Origin: Anthoceros angustus
Lineage: Eukaryota > Plantae > Anthocerotophyta
Direction of reading: 5' to 3'
Assembly (NCBI GenBank): GCA_010909165.1
Contig: VJWM01000011.1
Location: forward strand, 1,426,001 to 1,490,000
Length of the DNA: 64,000 nucleotides
Positions within the stretch are counted from its first letter, which is position 1. The number at the start of each line of letters is the position of its first letter. Positions 1-64,000 of the stretch are shown here, piece after piece. The translations under genes and the position numbers were made by a program. Under the pieces are notes generated by a model. That model saw only the letters and a list, made by a program, of their open reading frames with translations. It did not search any database and was not told where the DNA came from.

Positions 1-445
1 TGGCGATCTCCCGCACCTTGGTACGGGTGTAGTCGTGGCCGCGGTACGAGAGAGTACTGTCCGAGGTGAATCCGCTCTTTTTGTTGAAGATGGCGGTGAA
101 GACGAACTCCAAAGCGGGGGCGCCCACCAGGCCGTCCCACACGTAAAGGCCCTTGGCCTTGCCAATAGTCGTGGAACTGGGGTCGGGGCCCTGCGTCAAT
201 GGGTCGTCCATCACCACCATGCCGCCCACGAGCGGCTTCCCTTTCGAGGGAAAGGTTTCGGGGATGCCTTGCAAGGGAGGCACCGCGAAAAAGGCAGTAG
301 CATTAGGCGCCAGGAGATCGTCGTGCATGAAGTAACTGAATTCCACGAAATTCTCTTTTCCCGCCCAGCACGGCTGCACCCAGGATCCGCTCGCCAAAAG
401 GAGGAGGAGAGCTGTGGTCGCCATCGCCATCGCCCCCACCCGCAT
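1..445 (-). CDS. DIR: Dirigent protein (secreted); 3' end runs off the window
   Basis: Manual translation of the minus strand from ATG 445 (absent from the ORF track): MRVGAMAMATTALLLLLASGSW (signal peptide)...FSYFMHDDL...GGMVVMDDPLTQGPDPSSTTIGKAKGLYVWD...FVFTAIF...DSTLSYRGHDYTRTKVREIA. These match the dirigent motifs FYFHD, V.DDPLT.GP, G.AQG.Y and STL...RE. Confidence 0.88.
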   Translation of the reverse strand, partial: MRVGAMAMATTALLLLLASGSWVQPCWAGKENFVEFSYFMHDDLLAPNATAFFAVPPLQGIPETFPSKGKPLVGGMVVMDDPLTQGPDPSSTTIGKAKGLYVWDGLVGAPALEFVFTAIFNKKSGFTSDSTLSYRGHDYTRTKVREIA

Positions 446-694
446 CCGATGCCTCTTGACGCCCAAGAAAGTGCAAGTGCACCTTCTCATGCCTCTGTCG
501 ACGCTCAAGGAGTAGGCTCTCTGGGCTCAGCCAATGCAGCTTTAATGGACCAGCTGCAGCTGCGGGACGTGCTTGTGACTCGAGGACTAAAGCGGCATAT
601 ACGACCAGTCACAGTGAACTGCCACACTCCAAACTCGCTTTTGGTGTCCGAGACATCCTCATCCCTCATCCTCACCCTCATGCATGTGGTGTCA

Positions 695-757
695 TGCATT
701 TCCTGTCTTGTTGCATTTCCTGTGTTGCTGCATTTCCTGTCTTGTTGCATTTCCTAC
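695..757. repeat. 17-bp tandem repeat (TGCATTTCCTGTCTTGT), ~3.6 copies, upstream of the dirigent gene
   Basis: Units read directly at 695, 712, 729 and 746. Confidence 0.8.
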
Positions 758-1481
758 CTTTCTGGAACTTTTCCCTTCCGTTTATGTCTTATGTTGCTCT
801 CACGCTGCATGTTGCTCTATCTGTTGACCATGTATGTTATGTTGCTCTGTTCACCATGGTCTGTATTGTTTTCTGGCTTTGTTGCAAGCAGGTCGGGCCA
901 TGGAGGAAGCTGATTGGGGATGCAGCTGCTCTAGTCCTAGTCCCACCCCAACGTCTTCTGGAAAGCGAGGGAGTTCACCGCCAAGCCTAGTGCCTGGTGA
1001 TGAGATGAGCCCATGTTCGGGAAATCCTCGTACTGGACACAAGCTGTGTTCACGAAGCCTTCCCTGTATGTGACTGCCACCTGCGAAGTCGTCCAACTTG
1101 GTATGTGGAACCCTTTCTTCATCAGGTGACTCGAAGTCAACCATGAGCATGGGTGGAAGGAGGTTGCAGGTGCCAATGCTACATTCTCCCAGTGCAGCTG
1201 ACGGTCCAGGTGCAGGTGGCGATGTCCAGATGAGGTGCAGGTGCCAATGCCACTTTCTGCGGGTGCAGTCCAGCCTCGCTATTCTGCAGCAATTTCCCAT
1301 GGCCAGGTCCTGAGCACAGCTTAACTGCCCGCTGTCCAGCAGCTTTGTAGGCACTGCCATTCACCATCCAGGTCAGTCCACCAACCCTGGCCTGGCTGCT
1401 GTGAAGGCTGTGCGCGTAGCGAGGACGCGTTTGTGAGCAGCCTAGTCTTGTCCATGCACCTCCGACAGCGGTCCCTGGACG

Positions 1482-2747
1482 ATGGCCACAGCGAAGGCTC
1501 AAGCTTCTTTTCTTCTCTTTGCACGTCATTGGCTTTCAGGCGGGACCCAGCAAATTCCTGCGTGCACAGGGATTCAGCGAGGAGCTCCTGCTAACCTCAT
1601 CTTAGGGAGTCGACCCCTGGCAAGCAAAGCCTCCAGGTGCAGCAGTGTAAGGAGCCCAGCACTTCCTCTTCTGAGAAAGTGTGTGGGTAGGGACGGGTTT
1701 TCCAGCGATGGGCGTTGCCAGGAGCAGGAGCACTTGTGGCAACAATTTTCTCTGGACCCTACCATGTGGTGGGACGACAGACGAGATAAGAAGAGCTCCC
1801 GTTCTCCTGACTTCCGGCGAAAGGGGTCCAGCGAGGTGCTGTGCTTAAGCCAGCTTGGGTTGATGAGCAGCTCATTTCCTTGGATATGCAGATGGGCCAT
1901 GGTGCCAGTGTGAGGAGCCCAGCACTTCCACATCCGATCGGCCCATGCTGCCAGTGGAAGGAGCTCAGCACTTCCACATCCGATGGGCCATGGTGCCTCT
2001 CCTTCCGAGTCCAATCGGAAATGGGCGTCGTTACTGCTGTTACCGTGAGCACGTTACGTCAGCAGGGGAAGCTTTCTGAGGCCGTTGGAGCCCTGGAATC
2101 TCTGGCGCACACAGACTCTCCCATTTCTCAGTCTCTCTTCTACACAGCGAACAAGGATTTGGTTGTGGAGCGACGAGTTCATGATCTCATTGTCAAACTT
2201 GGATAAGAGTCGTGTGCATACTTGCTCACCAGGGTGGGCGAACCAGATGCCTTCATGTGGTTTTCCATAATATCCGCATATGCCAAGCACGCGAAACCTA
2301 ATGAGGCCATACAACTGTATCATGAGATGCGTAGGTCAGGAGTTAAGGCGGATGCTCACGTCTTCGTAGCTGCCCTTCAGGCTACCGACTGCATTGCTGC
2401 CGACTTGGAATGTGGCAGAAAAGTGCGCTTAAGGTAGAGAGCACGAATGCCCGTCAGAAGCAGGAAGGAGGCCAGGTACCTCATACAAAGTTGGTGTTGA
2501 AGCTAATGTCTGAGAAGGAAAAGGAAGATGTGCTTTGCGGGCATGCTGAGAAGCTAGCTCTGGCGTTTGGTTACTTGAACACTGAGTGGGACACCTCTGG
2601 TGGTAACGACGAATCTACGCATGTCAGTGACTGCCACAGTTCCACAGAGATCATGTCAAGGCTTGAACAAAGAGACATTGTGGTAAGGGAGGATACCGTG
2701 TGCATCGAATTGCAGATGGTTGTTGCAGTCGTAAAGGTCAACCGTGA
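1482..2747 (+). pseudogene. Degenerate PDF-motif + PLS-PPR + DYW:KP gene with an internal deletion, frameshifts and stops
   Basis: HLWQQFSLDPTMWWDDRRDKKSSRSPDFRRKG..KPAWVDEQLISLD at 1731-1885. Then GKLSEAVGALE..., EPDAFMWFSIISAYAKH...DAHVFVAALQA (same N-terminal repeats as the intact PPRs at 15.5 and 20.6 kb). Then directly GGQVPHTKLVLK...EKEDVLCGHAEKLALAFG...NLRM(C)SDCHS...IVVR.GYRVHRIADGCCS.KGQP* across ~3 frameshifts. Confidence 0.85.
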
Positions 2748-3794
2748 GAATAATGGAGGACTACCCAGAGCTCAAGCGTGTACTGTGAGGAATTTTGCGT
2801 TTGTGGGGTGAATGTGCTTGGTTAACTCCATCCCTGTCCAAACGGAGACACCAACATGACATACCTCCGGTGAAATATTCTAGACAGATTTAATTGGGAG
2901 ATCGTGGCGACAGTCCGAAATCTCTTCCTTCCAGAAGGACAGGCAGCTGCGGAAGAACAAAAAAGGATTGCTCGATGACATAGTAGTATTAATGCGCAAT
3001 ATTCGGGCCGCCAGAGACATGCGATTTCTCCAAGTTCAACACGGTTGCCATCCACTGCACGACAATATCTGTCTCCAGACCTGCGCACGAAAGAGCAGGC
3101 CAGGTTTTGTGCTCCATGTGCAACAGACACCGGGTGCACGCTTAGCTTTCCACATTCCTGCACCAGAATCAGCAACGTAACCTAAAGTTGTCTCCTGAGG
3201 TTTGCACCTCTGTTTCCTCTGAATCTGTGCTACGCGAGATCCAAAGGACCTGCGTCCTTGAAGGTCGTTCCTCTACTGTACCTGGATGACTGGGTCTATC
3301 TGCCTGATGCAATGCAGCATCCCTGCCGTACCGTTTTAGGCAGACCGTGTTTCATCAGGCAAGGAAAAGTGCAGCAGGGCCACAGGAGACAGCTGAGGAG
3401 AGCAGAGCCTGGAAGCGTGTGCGTACATATGTATAGTTGCTGTTTAAAGGCGCGGGTGGGCCTTCCCTTCGGACACGGCAAACGAGACCAGCGGCAGCAG
3501 AACGAAATTGTCGTTACCAGCAGCAGCAGCTTTGGACTGGAGGCCGGGTAGGGCACACTTGCCGGTGCCACGCCACGCCATCCCACGCCAGCCCAGGCCA
3601 CGCCGTGTCCGAAGCTTGGCACACTGGGCAATGCGGGCAACACAGCTTCACTACAGATACTGACTGCACACACAGACTTCCACATTCTGGTCCCGAAATC
3701 CTCCCCCTTCCAATCATCCGGCGGCGCCTGTCCCACAGACCACTTCGACGGCCCACAACATTTGCCCACACGAGACGCGTATCACTCCTCGGCT

Positions 3795-6700
3795 ATGGCT
3801 GCCCAGGTGAGACTCTGCGCGGAGCCCACAAAGCTGAGAGGCTTTTAGTACTACTGGGCAGCTTGCCGGGAACAGTAGCGCATTGCTCTCGTCGTGCCGG
3901 CAGCTCTCATTGTCGGGTACACGAGAAGCTATGTTTTTCTTTTTGTCTTTTCGGAAATGCGGGTGGTCCAAGTGTAGCATTTTCGTGTGAGTCAGGATTT
4001 GTTTTGCTCCAGCTAACTGGCAAGCGCCAAGTTGGTGGGCACGGTCTGATGGTTGTTGTATCTGGCGCAGTCCAACGAGATGGTTGGGGAGAATGGAGCT
4101 TCTGGCAATCATTTTGGTCAGCTGCGATTTGCAGGGAACTTTTGAGTTTGGTACGAAAGCTCTTACTCAGGGGGTTGAAAATGTGTTCTTGCACGAATGC
4201 AGGAGGAGAACCAAGGGTCCGAGGATCAGAGGTTTTCGTTGGGGGACTCCAGCGTAATGTGACAGAGGAGGTCATCGCTGAGGTGATTGAAAGTTTTGGG
4301 CAACCTTCCAACCGTTCAGTGATCAGCCGAAAGGGTGTGTATACGACTGGTTTGAGTGTCGTTGTCCTGACTGTTACGTAAGTTGTTCTGTAGCTTTTTT
4401 CGAAGTGTGGAGAGGTGGCTGAGATTCGGATTATGAAAGATCATTCTGGATCTCCGAAGGTGAGGAAACTCTACTTCTGCTTCCCAAACAAGTTGCTGGA
4501 AAGAGTCCACGCAGACAATTGGTGACAAATCATTGTAGGGTTCGCTGATCCTGGATGTCGTTTAGTAGGGTACTGTTTTGTGCGGTTTACAACAAAGAAG
4601 CCGCCCTGAAGGCTCAGAAAGAGAAAATGGAACCACGGTATGTAGTCGTCATTTCTGCTGCTCTGCCTCTTCAACTTGGATGGAAACGTTTTCTGATCTG
4701 TCTGGCTTGTCAACTGAATCACGAAAAGGCTGCTGGCATATCTATTCTTTCTGACGAAGGTTTGCTTGGCTGATGAAGCTGCAAGGGAAGAAGATTGGAG
4801 TCACTCCATCCACCGATCAAGATACCCTTTTTCTTGGAAATCTACGTAAAGGTATGTTCATGCTGGTACTTGGATGTTTCCGATCCAGCCAGTCCGTTTG
4901 TTGTGAATCCCCTCTATGTGTACACGCATGGGCGTTAGCCATGATGTGATTTGCTGCTGGGCATGCAGAGTGGGAACTGTGGAGGTTGACCAGATGGTGA
5001 GGCAGGTGAGGATTTGTCTGGATTGTCTGATCCTTTACTTTCTCCGCACAGTTTGAATGTTTGAATGTTGATAACTCCAGTTTTTTAATCTTTGATGTTG
5101 CACATGCTACAGGCATTCCAAGATGTGCAGTCAGTCGAATTGGCTATGCCACCAAGCACAGGGGAGTCACCCACTAACAAGAAACGACAAAATCGAGGCT
5201 TTGCCTTTGTGCATTTCGCTAGCCATGCTGTAGGTGACAAACCAACCTCCTTTCGCTAATATGCCCTGGTTAGCACTTGTGGCAGTGTGCATAGATGCCT
5301 GATGTGCAATTCTTGTATGTTCAATTTCCTGACTGATTGTGTACCCAGGCAGCAGCCTTCTCGTTGGCTGTTCTGGGAGAGGTTGGAGTGCACTAAGAGT
5401 GGCTTGTCTTGCAAATTTGTGTACTGATTGGGTCACCCATTTGGCGTTGGCATTGGGCAGTGCATGGCAACACACTGCATGGCTATGCTCCTCATAGCTT
5501 TCAAGGCTGCAGCAATCCCTATGCATGGTCAATGTTCCGTCTATTCATTCCATGGTCTTCATCAATTCTACCAAAATCAATTCCCTCAAATGCAGTTTCT
5601 TAATCTAGGTCGTAGAGCACTAATATATTTCTCTCATTCCTCGGTACAAAATATCCTTGGTGGTGTGGTAGTTCAGTCATGGTGATTGCAAGGTCGTAAC
5701 ATTGACATGGTAAGACACATACAATGCGATGCATCCAGTGTCACTGGTGATGATCCACTGTAGTACAGGACCATGAACCTCTAATTCATCCCTGATTCCT
5801 GACTTCCTGACCTTTGCGTCTATGTTGAATGAGCTGGAAGGCTTTCTTACTCCCTGAGACCCATTGGGATGATGGGGTTTTCAGACTGATGGGATGTGTG
5901 ACTTGGCTTCTTTTCTTAAACGAGAAAACAAGCCAACACCCTCACCTACATTAAACTTCAGATCACGCCACTGGCCATCCTCATTCAAGTTTAGGGCCTG
6001 GAAAACGTGAAGGTCAGTTTGAAAGAACCATTGTTGCTAGGCCTCTTAATTGGTATGCTCTTCCGCTGATCTTTTGAGCTGATCGGTCATGTGTATCTTG
6101 AGTCATCTCCTCCACTGTATGATCTGGTACTTCTATTCAAGTTGTATCAAGTCACCATCGGGGATATCAGGCTTGATCAAAGTCGAAATCTGGCATCCTT
6201 CCTTTTGATCTGGTCACAATGGGAAATTCCATCACAGGCTGCAGCACGTGCGTATCGAGTAGCCAGCAGACCTGATTTCATGCTTGGAGGAAAATGGCGA
6301 CCTGCGATCGACTGGGCTGAGAATGAGCCTGAACCGGATCCTGATGAAATGGCTAAGGTATTTGAAGGCTAAATATTCACTTGTTGATTTTAGTAAAAAA
6401 ATACAATCATATTAGGCCGTTGAAATCATTGTGGAGAACTTGTGCAGGTGAAAACAGCGTTTGTGGGTAACCTTCCGAACAACGTCAATGAGGAATTTTT
6501 GCAAACTCTCTTTGAGCCGTTTGGAAAGGTAAGTCGGCCTTTACCATCTTTGTTCATTGTTATCATCCTTCGGATCTCTCAATTCTTCCCTTTTGTTCAC
6601 CTTGTCCGTAGTGACAGTTTCTTGTTTACAGATAGAGCGGGTGGCCATATCAAGAAAGAGCAACATTCCTGTAGGCTTCGTACACTTTGCACAGCGCTCG

Positions 6701-8623
6701 GTAGACAATCTCATCCACGTTTGCAGCTGAATTTACTGTGTATGAGCTTTAATAAATCTGATGTGTCATTCAATTAATAAACTCGTTTCTTGCTTCAATC
6801 CTCAAGTTGACATCGCATGAAACATCAGGAACTTGATGTTGCTATCAAGGAGCTAGATGCCAGAACAATTGATGGGCCAGATGCTGGTCCCAAATTCAAG
6901 CTACAGGTATTGGAGCACTAATCCTGCTCAGACAGTCATGCAATCCACTGTTTAGTACCGAGACCTCATGAGCTTGAATGCATGATCAGGTGTCACTGGC
7001 TAAGCCTGCTGATAAGGCTCGAAAGCGAGGTCGGGAAGATAATGCCAGTTCTGTGCTGTTGGCGGCAGCACCAGCAGTGAAGTTTGCTAGTCCGCTTGGT
7101 GCTTTCAGCCCTGTGGTAACCGCTGGAGCATATGGGGAATACACAGATTATGTTGTAGCTAAGAACCCTCGTGTAACAAACAAGCAGTACCCCCTTCCAG
7201 AGGTAATCAGCTTGTCTCAAGATGTGATCTTCTAGGGCAAATCACTGAAACAACAGTGTCTGTGCATCACTTGATGAAGTCGAGGTCATCTGCAGGTAGT
7301 TGATCCGTATGAGCTTGCCGTTCTCTCTTTAAGGCCAACAGTTGCAGATAAGCTGACGCAAATTTTCCGGCAGGGCCTTGCAACTCGTCAGGATGTAAGC
7401 AGCCTTCCCTTCGCTACCTAGTGCTTCACACAGTTGTGGTGGATACAACCCTGACTGATACGTTGTCCTGAACAGGTTGACATCCGTGCTTTGGAGAGTC
7501 TCAGAGATCTACCAGAGCAGGCTGCGGTTTCTGCACTTGATCAGGTTAACTGGAAGGATGTCCTGTCGTGAACTTCGTAGATCCTAACTTCGTCTCTCCC
7601 TCCAGGTTGCTGAGCGCGATTCTGTTGACTGCAGTTTGCTGTGTCGAGCTTCGCCGATGTCCGTAGCAAAGGTGCTTACTTGGTTGGTGTCATAAACCGG
7701 GTACGTATCATCTGCTGCAGCTGGTCGACGTCACAATAGTCTGCAGAGAGTTGCAAGATAACTAAAACCACCGTCCAGTAGGCCTGTTATCAGTCTCATT
7801 TTGGTACAATGTCTGGTCCTCAGCTTTCCAATCCTCATGCTGAAGATAACGACAAACAGTCTCTACTGTCCAGCATTACCGACAATAGGCCCTCGAAAAA
7901 CAAGGTGCTAGTCGCCTGTAAATGCAGACTTCCTTCTAATAACAGCCACTAATAAGAGATCTGGAATCCTCCCCACCTAGACCCACAAACATGAACTAGA
8001 CCTTGCCCGATCACTTTGGACCCCGTTTTTACTATGCTCCCTGTGTTTCTCCTGATCACAGGTGCGTCGAGACCTTCGTGACAAGGGAGGGGTACAAGAC
8101 TTGGCTGGCAGGGGGAGCAGACCATCTGGTTATGGTGGGCGTAGCCATGTTGCAGTCAGAGACAGCAGAGTACTAGGCATGGGAACTGCTGCCCGGACGC
8201 GTGTACCGGAACCCCCTCCCATGCCTTATGCTGATGTGGAGCCGAAAATGCTTGGGTACGTGAAATGTTTCAAGTACATCCTTGATTGGTTCCTCCTGTG
8301 GGTTCCTTGTATCAACATCTGAGATCAGCATTGTCTGTCGCAGTTATCATGTGTATGGCAACGTGCGACATGTTTCTGCCCACCCAGAGCCGTTCCTTCA
8401 CAGAATGCCAAGTGGTGTGAATGACAGTTACGGGCTTGCCTCCTACAGATCGCCTGTGGGTGCAGGCCCCATGGCCGGAGCACTGATACCTCAGATGATG
8501 ATTGGAGCTCTCGATCGACGAGGCTTCAAATTTGATCCTTACACAGGGGAGCCCTTTAAGTTCGACCCATTCACCGGCGAGCCATTGCAAGCCGGCCCCA
8601 GAATATTTGGTAAGTTTTACTGA
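3795..8623 (+). CDS. hnRNP Q/R-like RNA-binding protein (3 RRMs plus acidic-domain-like region), multi-exon
   Basis: Exons joined at GT-AG sites: GSEVFVGGLQRNVTEE / LFSKCGEVAEIRIMKD / GYCFVRF / DTLFLGNLRK / NRGFAFVHFASHA / AAARAYR...WAENEPEPDPDEMAK / VKTAFVGNLP / VGFVHF / VSLAKP / VDIRALESLRDLPEQAA / FAVSSFADVRSKGAYLVGVINR, ending FKFDPYTGEPFKFDPFTGEP...* at 8623. The start ATG at 3795 is inferred, and the small exon near 4970-5010 is ambiguous. Confidence 0.88.
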
Positions 8624-10050
8624 TCGTCTCGGGGTCACAATTTTGTACTAGTAGACTCGTTGTCCTAAATGCACTTGTAACTTTGTGTCTAGGTATGTAA
8701 CAAAAAAAAGCTCTTTATATATAATTTTATCCTTTAAAACTTTGTGCTGTATCACTTTGCAAACCTTCAGCACACAAAGGTTGAAAATCGATTTCGTCAA
8801 GATACGGAAAAAGAGAACCTCTAGGTATTTATGTATATAAAATCATCTTTATATATCAAAAATATTATAATGATTTTATATCATAAAAATAACAAAAATA
8901 TACCGTATATAGTTCCATTCTATGCTGGACTAGGGACAGGACTATAATCACCTGCGGTTGCAATTGTACAGTTTGATCCTATGGGAGATGGATCCAAACT
9001 CAAAAGTTTGACAACATCAGGTGATTCTCCGTTAGTGTAGTACTGATATTGCAATGAGTGTCGAGGCATTAAGACTAATCCATTATCACATATGCTCTTT
9101 CGAAGATCAATAAACTTCTGAGATGTAATATGTAGACCCATGAAAAGTCCGAGCAATTCACACGTATCTTGGGAGCACAATCGCAATCCTTCCTTTTGGT
9201 GAAGCATTATAGAACTCGACCACGTATCTCACTTGATTTGATGTTTCATTTTTTTGTGCTTCATGTGTTAGAACGCCTGCATCCAAACAAATGGGATCCA
9301 CCTTTGGGATGTCTGCAACCAATAAAAAGTTCCAATGTTATTAGAATGGAATGATAAAGCTTTTGTTGTGTCTATAGAGAAAAACACGACTAATTACCAT
9401 TTCCCGCTTCTTGCAAAAAGTCATGATGCGTGTTCTCAAGCTCAGAAACAAGAAAAGAGCGCTTGAGATTGGTGCCTTGCGAAATATCTTCATGCCTATT
9501 CTCGAGATCTGAAACAAGAAGAATACGTTCTTGCTTGTCTTCAAACTTAGAAGTGACATCATTTGTTGCTTGCTTGGTTCCTATTTCAACTCAATCATGA
9601 AGAAAACTAGTCAATGATCACCATACAAAATCTTTACATGTGATGCTATACTCAAGCATATATAATAAAACCATATCTTTTCCAATGTAAAAAACTCGCA
9701 CCTGAGAAACCTTGTTTTAACTCAATCAAAGAATCTAAGTTGTTATACAATGTAATACAACAAAGAATTGTAATCAACATAAAACTTTGCTTGACCCATG
9801 AGATCACCATATTTGGTAGATCAAGAGAAAACAAACAAACAACAAATCATCAAAAGTAGGCAAAGTCATACATATATAGCAAAAAAAAGTAAAAATTCAT
9901 CGATGATGTCTTTTAAGGTTATTTAAATAATTGATAATTTTAAATTTATTTAAAATTATATTATTATTTTTTAAAATACGTTATCTAAGAATAAATATAA
10001 TACATATACTTAAAAATATCTTCTTTCAATCTTTCCTTGATGACGGACAC

Positions 10051-10150
10051 TGTAACCACTAGGCGTTCATTGGAACTCCGTTATTAACCGCAGAATGAAT
10101 GTAACCACTAGGCGTTCATTGGAACTCCATTATTAACCCCAGAATGAATG
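10051..10150. repeat. 49-bp tandem repeat, 2 copies
   Basis: TGTAACCACTAGGCGTTCATTGGAACTCC(G/A)TTATTAACC(G/C)CAGAATGAA at 10051 and 10100. Confidence 0.85.
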
Positions 10151-10709
10151 ACAATGAAGGCGTGGTGTTGGGCAAGGGTTCGTGCAATAAGATGGATAGG
10201 GTTTGAGGCAAAGATGGCCCTTTACTTCAGATCAGGCAGGTACTTAAAGTAATCCTACTAGATAAGAGAAGCTAATTAGCTGCTATGTGTCGGGTACGAT
10301 TGTGGCGCGACTTTTGCTGACGGCCAGCCGGGCGCGCACAATCCCGTGTCGTTGTAGGAAGGAGTCCGTTCCCAAGGGAATGGTCTCGTGCTTATTCCGC
10401 TCGAGCTCTTATCGCCTGAACGGACTTCATCGAGTTGGGTCCGGCTCCACAACCCTAAGTGTGTGCCCTCCACAACTCGTCGGACCGGTAGCACCACCGG
10501 ACCTTCCCACAAACCCCGCCGATTTCTCCAAGATTACCGAACAGTTTAACGACGCTGCCTTCGCCCACGACTCTAGCGCCCGCCCTCAACTCGTCCGCCA
10601 CAACTCCACCTCAACACACACGCCGTAACACGACCCTTCTCCCTTATCCATTCCTAGTAGTCACAACACCAACACGCCGATGTATTCACACCAGCCGCCT
10701 TTGCCCCTT

Positions 10710-10990
10710 CCGGCCGCTTCACGCTCATGGAGAAGTGGCTTGCACTGCATCCCCACCTCCGTTCAGAAGATCCAAGGATGGCTTCCGCCAGTCACCCCAA
10801 GCGCCTCCTAATCCTCCGGCCGCTTCACGCTCATGGAGAAGTGGCTTGCACTGCATCCCCACACCTCCGCTCCAGCCTCCAAGGATGGCTTCCGCCCAGA
10901 AGTCACCCCAAGCGCCTCTAATCCTCCTACCGCTTCACGCTCGGAGAAGTGGCTTGCACTGCATCCCCACCTCCGTTCAGCCTCCAAGGT
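10710..10990. repeat. ~106-110-bp tandem repeat, ~2.6 copies
   Basis: CGCTTCACGCTC(AT)GGAGAAGTGGCTTGCACTGCATCCCCAC... units start near 10710, 10816 and 10926. Confidence 0.85.
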
Positions 10991-11439
10991 TAGTCTCGCA
11001 CCCGAGAAATCACCCGCGAGCACCTCCTGAGCTCAGGTCCGACCCCGGTCTGCACCCATCAAGCGTGTTGGCGGAGCTCGTCACCAGAGCTCTAAACACA
11101 TCCCTCTACCACCAATTAATCCTGCACGGTGACGCAGGAACTCACTCCGCTCCTCGAGCACGGAAGGCAAGAGCACACGGAGCGCGAAGATGGTACCCGG
11201 GATAGTCTGCCGTCTTGGACGCCAGGCCTTCCTATATACTCCCATACCCTAACCTAACCCGCCTATGTATGTATCCTAACCCGCTATGTATGTACCCTAA
11301 CCACAGGTCGTGGTAATCACGGACGTAGCTCATCACCGCGCCGACTTCTTGCACCAGCCTTCCGCCAAACAAGAGATCCATGCCAGCGATGCCCACCAAA
11401 CTAAACCACCCACCGACCACTCGGTTGCCACCGACCTCA

Positions 11440-11825
11440 AGGACGGACCACTCCGACCTCTCAAGGACGGACCACTCCATCGGACCTTGCCCGACGACCA
11501 CCCGTGACCTCGCCGACGGACCACTCCATCGGACCTCGCCCGGACGACCACCCGTCGGACCGCCCGGACCACTCCGACCTCGCCGACGGACCACCCGCCG
11601 GACCTCGCCCGGACGGACCACCCGCCGACCGCCCGGACGGACCACTCCGCCGGACCGCCCGGACGGACCACCCGCCGGACCTCGCCCGGACGGACCACCC
11701 GTGACCGCCCGGACGGACCACTCACCGGACCTCGCCCGGACGGACCACTCCGGACCGCCGACGGACCACCGGACCTCGCCCGGACGGACCACTCCGACCT
11801 CGCCAGACGGACCACTCCGTCTCCA
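11440..11825. repeat. GC-rich degenerate minisatellite (GGACGGACCAC / GGACCTCGCCC cores)
   Basis: More than 10 copies of GACGGACCAC interleaved with CCGGACCTCGCCC. This explains the low-complexity ORFs in all frames here. Confidence 0.85.
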
Positions 11826-12129
11826 ACGGACCGAGGGTCTAGGATTGCACCGTAAGTGCAATCTGGCCGAAAATGGCCTTATTGGCTAACTCCTCCCTAT
11901 CCCTCTTAACAGTAACGACCCGAAAAAAAAGCAAAACAAGCCGCCAAGAGTACGGACATCGGATTTGGCACTCCACAACGATCCTGCGATCCAATACGTA
12001 TCCTAGTTCTTGTGAATCCAATAGTGTATCACGTAGTCTTCACCCCATTCACACTCACACACTAACACACTATGTACTATTCTCAACCCTGTTCACACTT
12101 GTGGAAATGGAAAGCACACACCACTCACA

Positions 12130-15050
12130 CTTCTCACCCATGGATATACATGACAGCTCCTCCCAAGGAAAACAAAGCTTTGTTCTCAAATCCCAAGCAC
12201 CTCTAGTTCATTTTCTATTGCTTAGGCTTGGAGCAGATTGTGGAGGAGTCCCGTGATAAGCCTTGAGAAGTGACACATGAAACGCTGGATGTAACTTTAA
12301 GTTAGAACCCAAGGGAAGAGCAAGTTCATAGGCAGTGTGTCCGATACAACGAAGAATTTTGTATGGACAAAGATTTTGTATGGCCATCAATCAATTTTGT
12401 ATGGCCACAAGTCTGCAGATGGAATGTTGTGGACAAGCAAAGCTAATTAGTACGGAGTGTAGTCTGCAGTGTTGTCCAGTATGAATCGAGGCGTAAAACA
12501 GATATCCTGATCAGTCAACAATGAGCTGGGCAGTCCATGATACCTATAGACTATCTTGAGAAAGAGGTTGACCACATTCTCCACCGTACAAGTCTAAATT
12601 CTTCTTCTTCTTCTTCTCCACCGTACAAATCTTTCGATTTGAAGTAGTATCACCTACCGTGTCAACTAGTTAGTAAATACCAAGAGTGTATCATGTCTTG
12701 TGGCAGTCAATGGAAGACCCATGATGAAGACCTGATCCCATGGTAGCGCCGGAATTGGCAACGGTTGTAGTAGGCCAGTTGGTTTCTGTCTGTTGGCCTT
12801 GATTCGCTGACAGCAAGTGCATAATAAGTTGACGCAGTTTTGGACAACCCCGCCGATTGTGTTCTAAAAAAACATTCGCTGCACCTTTTGTATCGTCCGA
12901 AGGATGCCTTGGTGAGAAGTAGATATAGCATTGTGAGCTTCAGATATGATAGCATGCTGGATCTGTGGTTAAAAAGTCTACCTTCATACCATAACATGTA
13001 GACATCAACCTGTGTCCACTTGCTGACTGCTGCTGCAATATCCTGAATAGCTACCTGTGCTATTGGGTCCATTTGCATTTAACGATGTTAGATGCTTGCC
13101 TCGCTATGCCTACAACCAAGTTCTGTCTCCCATTCACATACCTCATAGTGTACTGGTATGTTGCAGGAGCTCCAACCACTAGCTAGTCTGATTTCGCAAG
13201 AGTGTTGACTGAGTCTGCAAATAAACCATAGGGCAGTGGTCGGTTTCAAGTTCGAATTGAGAGCCCTCCAGAATAAAGCACCGCCAGTGCTTTAAGGGCC
13301 AAACTTGTGTGAGTGTTTCCTTCTCACCCATGGATATACATGACAGCTCCTCCCAAGGAAAACAAAGCTTTGTTCTCAAATCCCAAGCACCTCTAGTTCA
13401 TTTTCTATTGCTTAGGCTTGGAGGCATTGTGGAGGAGTCCGTGATAAGCCTTGAGAAGTGACACATGAACGCTGGATGTAACTTTAAGTTAGAACCCAAG
13501 GAAGAGCAAGTTCATAGGCGTGTCCGATACAACGAAGAATTTTGTATGGACAAAGATTTTGTATGGCCATCAATCAATTTTGTATGGCCACAAGTCTCAG
13601 ATGGAATGTTGTGGACAAGCAAAGCTAATTAGTCGGAGGTAGTCTGCGGTTGTCCAAGATGAATCGAGGCGAAATGATATCTGATCACCAACAATGAGTC
13701 AAGTCCATGATACCTATAGACTATCTTGAGAAAGAGGTTGACCACATTCTCCACCGTACAAGTCTAAATTCTTCTTCTTCTTCTTCTCCACCGTACAAAT
13801 CTTTCGATTTGGGGCGAGTATCACCTACCGTGTCAACTAGTTAGTAAATACCAAGAGTGTATCATGTCTTGTGGCAGTCAATGGAAGACCCATGATGAAG
13901 ACCTGATCCCATGGTAGCGCCTTGAATTGTAGTAGGCCGCTTGGTTTCGTCATCTGGCCTTGATTCGATGAAGTGCATAATAAGTTGACGCAGCTTTTGG
14001 ACAACCCCACCGATTGTGTTCTAAAAACATTCGCTGCACCTTTTGTATCGTCCGAAGGATGCCTTGGTGAGAAGTAGATATAGCATTGTGAGCTTCAGAT
14101 ATGATAGCATGCTGGATCTGTGGTTAAAAAGTCTACCTTCATACCATAACATGTAGACATCAACCTGTGTCCACTTGCTGACTGCTGCTGCAATATCCTG
14201 AATAGCTACCTGTGCTATTGGGTCCATTTGCATTTAACGATGTTAGCTGATGCAGTTGTGCCCTGCTAAGGGCGTCTACAACCAAGTTCTGTCTCCCATT
14301 CACATACCTCATAGTGTACTGGTATGTTGCAGGAGCTCCAACCACTAGCTAGTCTGATTTCGCAAGAGTGTTGACTGAGTCTGCAAATAAACCATAGGGC
14401 AGTGGTCGGTTTCAAGTTCGAATTGAGAGCCCTCCAGAGTAAAGCACCGCCAGGGCTTTAAGGGCCAAACTTGTGTGAGTGTTTCCTTCTCACCTGTTGG
14501 CCAATTCAGCCCAGCATGCTTGAGCTTTTAAGAATAGTACGCAATGGGCTGTTGTCTTTCCTAAAAGTCTTGTCGCAACACAATTCGCACGACCAAGTCG
14601 ATGCATTTGTTGTGACAATGAACGTTCTGTCAGCATCGTGGTAAGACAATTAACTAGAGGTGAGGCAACTTGTTGAGGGCTAGCCTAGGTCCAGGTTGCT
14701 TCATGCTGTAGCTGTTGCGACATTAGTGGTGCACGTCGGTGAGCAAAGTTGCAATCAAACTTATGGTAATAAGATGCTAGCTCCACAAAGCTATGTAACT
14801 TGGAGATACCTAGACAGGGACAGGCCACTGTTGTATTACTTGAACCTTAGCAGGGTCTAGTTGGATGCGTCAATAACATGTCCAAGATATTCCAGTTGGT
14901 TTTGCAGAAACTTACATTCAAAAGCATGGACGTAGAGTTTAACAATCTAGGGATATTGTATTAAATATTGGCACAAGGGTATTCCTTCTAGGCTTTATTT
15001 TCAAGATCTTTAGAATGATCTACCATGATCTAATATACCCCAAATATATT
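12130..15050 (-). mobile_element. Ty3/gypsy pol remnant (end of RT, RNase H, integrase), containing a ~1.19-kb tandem duplication
   Basis: Minus strand: LEYLGHVI..DPAKVQVIQQWPVP, FIVTT, QPIAYYS, ELETDHCPMVYLQTQ, YVNGRQNLVVDALSR, EAHNAISTSHQGILRTIQKVQRMFF (integrase H2C2), IGHTAYELALP...LHPAFHVSLLKAY. 12131-13325 is repeated at about 13321-14494. Confidence 0.88.
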
Positions 15051-15096
15051 TGAGCTGCTTATTTTGTTCTTTGCTTAATGAGAGATGTGCTAAATG

Positions 15097-15410
15097 CTTC
15101 TTAGGCCAAATGGACACACATCTATACAAACGCCGTTATTAAGCATCCGGTGCTTAGATCGATACTTAGATAGGGTGCCTAAAGGGAGTGGATGCTCTTA
15201 GTGCAAGTAGCTTAGGCACACCATGGTACAAGTATCAAGTATACAAACGCCGTTATTAAGCATCCTGTGCTTAGATCGATACTTAGATGGGGTGCCTAAA
15301 GGGAGTGGATGCTCTTAGTGCAAGTAGCTTAGGCACACCATGGTACAAGTATAAGTGCCATGACGGAAGTTCTCTGTGGACTATAATAGAAGTCTCCTTT
15401 CCTTCTTCTT
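15097..15410. repeat. Dispersed non-coding element, copy 1, with an internal 117-bp tandem duplication
   Basis: CTTAGG(C/T)CAAATGGACAC...TTAAGCATCC...GGGTGCCT(A/G)AAGGGAGTGGATGC...GCAAGTAGCTT..GGCACACCATGGTACAAGT is shared with 24693-24905. The internal unit repeats at 15124 and 15241. Confidence 0.8.
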
Positions 15411-15548
15411 TCATTTAACCGAAGAGAGGTGCGGGTCAGTGGCCAGGTAGTGTAACCGAAGGGAGTTGTGGGTCAGTGTATTTCATGTCCAGGTAGTGTA
15501 GTGGCGTGTGCCCGATACATTCATATTCTCAGCTCATGCACCGAGCAA

Positions 15549-18500
15549 ATGGGCGTCTGGATTGGGTCGGGCAAAGGGCAGCAGGAGCCAGTGCTGGGAC
15601 AGTTATCGTTGCGCGAGCGAATTGGTGGGTTAAGACGTAGACTACCAAGGTCTCCTGCCCAATTGAATTCAAAGAGGCCACGGTTGAGAAACAAGCAGTC
15701 TGGGACGTGCTCATTAGCAGCAAAGCCAGCTCGTGGAAGAGGATATGTTGCTGCAGATGGCCCTTCCAGCGAGGGTCGACGGCAGGAGCTCTTGTGGCGA
15801 CAATTCTTTCGGGACCCCACGCTTTGGTGGGACAGCAGGCAAGATAAGCAGAGCGACCGTTGGCCTAACTTCCGGCACAAAGAGTCCCAGGAGGTCCTCT
15901 GGTTGAACAGCTTCTCCAAGCCGGGTTGGGTGGATGCCCAGCTTGCTGCTCTGGATGTGGAGGTGTCGGGTGATCCTGGCCCTCGCAGGCCTGCAGGATA
16001 CGAAGTGGGCGTGACTGCTGCATCCGTGGCCGAGCTGTGTGGTGAGGGCGACCTCGCTGAGGCTGTTGAGGCTCTGGGAGTTCTGGTGCAGGCAGACTGT
16101 CCTGTTGCCAAATCTCTGTTTTATACTGTCTTGAAGAAATGTGTGGCGAAGAGGAATCTTGTTCTGGGTCGCCACGTCCATGCCTTGATGGTGAGAAGAG
16201 GGTACCAGTCGGACACGTTCCTGTGCAACCACATTCTAAGAATGTATGCCTCGCATGGCACGTTGCAGGACGCAATGGATGTGTTCTCCATGGTTGCCGA
16301 ACCAGATGCCTTCTTGTGGTCTTCCATAATTTCTGCGCATGTGAAACACGGACAAGACAAGCAGGCCGTAGACCTGTATCAGCGGATGCGCAGGTCAAGT
16401 GCGAGGGCAGATGGGCATGTGTTTGTGGCAGCTCTTCAGGCTTGTGCAAGGGGGTCTGACTTGAAAGCTGGGCAGCAGGTGCATGCTGATGTGTTGGCTA
16501 GTGGCACTCAGCTTGATTTGTTTGTCTCTAGCTGCTTGGTGGACATGTATGCCAAGTGTGGCAGCTTGGAGGATGCTCAGAAAGTGTTTGACGGACTTGG
16601 GCAGAAAGATGTGGTGACATGGACTGCTCTGATTGCAGGGTATTCCCAGCAGGGCAGGGGTCAGGAAGCCCTTTCTCTTTACAGGGCTATGCAAGAAGAA
16701 GGCATCGCGGTACCCAATGCTGTGACATTCCTCTGCCTCCTACAGGCATGTGCCAGTGTGGGCTCTCCAGCTTTGGAGATGGGGAAGCAGCTCCACGCAC
16801 AAGTCAGAGAACGAGGACACCAGGCCGATGAGTTTGTAGGTAGCGGGTTGGTGAACATGTATGCAAAGTGTGGCAGCTTAGAAGAAGCACAAAGAGTCTT
16901 TGACGGTCTTGTGCAAAAGGATGTGGTGACGTGGAATGCTATGATTGCGGGGTACTCCCAGCAGGGCATGGGCCAAGAAGCCCTAAGTGTTTACAGTTGT
17001 ATGCAAGAAGAAGGGATCGCTGTACCCGATTCTGTCACATTTGTGTGCGTGCTACAGGCATGTGCCAGTGTGGGCAACCCAGCTTTGAAGATGGGAAAGC
17101 AGCTTCATGTCCAACTTAGAGAGCAAGGACATCAAGCTGATGCCTTTGTAGCCAACAGTTTGGTAAACATGTATGCAAAGTGTGGCAGCCTAGAGGATGC
17201 TCGAAGAGTGTTTGACGGTCTTGGTCAAAAAGATGTGGTGACGTGGACGGCCCTGATCGCAGGATATTCCCAGAAGGGCATGGGCCAAGTAGCCCTTCAC
17301 CTCTACAGTGTTATGCAACAAGAAGGTATCGCTGTGCCCAATCCTGTGACATTTGTTTGCCTTCTGCAAGCATGTGCTAGTGTGGGCACACCAGCTTTGG
17401 AGATGGGAAAGCAGCTTCACGGGCAGATTGTAGAGGGAGGGCATGAAGGTGACGTGTTTGTGGCCAACAGTTTGGTATACATGTATGCGAAATGTGGCAG
17501 CCTTGAGGATGCCCAAAGACTGTTTGATGGACTTGGTCAAAAAGATGTGGTGACGTGGACTGCCATGATCGCAGGATATTCCCAGCAGGGCATGGCCAAA
17601 GAAGCCCTTCATCTATACACAGCTGTGCAAGAAGAGCGGATCAATGCAACCAACTCCATGACTTTTGTGTGCCTCCTGCAGGCATGTGCAAGCATGGGCA
17701 CCCTAGCGTTGGAGAAAGGGAGAGAACTTCATGCACAGATTAGAGAACAAGGTTTTCAAGCTGATGTGTTTGTAGGAAGCAGTTTGGTCAACATGTATGC
17801 AAAGTGTGGCAGCTTGGAAGAAGCTCAAACGGTGTTTGATGGACTTGGCCAAAAGATGTGGTTACGTGGAATGCCATGATATCGGGTATTCCAGCAGGGC
17901 ATGGGCCAGGAAGCCCTTCTTCTTTACGGTAGTATGCAAGCAGAAGGAATCACCTCACCCAATTGTGTGACATTTGTGTGCCTTCTTCAGGCATGTGCCA
18001 GTGTGGCAGCCCAGCTTTAGAAGTGGGAAGCAGATGCATGCTCAAATCAAAGAACGAGGACATCAAGATGGCATGTTTGTAGCCAGTAGTTTGGTCAACA
18101 TGTATGCCAAGTGTGGCAGCTTGGAAGATGCACACAGACTATTTGACGGACTTGCTCAAAGACATCGTGACATGGAATGTCATGATAGCAGGGTATTCCC
18201 AGCAGGGCATGGCCAAGAAGCCCTTCATCTATACACAGCTGTGCAAGAAGAGCGGATCAATGCAACCAACTCCATGACTTTTGTGTGCCTCCTGCAGGCA
18301 TGTGCAAGCATGGGCACCCTAGCGTTGGAGAAAGGGAGAGAACTTCATGCACAGATTAGAGAACAAGGTTTTCAAGCTGATGTGTTTGTAGGAAGCAGTT
18401 TGGTCAACATGTATGCAAAGTGTGGCAGCTTGGAAGAAGCTCAAACGGTGTTTGATGGACTTGGCCAAAAAGATGTGGTTACGTGGAATGCCATGATATC

Positions 18501-20376
18501 GGGGTATTCCCAGCAGGGCATGGGCCAGGAAGCCCTTCTTCTTTACGGTAGTATGCAAGCAGAAGGAATCACCTCACCCAATTGTGTGACATTTGTGTGC
18601 CTTCTTCAGGCATGTGCCAGTGTGGGCAGCCCAGCTTTAGAAGTGGGGAAGCAGATGCATGCTCAAATCAAAGAACGAGGACATCAAGATGGCATGTTTG
18701 TAGCCAGTAGTTTGGTCAACATGTATGCCAAGTGTGGCAGCTTGGAAGATGCACACAGACTATTTGACGGACTTGCTCAAAAAGACATCGTGACATGGAA
18801 TGTCATGATAGCAGGGTATTCCCAGCAGGGCATGGGCCAAGAAGCCCTTCATGTCTACAGTGTTATGCAAGAAGAGAGCATGGCTGTACCCAATTCTGTG
18901 ACATATGTGTGCCTCCTGCAGGCATGTGCTAGTGTTGGCACCCGAGCTCTGGAGAAGGGTAAGCAGCTTCATTCAGAAATCCGAGAAGGAGGTCATGAAA
19001 CTGATGTCTTTGTAGCCAACAGTTTGGTGAACATGTATGCGAAGTGTGGCAGCCTGGAAAGTGCTCACAGAGTGTTTGCGGGGCTTAGTAAAAAGGATGT
19101 GGTTACATGGAATGCCATGATAGCAGGGTATTCCCAGCAGGGAATGGGCCAGGAGGCTCTGTCTCTCTACAGCTCTATGCAAGAGCATGGCGTAGCAGTA
19201 CCTGACTCTGTAACATTTGTGTGCCTACTTCAGGCATGTGCCAGCATAGGCACCTCAGCATTGGAAAAGGGGAGGCAGCTTCACGCGCAGATAAGAGAAC
19301 AAGGACACCAAGCTGATGTATTTGTAGCCAGCAGCCTGGTGAACATGTATGCTAAGTGTGGCAGCCTAGAGGATGCTCAGAGAGTGTTTGACGGACTGGG
19401 GGAGAAAAATGTTGTGACATGGAATGCCATGATAGCAGGATATTCCCAGCAAGGGATGGGCCAGGAAGCCCTTCGTATGTATGGTGCTATGCAAGAGGAA
19501 GGCATGGCTGTTTCAAACGCCGTCACGTTCGTGTGCCTGCTGCAGGCTTGTGCAAATGTGGCAGCGTTGAACCTGGGACGACAGCTACATTCACAGATCG
19601 TAGAACAAGGGCTTCAAGCTGATGTGTTTGTAGGTGGCAGTCTGATCAATATGTATGGCAAGTGTGGGAGCATGTCTGAGGCGCAGCAAGTGTTCGATGC
19701 ATTATCCAAACCAGATGTCGTCGCCTGGAGTGCTCTGATTGCAGGCTACACCTCTCAGGGAGACAGTGAAGTAGTCTTTGACTTGGTCCAGAGAATGAGA
19801 TATGATGGCGTGTGGCCTGTCGGGATCACATTCCTCAGTGTACTAACAGTGTGCAGTCACGCAGGTCTTGTAAACAAGGGGAGAGGGTACTTCGATTCTA
19901 TGACCAGAGAGTATGGCATCAGCCCCACTGTGGAGCACTACACATGCATGGTGGATCTCCTAGGCCGGACAGGCCTGGTGGATGAGGCACTGGCTTTGGT
20001 GAGCACTATGCCTGTACTGCCTAGTGCTGCACTTTGGCACACTCTGTTGGGTGCCTGTCAAAAGTGGAGTGACGTGGCGGTGGGACGACATGCTTTCGAC
20101 GAAGCCGTGAAGCTGGACAACAAGGATCCTGCAGCGTATGTATTGATGGCAAACATATACACCGGTGCTCAGATGTGGGAGCGGGCAAGGGAGATGCAGG
20201 CCATGAGAAGGAGAATCAGGGCTCGGAAGCAGGCCGGTCAGAGCTGGTGGGCAGACGACGAAGGTATCGTGCATAGTTTTTTGGTAGCCGATAGAAGAAT
20301 TGTGATAAGTAACGATGTTATAATACAACAGACATTACAATCCGTAATAGTTCTAAGAGACCATTCCTCCGTCTGA
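15549..20376 (+). CDS. PLS-class PPR protein 1: N-terminal PDF motif, ~32 PPR motifs, E1/E2 and a WW-type PG-box region, no intact deaminase. Split in this assembly by a faulty 616-bp duplication (17601-18216)
   Basis: ORFs 15468..17879 and 17974..20376 carry repeating P (DVVTWNAMIAGYSQQG), L (NSVTFVCLLQAC) and S (DVFVASSLVNMYAKCGSLEDA) motifs, then P2-L2-S2 (HYTCMVDLLGRTG), E1-E2 and KQAGQSWWADDEGIVHSFLVADR. Joining 15549-17600 to 18217-20376 gives one in-frame 1403-aa ORF. The start codon is uncertain. Confidence 0.93.
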
Positions 20377-20638
20377 GATCTGTTCATGGCTGTGCTTGAC
20401 GATCCCAATATGAAGGGGCAGTCTTACAAGAACTTTCCCTCGCGCCCGGCTTTCGAGCATCGGTCGTGGACTCCATGGGTGGCAGCATTTCCCAACGGTG
20501 AGGCGTTTTCAATGCAAACGAGTTCAGACCTCACAGATAGAAGGCAAAATAGCCGAAAGGACTAGGAGCTATGAGCACAAGGTGCTGCAGCATTGGCATC
20601 ATAGCCGGCAAGATCATCCGGAGCCCTGGAGTCCTTAA

Positions 20639-23600
20639 ATGCACATTTCCATGGCTGCCTGGAGTGTTGCAAGACAGGACCCGTTGTGGGATCAGGCTTC
20701 GTGGACCCGACGACGTCATCGGTTTACAGCTACCGTAGGAAGGGCTCCCGCTCATCTGGCTTTATGGAGCCAAGCTTCGGGAAACAACCAAGGTGCATGC
20801 TGCTGCACTAAGACACCCAGTCCAAGAGGATGTTTGTCTGGACACGAATCTTCCAGCGAGGGTGGTTGCCAGGAGCTCTTATGTCTAGATTCACAGATGC
20901 TCGTGCTGAATGGTTTCGTGAAGCCAGGTTTGGGGGATGGGAAGCTTGTTGCCCCTGCTCGTGATGTAGAGATGGGCCATCGTGCCTCTAAATTCAAATG
21001 GAGCTTGGCGGAGGATCCTGATCCTCGCAGGCCTGCAGGATACGAAAGGAGTGTGACGGCTGAATCCGTGAGCAGGCTGTGTCGTGAGGGTTACCTCGCT
21101 GAGGCTGTTGAGGCTTTGGGAGTGCTGGTGCAGACAGAGTGTTTTATTAACACAGCTCTTTTCTATACTGTCCTGAAGGAGTGTGTGTTGAAGAAAGATC
21201 TTATTCCGGGTCGCCGCCTCCATGCTTTGATGGTGAAAAAGGGGTACCAGTCGGATACGTTCCTGTGCAACCACATACTGCGGATGTATACTTCGCATGG
21301 TAGGTTGCAAGACGCGATGGATGTGTTCACCATGGTTGCCGAACCAAATGCCTTTATGTGGTCTTCCATAATTTCTGCGCATGTTAAAGATGGAAAAGAC
21401 AAGCAGGCCATAGAACTGTATCATGAGATGCGCAGGTCAAGTGTCGAGCCGGATGGGCATGTGTTTGTGGCAGCCCTTCAGGCTTGTGCAAGGGGATTAG
21501 ACTTGGAAACCGGCAAGCAGGTGCATGCTGATGTGTTGGCCGTTGGGGCGGAGCCTCACTTGTTTGTCTGGAATAGCTTGGTAGACATGTATGCAAAATG
21601 TGGCAGCTTGGAAAACGCTCAAAGAGTGTTTGATGGACTTGGTCAAAAAGATGTGGTGACGTGGACTGCCCTAATTGCAGGGTATTCTCAGCAGGGCATG
21701 GTCCAGGAAGCCTTTCGCCTCTACAGTACAATGGAAGCAGAAGGCATCGCTGTACCAAATGCTGTAACGTTTGTGTCTCTCCTGCAAGCATGTGCAAATG
21801 TAGGCAGCCCAGCTTTGGAGAAGGGGAAGGAGCTTCATGCGCAAACTAGGGAACGAGGATATCAGGCTGATGTGTTTGTGGCAAACAGTTTGGTAAACAT
21901 GTATGCAAAGTGTGGGAGCATGGACGATGCTCAGAGAATGTTTGACGGCCTTGTTCGAAAAGATGTGGTGACATGGACTGCTCTAATTGCAGGGTATTCC
22001 CAGCATGGAAGGTGCCAAGAAGCCCTTGACCTCTATGGTATTATGCAAGAAGAAGGCGTTGCTATACCCAATTCCGTGACGTTTGTCTCCCTCTTGCAGG
22101 CTTGCGCTGGAGTGGGTCCCCCTGCATTGGAGAAGGGGAAGCTGCTTCATACACAGATTCAAGGAGAAGGACTCGAAACTGATATGCTCGTAGCCAATGG
22201 TTTGGTGAACATGTATTCAAAGTGTGGTAGCTTGGAAGACTGTCGAGCAGTATTTGATGCACTCGAGACAAAAGATGTGGTGACGTGGAATACCATGATA
22301 TCTCTGTATTCCCAGCAGGGCAAGGGCCAAGAAGCGCTTCATCTTTACAGCGCTATGCAAGAAGATGGCAAGGCAGTGCCGGATATTGTGACATTTCTGT
22401 CCCTACTGCAGGCATGTGGAATTGTGGGATCCCCAGCTTTGGACAAGGGAAAGCAGCTTGATGTGCAGATCAGAGAACGAGGCCATCAAGGTGATGTGTT
22501 TATAGGCAGCAGTTTGGTAAGCATGTATGCGAAGTGTGGCAGCTTACAGGATGCTCAGAGAGTGTTCCATGGGCTTGGTGAAAAAAATGTGGTGACTTGG
22601 AATGCCATGATAGCAGGGTATTCCCAACAGGGCATGGGCCAGGACGCCCTTCAGGTGTACAGTGCTATGCAAGAAGATGGCATGGCAGTACCAAGTGCTG
22701 TGACGTTTGTGTGCCTCCTGCAGGCGTGTGCAAGTGTGGGCAGCCCAGCGTTGGAGAAGGGGAAGCAGCTTCATTTGCAAATCAGACAGCAAGGGTTTGA
22801 AGGTAGTGTGGTTGTTGGCAACAGTTTGGTGAACATGTATGCCAAGTGTGGCAGCCTTGCAGACGCTCAGGATGTATTTGATGGACTTTGTGAAAAGAAC
22901 GTGGTGTCATGGAATGCCATGATAGCAGGTTATTCCCAGCAGAACATGGGGCAGGAAGCCTTTGGTCTCTACAGTACCATGCAACAAGATGGCAGCGTAG
23001 CACCGGATTCTGTAACATTCACGTGCCTCCTGCAGGCATGTGCAAGCATGGGCAGCCCAGCTTTGGAGAAGGGTAAGCAGCTTCATGAACAGATTAGAGT
23101 AGGAGGACATGACGATGATGTGTTTGTAGCCAGCAGCTTGGTAAACATGTATGCAAAGTGTGGCTACCTGGAGGGTGCCCAGAGAGTGTTTGACGGTCTC
23201 GGTCACAAGAATGTGGTGACATGGAATGCCATGATAGCAGGGTATTCCCAGCAGGGCATGGGCCAGGAAGCCCTTAGTGTCTACAGTGCTATGCAAGAAG
23301 GTGGTATTGCTGTATCGAATTCCGTGACGTTTATGTGCCTCCTGCAGGCATGTGCGAATGTGGCAGCGTTGGATCTTGGAAGGCAATTGCATGCAGAGGT
23401 TCAACAACAAGGGCTTGAGGCTGATGTGTTCGTTGGTGGCAGCCTAATAAACATGTATGGCAAGTGTGGGAGCATGGTTGATGCACAGGAGGTGTTTGAT
23501 GGGTTGTCTGAAAGGGACGTCGTCTCCTGGAGTGCACTGATTGCAGGCTACACCTATCAGGGAGACAGTGAAGTGGTCTTTGACTTGGTTCAGCGCATGA

Positions 23601-24097
23601 GAGACGATGGCGTGCCCCCAGCCGGCATCACATTCCTCAGTGTACTAACGGTGTGCAGTCATGTGGGTCTTGTGAACAAGGGGAGACAGTACTTCGATGC
23701 TATGACCAGAGAGTATGGCGTCAGCCCCACGGTGGAGCACTACACTTGCATGGTGGATCTTCTGGGCCGTGCAGGCCAACTGGGTGAGGCACTGGCTTTG
23801 GCAAGGACAATGCCTGTACTGCCCAATGCTGCAGTTTGGCATACATTGTTGGGTGCTTGTCGAAAGTGGAGCAACGTGGAGGTGGGATACTATGCCTTTA
23901 ATGAAGCCCTGAAGCTAGACGAGAAAGATGCCGCAGCATATGTATTGATGTCAGGCGTATACACGGGTGCCGAGATGTGGGAGCAGGTAGAGGAGATGCA
24001 GTCAAGGAGAATGAGAATCGGCGCATGGAAGCAGGCAGGTCAGAGCTGGTGGGCAGACATGGACGGACGGGTGCATAGTTTTTTGGTCGGGGGATAA
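20639..24097 (+). CDS. PLS-class PPR protein 2 (~26 PPR motifs, E1/E2, WW-type PG-box region, DYW truncated); tandem paralog of PPR 1
   Basis: Single 1152-aa ORF with 8 S motifs (MYxKCG-type), P2-L2-S2, E domains, ending WKQAGQSWWADMDGRVHSFLVGG*. Confidence 0.95.
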   Translation: MHISMAAWSVARQDPLWDQASWTRRRHRFTATVGRAPAHLALWSQASGNNQGACCCTKTPSPRGCLSGHESSSEGGCQELLCLDSQMLVLNGFVKPGLGDGKLVAPARDVEMGHRASKFKWSLAEDPDPRRPAGYERSVTAESVSRLCREGYLAEAVEALGVLVQTECFINTALFYTVLKECVLKKDLIPGRRLHALMVKKGYQSDTFLCNHILRMYTSHGRLQDAMDVFTMVAEPNAFMWSSIISAHVKDGKDKQAIELYHEMRRSSVEPDGHVFVAALQACARGLDLETGKQVHADVLAVGAEPHLFVWNSLVDMYAKCGSLENAQRVFDGLGQKDVVTWTALIAGYSQQGMVQEAFRLYSTMEAEGIAVPNAVTFVSLLQACANVGSPALEKGKELHAQTRERGYQADVFVANSLVNMYAKCGSMDDAQRMFDGLVRKDVVTWTALIAGYSQHGRCQEALDLYGIMQEEGVAIPNSVTFVSLLQACAGVGPPALEKGKLLHTQIQGEGLETDMLVANGLVNMYSKCGSLEDCRAVFDALETKDVVTWNTMISLYSQQGKGQEALHLYSAMQEDGKAVPDIVTFLSLLQACGIVGSPALDKGKQLDVQIRERGHQGDVFIGSSLVSMYAKCGSLQDAQRVFHGLGEKNVVTWNAMIAGYSQQGMGQDALQVYSAMQEDGMAVPSAVTFVCLLQACASVGSPALEKGKQLHLQIRQQGFEGSVVVGNSLVNMYAKCGSLADAQDVFDGLCEKNVVSWNAMIAGYSQQNMGQEAFGLYSTMQQDGSVAPDSVTFTCLLQACASMGSPALEKGKQLHEQIRVGGHDDDVFVASSLVNMYAKCGYLEGAQRVFDGLGHKNVVTWNAMIAGYSQQGMGQEALSVYSAMQEGGIAVSNSVTFMCLLQACANVAALDLGRQLHAEVQQQGLEADVFVGGSLINMYGKCGSMVDAQEVFDGLSERDVVSWSALIAGYTYQGDSEVVFDLVQRMRDDGVPPAGITFLSVLTVCSHVGLVNKGRQYFDAMTREYGVSPTVEHYTCMVDLLGRAGQLGEALALARTMPVLPNAAVWHTLLGACRKWSNVEVGYYAFNEALKLDEKDAAAYVLMSGVYTGAEMWEQVEEMQSRRMRIGAWKQAGQSWWADMDGRVHSFLVGG

Positions 24098-24399
24098 GGC
24101 TGAAAACGCAAACGGGTGGGTATGAACCGAATCGTTTTGCAAGACTTATGTGGGCCACCCAAATTATCTCATCTGTTGTGTGGTCATTGTAAGAGTGGAA
24201 CCGAGATTCAAGATTGGAGTTGAAACCTCTGTATCCAATTGCAGAAGTAGAGACCCGTAACAGTCATGGTGCAGATCCTACGAGCAGGTGGATCAAAACA
24301 TAGCGTGACTGCATGCTGCCATCAGCCTTGTCTGTATCGATGTGATCACACGATGTGATTATATGAAATCTGAGGCACGACAGCCCATTCTAGTATGCT

Positions 24400-24560
24400 C
24401 ACGTACTACGGCATCACCCCCACGGTGCAGCACTACAGATACATGGGAGATCTCCTGGGCCGTGCAGGCCAACTGGATGAGGCACTATGTATGTATATAG
24501 GTTCGGTAACGTCAATGCCTGTACTTCCTGATGCTGTCTTGTTGGGTGCGCCTTGAACTC
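24400..24560 (+). pseudogene. PPR S2/E1 fragment
   Basis: YYGITPTVQHYRYMGDLLGRAGQLDEAL...SMPVLPDA, closely matching 23715-23830 of PPR 2. Confidence 0.75.
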
Positions 24561-24692
24561 TGTGCCCTCCTGCGCAATTTCAAACCAGCTCTCACAGTCT
24601 GGACACATTTCTTGTACACTGTCCTATGAAACACATCTCCACCCTCTGAAATTCCCTCGCAGCTCACTGGACGAGCATGTGTGTCCAAATTG

Positions 24693-24905
24693 CTTAGGTC
24701 AAATGGACACCCATTTATAAGAACGTCGTGATTAAGCATCCTGCGCTTTCATCGGTACTTAGATGGGGTGCCTGAAGGGAGTGGATGCCCTTGTTGCAAG
24801 TAGCTTTTGGCACACCATGGCACACCATGGTACAAGTTGTTAAGTACCAAGTCCCACGACGGAAATCCATCCTTAGTGGACTTAAATAAAATTCTTCTTC
24901 TTCTT
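24693..24905. repeat. Dispersed non-coding element, copy 2
   Basis: Homologous to 15097-15410 (single internal unit here). Confidence 0.8.
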
Positions 24906-25452
24906 CTTCTATCCCATCAGCATGAATTGTGCTGCAGGTCTGCTAAGCGGCTGCACGCTTTTAGTACCCCAAGGACAGGTGTGCCTGACATGCGGCTGGA
25001 CACCTCCTTGCATCTGCTTCTACGTCCTGAGGGCCAGCTGGCCTTTAAGCTCCGAAAAACAAGTGTTCAAATCCAGGCTGAGCCCTGTTTGGCAATGTGT
25101 ATCACATACGGCACCACAGTTTCCGTGTGACAGGAGGACGAGTCATGAATTGTGCCACCAGCCATGCAAAGGACTCCAGTACCTTTCGCTTACCACGACT
25201 CATGAATTGTGCTACCAGCCATGCACAGGACTTCAGTACCTTTCACTTCCAACCCCACAGGTCAGTCCATCGCAGTTGGCCTGCAGCAATCTGTAATCCC
25301 AAGGACCAGCTCTGTTTGGCCAAAGGACTTTCAGTTGACATAACAGTAAAATGCGATAAGGCCCAAAGCAAGCTAGCAGTGTGAGGCATACATACATAGT
25401 GTGGGTAAGATGTACTAACTTGAATAGAATAGCTGGGAGGACTCCGACGAGG

Positions 25453-27647
25453 ATGGCGAGGACGACAGTTTTCCATAGTGTGGGGATTGTGACAATGGAT
25501 GCGGACTTGCGGGTGTTCACCGACGGAGGTTTGGTGGTAGTTGGGGACAAGATTGCTGCCGTTGGGCACAGTGACAGCATCAAGCAGGAGTTCGAACAAG
25601 ATGCCCATGAAGTGGTGGACCTGTCAGGCCACTGGTTGCTTCCTGGTGTGGTGACTATCCCTATCTGTCAAATCTGGTGGTTACTTGTGGAGGCATGGAT
25701 GGATGGCTTCAGGGATTGAGATTGTGTGGCTTGCTGGACAGGTTTCATCAACACTCATGTGCACACCTCGCAGCAGCTGGCCAGGGGGATTGCAGATGAT
25801 GTCGATCTCCTCACATGGCTGCACAACAGGATTTGGCCCTACGAGTCCAATATGACAGAGGAGGACTCGTACATCTCGACCTTGCTGTGTGGGATTGAGT
25901 TGATCCATTCCGGTGTATGATTGTAGTAAGCCCGTTGTCTTTGGCTTGGACAAATGTCGGACCACGTTCCCACTTGTCCAACAAGTCTGTGGCATGCAGG
26001 TCACATGCTTCGCTGAGGCTGGCGGGCAACATGTAGGCTCTATGGCAAGGGCGGTGGAGGCTTTAGGGATAAGAGCTTGTCTTGCGCGTTCAACCATGGA
26101 CTCTGGTGAAGGTTTGCCATCCTCATGGGCAGCTGAGACGACTGATGTCTGCCTGCAGGTGCTGCTTGTTGCTCTACAGCTCACTTGATTGGTTGGTGGG
26201 AAGACTGAACTATAGAGGATAAATTGTGCTGCCCTGATCAGATCCAGGAAGATCTGTTCAACAAGTACAACGGCACAGCTGACGGCCGCATCAGAGTGTG
26301 GTTTGGGATAAGGCAGATTCTGAACGCCACAGACAACCTGTTGTTGCGGACGAAACAGGCCGCGGATCAGAATAACACTGGAATCCACATGGTACCGTCA
26401 CACTCCCATGGACTGTTAGTTGCGAAGATTCCATATTGAGGTTCCCTCCACTGATCTTGACATCGCAGAACAGCATGTGGCTGAGATACCATTCGAGAAC
26501 CAGTGGGTGGTGGAGACACGGAATGTGCAACACGGGACAGTCACTCACCTTGACAACATAAAATTCCTTGGGAAGAACCTGTTAGCAGCTCACTCAGTTT
26601 GGGTAGATGAATCCGAGGTACAGGCCTGTTATTACTCCTCTGCCACGCTGCACACACGAGTGTCATTGCTGACCTTGCCTGGTGTTCAAGGTGAGACTCT
26701 TTGCCAGCAGTGGAGTAAAGGTCTCTCACTGCCCAGCAGCTGCTATGAAGATGCTAGGGTTTGCACCTGTTCAGGAGATGCTGGATGCAGGAGTCTGTGT
26801 GTCGCTCGGCACAGATGGTGCCCCTTCAAATAACAGAATGAGCTTAGGTTAGACAATGCCAAACTTCCTTGCATGCCTAGTTAATCTGCCTTCAGATATC
26901 AAGCATCTTGACATTTCTACTTCCTTGCAGTCGACGAAATGTATGTGGCCTCACTCATCAACAAGGGGAAGGCTGCTTATACACATGGGACGACAGATCC
27001 TACTGCCTTGCCAGCAACAACAATCCTGCAAATGGCTACCATAAATGGGGCAAAGTCCGTTCTATGGGAGAACGAGATTGGGTCCCTTGAAGTGGGCAAG
27101 AAGGTGCTGTCCTCTGGGTTGTTGCTTCCGAGAGCTGCTCAACTGGGGACACTGCTCTTTTGCTGGTCATCTTTTAATAAAGGAGTTGGTTTAACTGCAG
27201 GCAGATCTGGTGGTAATCGATCCTTGTGTGTGGACGATGTTTCCTCTTCATGACCCGTAAGTGTGAGCAGTGTGATCCGTGTTCAGCCCTGTGCTGCACT
27301 TGATTGTTGTCAAGGAGACTGGCTGAAACACAAACACCGTTCGCAGGATATCGAGCATGGTATCTTCCTTGAGAAGTGAGAACATCAAGTCAGTGATGTG
27401 CAACGGGGTGTGGGTCATGCGTGACCACCAGATTCTCACTGTCGATGAGGTCAGAAGCTGGTCACCTTCCCCCATCATGCCGCAACCTAGAGCTCTTCGC
27501 TTTCCTCTGCGATGCCAGAATCTAGTAGTCCACCAAAGTATGCTCCATTTTTTTTAGGTGGCTGTTGGACGGCAAGCTCAGCAGACTGCAAAAAATCTCG
27601 TCTCGCGGTCTGACATCAAGCTACCTGCAAGGATGAGGCTGATGTGA
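25453..27647 (+). CDS. Metal-dependent amidohydrolase, MTA/SAH-deaminase (MtaD/SsnA)-like; about 10 exons
   Basis: MARTTVFHSVGIVTMD...VDLSGHWLLPG / FINTHVHTSQQLARGIADDVDLLTWLHNRIWPYE (HxH) / VTCFAEAGGQH / GIHM-HVAEIPFE / LAAHSVW / VSHCPAAAMKMLG...LGTDGAPSNNRMSL / [29 protein letters not shown] / KSVMCNGVWVMRD / ...KLPARMRLM*. Confidence 0.92.
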
Positions 27648-27931
27648 GGAAGGCGGAACACCACAGAGCTTTTTCAGAGAAAGCAAGTTGCACAAAGTTT
27701 GCCCCCTTCTGGACGCTGACGACAACTCGTGTTCCACGCCGTTGGCATGTCCCTTGTACGGGTGCAGATAAGGTAGCTGGGGGAGGAGATGTCCCAGCTT
27801 CGCCGCTAGTGCGCTGCGTGCTTCCTTTCTTAACGTTGCGAAACGGCCCACTCCGACATCCGGTATAGGCTACCTACTTCAAAGTGGCCCTCCTTTCATG
27901 ACAGGAGGCTGAACTATCTGAACCTGACGAG

Positions 27932-30022
27932 ATGGCCGCTGCCTCAGACATTTTGCTTGAAAGGTTTGCCGAAGAGCAGGAAAAGTTTCTTGCCGCCTTA
28001 CTTGACAAACACTCCAGTTGCGAGTACCTGCAGAGGCACGGTTTGAACGGCAGGACGGATGTGGAGTCGTTCAAGGAGGTGATCCCGGTCATCGAGTACG
28101 ACGCCATACAGCAAGACATCCACAGGCTGCTGAATGGAGACACTGCTTCCTTGGGTCTGTGCTGTGAGAAGGTTGTTGAAGTCTTCTCCAGGTGATCAAA
28201 TCAAGCCTCCGGCTTTGCTTAGCGTCATTGAGGAGAGCTTCGTTGCTTCAAGATACTGAAAACGTGGGCAGGGATCTTGTCATCTTTGCAGTTCGGGGAC
28301 GAGCTCTGGCAAGCGAAAGCTGTTCCCCGTCACAGAGGCCTGGTACTCTGCAGCCGAGAAGCTGCTGACTATGCGCTTAGACTATATAATCCAGTAAGCG
28401 ACTCCAGTCCTCGATTTCTGCTTCCGCTTGCATCCGCTTCCAAGGGGGTGTGGTCCGTCGAATCCACAATTATCACCTTTCAACTGATGAGCTATGTCAG
28501 AGCCGCTGCAGGGCATTCGGAGAGGAAGCCGCGACGGGGTTGAGCGTGACCTTCGCCTCTGTCAGCAAGCGATTCCAGACTCCAGCAGGCTTCACCGCCG
28601 GGCCAGCCACCTCCAGCCTCCTCAACCGGCCGGTAGGAAACGAAGGCCCCGGGACATTTGCCAGTCCACAATCTGTTATCCTGTGCGATGATTACCAGCA
28701 GGCCATGTATTGCCATCTTCTCTGCGGCCTGCTCCGCTCCTCGGAGGTTGTCAGTCTGCGCGCTGCCTTCTCCTCCGCCTTGGCCAACGCCTTCAGCCGC
28801 GTCCTCAAAGACAGGTGGGAGGAGATCTGCACTGACATCGAGACGGGGAACTCAGCAGCAGCATCACACACCTTCCCGCGCGTGCAGACGTGAGCAAGCT
28901 CCTGGAAAAGCCAAATCCAGACCTGGCCGACTCCATCAGAGCCGAATGCAGCAAGGATTCCTGGGAAGGAATCTTGCTTCGCCTTTGGCCGAATTTGAGG
29001 TTCGTAACCTGCATCGCAACAGGGTCCATGCTTCAGTATGTGGACTACCTGAATTTCCTCACCGGGGGCAAACTCCCCATTGCGTCAGCTGGATATGGAG
29101 CCAGCGAGGGGTACTTCGCCATCAATCCCTGCCAATCCAATCCACCAGAGGAGACATTCTATGTCTTCGTACCAGATCTGGGATACTACGAGTTCGAGCC
29201 TGTCGGAAACATCAGTAAATCTCCAGGGAACGGTCATGAAAACGGGAAATCGGGAGCGATTGTCGATCTTGCACGGGTTGAAGAAGGGCAAGAATATGAG
29301 CTGGTGGTGTCCACATTCTCCGGTAAGCTCCTTCTTCCCCCGTGTTTGATGCTCCGCTCATATTGAACGAACATTCTTGCAAGCAGCTGAGGTTGCGGGA
29401 CATGGAAATCGCAGGTCTTTGGAGGTACAGGATGGGAGACGTGTTCAAGTGCGTCGGCTTTTACCACAAGACAGCCCCGAAATTCCAATTCGTCGGTCGC
29501 AAGAACGTCGTTCTCAGCATCCACACGGACAAAACAGAGGAGAAGGAGCTCGTCCAAGTCGTGAACCGGACTGCCAAGCTCCACTTACCTGCAAGCACAC
29601 ACCTCCTGGACTTCACCAGCTGCACAAGCGTGACTTCCCTACCGGGCCACTACGTGATCTTCCTGGAGCTATCCCCGGGGGACATCTACCTCGGCGACCA
29701 AACCCTAGAAAACATGTGCCTGTCCATGGAGGCCAGCCTGAGCGAGCCTTACCGGAGGGGACGTATCATCGGCACAATTGCTCCTCTGGAATTGAACACC
29801 GTGAGGCCCGGGACTTTCGAGGAAATCAAAGAAGCTGCAGTGCAGCAGGGAAGCGCCAGCGTCCAATACAAAGTTCCGAGGGGCTTCAAGGCCGGTCATC
29901 CCGCCTTGCAGATGCTGAATGCGGCGGTCAAGGAGAGAGCAAATAGCACGCGGCCACCTCCTCATCCCACGCTGAATCCGCCAACTAGTTCAGGTTCACA
30001 AAATCGGCAAGCCTGGGCCTAG
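27932..30022 (+). CDS. GH3: GH3 acyl-acid-amido synthetase 1 (apparent 1-bp frameshift at G-run 28845-28848)
   Basis: EYLQRHGLNGRTDVESFKEVIPVIEYD, SSGTSSGKRKLFP, AMYCHLLCGL, LWPNLRFVTCIATGSMLQY, GYGASEGYFAIN, EGQEYELVVSTFSGLWRYRMGD, FVGRKNVVLSIHTDKT, QYKVPR. One extra G restores GELSSSIT..DVSKLLEKPNPDLA. Confidence 0.9.
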
Positions 30023-30507
30023 GAAACATGCGGCGGATACTTATCTCATTCCCCCGTTGCCTTTGTCTTGGTGTCAGAAATCCCTAGTGCCTCGGGGGAC
30101 TCCAGTCTAGCAGGTCTGGCAGTCTACCAGTCTACCAGGATGTATACTTCCCGGCAATAGAATCTCCTACCTTGATGCCTGGAAAGTGCAGACTGCAAAC
30201 TGCAGACTCGCAGAGAATACAAGTAGAGTACTTTGTAGGAGATAAGGCTGGACAGGCCTGCGGGCCCTCAAGTACCGTGCCATCACGTTCTCGCTGTACT
30301 GCAAGAAATGTTCGGGGAAACTTAGCTGTTTGTCCAGGTACGAAGCATCATCCGAACCCTTGTCTGCAGGTCCACGCTTCCATGTGACTGCGTCTTAACG
30401 ATGGCATTTATTCCTGTGCAGATGTAGGCCACAGACTCCAACAACCTTTTAGTTGAGCTCCAAGGGATTGAGCAGAAACAATCGGGCATTGAACAATCTG
30501 GAACAAG

Positions 30508-32736
30508 ATGGGGGAGATTGGAGAGGAAGTCGCGGTGGAGAGAAACGAGGTCATCTCGACGGAGGGTAAGAAGCAAGCGCTGGAAGTGGTCGCGGAGCTG
30601 CACAAGCAGATTGAGAGAACCCGGGAGGAGCAGAAAAAGGCGCTGGCAGCCTTGTTGGAGAAGAACGCCGGATGTGAGTACCTGCAGCGGCAAGGGCTGA
30701 ATGGGAGGACGGACGTGGAGTCCTTCAAGAAGCTCATTCCTGTCATCGAGTACGATGCTATCGAAGCAGATGTTGCGCGGATTGTGCAAGGCGATAAGTC
30801 CCCGGTGCTCGGCACCGAGCCGGTGCTGGAGTTCTTCGCCAGGTAGGGCAGCATCTCGCAATTGAGCATTCTTGTCAGTGGTGTGCGTACATTCAATGGC
30901 CAGCCAGCATGTCATTGAGGTTGATCTTGTGGAGTGAGGGGCTTGGAAGTGATCAATTACCGCAAGATTTTTTGTGTCGCTGCAGCTCAGGGACTACCTC
31001 CGGAAAGCGTAAAGTGTTCCCCGTCACTGCGGCCCGGAGTCTGGCAGTCCTTAGTCTAGTGAAGGCGGTCCGAGCATTTTACCTCCTGTGAGTGGCCTGC
31101 CCGGGCTCCGCCCATGGTTCTGCATTTGAGCTTCCTCACTTGGTGTAAATCACAAGCCACCTGATTCACGTGTGCCTGCAGGGAATTCGGAGAGGAGGAA
31201 GCATCAGACTTGGAAATGTTTTTCGTGTCCGTGAGCAAACAATCGGAGACTCCAGGAGGTTTACTATTGGGAGCAGGTAGCGGTCCCGCAATCAGAGCAT
31301 CTGCTGCAGCCTCAGGCCATGCCTACAGGTACGTCAGTCCGCCTGCTGTGATTCTCTCCGAAGATCACCACCAGGCCGCGTACTCCCATCTTGTGTGCGG
31401 CCTGATCCGCTCCGCGCAAGTCACGAAATTGTGCTGTCTCATGGCCTCGGGGTTGGCCAATGCCTTCAGCCTGCTCAAGGACAGCTGGGAGGATATAAGC
31501 AGGGACATAGAAACCGGAGAGCTGAGCAGCAAGATCACGGACCCTGCCCTTCGCGAAGCTGTCGGCAAGCTCCTGGAGAAGCCAAATCCTGAGCTGGCCA
31601 ACTTCATCAGAGCAGAATGCGGGAAGGAGTCCTGGGAGGGAATCCTGCGTCGACTTTGGCCGAGGACTAAGGCCCTCCAATGCTTAGCAACCGGCTCCAT
31701 GATCCAGTATGTGGACAATCTTAACTTCCTGAGCGCCGGCCTCCCCATTGTGTCTTCTATGTATGTAGGATCTGAAGGAGCCTACGCCATCAACCCGTAT
31801 CTATCGACTCCTCCGCACCAGGTGTTCTATGTCTTCTTGCCTTGCTTTTACTACTTTGAGTTCCTGCCTGCGCGAAGCGACTCTGCTGGGAATACCTTTG
31901 AAGACCTTTCCATCAGCCCCGGCGATGAGGGGAACACAGTTGTTGATCTGGCCGATGTGGAAGAAGGCCAAGAGTACGAGGTGGTGATATCCAACGGCTC
32001 GGGTAAGCTCCCGTTGTTTTCCTTGCGACAGATACATGAGCGATTTTTTGTTCGTAATGATCGTTTCTTTGTGTCCAGAGCAATCCCCAGCCGACCATGT
32101 TTGATGTCTGATTCCATCTCTAGTTTTGCAGGTTTATGGAGGTACAGGATAGGAGATCTTGTCAAGTGCGTAGGCTACTACCACAAGGCCCCCAAATTCC
32201 AGTTCGTAGGACGCAGGAATGTCATCCTGAGCATCAGCACAGACAAAACAGAGGAACAGGAGCTGATCCAGGCAGTGACCACAGCTGCCAGGCTGCACTT
32301 GCCTGGAAACGTGCAGCTCTTGGACTTCACGAGCTATGCCAGCGTATCTGCCATCCCCGGCCATTATGTGATCATTGTGGAGGTAACAAGCACCGGCACT
32401 GGCACAGCGAAGATCCATGTTGGTGAGGAGGCTCTGGAAGCCGTGGCTATGGCCGTGGAAGCTGGCCTGGGCGAGCCTTACAGGAGAGGACGCAACGTCG
32501 GGAACATCGCTCCTCTGGAGCTCAAGGTTGTGAAGCCTGGGACCTTCGCCAAAGTCCGGAGCTTGGCTGTGCAACGGGGAACCTCCGAGGCGCAATACAA
32601 GACTCCGAGGAGCCACCCAAGTGGCCACCCCGCGCTGGGCATCCTGGATGCCGGGGTTTCGGAGGCTGCCAGGAGCGCTGGGCCACCGCCTCACCACAAG
32701 CTCAACCCTGTCGGTGCTGTCACGTCAGACGTCTGA
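30508..32736 (+). CDS. GH3: GH3 acyl-acid-amido synthetase 2 (4 exons)
   Basis: EYLQRQGLNGRTDVESFKKLIPVIEYD, SSGTTSGKRKVFP, AYSHLVCGL, MYVGSEGAYAIN, EGQEYEVVISNGSGLWRYRIGD, QYKTPR. Confidence 0.93.
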
Positions 32737-33266
32737 AGCGAACCTGTACAGGACAGCTAGGCATCACAGCCCGGATGCTCCACAGTGTGGCATGTGTTGC
32801 ACCTGGGACACCCTGGGGTCTCAGCTCTGTATCATCTCCCTCGCGGGAAGAGAACCTTGCCCTGGCCTCCAGGAGTTCAGACCCCCTCCTAATGTGCTTG
32901 GAACTGTCTGTCTTGTTCTGTCCGTTTTGTTTAATCAAGTTTTCTGTCACATATGTAGTTTAATTGTGTCGTGAGGCATGGTACGATGATATCTGCACCA
33001 CCGCCGCATGACAGCCTGTTACCGATTGCCGAGACGTGCACATAACTGGTTTGAAGTTCGTCACACAGGTGGATTTCGGCGGAAGTTGCGGGCCCTGTCT
33101 GAAGTGGCAAGCGATGAGTGAAGCGGTGAAGCAAGTGTCCAGCATTTTTTGAAAAGAACGTTTGATGGGAATTGTGTGTTAGGGAACCGGGTTTATACGT
33201 ACATATATGTTGGACGAGCCTCGTACGCATGTACTGAGGTGGGAGGGGTGAGGTGCAGGCGACACA

Positions 33267-35334
33267 ATGGGGGAGCGGGAGAATACACAGTCTCAAATTG
33301 CAGCACTGCATTCGTTGCTGGAGGATGCCGGGGCTGTGCAAAGGAGGTTCCTGGAAGGCTTGTTGCATCAGCACACGGGATGCGAGTACCTGAACAGGCT
33401 TGGTGTGGACGGCAGCACTGACGTGACTGTGTTCAAACAACGGGTGCCCATCATCGAGTACGATGCAGTGGAGAAGGATATTCAGAGGCTCCTGCGAGGG
33501 GACACTTCCAACATCCTTTGCTGCGAAAAGACCACCGAGTTCTTTGTCAGGTGCAACCTCTGCCAATGCCAAATGCAAAAACTGAGAATGCCTCCAGACT
33601 GGAGTCTAGAGCAGTATTTGCTGCGAGGCTTACCAAACTTGCTGTGGATGAATCCTGTCCATGTATGTGCAGCTCAGGGACGTCCTCTGGCAAGAGCAAG
33701 TACTTCCCGACTACGGAGTCCGCGACCCGGATCACCTTCAGGGTGTTGTACTACATGACCCTTGCTTTTAAGATGTAAGCGCACCTGAGAGCCTCGAACC
33801 TTTGTGTGTGTGCTTCCATCTGCTCAGAATTTGCTGGGTTTCACTCCGCTGTTGCAATGTTCACCGTGAACGACATCCAGGAGCCGTTTCGGGGAGGGAG
33901 CGCGTGCTGGTCTCCGCCTGCCACTGATGTTCGTTACAAAGCAAACCACGAGTCCAGGTGGCCTGCCTGTGGGGACTTCTGTCACATCCACCCTCAAGAA
34001 TCCTTTGTTCAGGCAAAGGCGACGAGATGCTTCTCCAGAGTTCTCCAGCCCAGATGAAGTCATCTTCTGTGAAGACTACAAGCAAGCCACGTATTGTCAT
34101 TTGCTCTGCGGCTTGCTTCGCTCCTCGGAGGTGAAGGGAATCTCGTCAGGTTTTGCCTCAGCTTTTGTCAGTACCATAGACCTGTTTAAGCGTTACTGGG
34201 AGGAAATCTGCAACGACATAGAACGAGGTGAGCTCAGCAGCAGAATCACAGATGAACCCACTCGAGTAGCCGTTTCCAAGCTCCTGGTCAAGCCCGACCC
34301 AGACCTTGCAAACTCTATCAGAGCGGAATGTTCTAAGGACTGGGCTGGAATTTTACCTCGCCTCTGGCCCAATGTTCGGTACTTGAGTGCTACCACAACG
34401 GGCTCCATGGCCCAGTACGTGGACTACCTCAACTTACTCACTGGAGGCCAGATCCACCTCATTTCTCCTGGTTATGCTTCGTCTGAGGGCTACTTCGCAT
34501 TCAATGCGGAAGTGGACAGTCCACCTGCGGAGGTTGCTTTTGTGATGGTCCCCGATGCTGCCTTCTTCGAGTTCCTGTTGCCAAACCAAGAAGACAGTGA
34601 AGAACCCTTGGAAATCGTGGACCTCACAGCTGTGAAAGAAGGACAGGAGTACGAACTAGTGGTCACCACCTGTTCTGGTAAGAAGCACGCTGCCATATTG
34701 TTTGAGGCGATCACACGCCTCTTCCGCATGGCTATCTCACCAGATGATAATGATGGCAGGTCTGTGGCGCTACCGAATGGGAGACACCCTGCGGTGCGTA
34801 GGATTCTACCACAAGTCCCCCAAGTTCCAGTTTGTGGGTCGGAAGAACGTCATCCTGTCTGTGCACACAGACAAAACTGAAGAGAAGGAACTGCTAGAGG
34901 TTGTTAGTACAGCTGCCAAGTTGCACCTACCGCCGGATATGCGACTGCTGGAGTTTACCAGCTACGTTAACCTATCCACATTGCCAGGACACTACGTCAT
35001 ATTCTGGGCGGTCAGCAGTGATAAGACCTTGGGTGCATCAACCCTACAGGAATGCTGCCTCTACATGGAGGCTGCCCTGAGTGAGCCTTACAGGAGAGGA
35101 CGCAACCAGGGGGCCATTGCTCCACTGGAGCTGAAAATCGTGGAGCCCCAAAGCTTTCACCATATAGTACAGCTTGCTGTGAGCAGGGGCGCTTCTATAG
35201 GGCAGTACAAGACCCCGAGATACTTCAACGCTGGCAGTCCTGCTATCGATGTTCTGGAATCGGCAGTCGTAGAGAGCGCCTTGAGTCCTCGCCCACCTCC
35301 TCACAGCAATCTCAATCCGGCACCTCAAGGATAG
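33267..35334 (+). CDS. GH3: GH3 acyl-acid-amido synthetase 3 (4 exons)
   Basis: EYLNRLGVDGSTDVTVFKQRVPIIEYD, SSGTSSGKSKYFP, ATYCHLLCGL, GYASSEGYFAFN, EGQEYELVVTTCSGLWRYRMGD, QYKTPR. Confidence 0.93.
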
Positions 35335-36050
35335 CAAACTACTGTTCTGCGTATGCTGTCCTGATTTTTGCATGGTACCATAGGCAACCTTGCAACTTAA
35401 GTGTTCCTTGATGTTCATCTTGATCCTATTCCTTGCAAGAGAAGAAGACGAGAAAAACAGACGGATGTGCTACTAGATAGTACACACCCTCAAACACCAG
35501 CCTTGGTTGTGTACCTGCACGAGTGCGAGTACATCTTGCCAAAATGACAACTGCAGTGCAAAACGAGCAAGCAGCAATGCATTGCTATCGAAACTACAAC
35601 TGCAATGCAACACGAGCAATCAACAATTCATTGACCTCCATCCATGAGGATCTGTCTGAAGTCATTTCCCTTGCCTTCGGCCTGCCGAGCCATTTTCAGG
35701 AATGGGCACTTTTACATGGTAAAGCCAGGTAAACGTTTCGTAGTGCACCCACTTTCCCCAGATGCTGTTTTCCAGGGTTTACTCAAGGGAACATCATGTG
35801 ACCTTGAGACCTGCATCATCCAGGTGGATGTTCCCTTGAGTAAGGATGATACACCCAAAGGTTTTCTTTATAAAGCTTGTACAGATTGTCCGCACAAAAA
35901 AAACCGCTGTGAAACAGCTCCAACAATCACACTGCCCTCCTTCAGCCAGGAGGATTCAAGCCGAGAGTGATTCTCCATAGTCAGCTACTCTGGCATTGCT
36001 AAGCTGAAACCTGCTCGGCCCTTCACTCCAAGCTAACCTACAAATCTCTT

Positions 36051-36382
36051 TCATTTCTTGCCAGCATCAATCGTGGGAGTAGCACGAACCACTGTAATCC
36101 ACAAGCAACCAAAAACGGCTCAACACAGATCCCAAACCTACCATCCAAAACCTACACCGTCGGAATCAGCAAAAGGGGAAGAGAACATGAGCACGCACCG
36201 GGCTTCTGTGGAACTCCGTCTTGCCATTTGACGAACTTGTAGTGAACTTGCTCCCGGGTGGCAACCTGCGTCTTGAAAGGCTCCTTCAAGCACTTGCGCA
36301 CCATGGCTGCACATGTGTTGGCGTAGGCCACGTAGGTCATTCCGGCTGCTCGCCAAAACGGCTGTGCTCCCGAGGCAGACAT
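36051..36382 (-). CDS. ATP5F1E: Mitochondrial F1 ATP synthase epsilon subunit (exons 36382-36199 and 36091-36051; 74 aa)
   Basis: [37 protein letters not shown]...[23 protein letters not shown], carrying the family motif [10 protein letters not shown]...CA. Confidence 0.93.
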
Positions 36383-36589
36383 GCTTTCTTCACACCCGCG
36401 CTCCAAAGGTCAAAGCACAGATGCAGACGAAGTCGGCAGCAGATCAGCAGATCAGGGAAGACAAAGCTGCGAGGATGAAGGCGCGCGAAGCGCAGAGACG
36501 GGTTCAATTAACTCTGGTTAACCAGAGCAGCGTTCAGTGCCCCGACGTTGTCCCCCCTTTTAGAAATGCGGGGACATACAGCCGACGAG

Positions 36590-37790
36590 ATGGGTCAAGG
36601 TGCCCGCTTCCCAGTTGAGCTCGCCGCCTAAAGCCTGAACCTGGGAGGCGAGGAGGCTCGAAGGGTGGGAGATGGGCGTCGTAACGGCTGGATCTGTGAG
36701 CGTTATGTGAGCAGGGGAAGCTTTCGGAGGCCGTTGGAGCCCTGGAATCTGTTGCGCAGACAGACTTTTGTTCCACAGGATTTGTGGGGGTGCGCGTGTG
36801 ATTGTTCGGCCTCGGGCTGGCCCAGACCACGGATGCCTTCAGGTTAAGTGGGAGCGATGGTCTCCTGGCTTATTAGCTTCACCTGGATGGTTAGCTGTTT
36901 GCCGGAGCTGAATTCCGTGAGCTGAGGCAACTTGTTTGTTGGTGAACGTGTATTCAAAATGCGGGGGAACTGGAAGATGCACGCAGGATCCCTGCAGGCT
37001 TTTTCATTTGGCGCTGCCTTGGAATCTGGCAGAAAAGTGCACAGTGATGTGGTGCAGAGTGGCATTCGTCCTGACTTGTTTGTTGCGGATTGCCTGGTGG
37101 ACATGTATATCTCGGTATCTGCCCTGATATCTGGGTATGCAAAATGTGGTGAGTTGAAAGATGCCCGCCAGGTGTTTGACACCATGGCCACAAAGGATGT
37201 GGTGACATGGAATGCCCTGATGGCTTGGTATGCAAATGTGGTGAACTGAACGATGCACGCCTGGTTTTTGACCGCATGGCTACATAGGATGTGGTGACAT
37301 GGAATGCCCTGATTGCTTGGTATGCATATGTAGCAAGGAGTCGGCCAACAGGTTATTTTTCTGTGTCGACAATTAACTGGAGCAAGAAGGCCTCGTTTTG
37401 ACCAACCATGCTATTTCTGCTTCCCTTCTGAAGGCCTGTGCAAGCACGGGTGCCTTACAGAAGGACAGGCAGCAGCACTCACAGATTGTGGAAAGAGGAC
37501 TGCTGGATAACGTTCTGGTTGGAAACTGCCTAGTGGACATGTATGCCAAATGTGGTGAACTGTAAGGTGCACGCCAGGTTTTTTGACAGCATGGCCACAA
37601 AGGATGTGGTGACATGGACGGTGCTGATTGCTGGGTATGCAGAATGTGGTGAACTGAAAGATGCAGGCTAGGTGTTTGACAGCATGAACATAAAGAATGT
37701 GGTGACATGGACTGCCCCCATTGCTGGGTATGCACAGCATGGACTCAGCCTAGAGGCTCTTGTTCCGTATGGACAACTTGAGCAGGCCCT
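36590..37790 (+). pseudogene. Degenerate PLS-PPR gene fragment, head-to-head with ATP synthase epsilon
   Basis: GAGATGGGCGTCGTAACGGCT...GGGGAAGCTTTCGGAGGCCGTTGGAGCCCTGGAATC matches 2018-2100. Then GRKVHSDVVQSGIRPDLFVADCLVDMY and several S-like units (GYAKCGELKDARQVFDTMATKDVVTWNAL) with stops and frameshifts. Confidence 0.82.
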
Positions 37791-38689
37791 GGGAGTAGAG
37801 TGGCCAGTGACAGCGACAATGTCCCAGTGACAGCGATAATGTCTCAAGCAGGACAAGCAATAGCAATAGCCATGTGTAAGCCAGGTCGCACCGGGACAGG
37901 GCCATGTAATAGCAGGACAAGGACTGTGTTTGACAAGGACAAGGAACAAAACAAAACAAAACACTAAAACAGTGTTTGACATGTGCACAGAAGAGCATTA
38001 CAGTAAATCCTGGAAAGCCAAGCGAATGCTGGAGACCCGGAGGGTGTGTTGATAGGCAGTACATGGTACTGCGTTGCTGTGACACGTGACATATGTGCAC
38101 AAGTGCCCTCCTCCTACTGGAGTCAGTTTTGGCAGTTTGGATGATCCTGGACAGTGAAGATTGCTGGGTATGCAGAATGTGGTGAACTGAAAGATGCAGG
38201 CTAGGTGTTTGACAGCATGAACATAAAGAATGTGGTGACATGGACTGCCCCCATTGCTGGGTATGCACAGCATGGACTCAGCCTAGAGGCTCTTGTTCCG
38301 TATGGACAACTTGAGCAGGCCCTGGGAGTAGAGTGGCCAGTGACAGCGACAATGTCCCAGTGACAGCGATAATGTCTCAAGCAGGACAATAGCAATAGCC
38401 ATGTGTAAGCCAGGTCGCACCGGGACAGGGCCATGTAATAGCAGGACAAGGACTGTGTTTGACAAGGACAAGGAACAAAACAAAACAAAACACTAAAACA
38501 GTGTTTGACATGTGCACAGAAGAGCATTACAGTAAATCCTGGAAAGCCAAGCGAATGCTGGAGACCCGGAGGGTGTGTTGATAGGCAGTACATGGTACTG
38601 CGTTGCTGTGACACGTGACATATGTGCACAAGTGCCCTCCTCCTACTGGAGTCAGTTTTGGCAGTTTGGATGATCCTGGACAGTGAAGA
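37628..38689. repeat. Tandem duplication, 533 bp + 529 bp, covering the PPR-fragment end and the lipocalin 3' end
   Basis: 37628-38160 is almost identical to 38161-38689 (one 4-bp indel seen). Confidence 0.9.
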
Positions 38690-40108
38690 GGAAAGGATTA
38701 TCGCAGCTAAAGCTGAATCCGAATTCCTCTGCCTTCGCTAACAGGGAGTTGGTCACATCTGGGGACAATGTCGGGGTTCTGGACAGGATGAAGAGGCCGG
38801 TGTCTACCTCCCCTTCGGACAACTGGGTGCACGAGAAGACGACGGCAGCCTGGTAGCCCTGGCTTGCCTTCCCGGTGATGGCCACAACCCAGTATGGTCC
38901 TGACGTGAGCGGCTGTCCAGGGATGGGTAAAAAGACGTTGAGCTTGGCGGGATCCGCGACACTCTGCTCTGCAAATCCAGTGAGGGCGAAGCGCTGCGAC
39001 GGGCTGGAATTGTCCGCTGCCACCAGTTCTTCGGCAACATCCAGGAGCTTTTGGCTCCCCAAAGCGATCTCCACGTCCTGCAAAGTGATGGCCTCTTCTT
39101 GAGCCCAGATCTGGGTACCGGCGAGGGTTAGCAAGAAGGCTGCTTCCGCGTTGCTCGGAGATCCAGCCAGCAGCTTGTTGGCGACCTGCGGCACCCCAAG
39201 TCATGTGAGAAGAGCACTCACTACAGCTGAAACACAGTTGGAGAACAGGAGCTGCGGCGTACCGAGATAATCTGCTTTCGGGCATGTGAGATTTTCTCCA
39301 CAGTCTTCAGAGTTCTTATCACTCCAGTTTCCAAACCCTTGGCAATGTCGGAGAACTCCTTCAAGCTCCCGGCCTTGCTCCCGATTGCCTGGCTCAGCGC
39401 CCCGGCCTGGATGGTAGCTGCCTTCACCTTCTCCGACAGGGGACTGACCAGGTCTTGCAAGGACGCCAGCGCCGCGGAAATGTTGGCAACCGCGGAAGCA
39501 AGAGTCTGGGCGTCCTGGCCGACGAGGCCAGATCTCACCTTTTTCACCTGCGCAACGGCCTGGGAGATGGGCCCGACTGGACCAACCGCGGAGCACAGTG
39601 CGCGGGCTGCAGAACAGATCTCCTGCAGGCTGGCCTGGATCAACGCCACTCCCTGAGAAGCTATCGGGCCCAACACCTGCAAGAGATCACCCACTCCAAG
39701 TCGTCAATCGACATGCTTGCAACTGAACCGAAACAAGGTCTCGCACCTCAAGGTCTCACACGAGGAACCCAATACGTCTTGAATTCGCCAATGTCGTACC
39801 TGAAAGCCCGAATTGACGACGGTGACATTAGCGCCCTGGGTGGGCGTGGGGGCCTCGGCCAGGGTGTAGTTGGCGAAGATGCAGACCAAGCCGGTCTCGG
39901 TGCCCAGCTTGAACCTGGCCGTGCTGCCGATCTCGTACCACTTCCCGACGTACGCAGAGAGATCGAAGCCCCGCACGGTCGGGGGATTCGGGCACGTAGT
40001 GGCCGTGAATGAGGCCGAGCAGTTGGAGGCCGCATAGCCTTCCCCAGGTGCGGCCAGCAGCGCCAGGAATGCAAGGACAGGCAGCCAAGCGGCCAGTGTT
40101 CTCGCCAT
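38652..40108 (-). CDS. Secreted ApoD/Lazarillo-like lipocalin with a ~200-aa helical insertion (exons 40108-39800, 39676-39263, 39185-38652; ~418 aa)
   Basis: Signal peptide MARTLAAWLPVLAFLALLAAPGEG; CPNPPTVRGFDLSAYVGKWYEIG (SCR1); CIFANYTL; then the Ala/Leu/Ser-rich insert; then PAKLNV, PYWVVAI, AVVFSC, LFILSRTPTL (SCR3), ...HPNC. All three exons are in phase 0 with GT-AG introns. Confidence 0.85.
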
Positions 40109-40660
40109 TGTTCTGGGCTGCAACGTTTAGATTACAGAGTCATGTGGCCGGCCCGGCAGCAGCAGCTCGTTTATACGCGAACGAGAACGCCATCGTGGGA
40201 ACGGGGATTCGCACCACATACATGAGCGAGAAGGTGCTTCGACGGTTCCTTTCCGCTTTCCTTCAGGCTGCTGCCATTCGTTGAGCGCGTCTGGAGACGT
40301 TGCGAGCAAGGACAGGTGATGGAAGCTTGGGACTCGGGAATCGGGAGGCCCACAATTGTAATGTGAACAGGGATAAATCACAGCCGTTGGCCGGCGAATT
40401 TCTGGAAGATGCGGAGGTACGTTTTTTTTGTTGTTGAGGGTTGAGGTATTATGGCATACCAAAGAGGACAGTGCGGACGGGGCAATTTTTTTCGCTCGAT
40501 ACCCGTACAACATACCGAAGAGGACAGAGCGGACGGGGCACTTCGAGAAACTTTTTCTTTGTACCACACGGCTTTTTTTATGTCCGGTTTGCTAACCCGA
40601 CCGAAATGAGGTAGCCAAAGGGATCACCAAAGCGGCCACTTCACGAGCACTGGTATACTC

Positions 40661-41695
40661 AAACGGAACTCCCTCGTTTTTCCGCAGTGTGGTTTCCTCG
40701 TGCGCGTGTGCGCGTGCAACGAGGAAACGTTGTGTTCCAGTTTAGGCGTACGCCACGTGGCTGTGGCAAGCCACCGCGGTCGTTTTATGGTGGCCATTGC
40801 GTACGCCACGTGGCTTAGGCAAGCCACCGCGGCCGTTTTATGGTGGCCATTTTCAGGGTTCGTCTTGGAGCAGGGTGGGAGCAGGGTTTAGGGCAGGGGC
40901 GAGGAATGCAGGTTTGGGCGGGGCAGCTAGGGGCGAGGCACGCACGCTGGGAAGGGCGACCAGGGGCAAGCGTCGAGGTGAGTCAAACCACAATGGCTCT
41001 TTGTTTTCAAGTTGCAAGGATTGAAATATTTTCAAGCAACATACACGTTTGGAAGAGAAAGAGTGTATGTCACCTTTGGTGCTTGGCCGCTCTTGGTTAG
41101 GGCGCCTTTGGGGCTTGGCCCCTCTTGGTTAGGGCGCCAAAGCGGACATTGTACGGGTTTCACATGAAAAAAAATGCCCCATCCCCTCTATCCTCTTTGG
41201 TATGCCATAACAATGCGTAGGCATCTTAAAGAATATACCATTGATTCCTGTACGGAGGTGCACCCTCACAACACATGCTGAAATGTTTGCTTTGGCGCCC
41301 TAACCAAGAGCGGCCAAGCACCAAAGGGGACACACTCTTTCTCTTCCAAACGTGTGTGTGCTTGAAAATGTTTCAATCCTTGCAATTGGAAAACAAAGAG
41401 CCACTGTGGTTTGACAGACCTCGACGCCTGCCTGCCTTGCCCCTGGTCACCCCACCCAGCGTGCATGCCTCGCCCCTAGCTGCCCTGCCCAGCCTGCGTT
41501 CCTCGCCCTTGCCCTAAACCCTGCTCCCACCATGCTACAAGATGAACCCTAAAAACAGCCACCACAAAACAGCCTCGGTGGCTTGCCACAGGCACGTGGC
41601 GTACGCCTAAACTGGAACACAACGTCTGAAAAAAAATTTCCTTGTTGCGCGCATGAAGAAACCACACTGCGTAGAAAAAAGGCGGTTCCGTTTGT
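40661..41695. repeat. Long imperfect inverted repeat (arms about 40661-41150 and 41281-41695; spacer about 130 bp)
   Basis: For example GTTGTGTTCCAGTTTAGGCGTACGCCACGTG (~40729) pairs with CACGTGGCGTACGCCTAAACTGGAACACAAC (~41593), and TTGGTGCTTGGCCGCTCTTGGTTAGGGCGCC (~41076) pairs with GGCGCCCTAACCAAGAGCGGCCAAGCACCAA (41294). Confidence 0.9.
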
Positions 41696-42018
41696 GGGTA
41701 CACAACTAGGGTGTGAACCCTAACTATGTTCCGTTTGTGTGTACACAACTAGGTGTGAACCCTAACTATGTTCCGTTTGTGTGTACACAACTAGGTGTGA
41801 ACCCTAACTATGTTCCGTTTGTGTGTACACAACTAGGTGTGAACCCTAATTATGTTCCGTTTGTGTGTACACAACTAGGTGTGAACCGTAACTATGTTCC
41901 ATTTGTGTGTACACAACTAGGTGTGAACCCTAACTATGTTCGGTTTGTGTGTACACAACTAGGTGTGAACCCTAACTATGTTCCGTTTGTGCGGATCACA
42001 ATTAGGGTTCACACCCTA
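41686..42018. repeat. 42-bp minisatellite, 7 copies, closed by an inverted copy of its first 15 bp
   Basis: Unit GGTGTGAACCCTAACTATGTTCCGTTTGTGTGTACACAACTA. GGGTGTGAACCCTAA (41709-41723) and TTAGGGTTCACACCC (42002-42016) are perfect reverse complements, each with an outer TA. Confidence 0.93.
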
Positions 42019-42824
42019 TGGTCAACCATCATGTCTTATAGAAAAGGCATTCCCTTAAATATAAAAAGAACATTCATTTCATATGTGATCAATTAAGTAA
42101 TTTAATATAACATTTCTTTGAATTAGTCTCTTTGATCATGAAAGTTTACTTCATGGTATCATAGCTTGGTAATATATAATAACTTTCTCTTTTAAAAATG
42201 AGTCTTTTTAGAAGAAAAAATTATTTTTTAATTAGATACCAAAATGAATCAATTTTATTTTGAAAATATTTTAAAGGCTGTTCTGAAATTATAGCCTTCC
42301 AAAAGAAATCAAAATTTTCTTAATTTTTATTTTAGAAATAGGCATGATATTATTTTGAATAATAATAAGAAAAAGAAATATAATAATTTAAATTATATTC
42401 AAGAATTAGATAATGAATATCATCTTGACTCTCTAGAAAGAAAGATAGATTCTATCCAATCTAGAATTAATATCTTTATAGAGCATATGGATTTATTCAA
42501 TTATCATATTAGAAATTTAATTTCTGATTTTAATCTAGCAATTAAATCTAACAAAATTGATACCAAGACTCAATCTTAAAGTTCTCATTAAAGTTTTTTT
42601 TTAGGAAGTTGTTTCTTTCTCACTAAACACTTTCTTCATTTAAAAGTTCTCTTCTAATTAGAATTTTAAATCTTCCTTTATTACTAAGGTAACTATTTTT
42701 CATAAACAGACAATTCAACTTGGTTAAGATTAGTTTAGTTAAGATCAGTTAAGATAAGTTAAAATTAATTTTATTTTCTAAGATAGCCTATTTATTTATA
42801 CAAAAAAAAAAGAAAAAAATAAAT

Positions 42825-45360
42825 ATGGCATCTTCACCTATCTTATCTTCTAGCTCTCGTTCTTACAATATTGAGAAATTATCCAATCATAACTGGCATA
42901 CTTGGTCTTACAAAATCCATATGCTACTTAAGAAGTTAGGCCTTTGGCCTATATATAGTCAATGGCAAAAATCCTAAACCAGCATTTGGAGACGCTTCTG
43001 AAGCTGCTTGGATGATTCAAGACGACCATGCGCAACCAGAGATTGTTCTCCACTTAGGGGATCGACACATTGCTAAGGTCAAGCGGTTAACTCCATCCAA
43101 GGCCATTTGGGACAAGCTAACCGGTTGTTTTCAGGAGGTTAATTTAACCACTCGGCTACTACATCAGGATAAGCTTTCTACTTTAAAGCTAAAGGAAGGG
43201 GAATCTGTCACGGATTTTCTAACTCCATGGGAATAAGCTCTTGACGAGGCACTCTCGTCCGGCTTGGCAGTGGATGACGACATGCAGGTTATGTACTTGC
43301 TTCGGTCCATGGCCCCATCATGAAGATCATTTGTGTCTACCAAAGCTAGCTTAGCAACAACAGCTAATCCTCTGTCTCTTACTACTCTTTTGGCAAAAAT
43401 CCAGCATGAAGTTGTTTTAAGAGGTGAACATACATCAAATACTAATAATTCAGGTACCTCGGCCCTCTACGATGGGCCTGATAGACCAATCCGTAAGGTC
43501 AGGGCTCCTTTCCAACCTGGACCTAAGAACAAGTCACCTCCAAATAATCCGGTTTTTAAAAATCTAGTTCGCCATTATTGTAAGAAGAAGGTTCATATAG
43601 CCCTAGAGTGCCGCAAGCGCAAACAGGCTAAAGCAAGTGGCATAACTATTACTCCCAATCATACTTTTAACACTAAAGCAACGGCTTCTACTTCTACTTC
43701 TACATCTGCGGCACCATCTTATCTGTTTGCTGCTCACTCTTCTATGTTGTTACCGGTACCCATCCTTGATTAGTGGCTCTTTGATAGTGGCTGCATGGAG
43801 CATATGACTCCTAAGAGAGACTAACTTCTCACATATGATCCTTTACAGGAGAAGAAACCAGTTCATATTGATGACAACTACACCCTTATGGGTGTTGATA
43901 AAGGCATAGTACAAATTCAGATACAAGGCGTTATTGCCTATGTAAAAGATGTATTACATGTCACAGCCTTTCTCAAATTTTGCTATGTGCACATCGAGCC
44001 ACGTTGAAGGTTGGCAACTCCATTATCTTTTCAAGTCGAAGGTGTGAAGTAAAGTTGCAAGCATCTTATGGCCAAAGCTTGAAATTTGTATGTCGTCTGT
44101 TGGATGCCTGTCCTGACTTGTGGCCTAGCTCCTTTGACTATTGATCAATTGGATCACGTAACTTTGCCTCGGATCCTCCCTCATTCATTGAGTCACTACA
44201 AAGCTAAAGGAAGGGAATCACGGATTTTCTAACTCCATGGGAATAAGCTCTTGACGAGGCACTCGTCCGCTTGGATGGATGACGACATGCGGGTTATGTA
44301 CTTGGTCCATGGCCCCATCATGAAGATCATTTGTGTCTACTAAAGCTAGCTTAGCAACAACAGCTAATCCTCTGTCTCTTACTACTCTTTTGGCAAAATC
44401 CATGATGAAGTTGTTTTAAGAGGTGAACATACATCAAATACTAATAATTCAGGTACCTCGGCCCTCTACGATGGGCCTGATAGACCAATCCGTAAGGTCA
44501 GGGCTCCTTTCCAACCTGGACCTAAGAACAAGTCACCTCCAAATAATCCGGTTTTTAAAAATCTAGTTCGCCATTATTGTAAGAAGAAGGTTCATATAGC
44601 CCTAGAGTGCCGCAAGCGCAAACAGGCTAAAGCAAGTGGCATAACTATTACTCCCAATCATACTTTTAACACTAAAGCAACGGCTTCTACTTCTACTTCT
44701 ACATCTGCACCATCTTATCCTTTGCTCACTCTTCTATGTTGTTACCGTACCCATCCTTGATTAGTGGCTCTTTGATAGTGGGCATGGAGCATATGACTCC
44801 TAAGAGAGACTAACTTCTCACATATGATCCTTTACAGGAGAAGAAACCAGTTCATATTGATGACAACTACACCCTTATGGGTGTTGATAAAGGCATAGTA
44901 CAAATTCAGATACAAGGCGTTATTGCCTATGTAAAAGATGTATTACATGTCCCTGGCCTTTCTCAAATTTTGCTATGTGCACATCAGGCCACGTTGAAGG
45001 TTGGCAACTCCATTATCTTTTCAAGTCGAAGGTGTGAAGTAAAGTTGCAAGCATCTTATGGCCAAAGCTTGAAATTTGTATGTCGTCCTGTTGGATGCCT
45101 TTATCCTACAGCTTGTGGCCTAGCTCCTTTGACTATTGATCAATTGGATCCTGTAACTTTGCCCTCAGATCCTCCCTCATTCAGCCGAGTCACAAATACC
45201 AAGCTAAATCAACAGACCACATTGTGGCATTTGAGGTTATCCCATCTCCACATTCAGGGCTTACATAAAATGCAGAAGCACCAGATGGTTATAGGTTCAC
45301 CTAAGGTGTCTAACTTGTCTTTCTGCCCTGGTTGCCTTGTTGGCAAACAACATAGGTGTG
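42825..45360 (+). mobile_element. Ty1/copia gag-protease-GAG-pre-integrase fragment with a ~1.0-kb tandem duplication
   Basis: IEKLSNHNWHTWSYKIHMLL (gag), HYCKKKVHIALECRKR (zinc knuckle), WLFDSGCMEHMT (protease), LWHLRLSHLHIQGL...CPGCLVGKQHR. 43184-44200 is repeated at 44200-45207. Confidence 0.88.
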
Positions 45361-45639
45361 GAAGACCACATGTACACTAACCCCTCTCTGAAGTGCCGGG
45401 ATGAACGATTTTTTTTGTTTGGAGTGTGTTTGTTTGGCAAAGTGTCTTGAGAATCGCCGGGTAAGGTCTTTTATAAGGGGGTCCTTGGCCCTTGGTGATA
45501 ATAATTTTTTTTTTTGGACCTTAGGTTTTCGACTCCGGATAGGTAAGTCGGAAATAGAGTCCTTGGGTTTTGGTGAGAAAAAGAAAGTGTCTACATATGT
45601 TAGGGGTGCCCACAACTTGCCTCGATTCTTGGGTCAAGA

Positions 45640-46720
45640 GGAGGTGGCAGTTCCACGGTGGCGAAGAGCAGGGGCGTCACGAGGGGAGTTTACAACCCTA
45701 GTGGCGGCGGGCGGGGCGTCGGGCGCAGGCGAGGGGCAGACACACCCGGCACCGGTCGCAATTTCGGGCAGGGGCGTCGGAGGCGGGCTGCAGCCAAGGT
45801 GGCGCGCATGCTTGCTGGGCGAGTCTGTTTTTGTGCGGTGGGGCGCGCGTCGGTCAGTCGCGGCGGAAGGAAACCAGTGGCGAAAGCGAGGAGGAAAAGA
45901 GAGGCAAGGCGCCCAGTGGAGGGCGTCGAGGTGGTGTTCCCTTTTCGACCCGTCTGCGGTGGGTCGGGTTCTTTTCTGGAGAACAAGGAGAAAGGAGATG
46001 GCGCGCCGAAATCCCACCATGCAAATGGACCCTTTGGAAGGTGAGGAGGAGGCGTGCGGCGGTGGTGTTCCTTTTCGACCAGCGTCTGCAGTGGGTCGGG
46101 TTCTTTTCTGGAGAACAAGGAGAAAGGAGATGGCGCATGCGGAAATCCCACCATCGGTGGCCCAACATGGACCCTTTGGAAGGTGAGAGGCAGCGACTGG
46201 TGCAGGAGCTGGGTCTGGAATTTATGGAGAAGAAATGGTGTTCTGACGACCCGACATTGGTGCAAGAGTGCGCCCGGCAATTGAGAACAGTCGCAAGAGG
46301 CGGAGAAAGAGGCATAAGCGGGATTTGGGGCTCTTTCGGCGATGTATGGCGAAGCATCGGAGGATGGAAGCTTGGTAATTGACCCCGGAGAAAGACCACG
46401 AGGCTGCGGCGCTCATGAAACTGGAGAAGTGAGGGTGAACAATGGATGGGTGACTCGCCAACTCGTGTCTGCAGTGGTGGGATTAGCCAAGTGGATTTTG
46501 TGTTTCTGCGAGCAGGAAGTTGGATCATATGGCGGACCACTTCTGGTCTTTCTTCATGAGGTGGTTAAAGGTACACAAATCGATTGGGCGGATGATCTTT
46601 GAAAGAGCACTGTGAGGAAGGCAAATTTGCTCTCCCTTCCTCGGCCCTCCTTGATTTCACCTTTTCTAATTCATGTATTCGCATTAGTGTCTAGCAGTTG
46701 GAAGGCGTATGCCCTTCATA
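45640..46720 (+). other. Degenerate GC-rich ORF of probable retrotransposon-accessory type, with a ~125-bp internal tandem repeat
   Basis: ...MDPLEGERQRLVQELGLEFMEKKW...FLHEVVKGTQIDWADDL*...ISPFLIHVF, embedded between transposons. Family not identified. Confidence 0.35.
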
Positions 46721-47816
46721 GGCCGGTCGGGGAACTCAAGGTAGAGGAGGAGGAGTGTAAGGAGGATTAGGGAAGGATTCTGATTGGGAATCGCCTCCCT
46801 AGAAGATTCGGATGAAGGTGGGGAGGTTTCCAAGGGCAAGCGGAGGCGGCGGCAGGCAGGCGGGGGAAGAAGGGAAGGACGGCCGGAAGAGGAACCTGAC
46901 TACACCTAGGGTCACGGTCGAAATCGGCGGGAGGCAGGTGAAGGAGGAGAAAATAAAGGAAGCGACAAGTTGTTCCCCTCTCGGTGCGGGGGAGGAGTCA
47001 GCTAGGAGATTGGGCGGATGAGGAAGTAGTGGCAAACCAACCCCTAGAAGAAGAGGTTAGTTGACCAAGTCATGACGGACTGGAACATTTTGGCGACATT
47101 TTCCTGACGGTGAAGTGGAGACAGTGACACCGCTCGCGTCACGGTGTGGAGGGAATGGGCACGGGGCAACCAATTCGAGAATCTGACGACGACGGCCATG
47201 GCTCGAGGCCAGGCGGATCTCCTCGACCGACCATGGCTCTCACCGGCCGAGTGTGCAGGCCAACAGGAAAAGTTGCTCAAGGAAAAGTTGGAGCCTGGGC
47301 GAGAACAAGGTGGCGGAGGAGGAGGCCTTGAGGCAGGGAATGCTGGCGGCCCTATGCATACGAGGAGGCGGCTAAGGCCATGTCCACCCAGGAGGCCTTA
47401 GTGTCAGGTCAAGGCGCATGCTACAATTGAGGAGCTTCAAGATGAGGTCTCATGAGCCGGAACAATGGAAACAATGGCGCCTCTGGAGAAATTCAAGAAG
47501 GTGAGAGATACAGCGAGAGAGAGATGAAGCTAGGGCCGAGTCAAGAGGCGGAGCCAGAAGAGCCACGGCCGCGATGGGAAGCCACCCACTCGGAAGCCAC
47601 CACCACGGTGGCTAAACCGCCGTCGCGGAAGAAGGAACCGAGGTGGGGAAGTCACCGCAGGAGCTGAGATGGGAATCGACCCAGGATTCGGAGGCGGCAT
47701 TCGAGATTGTCCACGGGAGGAGGGTAAGAACCTCTCAGCGGAAGGCGTATTGTGCTTTCAGGCGTCGGATGAGGATGCTCATGTCACAGCCACGCATGGT
47801 GGCGGGTGCTCACTCT

Positions 47817-48010
47817 TGTAGCGTTTTGAGATATCGGATCGACGGATCACGTGCACCTAAAACTTGCAACATGAGTGTGTATATTTTGGGAAGGAACACA
47901 TACAACAAGTCCAAGTCTCACAAAGCAGTTGTGAGAAAACTAACTAAAGAGTGCCCTAATGACAAACCCTATGTATATTGCAATGAACAAATAAACTCAT
48001 GTTTCTAACA
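47817..48010 (-). repeat. 3' LTR of the Copia element
   Basis: Pairs with 57368-57560 and lies next to the PPT. Confidence 0.9.
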
Positions 48011-51000
48011 CCCCTCTCATTGAATATCGATATATTAGCAAAATGACGATTAAACCAAAGTAATTGTCAAACTCTAATTAGGGCGTGTACACACTAAAGC
48101 GGTGATCGGTCTTACGTGGTCTTCGCTCACTCCATTGTGTGTGCCTCGGCTCACGAGGCATGCACAATACGCTCATCTTCGTGATGTCCGGTTCTAGGCG
48201 CTCCATTGACCTATACACGAGGACACTCACTTGGTGAGAAATCCATAGCGCATCGAGGCGAGGTGCAAACACAGGAAATGGAAGACGCCACTCCGCTCGC
48301 TCCAGTTGTTGCAGAATCTCCTGGCATGGCGGCGCTCAAGCACGTGCAAGTGCGCATTTGCTCCTCTGTGCCCTATCCATCCAAAGGAGGCTATACGCAA
48401 GATGGTAGCGGAGGTGCGGCTCGACCGGCGGAGATGCTGCAGTGCAAATGAGAGGAGGCAAAGTGGTGCGGAGGTTGCTTATCTCAAGCAGCGCAACATC
48501 TTCAAACACTTTGCTCCCCCCTGCTACAACTATGCTAAGGCAGACGGGCCAGCGAAGAATTTGGACACATGGTAATTCCCGAGAACTATGAGCCCGAGAC
48601 TTCGCCTCTAGGTCACACTGTCACAAGATGAGAAGGGTGGTGACAGACGGAGACGGTGCCAACGATCCTGGAACACCTGAAGTTTATATCTGTCCTATCT
48701 CAAAGGTGACCATGTTCAGACAAAACTGGTGGAGATGGGGAGGACAGGATGGAAACTTTGTGTCCTATTATGGTAAGGTTTCAGCATGTCTAATTTGTAT
48801 GCCCACTGTTGTTGTGGTTTGACACTGCTGTTAACAAATACATCGGGTGTCCAGTATCACGAGAGAGGATGGGCGAGAGTCGTGATTTGGATGGGCGAGA
48901 GCGAAGGCGTATCGAGGCGACAAGCGACTTTGACTCTAATTCCATTGGGCTCAGGCGAGCAAGAGAGGAAAGTCAAGGGCTCATCCCCTCTACCTCAAGG
49001 CTCGAGGTCGACCACTTTAAGGGATAGTCACATAAGTAGAGGCTAATATTAAGTGAACCGCTTGTCTACCCTGAGACTCCTCGACAAACTCTTTTCTTGT
49101 TGTGGGACACGTTTGATGTGTGAAGTGGTTCTAAGACACCCAAGGCCTCTTTGAATTGATAATGCTTCGCCCTATGTAAGGATTTGGTAAGTATGTCTGC
49201 AGCATTTGAATCTGTTGGCACATATTCCAGTTTAACCTGTTTGGTCTCAACAGCATGCCGTATGAAGTGATGATGAACTTCCACATGCCTGGTTCTAGCA
49301 TGGAATACTGGATTTTGTGCCAATGCTAGTGCAGACTGATTGTCACAATATATCACGGTTGGTTCTTTCTGTGGTTGTCCAAGATCAGCCAACAACCTTC
49401 GCAGCCATATTGCTTCCTTAGATGCCTGTGTCAGGGCAGAATACTCTGCCTCCGTCGATGAAAGAGACACGGATGTTTGCTTCTTTGAAGACCATGTTAC
49501 TGCTCCACCAGCAAGTAAGAAGGCATAGGCGGCAGACCTTCTCGTGTCGGGATCTGCCGCCCGGTCAGAAGACCAACAAGTGTGAGTTCCTCACCTTCAT
49601 AACTCGCTTGGTATAATGTATACCATGATCGCCCTTTAAGATATCGCAATATCGTTTATGTGACGGTGTGTCTTTCCCGGATTTTTGATATCTTTGCGAA
49701 ACCATACTCCGGAAGAGCTACATCGATCATTATTGGAGCAATAAATTAAAGAACCAAGCTTGGGCATAGGGGCCTCCATCTCCGCTTGTCAAGATTGCCA
49801 TCGGAGACGAGGCGCCAACTTGCTTCACCTCAAGAGGTGTACATTGCCTTTGCCTCCTGAAGCTTATATTTATAAAGCATGTCCAAGATATAGCCGATGA
49901 ATCACAGTACCGCTTGTCTCAGACATGTGTGCCAAGGCGAGGACAACTCCCCAACATCTACCATTTCAAAGCGACTAGACAGCAAGCCCTTTACTTTGGT
50001 AATTCCTCCGTGTCCGTCCCTAACGATACAATCATCTACATACAGGCTAATATGACAAAACCCGTTTGCTCTTGCATAAGATAGACATTTGTATCGTGTG
50101 CTTTTAAGAAAACCTAGACCTAAGAGAAATTCATCTATGCACTCATACCATGCACGAGGACTGCTTTTAAACCGTAGATTGTCTTAGGAGTCGGACCCAA
50201 TCCTCCTTTCCTTCAACCTCAAACCCCTCGTGTTCCGCATGAATATGTCTTCCTCTAACTTCCCATGTAAAAGGCGGTCTTGACATCCATCGATGGATGA
50301 AAAGGCCAAAGAATCTGGAACATGGAGAAGAGAACCCGAGGGAGACTTGACAGGACTAAAAGTGTCATGGTAATCTAAGCCGGGACACTGAGAAACCTCG
50401 AGCAACTAACCTGGCCTTATACTTGGAGATAGAGCCATCCGCCTTATATTTCAACTTGAACACCCACTTGAGGTGACAATTTTCCTCCCCGAGGCGGAGG
50501 AACTATCTTCAGTGTTATTGTGTATCAACGAATCATACTCGAGTTGATTGCAGCTTGCCAAAGCTTGGCCTCTAGCCCACTAACCGCCTTGTAGCTTTGG
50601 GGTTCATGACCAGTTCAAAGGCCAAGGTAACCATGTCGACCACCACTTCATCCGCAATTTGAACCATGGGGTGCGGGTACCTTCAAGTCTTCACTGCGGT
50701 AAGGAGGTTCCGTCCAGTTCTCACGTGATCGATGCACTCGAGCTGACCGTCTAAGTGGTGCAGGTTGAGGTACAGGCATGACGTACTCAACAGGATCATC
50801 GTCAAACCAATCAGGGTTTTGGATATGACCAGGTGAATCGAGCTCATCACCGGACTGAGCATGTTCAGCGTGTCCAAGAGGCAGATTGTTATCATCATCG
50901 ATGATGAGGATATCGGTGCCAACTGTGGATGTACTGGGTTTAGATTATCAGGTGGGACTGGAGGGGCAGCATACTCTGTATATGAAGGATCAGTCTCTGG

Positions 51001-54000
51001 AAACGTGACATAGGCAGGGTCACTAACGTCATCTACATCTGTCTCTACAGGCTGAACATCCAACTTTACGACATCAGGATCTGTGAAGTCATCGTGAGGG
51101 TGAACTGGAGGGTTAAGTACAGATCTCTCATCAAAGACAACTGTCCTGGCATGTGACACTCTACGAGTGGTTGGATCGAACAACTTGTGATACTGCTCCT
51201 TAGCCTATAAAGATGTGGCTTAGACTTATAGGCAAACTTGTGACGGAGTTTATCGAGAATGTGTGCATATGCTATGCTACCAAAAACTCGAAGGTGTGAC
51301 GGTCGGGTTTGACTCCGTCCAAGCTTGAAAGGTGTCTGACCATGAAGAGAAGAAACAGCAGTACAATTTTGCAGGTACGTTGACACTTGCACCAAAATCA
51401 TCGATAGCCTCCACGATAGAGAGAAGAGCTCTAGCATCCGAATGGTTCTGTCTTCTCTCGGCCATTCATGTCTCGAGTGGTATGGAATTGTGAGTTGTCG
51501 AGTAATCCCCTCTCCGGCAATACTCCGAAAAGTCAGATAAATACTCCTTTCCATTATCGAGCGGATACACTTTAATTTGTAACCGTCTCTCTGTTATATG
51601 CTACGCTTGGCTGGAACACATCACTCTTGTGGCGAAGGAGTTCTGTCACAGTAAAATGTGACTTGTCATCTTCAAACACGACGAAATATCTTGCACCTCC
51701 CCAAGAGTTCACAGACATAGGTCCACATATGTCGGTATGAACCAGGTCAAGTATTTATGTAGCCTTTCTTGGTTTTCCACTACCAAAATGGGATTTGAAT
51801 TGTTTACCATGCACACAGGCCACGCACAGATCAATGTCAATAAGTTCCTTCTCACTAAAACCAGTTACCATCCTTCTCGAAGAAGTCTCCTCATCGCTTG
51901 GATATTGGGATGTCCCAAGTGACAGTGCCATTTAAATGCATTGCTTGAGGTGCCATTGGTACTAACATCAGTAACGTTAACTGATGCAGGTGGAACGTCT
52001 GAAGCAAAATCTAGCAAATAAAGGTCGAACAGAGGGGTCCCTCGAGCAATCACCACTGAAGGTACTGGCAGTCTAGAAATATGGCATTCAATACCTTCGA
52101 ATGTGATTAGACCGGCTGTCTTCCCAAGTGCCATAGTGCTAACCAAGTTCTTTGCAAGTCTGGAACATGGAGAAGAGAACCACGAGGGAGACTTGACAGG
52201 GACTAAAAGTGTCATGGTAATCTAAGCCGGGACACATGAGAAACCTCGAGCAACTAACGCCTTATACTTGGAGATAGAGCCATCCGCCTTATATTTCAAC
52301 TTGAACACCCACTTGAGGTGACAATTTTCCTCCCCGAGGCGGAGGAACTATCTTCCAGGTGTTATTGTGTATCAACGAATCATACTCGGAGTTGATTGCA
52401 GCTTGCCAAAGCTTGGCCTCTGGCCCACTAACAGCTTCCTTGTAGCTTTGTGGTTCATGACCAGGTTCAAAGGCCAAGGTAACCATGTCGACCACCACTT
52501 CATCTGTAGCTGAACCATGGGGTCTGGGTACTTGCCTGAAGTCTTCACTGCGGTAAGGAGGTTCCGTCCAGTTCTCACGTGATCGATGCACTCGAGCTGA
52601 CCGTCTAAGTGGTGCAGGTTGAGGTACAGGCATGACGTACTCAACAGGATCATCGTCAAATATCAAGATTTGAATATGACCGGTGAATCGAGCTCATCAC
52701 CGGATGAGCACGTGTCCAAGAGGCGATTGTTATCATCATCGATGATCGGGAGGATATCTCGGTGCCAACTGTGGATGTCTGGGTTTAGATTATCGGGTGG
52801 GGAGGCGGCATACTCGATATGAAGGATCACCTGGAAACGTGACATAGGCGGGGTCACTAACGTCATCTACATCTCTCTACAGTGAACATCCAACTTTACG
52901 ACATCGAGGATCTGTGAAGTCATCGTGAGGGTGAGGGAAAGAGATCTCTCATCAAAGACAATCGTCGGCATGTGACACTCTACAGTGGTTGGATCGAACA
53001 ACTTGTGATACTGCTCCTTAGCCTATAAAGATGTGGCTTAGACTTATAGGCAAACTTGTGACGGAGTTTATCGAGAATGTGTGCATATGCTATGCTACCA
53101 AAACTCGAAGGTGTGACGGTCGGGTTTGACTCCGTCCAAGCTTGAAAGGTGTCTGACCATGAAGAGAAGAAAGCAGTAATTTTGCAGTGCGTTGACACTT
53201 GCTAAAATCGGTGATAGCCTCCCCGATAGAAGAGCTCTAGCATCCGAATGGTTCTGTCTTCTCTCGGCCATTCATGTCGAGTGGTATGGAATTGTGAGTT
53301 GTCGAGTAATCCCCTCTCCGGCAATACTCCGAAAAGTCAGATGATAAATACTCCTTTCCATTATCGAGCGGATACACTTTAATTTGTAACCGTCTCTCTG
53401 TTATATGCTACGCTTGGCTGGAACACATCACTCTTGTGGCGAAGGAGTTACATCACGATGAAATGTGACTTGTGATCATCTTCAAACACGACGAAATATC
53501 TTGCCTCCCCAAGAGTTCACGGACATAGGTCCACATATGTCGGTATGAACGTCAAGTATTTATGTAGCCTTTCTTGGTTTTCCACTACCAAAATGGGATT
53601 TGAATTGTTTACCATGCACACAGCACGGATCAATGTCAATAAGTTCCTTCTCACTAAAACCGTTACCATCCTTCTCAAGAAGTCTCCTCATCGCTTGGAT
53701 ATTGGGATGTCCCAGCGTGCCATTTAAATGCATTGCTTGAGGTGCCATTGGTACTAACATCGATGCGTTAAGCGATGCGGTGGAGCGTCAAGCAAAATCT
53801 AGCAAATAAAGGTCGACAGAGGGTCCCTCGAGCAATCACCAAGGTCTTGGCGTCTAGAAATATGGCATTCGATACCTTCGAATGTGATTCTGTACTGGCC
53901 TGTCTTCCCAAGTGCCATAGTGCTAACCAAGTTCTTTGCAAGTGCTGGAACATGTAAAGCTCTCTCCAAAAGTAGGTAACTTCCGTCCTTCAAAGTGATT

Positions 54001-57000
54001 TGAATGTCTCCTGATCCTTTGATTGGAATGGTTGAGTTATCTCCTAATACCACGGCTGTCTGTTGGCATGTGGGAGATGGCTCATATGTGATAAAAGACT
54101 TTCTCTTTGAACACATATGATTGGAGGCTCCACTGTCCAGGAACCATTTCTGACAGTCTTTAGTGGAAGAACTGAGATATGCAACTAACAGACCTGGTGT
54201 AGAAGCCCTAGCAGTGTGAGCTTCACTTTGTTTACCTTTTGCACTCTCATCTCTGACTTTCTTCCTACAATCCTTTACCCAGTGGCCTGGCTTTCCACAA
54301 TAATTACAATTCCTGTGCTTGAGGTAGAATTAGAATTGGAGGATGGTGACCAAGGTAGAAAGGATGATGATACAACCTCTACCCCGCCAAAACCACCCCT
54401 ACCTCTACCTGCCTCTACCCCAAACCACCCCTACCTCTACCTCTGCCTCTACCATGCCCCCTACCCCTACCAGAGAACAAGGTCAGATTATCACTCATGA
54501 GGGCATAAGAAGCGGAAGAATTACCCTTCATTTGTTTTCTATTCGCTTCAAATTGCAGCAAAGCTCCTACAACCTTCTGCGCAGACGGGTTAGAAGTTGC
54601 GGGTCAAGGTGTATAATGCTGCTGGATGTTTGAAGGCTTGAGCTAAAGAATTCATAACTTGATGGAAGTGAAAGTAATAGTGAATGCCGCCTTGATTACG
54701 AGATGATTACTCCGCAGAAGCAAGTCCGCTCTGCAGCCCTAAACTTAGAGACATGGCTCTCGGAGTCACTCTCTTTCATGCGTCCTGGTAACGCAGCTGT
54801 AGCCGCAGCCTCCGCTACCATATCCTTTGTATCATAGGTGTCGATAGCAATGACCAAACCTCGTTTGAAGTTTGCGTCATTTTTATATGAGGTATCATCT
54901 CTTGAGACACGGAAGCCACAAGTATGTTTCTTGCCTTCCTGTCTTTATGCTTCCATTCTAACTCATCCTTCTGTGTATATGTAGGTACCGTACCACCAGG
55001 TGTAGACGGTCCAGAGGGCTGACCAGCAATTTTTCTTGGTACAGTCCCATCGACAACATCCATCAAAAGCTTCTCATCTAAGATGCAACGCACCCTCAAG
55101 CTCCGGGCATCAAAATTATGAGAGGTCACGATCCTTCCCCGTAACTGCACTCAAAGGTCGTGGATTAGAAGACCCCATGATGCACAGTAGCCACAACTTA
55201 TGACTCAAAGAGGAACAGCGCGAGCCAAGCCTCGAGGTCACAATGTCTTGTTCTTGCTTCGCCATTGTCACAAGGTCGAAACCCGCAATCTCTCAAGTCG
55301 ATCCTGCCTTTGATCAGAGGTTATCGACGCGTGGTGTACTCCGACAAAGTGCTCCGCATATTCAAGATGGAATTAATAACATCATGTTCAAGAACCTTTC
55401 TTGGTAATGCCGGATTCAATTGTGCGTAATTTGATGGAGTTAAATTGTGCCGATGTTTGAAGGCTTGAGCTAAAGAATTCATAACTTGATGGAAGTGAAA
55501 GTAGTAGGTGAGCTGCGCCCTTGATTACGAGATGATTACTCCGCAGAAGCAAGTCCGCTCGCAGCCCTAAACTTAGAGACATGGCTCTCGGAGTCACTCT
55601 CTTTCATGCGAAGTGTATCGAGAAGCTGCTCGCTACATATCCTTTGTATCATAGGTGTCGATAGCAATGACCAAACCTCGTTTGAAGTTTGCGTCATTTT
55701 TATATGAGGTATCATCTCTTGAGACACGGAAGCCACAAGTATGTTTCTTGCCTTCCGCCTTTATGCTTCCATTCTAACTCATCCTTCGTATATGTAGGTA
55801 CCGCATCACTGTGTGTAGACGGTCCGGAGGGCTGACCAGCAATTTTTCTTGGTACACCCCATCGACAACATCCATCAAAAGCTTCTCATCTAAGATGCAA
55901 CGCACTCAAGCTCCGGGCATCAAAATTATGAGAGGTCACGATCCTTCCCCGTAACTGCACTCAAAGGTCGTGGATTAGAAGACCCCATGATGCGTAGCCA
56001 CAACTTATGACTCAAAGAGGAACAGCGCGAGCCAAGCCTCGAGGTCACAATGTCTTGTTCTTGCTTCGCCATTGTCACAAGGTCGAAACCCGCAATCTCT
56101 CAAGTCGATCCTGCCTTTGATCAGAGGTTATCGCGACGTGGTGTACTCCGACAAAGTGCTCCGCATATTCAAGATGGAATTAATAACATCATGTTCAAGA
56201 ACCTTTCTTGGTAATGCCGGATTCAATTGTGCGTAATTTGATGGAGTTAAATTGTGCCGATGTTTGAAGGCTTGAGCTAAAGAATTCATAACTTGATGGA
56301 AGTGAAAGTAGTAGGTGACGCCTTGATTACGAGATGATTACTCCGCAGAAGCAAGTCGCTCGAGCCCTAAACTTAGAGACATGGCTCTCGGAGTCACTCT
56401 CTTTCATGCGAAGTGTATCGAGAAGCTGCTCGCTACATATCCTTTGTATCATAGGTGTCGATAGCAATGACCAAACCTCGTTTGAAGTTTGCGTCATTTT
56501 TATATGAGGTATCATCTCTTGAGACACGGAAGCCACAAGTATGTTTCTTGCCTCTTTATGCTTCCATTCTAACTCATCCTTCTGTATATGTAGGTGCATA
56601 CCACGGTGTAGACGGTCCGGAGGGCGACCAGCAATTTTTCTTGTACGGTCCATCGACAACATCCATCAAAAGCTTCTCATCTAAGATGCAACGCACCACG
56701 AAGCTCCGGGCATCAAAATTATGAGAGGTCATCGATCCTTCTCCTGTCAGAGACCCGTGTCGGGATTAGAAGACCCCATGATGCACAGTAGCCACAACTT
56801 GACTCAAGAGGAGCGGCAGGCGAGCCAAGCTGCTCCCACATCGATATCTTGTTCTTGCTTCGCCATTGTCACAAGATCGAAACCCGCAATCTCTCAAGTC
56901 GATCCCTTGGTTGGGTTATCGACGCGCGTGGTGTACTCCGACAAAGTGCTCCGCATATTCAAGATGGAATTGAATAACATCATGTTCAAAACCTTTCTTG

Positions 57001-57367
57001 GTAATGCTTGGATTCGATGCGGTGATGGAGTTAAATTTGTATCTTGATTCCGCGGAGGCCGCCTCACTTGGGGTTGATTAAATTCTGATTCAGAATCCCG
57101 GCATTCCACTGCAGGGAATTGAGAATTGACAAGAACGAGAAAGCGTGATCTTTCAATTCTTTCAGCAGCAGAAGCTCCTCTCTTGAAGTATTTCCTCTCA
57201 AATGCGATCGAGGAATGGTATTCTTTCCTTATCGACTCGCCGGATTGCCTAAGATGATTTCTGCGAGGCATCCCGCCTATCCGCAGCTAGGGTTTCGATG
57301 TCTTATGCATGTGACAATGGCTAGAGACAAACTAATGAAAGCAAGACACCGCATGGTTTCGATACCA

Positions 57368-57560
57368 TGTAGCGTTTTGAGATATCGATCGATGATCACG
57401 CACACAAAACTTGCAACATGAGAGTGTATATTTTGGGAAGGGAACACATAGAACAAGTCCAAGTCTCACAAAGCAGTTACGGAAAACTAACTAAAGAGTG
57501 CCCTAATGACAAACCCTATGTATATTGCAATGAACAAATAAACTACTGTTATTTCTAACA
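57368..57560 (-). repeat. 5' LTR of the Copia element
   Basis: Pairs with 47817-48010 and lies next to the PBS-like motif. Confidence 0.9.
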
Positions 57561-57599
57561 ACTCTAAATGTGTATGTGGTTGTTGGGACAGGAGGGGGC

Positions 57600-58615
57600 G
57601 CTGCAGGACATCTTGACGCAGGCGTTTACGATGGTTCTTCCGAACGGGAGCTGGGGCCTATCCCCCCCAAGTGATGATTAAGGAAATGAGCGAAGCGGAG
57701 GCCAGAGCGTGGAGGGCGGAGCACACGGTGTGTGCTATTATTCAGGAGGCAAAAAGCAGACGGAAGGATAACAAACATGTTTATGTTTGTTTTGTTGACT
57801 TCAAGCGGGCTTTCGACTCTATCTCCCGGGAGAAGCTCTTTGCCCGCCTCCATAGGTTAGGGATGCCTGCTCATCTTTTGCATGCTACTGGGATCCTATA
57901 TGAAAAGGTGAAGGCTAGGATCCGCACACCCTATCTTTGACCTTCGGATTTGCTTTGCAATATGGGGTGCGGGAGATCCGCCTTCTCCTAACCTATTTGG
58001 CCTGTACATTGATGAGCTGGAATCTTGGATTCGCGGTCACAGGGATCTGGTTGCCTCCTCTCCTTCGTGCATAGCTATTCTCTTGTATGCAGATGACATT
58101 GCCCTTTTGTCCCATTCTCCTGAGGGCCTCCAACAGCAACTAGACACATTGTCCCGCTTCTGTGCGGCAAGAGATTTGGAGGTCAACTTGAAGAAGACTA
58201 AGGTTATGTTTTTCAACCGGCAACGTCCAGTTCAGCACAATTTGAAGTTCTTCTACAATGGTGAGCCTGTGGAGGTTGTTCGATCTTATGTCTACCTAGG
58301 TGGCACTCTCTATGGCCCGACACTCCAGTGGAAGCTCGCCTCCGCCGCATTGCAGGTGTGGCATGCATGTGGGGTTCGGAGACAGTGCTCTAGGATGCAC
58401 ATCAAGGACATCCCCACTCAGCAATGGCTCTTCAACACAGTTATGATTCCTTCGGCTATGTATGCGGCCGAGTTTTGGGGACCCTACCTCTCACTCGACG
58501 ACTGGTGCAGGGTGGAGGAGGTTCAGACGTCCTTCCTTCGGCCCCACATTGCATGTAAGAAGTCTGTCCCCCTTGCCATTTTTCTTGCAGAGTTTGCCAC
58601 TTTCCCGCTTGAACT
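57600..58615 (+). mobile_element. Non-LTR retrotransposon (LINE) reverse transcriptase fragment
   Basis: VYVCFVDFKRAFDSISREKL, NLFGLYIDELES, LLYADDIALLSHSPEGLQQQLDTLSRFC...VNLKKTKVMFF, YVYLG. Confidence 0.9.
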
Positions 58616-60591
58616 TGAGGGAGGAGAGCGAGAGCGAGGGGAACCCCTATCGGTCGCAGGGCTAGGCGGCAATCACGGGCGCGGCCACACTGATTTTAGA
58701 GGAGCGCGACATCGCAGGCCAAGGGGTTCTTTTTCGGGTTAGAGGATAGGATGTTTGAGGATCCGCAGAGCCGTAGTTACCAGGAACGGTAGGAGCGCCC
58801 GTGGTAGTGGGCCATATTCTATAGACACTGGTGAGGGGTGAGCTGTGGAGACCCGCAGCTGGATGTATAAGAGACCATTTTTTATGCCTCTTGGGCTGTA
58901 TAATTTCGTGTGAGCTGTGGTGTTGCGCGGCGTGAGGTTGGTTAGAGACGTCGACTAACATCAAACTCGCTGATGCACCGCTGCCACAAGAAGGCCGGAA
59001 GATCCCCTGATCGCCGAGAGCGGAGTGGCCAAGCTCCACGTCAGCGGTGGAAGGTAACTGGCGCACGTCGGGGAAGAGGTAGGAATTGCCGCGGAGGGCT
59101 GGGGCGGAACTGCCGGAAGGCGAATCTCCTAAGCACTGACCAGTATTTTCTTCCTGTTCTTCCTTCCCAAACTGCCGCCTACAGGTGTGTTTAATTCCAA
59201 GAGGGAAGAGGGGGTCTGTGTGGCTGTGGCCCGAGAGGGGGTCTGTGTGGCCCGAGAGAGGGGTCTGTGTGGCCCGAGAGGGGGTCTGGGTGGCCCGAGA
59301 GAGAGGAGTTGAGGGCGTGTGTGGAGTGGGATTGTGTGTGCGTGGGGAAATCCGGGAACGAGTGAGGAGGGTGGAAGTGAGTGGCGGAAACGCGGGGAAC
59401 TAGCGACGGGGAAAGATGCGCCGAGGTCAGAGTGTCTAACCCCCGGAAGGATCCGATCACGGTTAACCCGGGAAGCGAGGTAAGGGCGCACCGGGGTGGG
59501 GCCCGCCATAGTGGTTGAACCAGCCACTACAGTGGTTCGACCAGCCACTGCAGTGGTTGAGTCCTCCACGGTGGTGGGTTGGGGTATGGTAGCTGGATAC
59601 GGAGAGGTAGTGATCGATCGTGGTAGGGCTAGAGTCTGTAGTTCTAGAACAACTTGACACAAAACCATTCCCTTGGGATCGAATCTTAGGACTATAACGA
59701 CATAGAGGGTAAATGTGGCCTCTTTGCACCTTCGGATGCAAAACCCCGTTCCACATTTTGGCGCCATTGCCGGGGAATGAAACTGCTGTCAAGGTTATAG
59801 GAAAGACTAACCATAGCTTAGGTGTCTAGTTTAGAGTGTATCTAGTCTGGTAGATGGATGCCACGAGTTGAGTCAGAGGATTCAGAATCAGGTCGGGAAG
59901 AGAAGCCTCAAGTGAAGTGACAGCGCCAAGCACTGGAAAGATTGAAAAGAGTTGCAAGCCGGGAGTTGAGGAGAACCCAATCGGAAGACGCACCAGCTGG
60001 GAGGGGAAAGGAAGTAAGGAATCAACCAGGGATCGGGGGTCCGATCTTGTCGGAGCAAGATCCCCAATCTCAGGTCTTGGACAAGGTACCACGGCCGAGG
60101 AACCTTGATCCAATCCGTCTTCTGACCTCTCTTCCAGGTGTGTGCAGACTGTTGTAGTCCAATCAACTTCCGCAGGAACCGTTGCTGAATCAACCACGGT
60201 TACCGAATCAGCCACGATAGTCATGTCCACCACCGTGCCGGTGGTGGTCACCACCAAGCAACCTTACCCATTGTATGGAGAGGGGAAGGGGTATGAGGAT
60301 CCTGATGAATTTGTTGAGCGTTTTGAGCAACCCATGCAAAACCAGAAGCGGGTGATGCACAGTGATTCAAATGCTCTATGGTGTTCTTGGGGAGGACCAG
60401 CAAAGTGGTATAGGCGCGAATATCTCAAGTCAGCCACACCTCCAGCCACCTTTGAAGAGTTAAAAAGCGCCTTCTGTGAGAGGTTTAGGGGGCTCGACGT
60501 GGAGGGCTATGTGTTGTCCCAACTTGAAAAGCTGCAGAGAGGAAGGAAGGAAACCTTGCAAGCGTATGTTGAGAGGTTTCACAAAAACTGA
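58616..60591 (+). mobile_element. Ty3/gypsy (Athila/Tat-like) 5' LTR, PBS and gag fragment
   Basis: The LTR ends ...TTCCACA at 59755, followed by PBS TGGCGCCATTGCCGGGGA (59759). Gag reads EDPDEFVERFE...AKWY...TFEELKSAFCERF...QRGRKETLQAYVERF. Two 21-bp tandem arrays lie inside the LTR (~59205-59300, ~59505-59560). The LTR start is uncertain. Confidence 0.8.
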
Positions 60592-60599
60592 TAAGCAAA

Positions 60600-62390
60600 C
60601 TAAAAATTTTTCGGTCAAACAATGCTAAGGAACTAAGTTCTCTCGCTTTTGAAGCCCATTTGATCAACTGTGGCATCCAATATCAGAAGATTGTGCCTTA
60701 TGCACATCAACAATTGGGCAAGGCAGAGCGCTGCCATAGGTCACTACTTGATGTTGTACGCAGCTCTTTGGCTACAACTCATCTTCCAAATTCCTTATGG
60801 GCTGATGCTGCAGCCACAGTTTGTTATGTGCAAAACCATTGTAACACCTATCGTTCGTTGTGACGCCTATGCCCATGAACATTCCACCAGAATTACGAAA
60901 GAAATTGGATTCACAATCCATCAAATTAACCTTCATTGGCTATGGTGAATCTGATGGGGTTAAAGCTATTGCTCGCTAGACAGACGTACTCAGCGGATCA
61001 CTCTTGCCTAGAATGTCATATTTGATGAGCTGCCCCTCTTGTCCAACCCTCCAACTTCGCCTCTACAAGATGATATGGGCGGTACTCACCTTGACTCTGC
61101 GGTGACATCTTTTGATGATGGTACTACCTACGTTCCATCGGTACCTCCAGCGCCCAATCCAACACCTACTGCACCTGCTACTCTAGTCCGATCTAGTACT
61201 CCGCGCGTAGTTGAGGATGATTTTGGCATTGGCTCCATAGTTGTCCCTGGTAGACCTGTGCCGCTATCAAGGGAAGCAGGAGCAGACACAAGTAGATTTA
61301 GCTGCACAAACTCTTGAGGACTTGTCTCTAACACCTCCACCTGCAACACAGAATGGTCCATATTTGAGACGATCAACAAAAGCAACTAGAGGAGTACCAA
61401 GTACACGTTTTGATGACCTTGAGTTCTCATGTGGACTAGTAGCCAACTCGTCTCCATCATCAGTGAGGATCCTCGTGCTGTTTGAGAGGCCCTTAGCGGT
61501 GAAGAAGGCACGGAATGGCAAGCAGCTATGGATTGAGAGTTCAACTCTCTTATTGCTAATGAAACTTGGACTCTCGTAGACCCTCATCCTGGGAGAAGCA
61601 TTATGACTAGTAAATGGGTACTAAAGAAGAAATACAATGCTGATGGTAGCCTTTCCAACTATAAAGCCAGACTTGTCGCATGTGGTTTTAGCCAGAAGGA
61701 TGGCTTAGATTATCAAAAGGAAAACACCTTCAGCCCCATTGTCAAGCTGACCTCTTTGTGGATCATGCTTGCTATCTCTGCCATGCATAACCTGCATGTG
61801 CATCAAATGGATGTGCAAACTACCTTTCTGAATGACATTCTTCGAGCTACAACAACCGGAGAGCTATATCAAACCAGGTGAAGCCTATAAAGTATGCAAA
61901 CTCCAGAAGACCTTATACGGATTAAAACAGTCACCTCGTGGATGGTACGAGAGATTGCAAATCTTTCTCTTGAGCAAGAGTTTCATCAAGTCCAGTGCAG
62001 ATTCCATTGTCTTCATAAGAAGACAGGGAAACTCTCATATCATATTAGGTCTTTATGTTGATGACCTTGTTCTATGTTCCAACGATCTGAGCTTTCTCAA
62101 TTTGATGAAAAGTGAACTCAGCAAGGAGTTCCTCATGATTGACAATGACATTATCAAGTTTCTACTTGGCCATAGGTTATTATCAACACAAATAACATTA
62201 GTCTTCATCAAGAGAGGTATATTATAGACATGAGATAAATATCGGATGTAGAATTGCAAACCTGTCGACACCCCTATGCAAAATGGCGAGAGGCTACGTT
62301 TCTCTATGTGCCCAAGCACTCTTGTAGAAATAGAAGAAATGAAGGATATATCCTTTAAAGGCGTTGTGGGCAGCATACAACATCTAGTCC
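60600..62390 (+). mobile_element. Ty1/copia integrase-RT fragment
   Basis: PYAHQQLGKAERCHRSLLDVVRS...LWADAAATVCYVQN; SKWVLKKKYNADGSLSNYKARLVACGFSQKDGLDY; QMDVQTTFLN; LYGLKQSPRGWY; LYVDDL. Confidence 0.9.
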
Positions 62391-62396
62391 AAAATA

Positions 62397-64000
62397 CAGT
62401 CGGCCCCCCCTAATTGGGAACTCTATAAATGGGATTCCTCTCTAAATGGGACCTCCGATCCTACTCCCTTTAGTTTACAGTGTAAAAAATGGGACTTTTC
62501 CCTAAATAATTGGGACCTTTTGAAATATACATTCATGTTAGTTTCACCTCCCTAAATGGGATTTTTTATTTTTTATACTAAAAAATTAAAAAAAGAAAAA
62601 AAAGAATCAAATAGGTATCGAATAGACTTCATATTCTATCAATATAATATAAGCACATGACCATCGAGAATAAGTTATAACGCTCGAGATACTACCAATC
62701 CCCGAGTCTATATATGTATGTTACTACACACAGAAGAAGGCATCAGAAAGTGTCTTGTTTTGCTAGGTTGATCTACTGTTTAAGTTTTCTCTTGGAGGAA
62801 GTTTTTGTTAGAGATAGCAACGATGCCTCCTCGTAAGCATCACACCTTGACTAAAGGGCAGAAGAAAGAGTTATGTGAATATCATATTGCTAATCCAAAT
62901 GTGACACAAAAAGTGTTGGGGGCATGGGCACAAGATAAGTTTGGCATCCCAGTGTCCAAAAGTGTTATGTCTAGGATTCTTCAAGAGAGTGCAAGTCATT
63001 TGGACCCTTCGAGAGCTAATATGGAAGCGTTGCGACATCGTAAAGTGGCTTGCCCAGAAGTCGATAAAGCATTGCACGCTTGGGCTATTGCAATGCAAGG
63101 AAGTGATATGACACTTTCTGATGATCTTCTTTGCGAGAAAGCTCGTTTCTTTGGCTGCTGGATGGCGTACTGTAGATGACGTCACCATGATTGGGTCAAT
63201 AAGTGGAAGAATAGGAATGGCTTCAAGTCTTATGTGAGACATGGAGAAGCAGGCAGTGCTGACCATACAGAAGCTGCAAAGGAAGCCATCACCATATTGC
63301 AAGCTCAAATCCTAGAATACGGAGTTGGCAATGTATTCAACATGGATGAAACAAGACTTTTTTATAGATTACCGCCAAATCGATCACTTGCTACAACGCG
63401 ACTTGCAGGATACAAGCAGTTGAAGGATAGGCTAACAGTTGCTCTCACCACTAATGTAGATGGATCGTGGAAGTTACCTCCATTTGTTATCAACATATAT
63501 GCTAGACCTCGTGCATTTACCCAGAGGAACCTTCAATCCCCAAACAACTTGGGAATTGTGTGGGCATATAATCGGAAAGCTTGGATGACTACAGAGCTGT
63601 TTGAACAATTCTTAAGAGACTTTGAACGCAGGATGGTTGTAGCAGGTCGGACAAGAGTGTTGTTAATACTCGATAATTGTCCTGCACATCGTCATCACAT
63701 TGAAGATGAATTGCGTGTCACAAAACTGGCTTATCTGCCCCCCAATGTAACCAACTTGTATCAACCACTAGATCAAGGAATCATTCGGTCTTTCAAGGCT
63801 CAATATCGAAAGCTTATGATTGCTTTCCAGTGTAAGGCATTAATGGATAATGTAGATCCGAGTATTGATGTCTATCAAGCAGTTGTTATGCTGGCGAAAG
63901 CGTGGAGGCTTCATGTTAGTCCACACACCATACGTAATTGCTGGAGGCACAGTACACTGTATGCAGCAGTGCAAGCAGAAGATGCTCAGTTGGGTGAGGG
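62397..64000 (+). mobile_element. pogo-like (Tc1/mariner superfamily) DNA transposon: left TIR and transposase from ATG 62823, frameshifted near 63150-63200, runs off the window
   Basis: TA followed by CAGTCGGCCCCCCCTAATTGGGA. CENP-B-like HTH (TLTKGQKKELCEY...VSKSVMSRIL; CPEVDKALHAW...LSDDLLCEKA; WVNKWKNRNG). DDE_1 domain (VFNMDET, RLTVAL, KAWMT, LILDNCPAH, YLPPNVT..YQPLDQGIIRSFKAQYRK). Confidence 0.9.

Follow-up and report, generated by a model that had tools for sequence, protein, structure and literature searches.

An OSB-type PDF domain at the N-terminus of a PLS-class PPR protein in a tandem gene family of the hornwort Anthoceros angustus

In a 64,000-nucleotide window of the Anthoceros angustus genome, the whole stretch of DNA analysed here, a PLS-class PPR gene carries ahead of its repeats a motif that, by sequence comparison, is a true homologue of the PDF domain of OSB proteins. 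Other genes share the fusion, and the same combination occurs in several seedless lineages. With a probability of roughly 0.6, the whole is best explained by an organelle-targeted PDF-PPR protein in which the PDF domain would serve as a single-strand clamp. PPR editing factors attract intensive study, and programmable RNA base editors are being built from them. The inventories of their domains derive from Pfam-type scans, and for want of a PDF model in Pfam a folded N-terminal domain of these proteins has been overlooked.

The gene and its PDF domain

The first-pass annotation had proposed, from the letters alone, that an OSB-type PDF motif is fused in frame and without an intron to the N-terminus of a PLS-class PPR protein. 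Translation of 15789-15956 on the forward strand gives exactly the 56 residues it had quoted. The motif lies in an unbroken ORF of 803 codons (15468-17879, forward strand), and this single ORF, from its first ATG at 15549, continues from the motif into repeats that Pfam recognises as PPRs, which bears out both the in-frame fusion and the missing intron. The position described as just before the first PPR repeat corresponds to a gap of about 20 residues. The next in-frame ATG, at 16188, lies downstream of the motif. The features are collected in Table 1.

Table 1. Features of the PDF-PPR gene and its two neighbours, in positions of the window
Feature	Position	Strand	Basis or remark
Paralogue A, collapsed pseudogene	1482-2811	+	ORF list, alignment, profile
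PLS-class PPR gene with PDF domain (paralogue B)	15549-20376	+	two ORFs
Presequence, probable organellar targeting peptide	15549-15767	+	first ATG; R/G/S/L-rich
OSB-type PDF domain	15768-15965	+	encloses 15789-15956; profile, phmmer, AlphaFold
Linker, Pro/Gly-rich, flexible	15966-16016	+	between PDF domain and first PPR-like helix pair
PLS-class PPR array, first part	16017-17879	+	Pfam PPR_2 1.5e-73, PPR 2.9e-65
Frame-breaking segment	17583-18210	+	copy of 18199-18834
Second ORF: more PLS triplets, E1, truncated E2, stop	17974-20376	+	800 codons
Paralogue C, intact 1152-residue PLS-E ORF	20639-24097	+	ORF list

The presequence of some 73-80 residues has a net charge of +12 over residues 1-80 and an AlphaFold pLDDT of about 31 at residues 1-72 of a 405-residue model; it is a probable organellar targeting peptide. 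The linker of about 15 residues is likewise poorly ordered in the model (pLDDT below 50 at residues 139-152), and helices begin at residue 157 with pLDDT above 90. The P-L-S triplets that follow recur with a period of 312 nt, in about 10-11 units at 75-83% identity. In the second ORF, Pfam recognises PPR_2 (5e-84) and E_motif (7.8e-10, residues 698-758), and the end of E2 reads as a PG-box-like ‘QAGQSWW...VHSFLV’ at 20230-20286, shortened by the stop.

These tandem P-L-S triplets and the E1/E2 extension place the gene in the PLS class, but not among the PPR-DYW enzymes. Neither ORF has a Pfam match to the DYW deaminase (PF14432, with its HxE and CxxC zinc site), and translations of 20300-20700 contain nothing DYW-like in a region where only 260 nt precede the next gene, which begins at 20639. 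The earlier label of editing-factor-like thus holds for the PLS-E part of the protein and fails for the deaminase, which is absent, and for the frame, which is interrupted as assembled. Neither ORF has a Pfam match to the SSB domain (PF00436) either. Since it lacks the SSB OB-fold and carries its PDF at the N-terminus, the gene has an OSB-type domain but is no OSB.

The identity of the domain was scored with a profile made exclusively from OSB proteins (29 PDF motifs from 16 named angiosperm OSB proteins, Arabidopsis OSB1 among them). The segment matches it over profile positions 8-64 of 66 with 61.5 bits and E 3.9e-18, so the OSB-type identity proposed at first reading is upheld by a significant HMM match. 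A phmmer search of 1.84 billion proteins with the 63-residue segment returned 520 matches at E<=1e-3, 121 of them at E<=1e-10, and these matches include OSB1 orthologues (for example P0012 at 2.8e-33), a protein named organellar ssDNA-binding protein 3 (an OSB3 orthologue) and P0047, an OSB protein with a Pfam SSB domain and two PDFs. In an alignment of 66 PDF sequences, the segment keeps all three invariant columns and 13 of the 14 nearly invariant ones, and its conserved aromatic and basic residues are retained. The sole departure among the nearly invariant columns is P-N-F where the family has P-D-F, a triad that is present in a related organism's contig and in paralogue A. A word-indexed search for homologues of the motif region, within the 803-residue ORF, came back empty, since the motif has diverged too far to have 5-mers in common with its relatives. 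Pfam, NCBIfam and PDB sequence searches left it unmatched because they contain no model or structure of the PDF domain.

The predicted fold consists of a helix, two to three short strands and a second helix, with a pLDDT of 92.9 for the domain alone and 86-93 for residues 74-139 of the 405-residue model. A shape search of the ESM Atlas gave TM scores of 0.92-0.94 to PPR, DYW and SSB-family clusters, 0.92 being that of the SSB family; three PPR/DYW clusters of 57-127 members each score 0.84-0.94. Against solved structures, Foldseek found no match to the domain model at E<=0.001, and the best wide Z from VIA-align was only 3.3. The PDF fold has no counterpart among solved structures from which a binding mode could be argued.

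Could a tryptophan-rich stretch merely resemble the PDF motif by chance? The shortness of the motif is all that speaks for this reading. The E value against the OSB-only profile, the 121 strongest phmmer matches in so large a database, and a confident fold prediction that resembles an SSB-family cluster leave it a vanishing probability, and the profile and the exhaustive phmmer search together rule it out.

The ESM Atlas shape search also gave two tailed-phage clusters at TM 0.69-0.73, and an Atlas feature search gave Phage_gp49 (PF25690) clusters at 0.77-0.81, under that tool's reliability line. A possible phage relative was followed on this lead and is unsupported: Foldseek against BFVD gave nothing significant, the best tblastn hit in 50,697 phage records had E = 6, and an hhalign comparison between the PDF alignment and mycobacteriophage L5 gp49 reached a probability of 0.5%.

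Paralogues, frame breaks and conservation

The PDF-PPR gene is one member of a tandem nuclear gene family. The PDF motif of paralogue A (1719-1853), with a canonical S-P-D-F, is broken by a 13-nt deletion, and its C-terminal part resumes in another frame at 1847-1894; the OSB-only profile still matches its first half with 48.5 bits and E 4.5e-14. The rest of paralogue A consists of PPR remnants and a KP-type DYW remnant (‘HAEKLA’, 2536-2691). In paralogue C, the PDF region at 20870-20965 is shortened and degenerate, without a match to the PDF profile, and the ORF ends inside E2 without a DYW. The motif is thus lost in two of the three paralogues of the window, both of them neighbours of the gene, and it may therefore be dispensable at this locus.

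The frame of the PDF-PPR gene itself is interrupted in the assembly. Three-frame translation shows the reading frame hopping within 17.85-18.2 kb, and the repeat spacing in the frame-breaking segment is 307 and 309 nt compared with the usual 312. The segment and its copy, about 0.6 kb in length, differ by homopolymer-length indels at six places and by no substitution at all. Because homopolymer length is the only difference in an otherwise identical duplicate, the frame breaks are probably errors of long-read assembly or polishing, and not decay. The duplicate itself probably either arose in the same way or is real but very young, with errors that polishing left in place. No exact public contig spans 17.85-17.89 kb.

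A 701-nt contig from a related organism aligns to the locus with no indels. It has a single substitution in the 168-nt motif and 22 in the 366 flanking nucleotides (Fisher p 0.002), and the PDF domain is more strongly conserved than its flanks. The one change in the motif replaces the N of this copy by the canonical D, while the presequence differs at 19 nucleotides and 14 amino acids. Public contigs of the same organism match the motif sequence exactly. Their run types were guessed, with contig ends that coincide in DNA and ‘RNA?’ runs, and their depth beyond 16.03 kb is swamped by PPR paralogues.

Spread of the fusion in seedless plants

A search for PDF-PLS fusions elsewhere, which the first-pass annotation had suggested, found them in liverwort, moss, lycophyte and fern proteins as well as in a hornwort-type DYW:KP protein. 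The carriers are Sphagnum species (DYW:PG), Calypogeia, Diphasiastrum, Selaginella, Adiantum and, as transcripts, Pteridium, and all PDF-PPR proteins with an identified species come from a liverwort, moss, lycophyte or fern. The nearest relative, with 62-64% identity in the motif, is P0076, an intact Logan protein of 753 residues with a hornwort-type DYW:KP and a probable hornwort origin. The DYW domain is present both in P0076 and in P0087, another relative, and the PDF occurs on C-to-U-type and U-to-C-type factors alike. The PDF-PPR fusion is an old and widespread design in seedless land plants.

PDF domains are also found fused to a kinesin motor and in arrays that reach 13 copies. A tree from only 66 columns is weakly resolved, but the angiosperm OSB PDFs form a well-supported clade in it, and the PPR-linked PDFs fall outside that clade.

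The searchable plant papers that use the term ‘PDF motif’ yielded no link to PPR proteins. PPR is absent from a 2026 survey of the OSB family, and a kingdom-wide survey of domain fusions in editing factors, also from 2026, mentions neither OSB nor single-strand binding. The architecture, for which the first reading knew of no functional description, seems to be undescribed in the searchable literature.

A putative clamp, its rivals and related systems

A PPR array and the RNA that it binds run parallel, and the N-terminal repeats contact the 5' nucleotides. After removal of the presequence, the mature protein would begin with a folded PDF domain, about 65 residues long, which a flexible linker of some 15 residues would connect to the first PPR helices. 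By analogy with OSB proteins, the domain would most likely clamp single-stranded nucleic acid independently of its sequence, just 5' of the PPR footprint. Such a clamp would strengthen binding or hold the target in an unfolded state, and its ligand could be the RNA itself or nearby single-stranded organellar DNA. The locus copy has no DYW, so it would read RNA at best, and catalysis would be needed in trans.

Passages on OSB proteins in two reviews (PMC6963530, PMC4166229) state that the PDF motif of AtOSB1 is sufficient for ssDNA binding, that OSB1 and OSB2 favour ssDNA over dsDNA or RNA, and that AtOSB2 has been reported to form tetramers. Given this reported preference of OSB PDFs for ssDNA, a clamp on RNA is an extrapolation. 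The preference, and the part of the PDF motif in mediating the binding, instead favour a domain that would bind organellar ssDNA, be it in transcription bubbles, in R-loops or in intermediates of replication and recombination, and not RNA; it would keep the PPR protein at the nucleoid, where the protein would meet its RNA co-transcriptionally. The agreement of the key residues with OSB PDFs is consistent with such tethering, and in the predicted structure the PDF sits on a flexible linker, which would leave it free to reach another strand. However, the place of the PPR-linked PDFs outside the angiosperm OSB clade, albeit in a weak tree, suggests that specificity may have shifted, and the position of the domain beside the 5' end of the bound RNA would make that RNA the nearest ligand. 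A tether to nucleoid DNA is unlikely. A domain that oligomerises, or that recruits partners such as OSB-like proteins or a trans-acting deaminase, without binding nucleic acid is improbable. The tetramers of AtOSB2 would fit it, the kinesin fusion and the long PDF arrays suggest a versatile module, and paralogues B and C, being without DYW, would need a partner. But no biochemical activity other than ssDNA binding has been reported for the motif, and its invariant W, F, R, K and H are suited to stacking on bases and contacting phosphates.

The gene at this locus could also be a non-functional duplicate in which the PDF motif has merely not yet decayed, and then no function could be inferred from this copy. 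The absence of a DYW, the stop inside E2 and the frame that is interrupted as assembled all fit a relic, as do the collapse of paralogue A through the deletion in its motif, the degenerate motif of paralogue C, and the change from D to N in the P-D-F triad. Against this, the frame breaks are all homopolymer-length differences between copies that agree everywhere else, a pattern that marks sequencing error and not decay; the gene has two clean ORFs (803 and 800 codons) outside the duplicated segment; and the motif is the best-conserved part in the comparison with the related organism. A relic is therefore a doubtful reading, though one to be reckoned with. Seed-plant editing uses trans-acting helpers such as MORF/RIP, and to our knowledge MORF genes have been reported from seed plants only. 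The PDF may be an ancestral cis-acting single-strand clamp of seedless-plant PLS editors and the counterpart of MORF/RIP, but this is speculative and the odds are well against it. If it were true, native DYW:KP (U-to-C) editors and C-to-U editors of these lineages would perform best when they carry the domain, and synthetic editors that lack it would miss a functional part. If the PDF aids target binding, nucleoid localisation or complex assembly, the picture of a minimal editosome in seedless plants would change, and the OSB toolkit for DNA maintenance would be directly linked to RNA editing. The locus itself carries a smaller message, with its deaminase absent and apparent frameshifts that look like assembly errors.

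Three known systems share parts of this architecture. OSB proteins have the same domain of 55-65 residues, with W, F, P, WWD-R, K, P-(D)-F, HK, LW and P-W-V positions in common. Unlike the locus protein, they combine a central SSB-like OB-fold with one to five C-terminal PDFs, whereas here a single N-terminal PDF, with P-N-F instead of P-D-F, is attached to a PPR array and there is no OB-fold. The PLS editing factors, such as PPR-E/DYW:PG proteins (for example moss PPR56) and the DYW:KP proteins of hornworts and ferns, have the same PLS array with E1/E2, an organellar-type presequence, an intronless ORF and the 312-nt period; the locus gene differs in its folded domain before the repeats, in the stop within E2 and in the lack of a DYW. 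Accessory domains of Physcomitrium PPR proteins include RRM (PPR4), SMR, LAGLIDADG (OTP51), NYN (PRORP), CBS and SAP (PMC9459714). These fusions follow the same principle, in that an RNA reader built of helical repeats is coupled to another module related to nucleic acids, but they are mostly P-class and the PDF is absent from the list, whereas the fusion at the locus is on a PLS-class protein of the editing type.

The closest likeness in plan is to the public PDF-PPR proteins. Selaginella XP_024517303, Sphagnum compactum CAM6033764, Adiantum KAI5076972, Diphasiastrum KAJ7517631, the Calypogeia fissa proteins and P0076 share a common layout of presequence, one to three PDFs and PLS array. E and DYW usually follow the array and most of these proteins are intact, unlike the locus copy. 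They are annotated merely as PPR or hypothetical proteins, and their PDF part goes unnamed.

Homology of the motif and spread of the fusion

Pfam, NCBIfam and the PDB lack any model or structure for the PDF motif, so homology was tested directly. The first-pass annotation had proposed an OSB-type PDF motif fused to a PLS-class PPR editing-factor-like protein, and the 56 residues it quoted are identical to the translation of window 15789-15956 (+). A phmmer search of 1.84 billion representative proteins with a 63-residue segment (15774-15962) returned 520 proteins at E<=1e-3, including 121 at E<=1e-10. Many, at 330-470 residues, have two or three matching stretches close to the C-terminus; P0047 has a Pfam SSB domain and then two PDFs. 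Another match, P0012 (E 2.8e-33), has 91% identity to a protein annotated as "protein OSB1, mitochondrial", and the annotations of P0048 and P0052 read organellar ssDNA-binding protein 3 and OSB1-like. An OSB-only profile of 29 PDF motifs from 16 named angiosperm OSBs, Arabidopsis OSB1 included, was the check proposed beforehand; it matched the window segment with 61.5 bits (E 3.9e-18, profile positions 8-64 of 66), and in the six-frame translation of the window its only other match is a second copy at 1719-1853. Within a 66-sequence PDF alignment the motif keeps 3/3 invariant and 13/14 nearly invariant columns, the sole change being Asn for the Asp of P-D-F. Matches, profile and column conservation together bear out the OSB homology. 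In a weakly resolved tree of this short domain, angiosperm OSB PDFs form one supported clade (100/98), with PPR-linked PDFs outside it.

PPR repeats are also present on 14 proteins among the best 150 of the 520 matches, with one to three PDFs that are always N-terminal; no seed-plant PDF-PPR protein is among those examined. Searching again with a fusion protein from Sphagnum gave 25 proteins, all with PPRs. The fusion occurs in mosses (several Sphagnum species), a liverwort (Calypogeia fissa), lycophytes (Diphasiastrum complanatum and Selaginella moellendorffii) and ferns (Adiantum capillus-veneris, and transcripts of Pteridium aquilinum, where it is present in mRNA). The nearest relative of the window motif, P0076 from a public assembly, is an intact protein of 753 residues: a presequence and a PDF come first, then PLS repeats and E motifs, and last a KP-type DYW domain whose end reads GRP. 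Since P0087 from Sphagnum has a canonical DYW:PG domain, the PDF domain is found on both C-to-U-type and U-to-C-type factors. Judged from these sequences, the fusion is an old one with a wide distribution.

Proteins that are neither OSB nor PPR carry PDF domains too, among them P0037 (Coptis chinensis KAF9616283) and P0001 (Kingdonia uniflora KAF6142360). A 1526-residue kinesin has three PDFs N-terminal to its motor domain, and tandem PDFs, up to 12-13, make up some whole proteins; the kinesin and tandem proteins could be gene-model fusions.

The gene and its neighbours

Coordinates of the PDF-PPR gene, its paralogues and other features of the window
Feature	Window position	Description
PDF-PPR gene	15549-20376 (+)	ends inside E2, no DYW domain after it
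First ORF of the gene	15468-17879	stop-free, contains the motif
Second ORF of the gene	17974-20376	E motif (Pfam)
0.6-kb duplicate	17583-18210 and 18199-18834	exact copies except homopolymer-length indels at six places
Paralogue A	1482-2811 (+)	collapsed PPR gene, most repeats deleted
Motif of paralogue A	1719-1853	canonical P-D-F, broken by a 13-nt deletion
Paralogue C	20639-24097 (+)	intact 1152-codon PLS-E ORF
PDF region of paralogue C	20870-20965	shortened, degenerate
113-118-nt element	15123-15352	two tandem copies (97-98% identical) directly upstream of the gene
113-118-nt element	24693-24824	3' of paralogue C, 85% identity
0.5-kb duplication	12843-13328 and 14000-14494	upstream, 96% identity
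Compositional outlier	10001-12000	GC 0.58, GC skew -0.24
Compositional outlier	42001-44000	GC 0.34

In the motif ORF the first ATG lies at 15549; the second in-frame one, at 16188, is 3' of the motif. Pfam finds strong PPR matches in both ORFs, no DYW deaminase in either and no match to the PDF segment itself. The frame is lost at ~17.85-18.2 kb. Because the 0.6-kb copies differ in homopolymer length only, with no substitution in their alignment, the break suggests long-read error, in a segment that was duplicated wrongly or polished poorly, rather than decay; the real gene probably has an open frame.

Paralogue A retains, 3' of its motif, a remnant of a KP-type DYW domain ("HAEKLA", degenerate CxDCH region). 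KP-type remnants like this one, and P0076 as a hornwort-type nearest relative, suggest that the window comes from a hornwort. The PDF of paralogue C has no match to the OSB-only profile. Paralogue C stops inside E2, as does the neighbouring gene, so the DYW domain seems to have been cut off by the tandem duplication unit. Of the three paralogous genes in the window, only that at 15549-20376 still has its PDF domain intact, and not one encodes a complete editing enzyme.

Fold and constraint

AlphaFold, with the 66-sequence alignment, predicts the PDF domain alone at pLDDT 92.9, as a helix, short strands and a helix. In a 405-residue model from the ATG, pLDDT is ~31 over residues 1-72, 86-93 over 74-139, <50 over 139-152 and >90 from residue 157 on; net charge is +12 over the first 80 residues. 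Our reading of the model is a disordered targeting-type presequence, a folded PDF domain, a flexible linker of ~15 residues and the PPR superhelix.

Searches of solved structures detected no counterpart of the fold. In the ESM Atlas the shape matches one SSB-family cluster at TM 0.92 and, at TM 0.84-0.94, three clusters of PPR/DYW proteins with 57-127 members each. The domain model (15774-15962) also has shape neighbours there among clusters of tailed-phage hypothetical proteins (TM 0.69-0.73) and feature neighbours in Phage_gp49 (PF25690) clusters (0.77-0.81); Foldseek on BFVD, a tblastn search of phage genomes and an hhalign comparison with L5 gp49 did not support a phage relative.

Contigs of the same organism match window 15471-16080 exactly. 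A 701-nt contig of a related organism spans 15504-16204 without indels, and the differences listed for it up to 16037 number 23: 19 in the presequence (14 amino-acid changes), 3 in the linker and 1 in the 168-nt motif (Fisher p 0.002), where it has the canonical Asp in place of Asn. Such a distribution agrees with a cleavable presequence that evolves fast and, behind it, a domain under constraint.

Putative role and standing

What might a PDF domain do beside a PPR array? In AtOSB1 the PDF motif is by itself enough to bind ssDNA, and OSB1 and OSB2 prefer ssDNA to dsDNA or RNA (PMC6963530, PMC4166229). On RNA, the N-terminal repeats of such arrays contact 5' nucleotides, and the short flexible linker to the first repeat would hold the PDF domain at the 5' border of the footprint. 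There it may act as a sequence-independent single-strand clamp, lending extra affinity or keeping the target unfolded, and this would be its most economical role. Alternatively, the domain could tether the protein to nucleoids or ssDNA. Further alternatives are a protein-interaction module or, in this particular copy, a functionless relic.

Plant papers in the searched literature that speak of a "PDF motif" make no link to PPRs. PPR is not mentioned in a survey of 182 OSB genes from 2026, nor are OSB or single-strand binding in a kingdom-wide survey, of the same year, of domain fusions in editing factors; PDF is absent from the accessory domains of moss PPRs listed in one review (PMC9459714). 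On the literature searched, the architecture is provisionally judged to be undescribed. The PDF-PPR fusion is real and ancient, a variant of PPR architecture that seems to have gone unreported and whose role is putative; the gene at 15549-20376 is a DYW-less member with assembly problems.

Follow-up and report, generated by a model that had tools for sequence, protein, structure and literature searches.

Lipocalins are viewed as compact barrels of a single domain, in which the short loops at the open end tune the specificity, a concept that also forms the basis of anticalin engineering. One of these loops, between strands C and D, sits at the open end of the calyx. In this study, we analyzed a stretch of 64,000 nucleotides of Anthoceros angustus DNA (the window), for which an earlier note had described a lipocalin barrel interrupted by a helical insert of about 200 amino acids between the strands ANVTVVNSGFQ and RFALTGFAEQ. 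The locus thus raises the question whether a whole folded domain is indeed located within a single loop of one lipocalin barrel, and what such a domain could contribute to the protein.

By translating the exons singly, a three-exon gene on the minus strand was read from the sequence at 40108..38652, with canonical GT..AG ends at both introns and a predicted joined protein of 418 aa. The following features were assigned:

40108..39800, minus strand: exon 1, 103 codons, ending in the strand ...VTVVNSGFQ
39800..40108, minus strand: contents of exon 1, i.e. an N-terminus resembling a signal peptide (about codons 1-27), CPNPPT, G55-K-W57, and barrel strands A-C
Exon 1 codons 30, 39, and 76, minus strand: cysteines of exon 1
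39677..39799, minus strand: intron 1, 123 nt, with GT at 39799-39798 and AG at 39678-39677
39676..39263, minus strand: exon 2, exactly 138 codons, phase 0-0, encoding arms 1 and 2 and most of arm 3 of the predicted bundle
39616..39593, minus strand: two cysteines spaced C-x6-C (exon 2 codons 21 and 28) within the first insert helix, corresponding to C124/C131 of the orthologue P0006
39380..39412, minus strand: IQ....LSQ..G, a conserved motif (exon 2 codons 89-99) where arm 2 ends and turns into arm 3
39186..39262, minus strand: intron 2, 77 nt, with GT at 39262-39261 and AG at 39187-39186
39185..38655 plus stop codon at 38654-38652, minus strand: exon 3, 177 codons
38994..39185, minus strand: exon 3 codons 1-64, end of arm 3 and arm 4 of the predicted bundle
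38652..38993, minus strand: exon 3 codons 65-177 and stop codon, strands D-H, the C-terminal helix, strand I, and LFILSR(136)TP
Exon 3 codons 119, 161, and 175, minus strand: cysteines of exon 3

Intron 1 is located exactly at the boundary between strand C and the insert, and intron 2 falls within the insert, between helices 4 and 5 of the structural model described below. The strand RFALTGFAEQ begins at exon 3 codon 65 (38993). The insert comprises the 138 codons of exon 2 and 64 codons of exon 3, in total 202 codons of Ala/Ser/Leu-rich, helical sequence, in line with the extent given in the earlier note; the C-x6-C pair which that note had reported is likewise present, and the example peptide given there is encoded by exon 2. 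A paralogue of the lipocalin gene was not found within the 64-kb window.

For evidence on splicing, contigs from two sequencing runs, X1 and X2, were used, which we presume (a guess) to be RNA runs. Run X1 bears the same species label and holds 72% of the sampled words, while X2 stems from a relative that is ~92-93% identical. Both exon joints are present in contigs of X1 and X2 (39674|39798 and 39183|39261; cut +2, GT..AG, minus strand), and in X2 a single contig of 1694 nt spans exons 3, 2, and 1 with both introns removed. Compared with this contig, 47 of the 414 positions of exon 2 differ (11% nucleotide divergence) without any indel, and for the pieces including UTR 28 of 385 positions differ in exon 1 and 53 of 761 in exon 3. 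Contigs lacking the introns at the exact splice sites are expected of mRNA and thereby support the gene model. The gene is real, spliced, and, the runs being presumed RNA, expressed. Retention of exon 2, on which the earlier note had made its reading depend, is what these transcript-like contigs display; a joint skipping exon 2 was not seen in the contigs of X1 and X2, a type of data in which a rare isoform of this kind would stay hidden.

Both ends of the predicted protein carry lipocalin sequence. Residues 75-158 of exon 3 match positions 62-137 of the Pfam profile Lipocalin_2 (PF08212) with 25.2 bits, the gathering cut-off being 24, and residues 48-85 of exon 1 match positions 1-35 of the same profile with 15.1 bits; the Pfam scan of exon 2 gave no match above threshold. 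ApoD (2hzq) matches exon 1 with an E-value of 4e-6, and Blc matches exon 3 weakly. The G-x-W of SCR1, a strand A motif, is found in exon 1 as G55-K-W57, and the Arg of SCR3, situated near the end of strand H, in exon 3 within LFILSR136TP, which aligns with LWILSRTP of Blc. SCR2 (TDY), the motif of the F-G loop, is partly kept: the window protein reads ...AITGK....GY..., with the Thr and a downstream Tyr present and the Asp absent, and the family consensus around this position is G....GY.AALVYSC. The N-terminus resembles a signal peptide by its n/h/c look, as judged by eye.

Judged by these motifs and profile matches, the window protein is a member of the ApoD/Blc-type lipocalin subgroup. With ApoD, Blc, and Lazarillo-type lipocalins it shares CPxPP, the GxW of SCR1, the LSRTP of SCR3, the cysteine positions of the ApoD disulfides, and the predicted eight-stranded barrel followed by a C-terminal helix. 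In contrast to these proteins, SCR2 is only partly kept, and two extra cysteines in the insert as well as an extra N- and C-terminal pair are present. The other difference concerns the C-D hairpin, which has 3-10 residues in the insert-less relatives, whereas about 200 residues, predicted to form a folded four-helix bundle, take this position in the window family.

The same architecture was found in other streptophytes. In a HMMER scan, exon 3 matched 62 proteins, among which 16 are full-length (370-534 aa) and carry the match at their C-terminus. The full-length members have a common layout consisting of a signal-like N-terminus, CPxPPT, GKWYEIGSTA.FK, the V.NSG strand, and a helical stretch of ~200 residues with the motifs C..AR..C and IQ....LSQ..G; the insert is followed by G.A.QN...GKL.V, PYWI, GY.AALVYSC, LFILSRTP, and DCD.PF..TVQ...C. 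The named sources are the charophytes Chara braunii, Closterium, and Mesotaenium endlicherianum, the liverworts Marchantia, Riccia, and Calypogeia, and among vascular plants Selaginella, Diphasiastrum, the fern Ceratopteris richardii, and Ginkgo biloba. None of the named members carries an annotation beyond 'hypothetical' or 'lipocalin domain-containing'. In two liverworts and two lycophytes, the gene (L001, L002, L003, L004) has no introns, compared to two in the window gene, and the protein including the insert is encoded by an uninterrupted single ORF, namely in Marchantia paleacea (1311 nt), M. polymorpha (MPTK1_2g17690, 1314 nt), Selaginella moellendorffii (1605 nt), and Diphasiastrum complanatum (1314 nt). 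Since these orthologues need no splicing, the architecture cannot be an annotation artefact. The gene range in Ceratopteris includes ~600 nt of non-coding sequence. A tree calculated from the barrel only is unresolved around the insert-bearing proteins; a single clade of these proteins is neither rejected (AU p 0.43) nor proven. Word searches with the family alignment and with P0007 gave only 3-4 matches, swamped by low-complexity candidates, and therefore say little about the size of the family.

Several proteins deviating from the common layout were noticed. In Chara braunii, the full-length copy P0053 (GBG75484.1) has a neighboring paralogue of 291 aa, P0058 (GBG75481.1), with only ~47 insert residues, corresponding to the last arm; this short paralogue is sister to the full-length copy (support 100/99) and may be a natural short form or reflect an annotation gap. 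In the Ginkgo protein Gb_35276 (P0015), ~75 residues of arms 1-2 are absent. The protein P0033 of Closterium sp. NIES-65 (CAI5971409.1, 1321 aa) contains three tandem split-lipocalin units followed by a Usp (universal stress protein) domain and probably represents the fusion of a tandem array. Outside plants, the C-terminal half of the barrel is matched best by giant insect proteins from Lepidoptera and Schistocerca (P0002, P0008, P0016, P0028, and P0031; 1360-3464 aa) with many lipocalin domains, ~18 in Leptosia nina. The presence of the insert in these insect proteins was considered and rejected, as Pfam shows arrays of ordinary contiguous lipocalin domains.

The position and the conservation of the insert were analyzed with a family HMM built without the window rows. 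Exon 1 matches HMM positions 10-105 with 113 bits, exon 2 positions 107-246 with 50.2 bits, and exon 3 positions 249-418 with 147 bits. The three exons are thus collinear and abutting on the family HMM, and the match of the insert is far beyond chance, as 300 shuffled sequences of exon 2 reached 0.8 bits on average and 8.4 bits at maximum. The length of the insert is 194-236 aa in most family members. Between two Marchantia species (dS ~1), barrel and insert have dN/dS values of 0.059 and 0.063, respectively, showing that the insert is constrained as strongly as the barrel. Within the insert, conservation scores are highest in the proximal halves of arms 1 and 2 (0.47 and 0.50), compared to 0.35-0.39 for the rest of the insert and 0.53-0.56 for the barrel. 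Exon 2 is composed of 17% Ala, 12% Ser, and 10% Leu, and across the family the inserts are rich in Ala, Ser, Leu, Val, and Gly, with few aromatic or charged residues; most inserts carry N-glycosylation sequons. For 18-residue segments, the hydrophobic moment in the insert helices is up to 0.53, compared to 0.27-0.33 for shuffled sequences. The 13 land-plant members examined all have the C-x6-C pair, which is incomplete or absent in algal members and therefore not essential to the fold. Cysteines at i and i+7 in one helix are too distant for an intrahelical disulfide. An internal duplication of arms 1-2 as arms 3-4 received no support, the hhalign probability being 9.6%.

For structure prediction, the closest named orthologue, P0006 of Diphasiastrum (~35% identical overall to the window protein), was folded with AF2, using the family alignment with the window exons as separate rows as input. 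The model reached a pLDDT of 88.1 and a pTM of 0.85 and consists of strands A, B, and C, six helices (residues 107-133, 139-163, 172-214, 220-246, 253-265, and 269-316), strands D-H, a helix, and strand I. The window exons map residue for residue onto this model. In Foldseek, the model aligns with ApoD structures with TM scores of 0.83-0.85 (2hzr: TM 0.85, rmsd 2.3 Å, 394 alignment columns spanning the insert). As the alignment to whole ApoD crosses the insert, the two halves close into one barrel in the model, in agreement with the placement of the insert at the C-D position of a single ApoD-like barrel proposed before.

Folded alone, the insert reached a pLDDT of 90.8. In the model, the six helices form four arms of ~45-57 residues each, and the bundle leaves and rejoins the barrel at the C-D position. 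The insert in the C-D hairpin is, as predicted by these models, a folded bundle of four antiparallel helices that comprises ~200 residues and is roughly 65-70 Å long. Exon 2, encoding arms 1 and 2 and most of arm 3, is therefore not a structural unit, and its skipping would break the bundle. From the order of the helices rather than from coordinates, the LSQ..G turn between arms 2 and 3 is expected at the barrel-proximal end of the bundle. How the bundle is oriented over the pocket is likewise suggested only by helix order and the high pTM.

The best structural match of the insert is the designed single-chain four-helix bundle Maquette-3 (6z0c; Z 17.4, rmsd 2.6 Å, 197 of 199 residues), which resembles it in overall fold and length and has no sequence relationship to it. 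Natural fold matches have Z-scores of at most 12.8, and the tool used warns that long unrelated helical bundles reach ~13. These natural four-helix bundles, such as PMEI 1x8z, the TorS sensor, and YicC, are also without sequence relationship to the insert, and the shared fold shows no shared function.

Relatives of the bundle itself were searched for in several ways. The homologue search with the insert alone, which had been suggested together with the first description of the locus, yielded no specific relative by word search with exon 2, by insert profile, or by insert fold. In detail, exon 2 used by itself in a word search among candidates of 76-241 aa revealed no stand-alone relative, and the insert profile gave only compositional matches among PDB sequences (designed coiled coils, chemoreceptors, SNAREs, and similar proteins). 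Scanning 18 inserts with Pfam returned sub-threshold coiled-coil families, with one of the 18 matching ApoLp-III or Apolipoprotein at E<0.1. Foldseek with the insert against PDB found nothing at E<=0.001, and searches of the ESM Atlas by shape and by features led to ApoD-like barrels or generic helical matches and to no cluster with both parts. In the searchable literature, neither a description of a lipocalin with a helical insertion nor one of the insert of these genes was found.

Among known plant lipocalins, TIL, CHL, and the lipocalin domain of VDE have the same barrel, and AtTIL (8wb2) and VDE (3cqn) are among the fold matches of P0006; none of the three has the bundle. TIL is compact (~190 aa) and without signal peptide, and in CHL and VDE extensions flank the barrel, with no domain inside a loop (general knowledge and 10.1101/2025.03.13.638958). 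The 'seedless plants-specific lipocalins' (SLL) were introduced as a third plant lipocalin clade, predicted to be secreted and to have a Blc-like domain; they occur in charophytes and bryophytes, are rare in vascular plants, and their function is given as unknown (10.1101/2025.03.13.638958). The text of this preprint does not mention the insert. The window family is probably this SLL clade, matched by description and taxa: its taxonomic spread corresponds to that of SLL, a likeness drawn from the published description of the clade, which includes the Physcomitrium genes Pp3c11_15530 and Pp3c1_13830. Unlike SLL as described, the window family also has a member in the seed plant Ginkgo and one in a fern.

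We conclude that the window gene encodes a new structural variant of the lipocalin fold within a catalogued but uncharacterised streptophyte family. The architecture had been called unfamiliar in the earlier note, which holds insofar as no searchable paper describing the insert was found, and does not hold in the sense of uniqueness, because a streptophyte family shares it with the window gene. A whole folded domain that occupies one open-end loop, and that strong purifying selection has maintained from before the origin of land plants, would illustrate how nature inserts a domain at a ligand entrance, and the functionally blank third plant lipocalin clade would gain a concrete structural feature to test. 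As MPTK1_2g17690 of M. polymorpha is intronless, constructs with and without the insert are easy to build.

With respect to function, the reading that we prefer, and to which we give about an even chance, is that of an extracellular carrier of small hydrophobic ligands with the bundle as a rigid, rim-mounted stalk whose conserved base is located at the pocket entrance. The protein would act in the apoplast or at the cell surface, with the barrel retaining the ligand pocket. Secretion of the window protein is suggested by its signal-like N-terminus, its even cysteine count, and the sequons. The bundle would not be a flexible linker; it would stand as a rigid stalk on the rim of the barrel, and its barrel-proximal end, i.e. 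helix 1 with the C-x6-C pair and the IQ....LSQ..G turn, the most conserved part, would form part of the pocket entrance and could set access to the pocket or its selectivity. The long, less conserved, Ala/Ser-rich shaft with its N-glycosylation sequons may serve as a spacer or docking surface.

A more far-reaching version of this carrier reading, which we regard as a long shot, holds that bundle and calyx are one machine in which the conserved base gates or continues the pocket. The family would then constitute an ancient class of its own, consisting of extracellular two-domain carriers of lipids or signals, older than the split of Chara, Zygnematophyceae, and land plants, kept up to ferns and Ginkgo, and lost in flowering plants, with a ligand tied to a trait of these lineages, for example precursors of the extracellular matrix or the cuticle, or a signal in reproduction.

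An unlikely competitor of the stalk reading is a bundle behaving like an exchangeable apolipoprotein, which would be closed in solution and open onto a lipid or hydrophobic surface (membrane, cuticle, or lipid droplet), thereby bringing the pocket there for loading or unloading. The up-and-down amphipathic helix bundle and the lipid-carrier context resemble apoLp-III (PF07464) and apoA-I/A-IV/E (PF01442), and the raised hydrophobic moment of the insert helices fits this reading, although amphipathicity is built into any helical bundle. Sub-threshold Pfam hits among the inserts (ApoLp-III with a best E-value of 5e-4, Apolipoprotein A1/A4/E with 0.013) and the elongated soluble ClyA-type pore formers AhlB, Hbl-B, and MakE among the insert fold matches point in the same direction, but each of them falls short either of the curated cut-off or of the Z of ~13 that unrelated long helical bundles reach. 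Furthermore, the insert is Ala/Ser/Gly-rich with few charges, in contrast to the Lys/Glu-rich class-A helices of general knowledge, and inserted within another domain, and its high pLDDT and tight packing of small residues suggest a stable bundle. Membership in the two exchangeable apolipoprotein families was rejected, since the best match (P0009) scored 16.9 bits against a cut-off of 36.3, and exon 2 of the window gene gave no match to either family. Of the earlier proposal that the insert is a helical bundle or an apolipoprotein-like domain, the first part is borne out by the confident AF2 bundle, and the second fails as a family assignment because the hits remain far below the Pfam cut-offs.

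Improbable to a similar degree is an independent docking or oligomerisation module without any role at the pocket, which would bind an apoplastic enzyme or wall polymer like PMEI does, or assemble into higher-order bundles, on an otherwise ordinary barrel. In PMEI-type bundles, four cysteines are conserved and form disulfides. Among natural proteins, the pectin methylesterase inhibitor of Arabidopsis (1x8z) belongs to the best fold matches (Z 12.0, rmsd 2.3 Å, 121 residues), and the shaft evolves faster than the base, as docking surfaces may; oligomerisation of ApoD has also been reported (cited in 10.1101/2025.03.13.638958). On the other hand, the insert is related in sequence neither to PMEI nor to any other family, a loop at the mouth of the pocket would be an odd site for a module unrelated to the pocket, and the most conserved part of the insert is the end that probably adjoins the barrel. 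As a family assignment, PMEI was rejected: the insert has no Pfam match, matches at the level of the fold only, and contains a single C-x6-C pair.

Binding of a cofactor or pigment (tetrapyrrole, bilin, or carotenoid) by the core of the bundle, alone or together with the calyx, appears very improbable. It would agree with the haem-binding maquettes 6z0c, 5vju, and 8d9p as best structural matches, with the structural proximity of the barrel to bilin-binding sandercyanin, BBP, and haem-bound AtTIL (8wb2), and with the position of both i, i+7 cysteines on the same face of helix 1. However, the maquettes simply represent long four-helix bundles in idealised form, the family consensus shows no evident conserved His or Met ligands, and the cysteine pair is absent in algal members.

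A low-complexity, largely disordered linker, as the biased composition and the lack of a Pfam domain could suggest, is effectively excluded by a pLDDT of 90.8 alone and 88 in context, the dN/dS of 0.063, the length of 194-236 aa kept in most members, and an exon 2 free of indels relative to X2 despite 11% nucleotide divergence. Finally, a gene-model artefact, with exon 2 outside the mature mRNA or with separate genes or halves misjoined, could appeal to the phase 0-0 exon, skippable without frameshift, and to the RNA nature of X1 and X2 being a guess, but is effectively refuted by contigs joining exons 1, 2, and 3 at exact GT..AG sites in two species, by half-barrel, insert, and half-barrel in one intronless ORF in four orthologues, and by the 50 bits of exon 2 at the expected place of the family profile.

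The sequence adjacent to the gene showed further features. Downstream, a tandem duplication was found at window positions 37615-38157 and 38148-38686 (529-533 bp, 99-100% identity), which could be a recent duplication or an assembly artefact; its second copy overlaps about the last 11 lipocalin codons and the whole 3′ UTR, and both copies carry PPR-like ORF fragments on the plus strand. Upstream, at ~650 bp from the ATG, a foldback is located at window positions 40750-41600, consisting of nested inverted repeats with arms of up to 118 nt and 85-91% complementarity and resembling a MITE or foldback element. A 53-bp sequence is tandemly repeated twice at 40746-40851. At window positions 41685-42006, a 42-bp tandem repeat is present in 7.6 copies with 95% identity, one frame of which gives the repeated peptide …NPNYVPFVCTQLGV….
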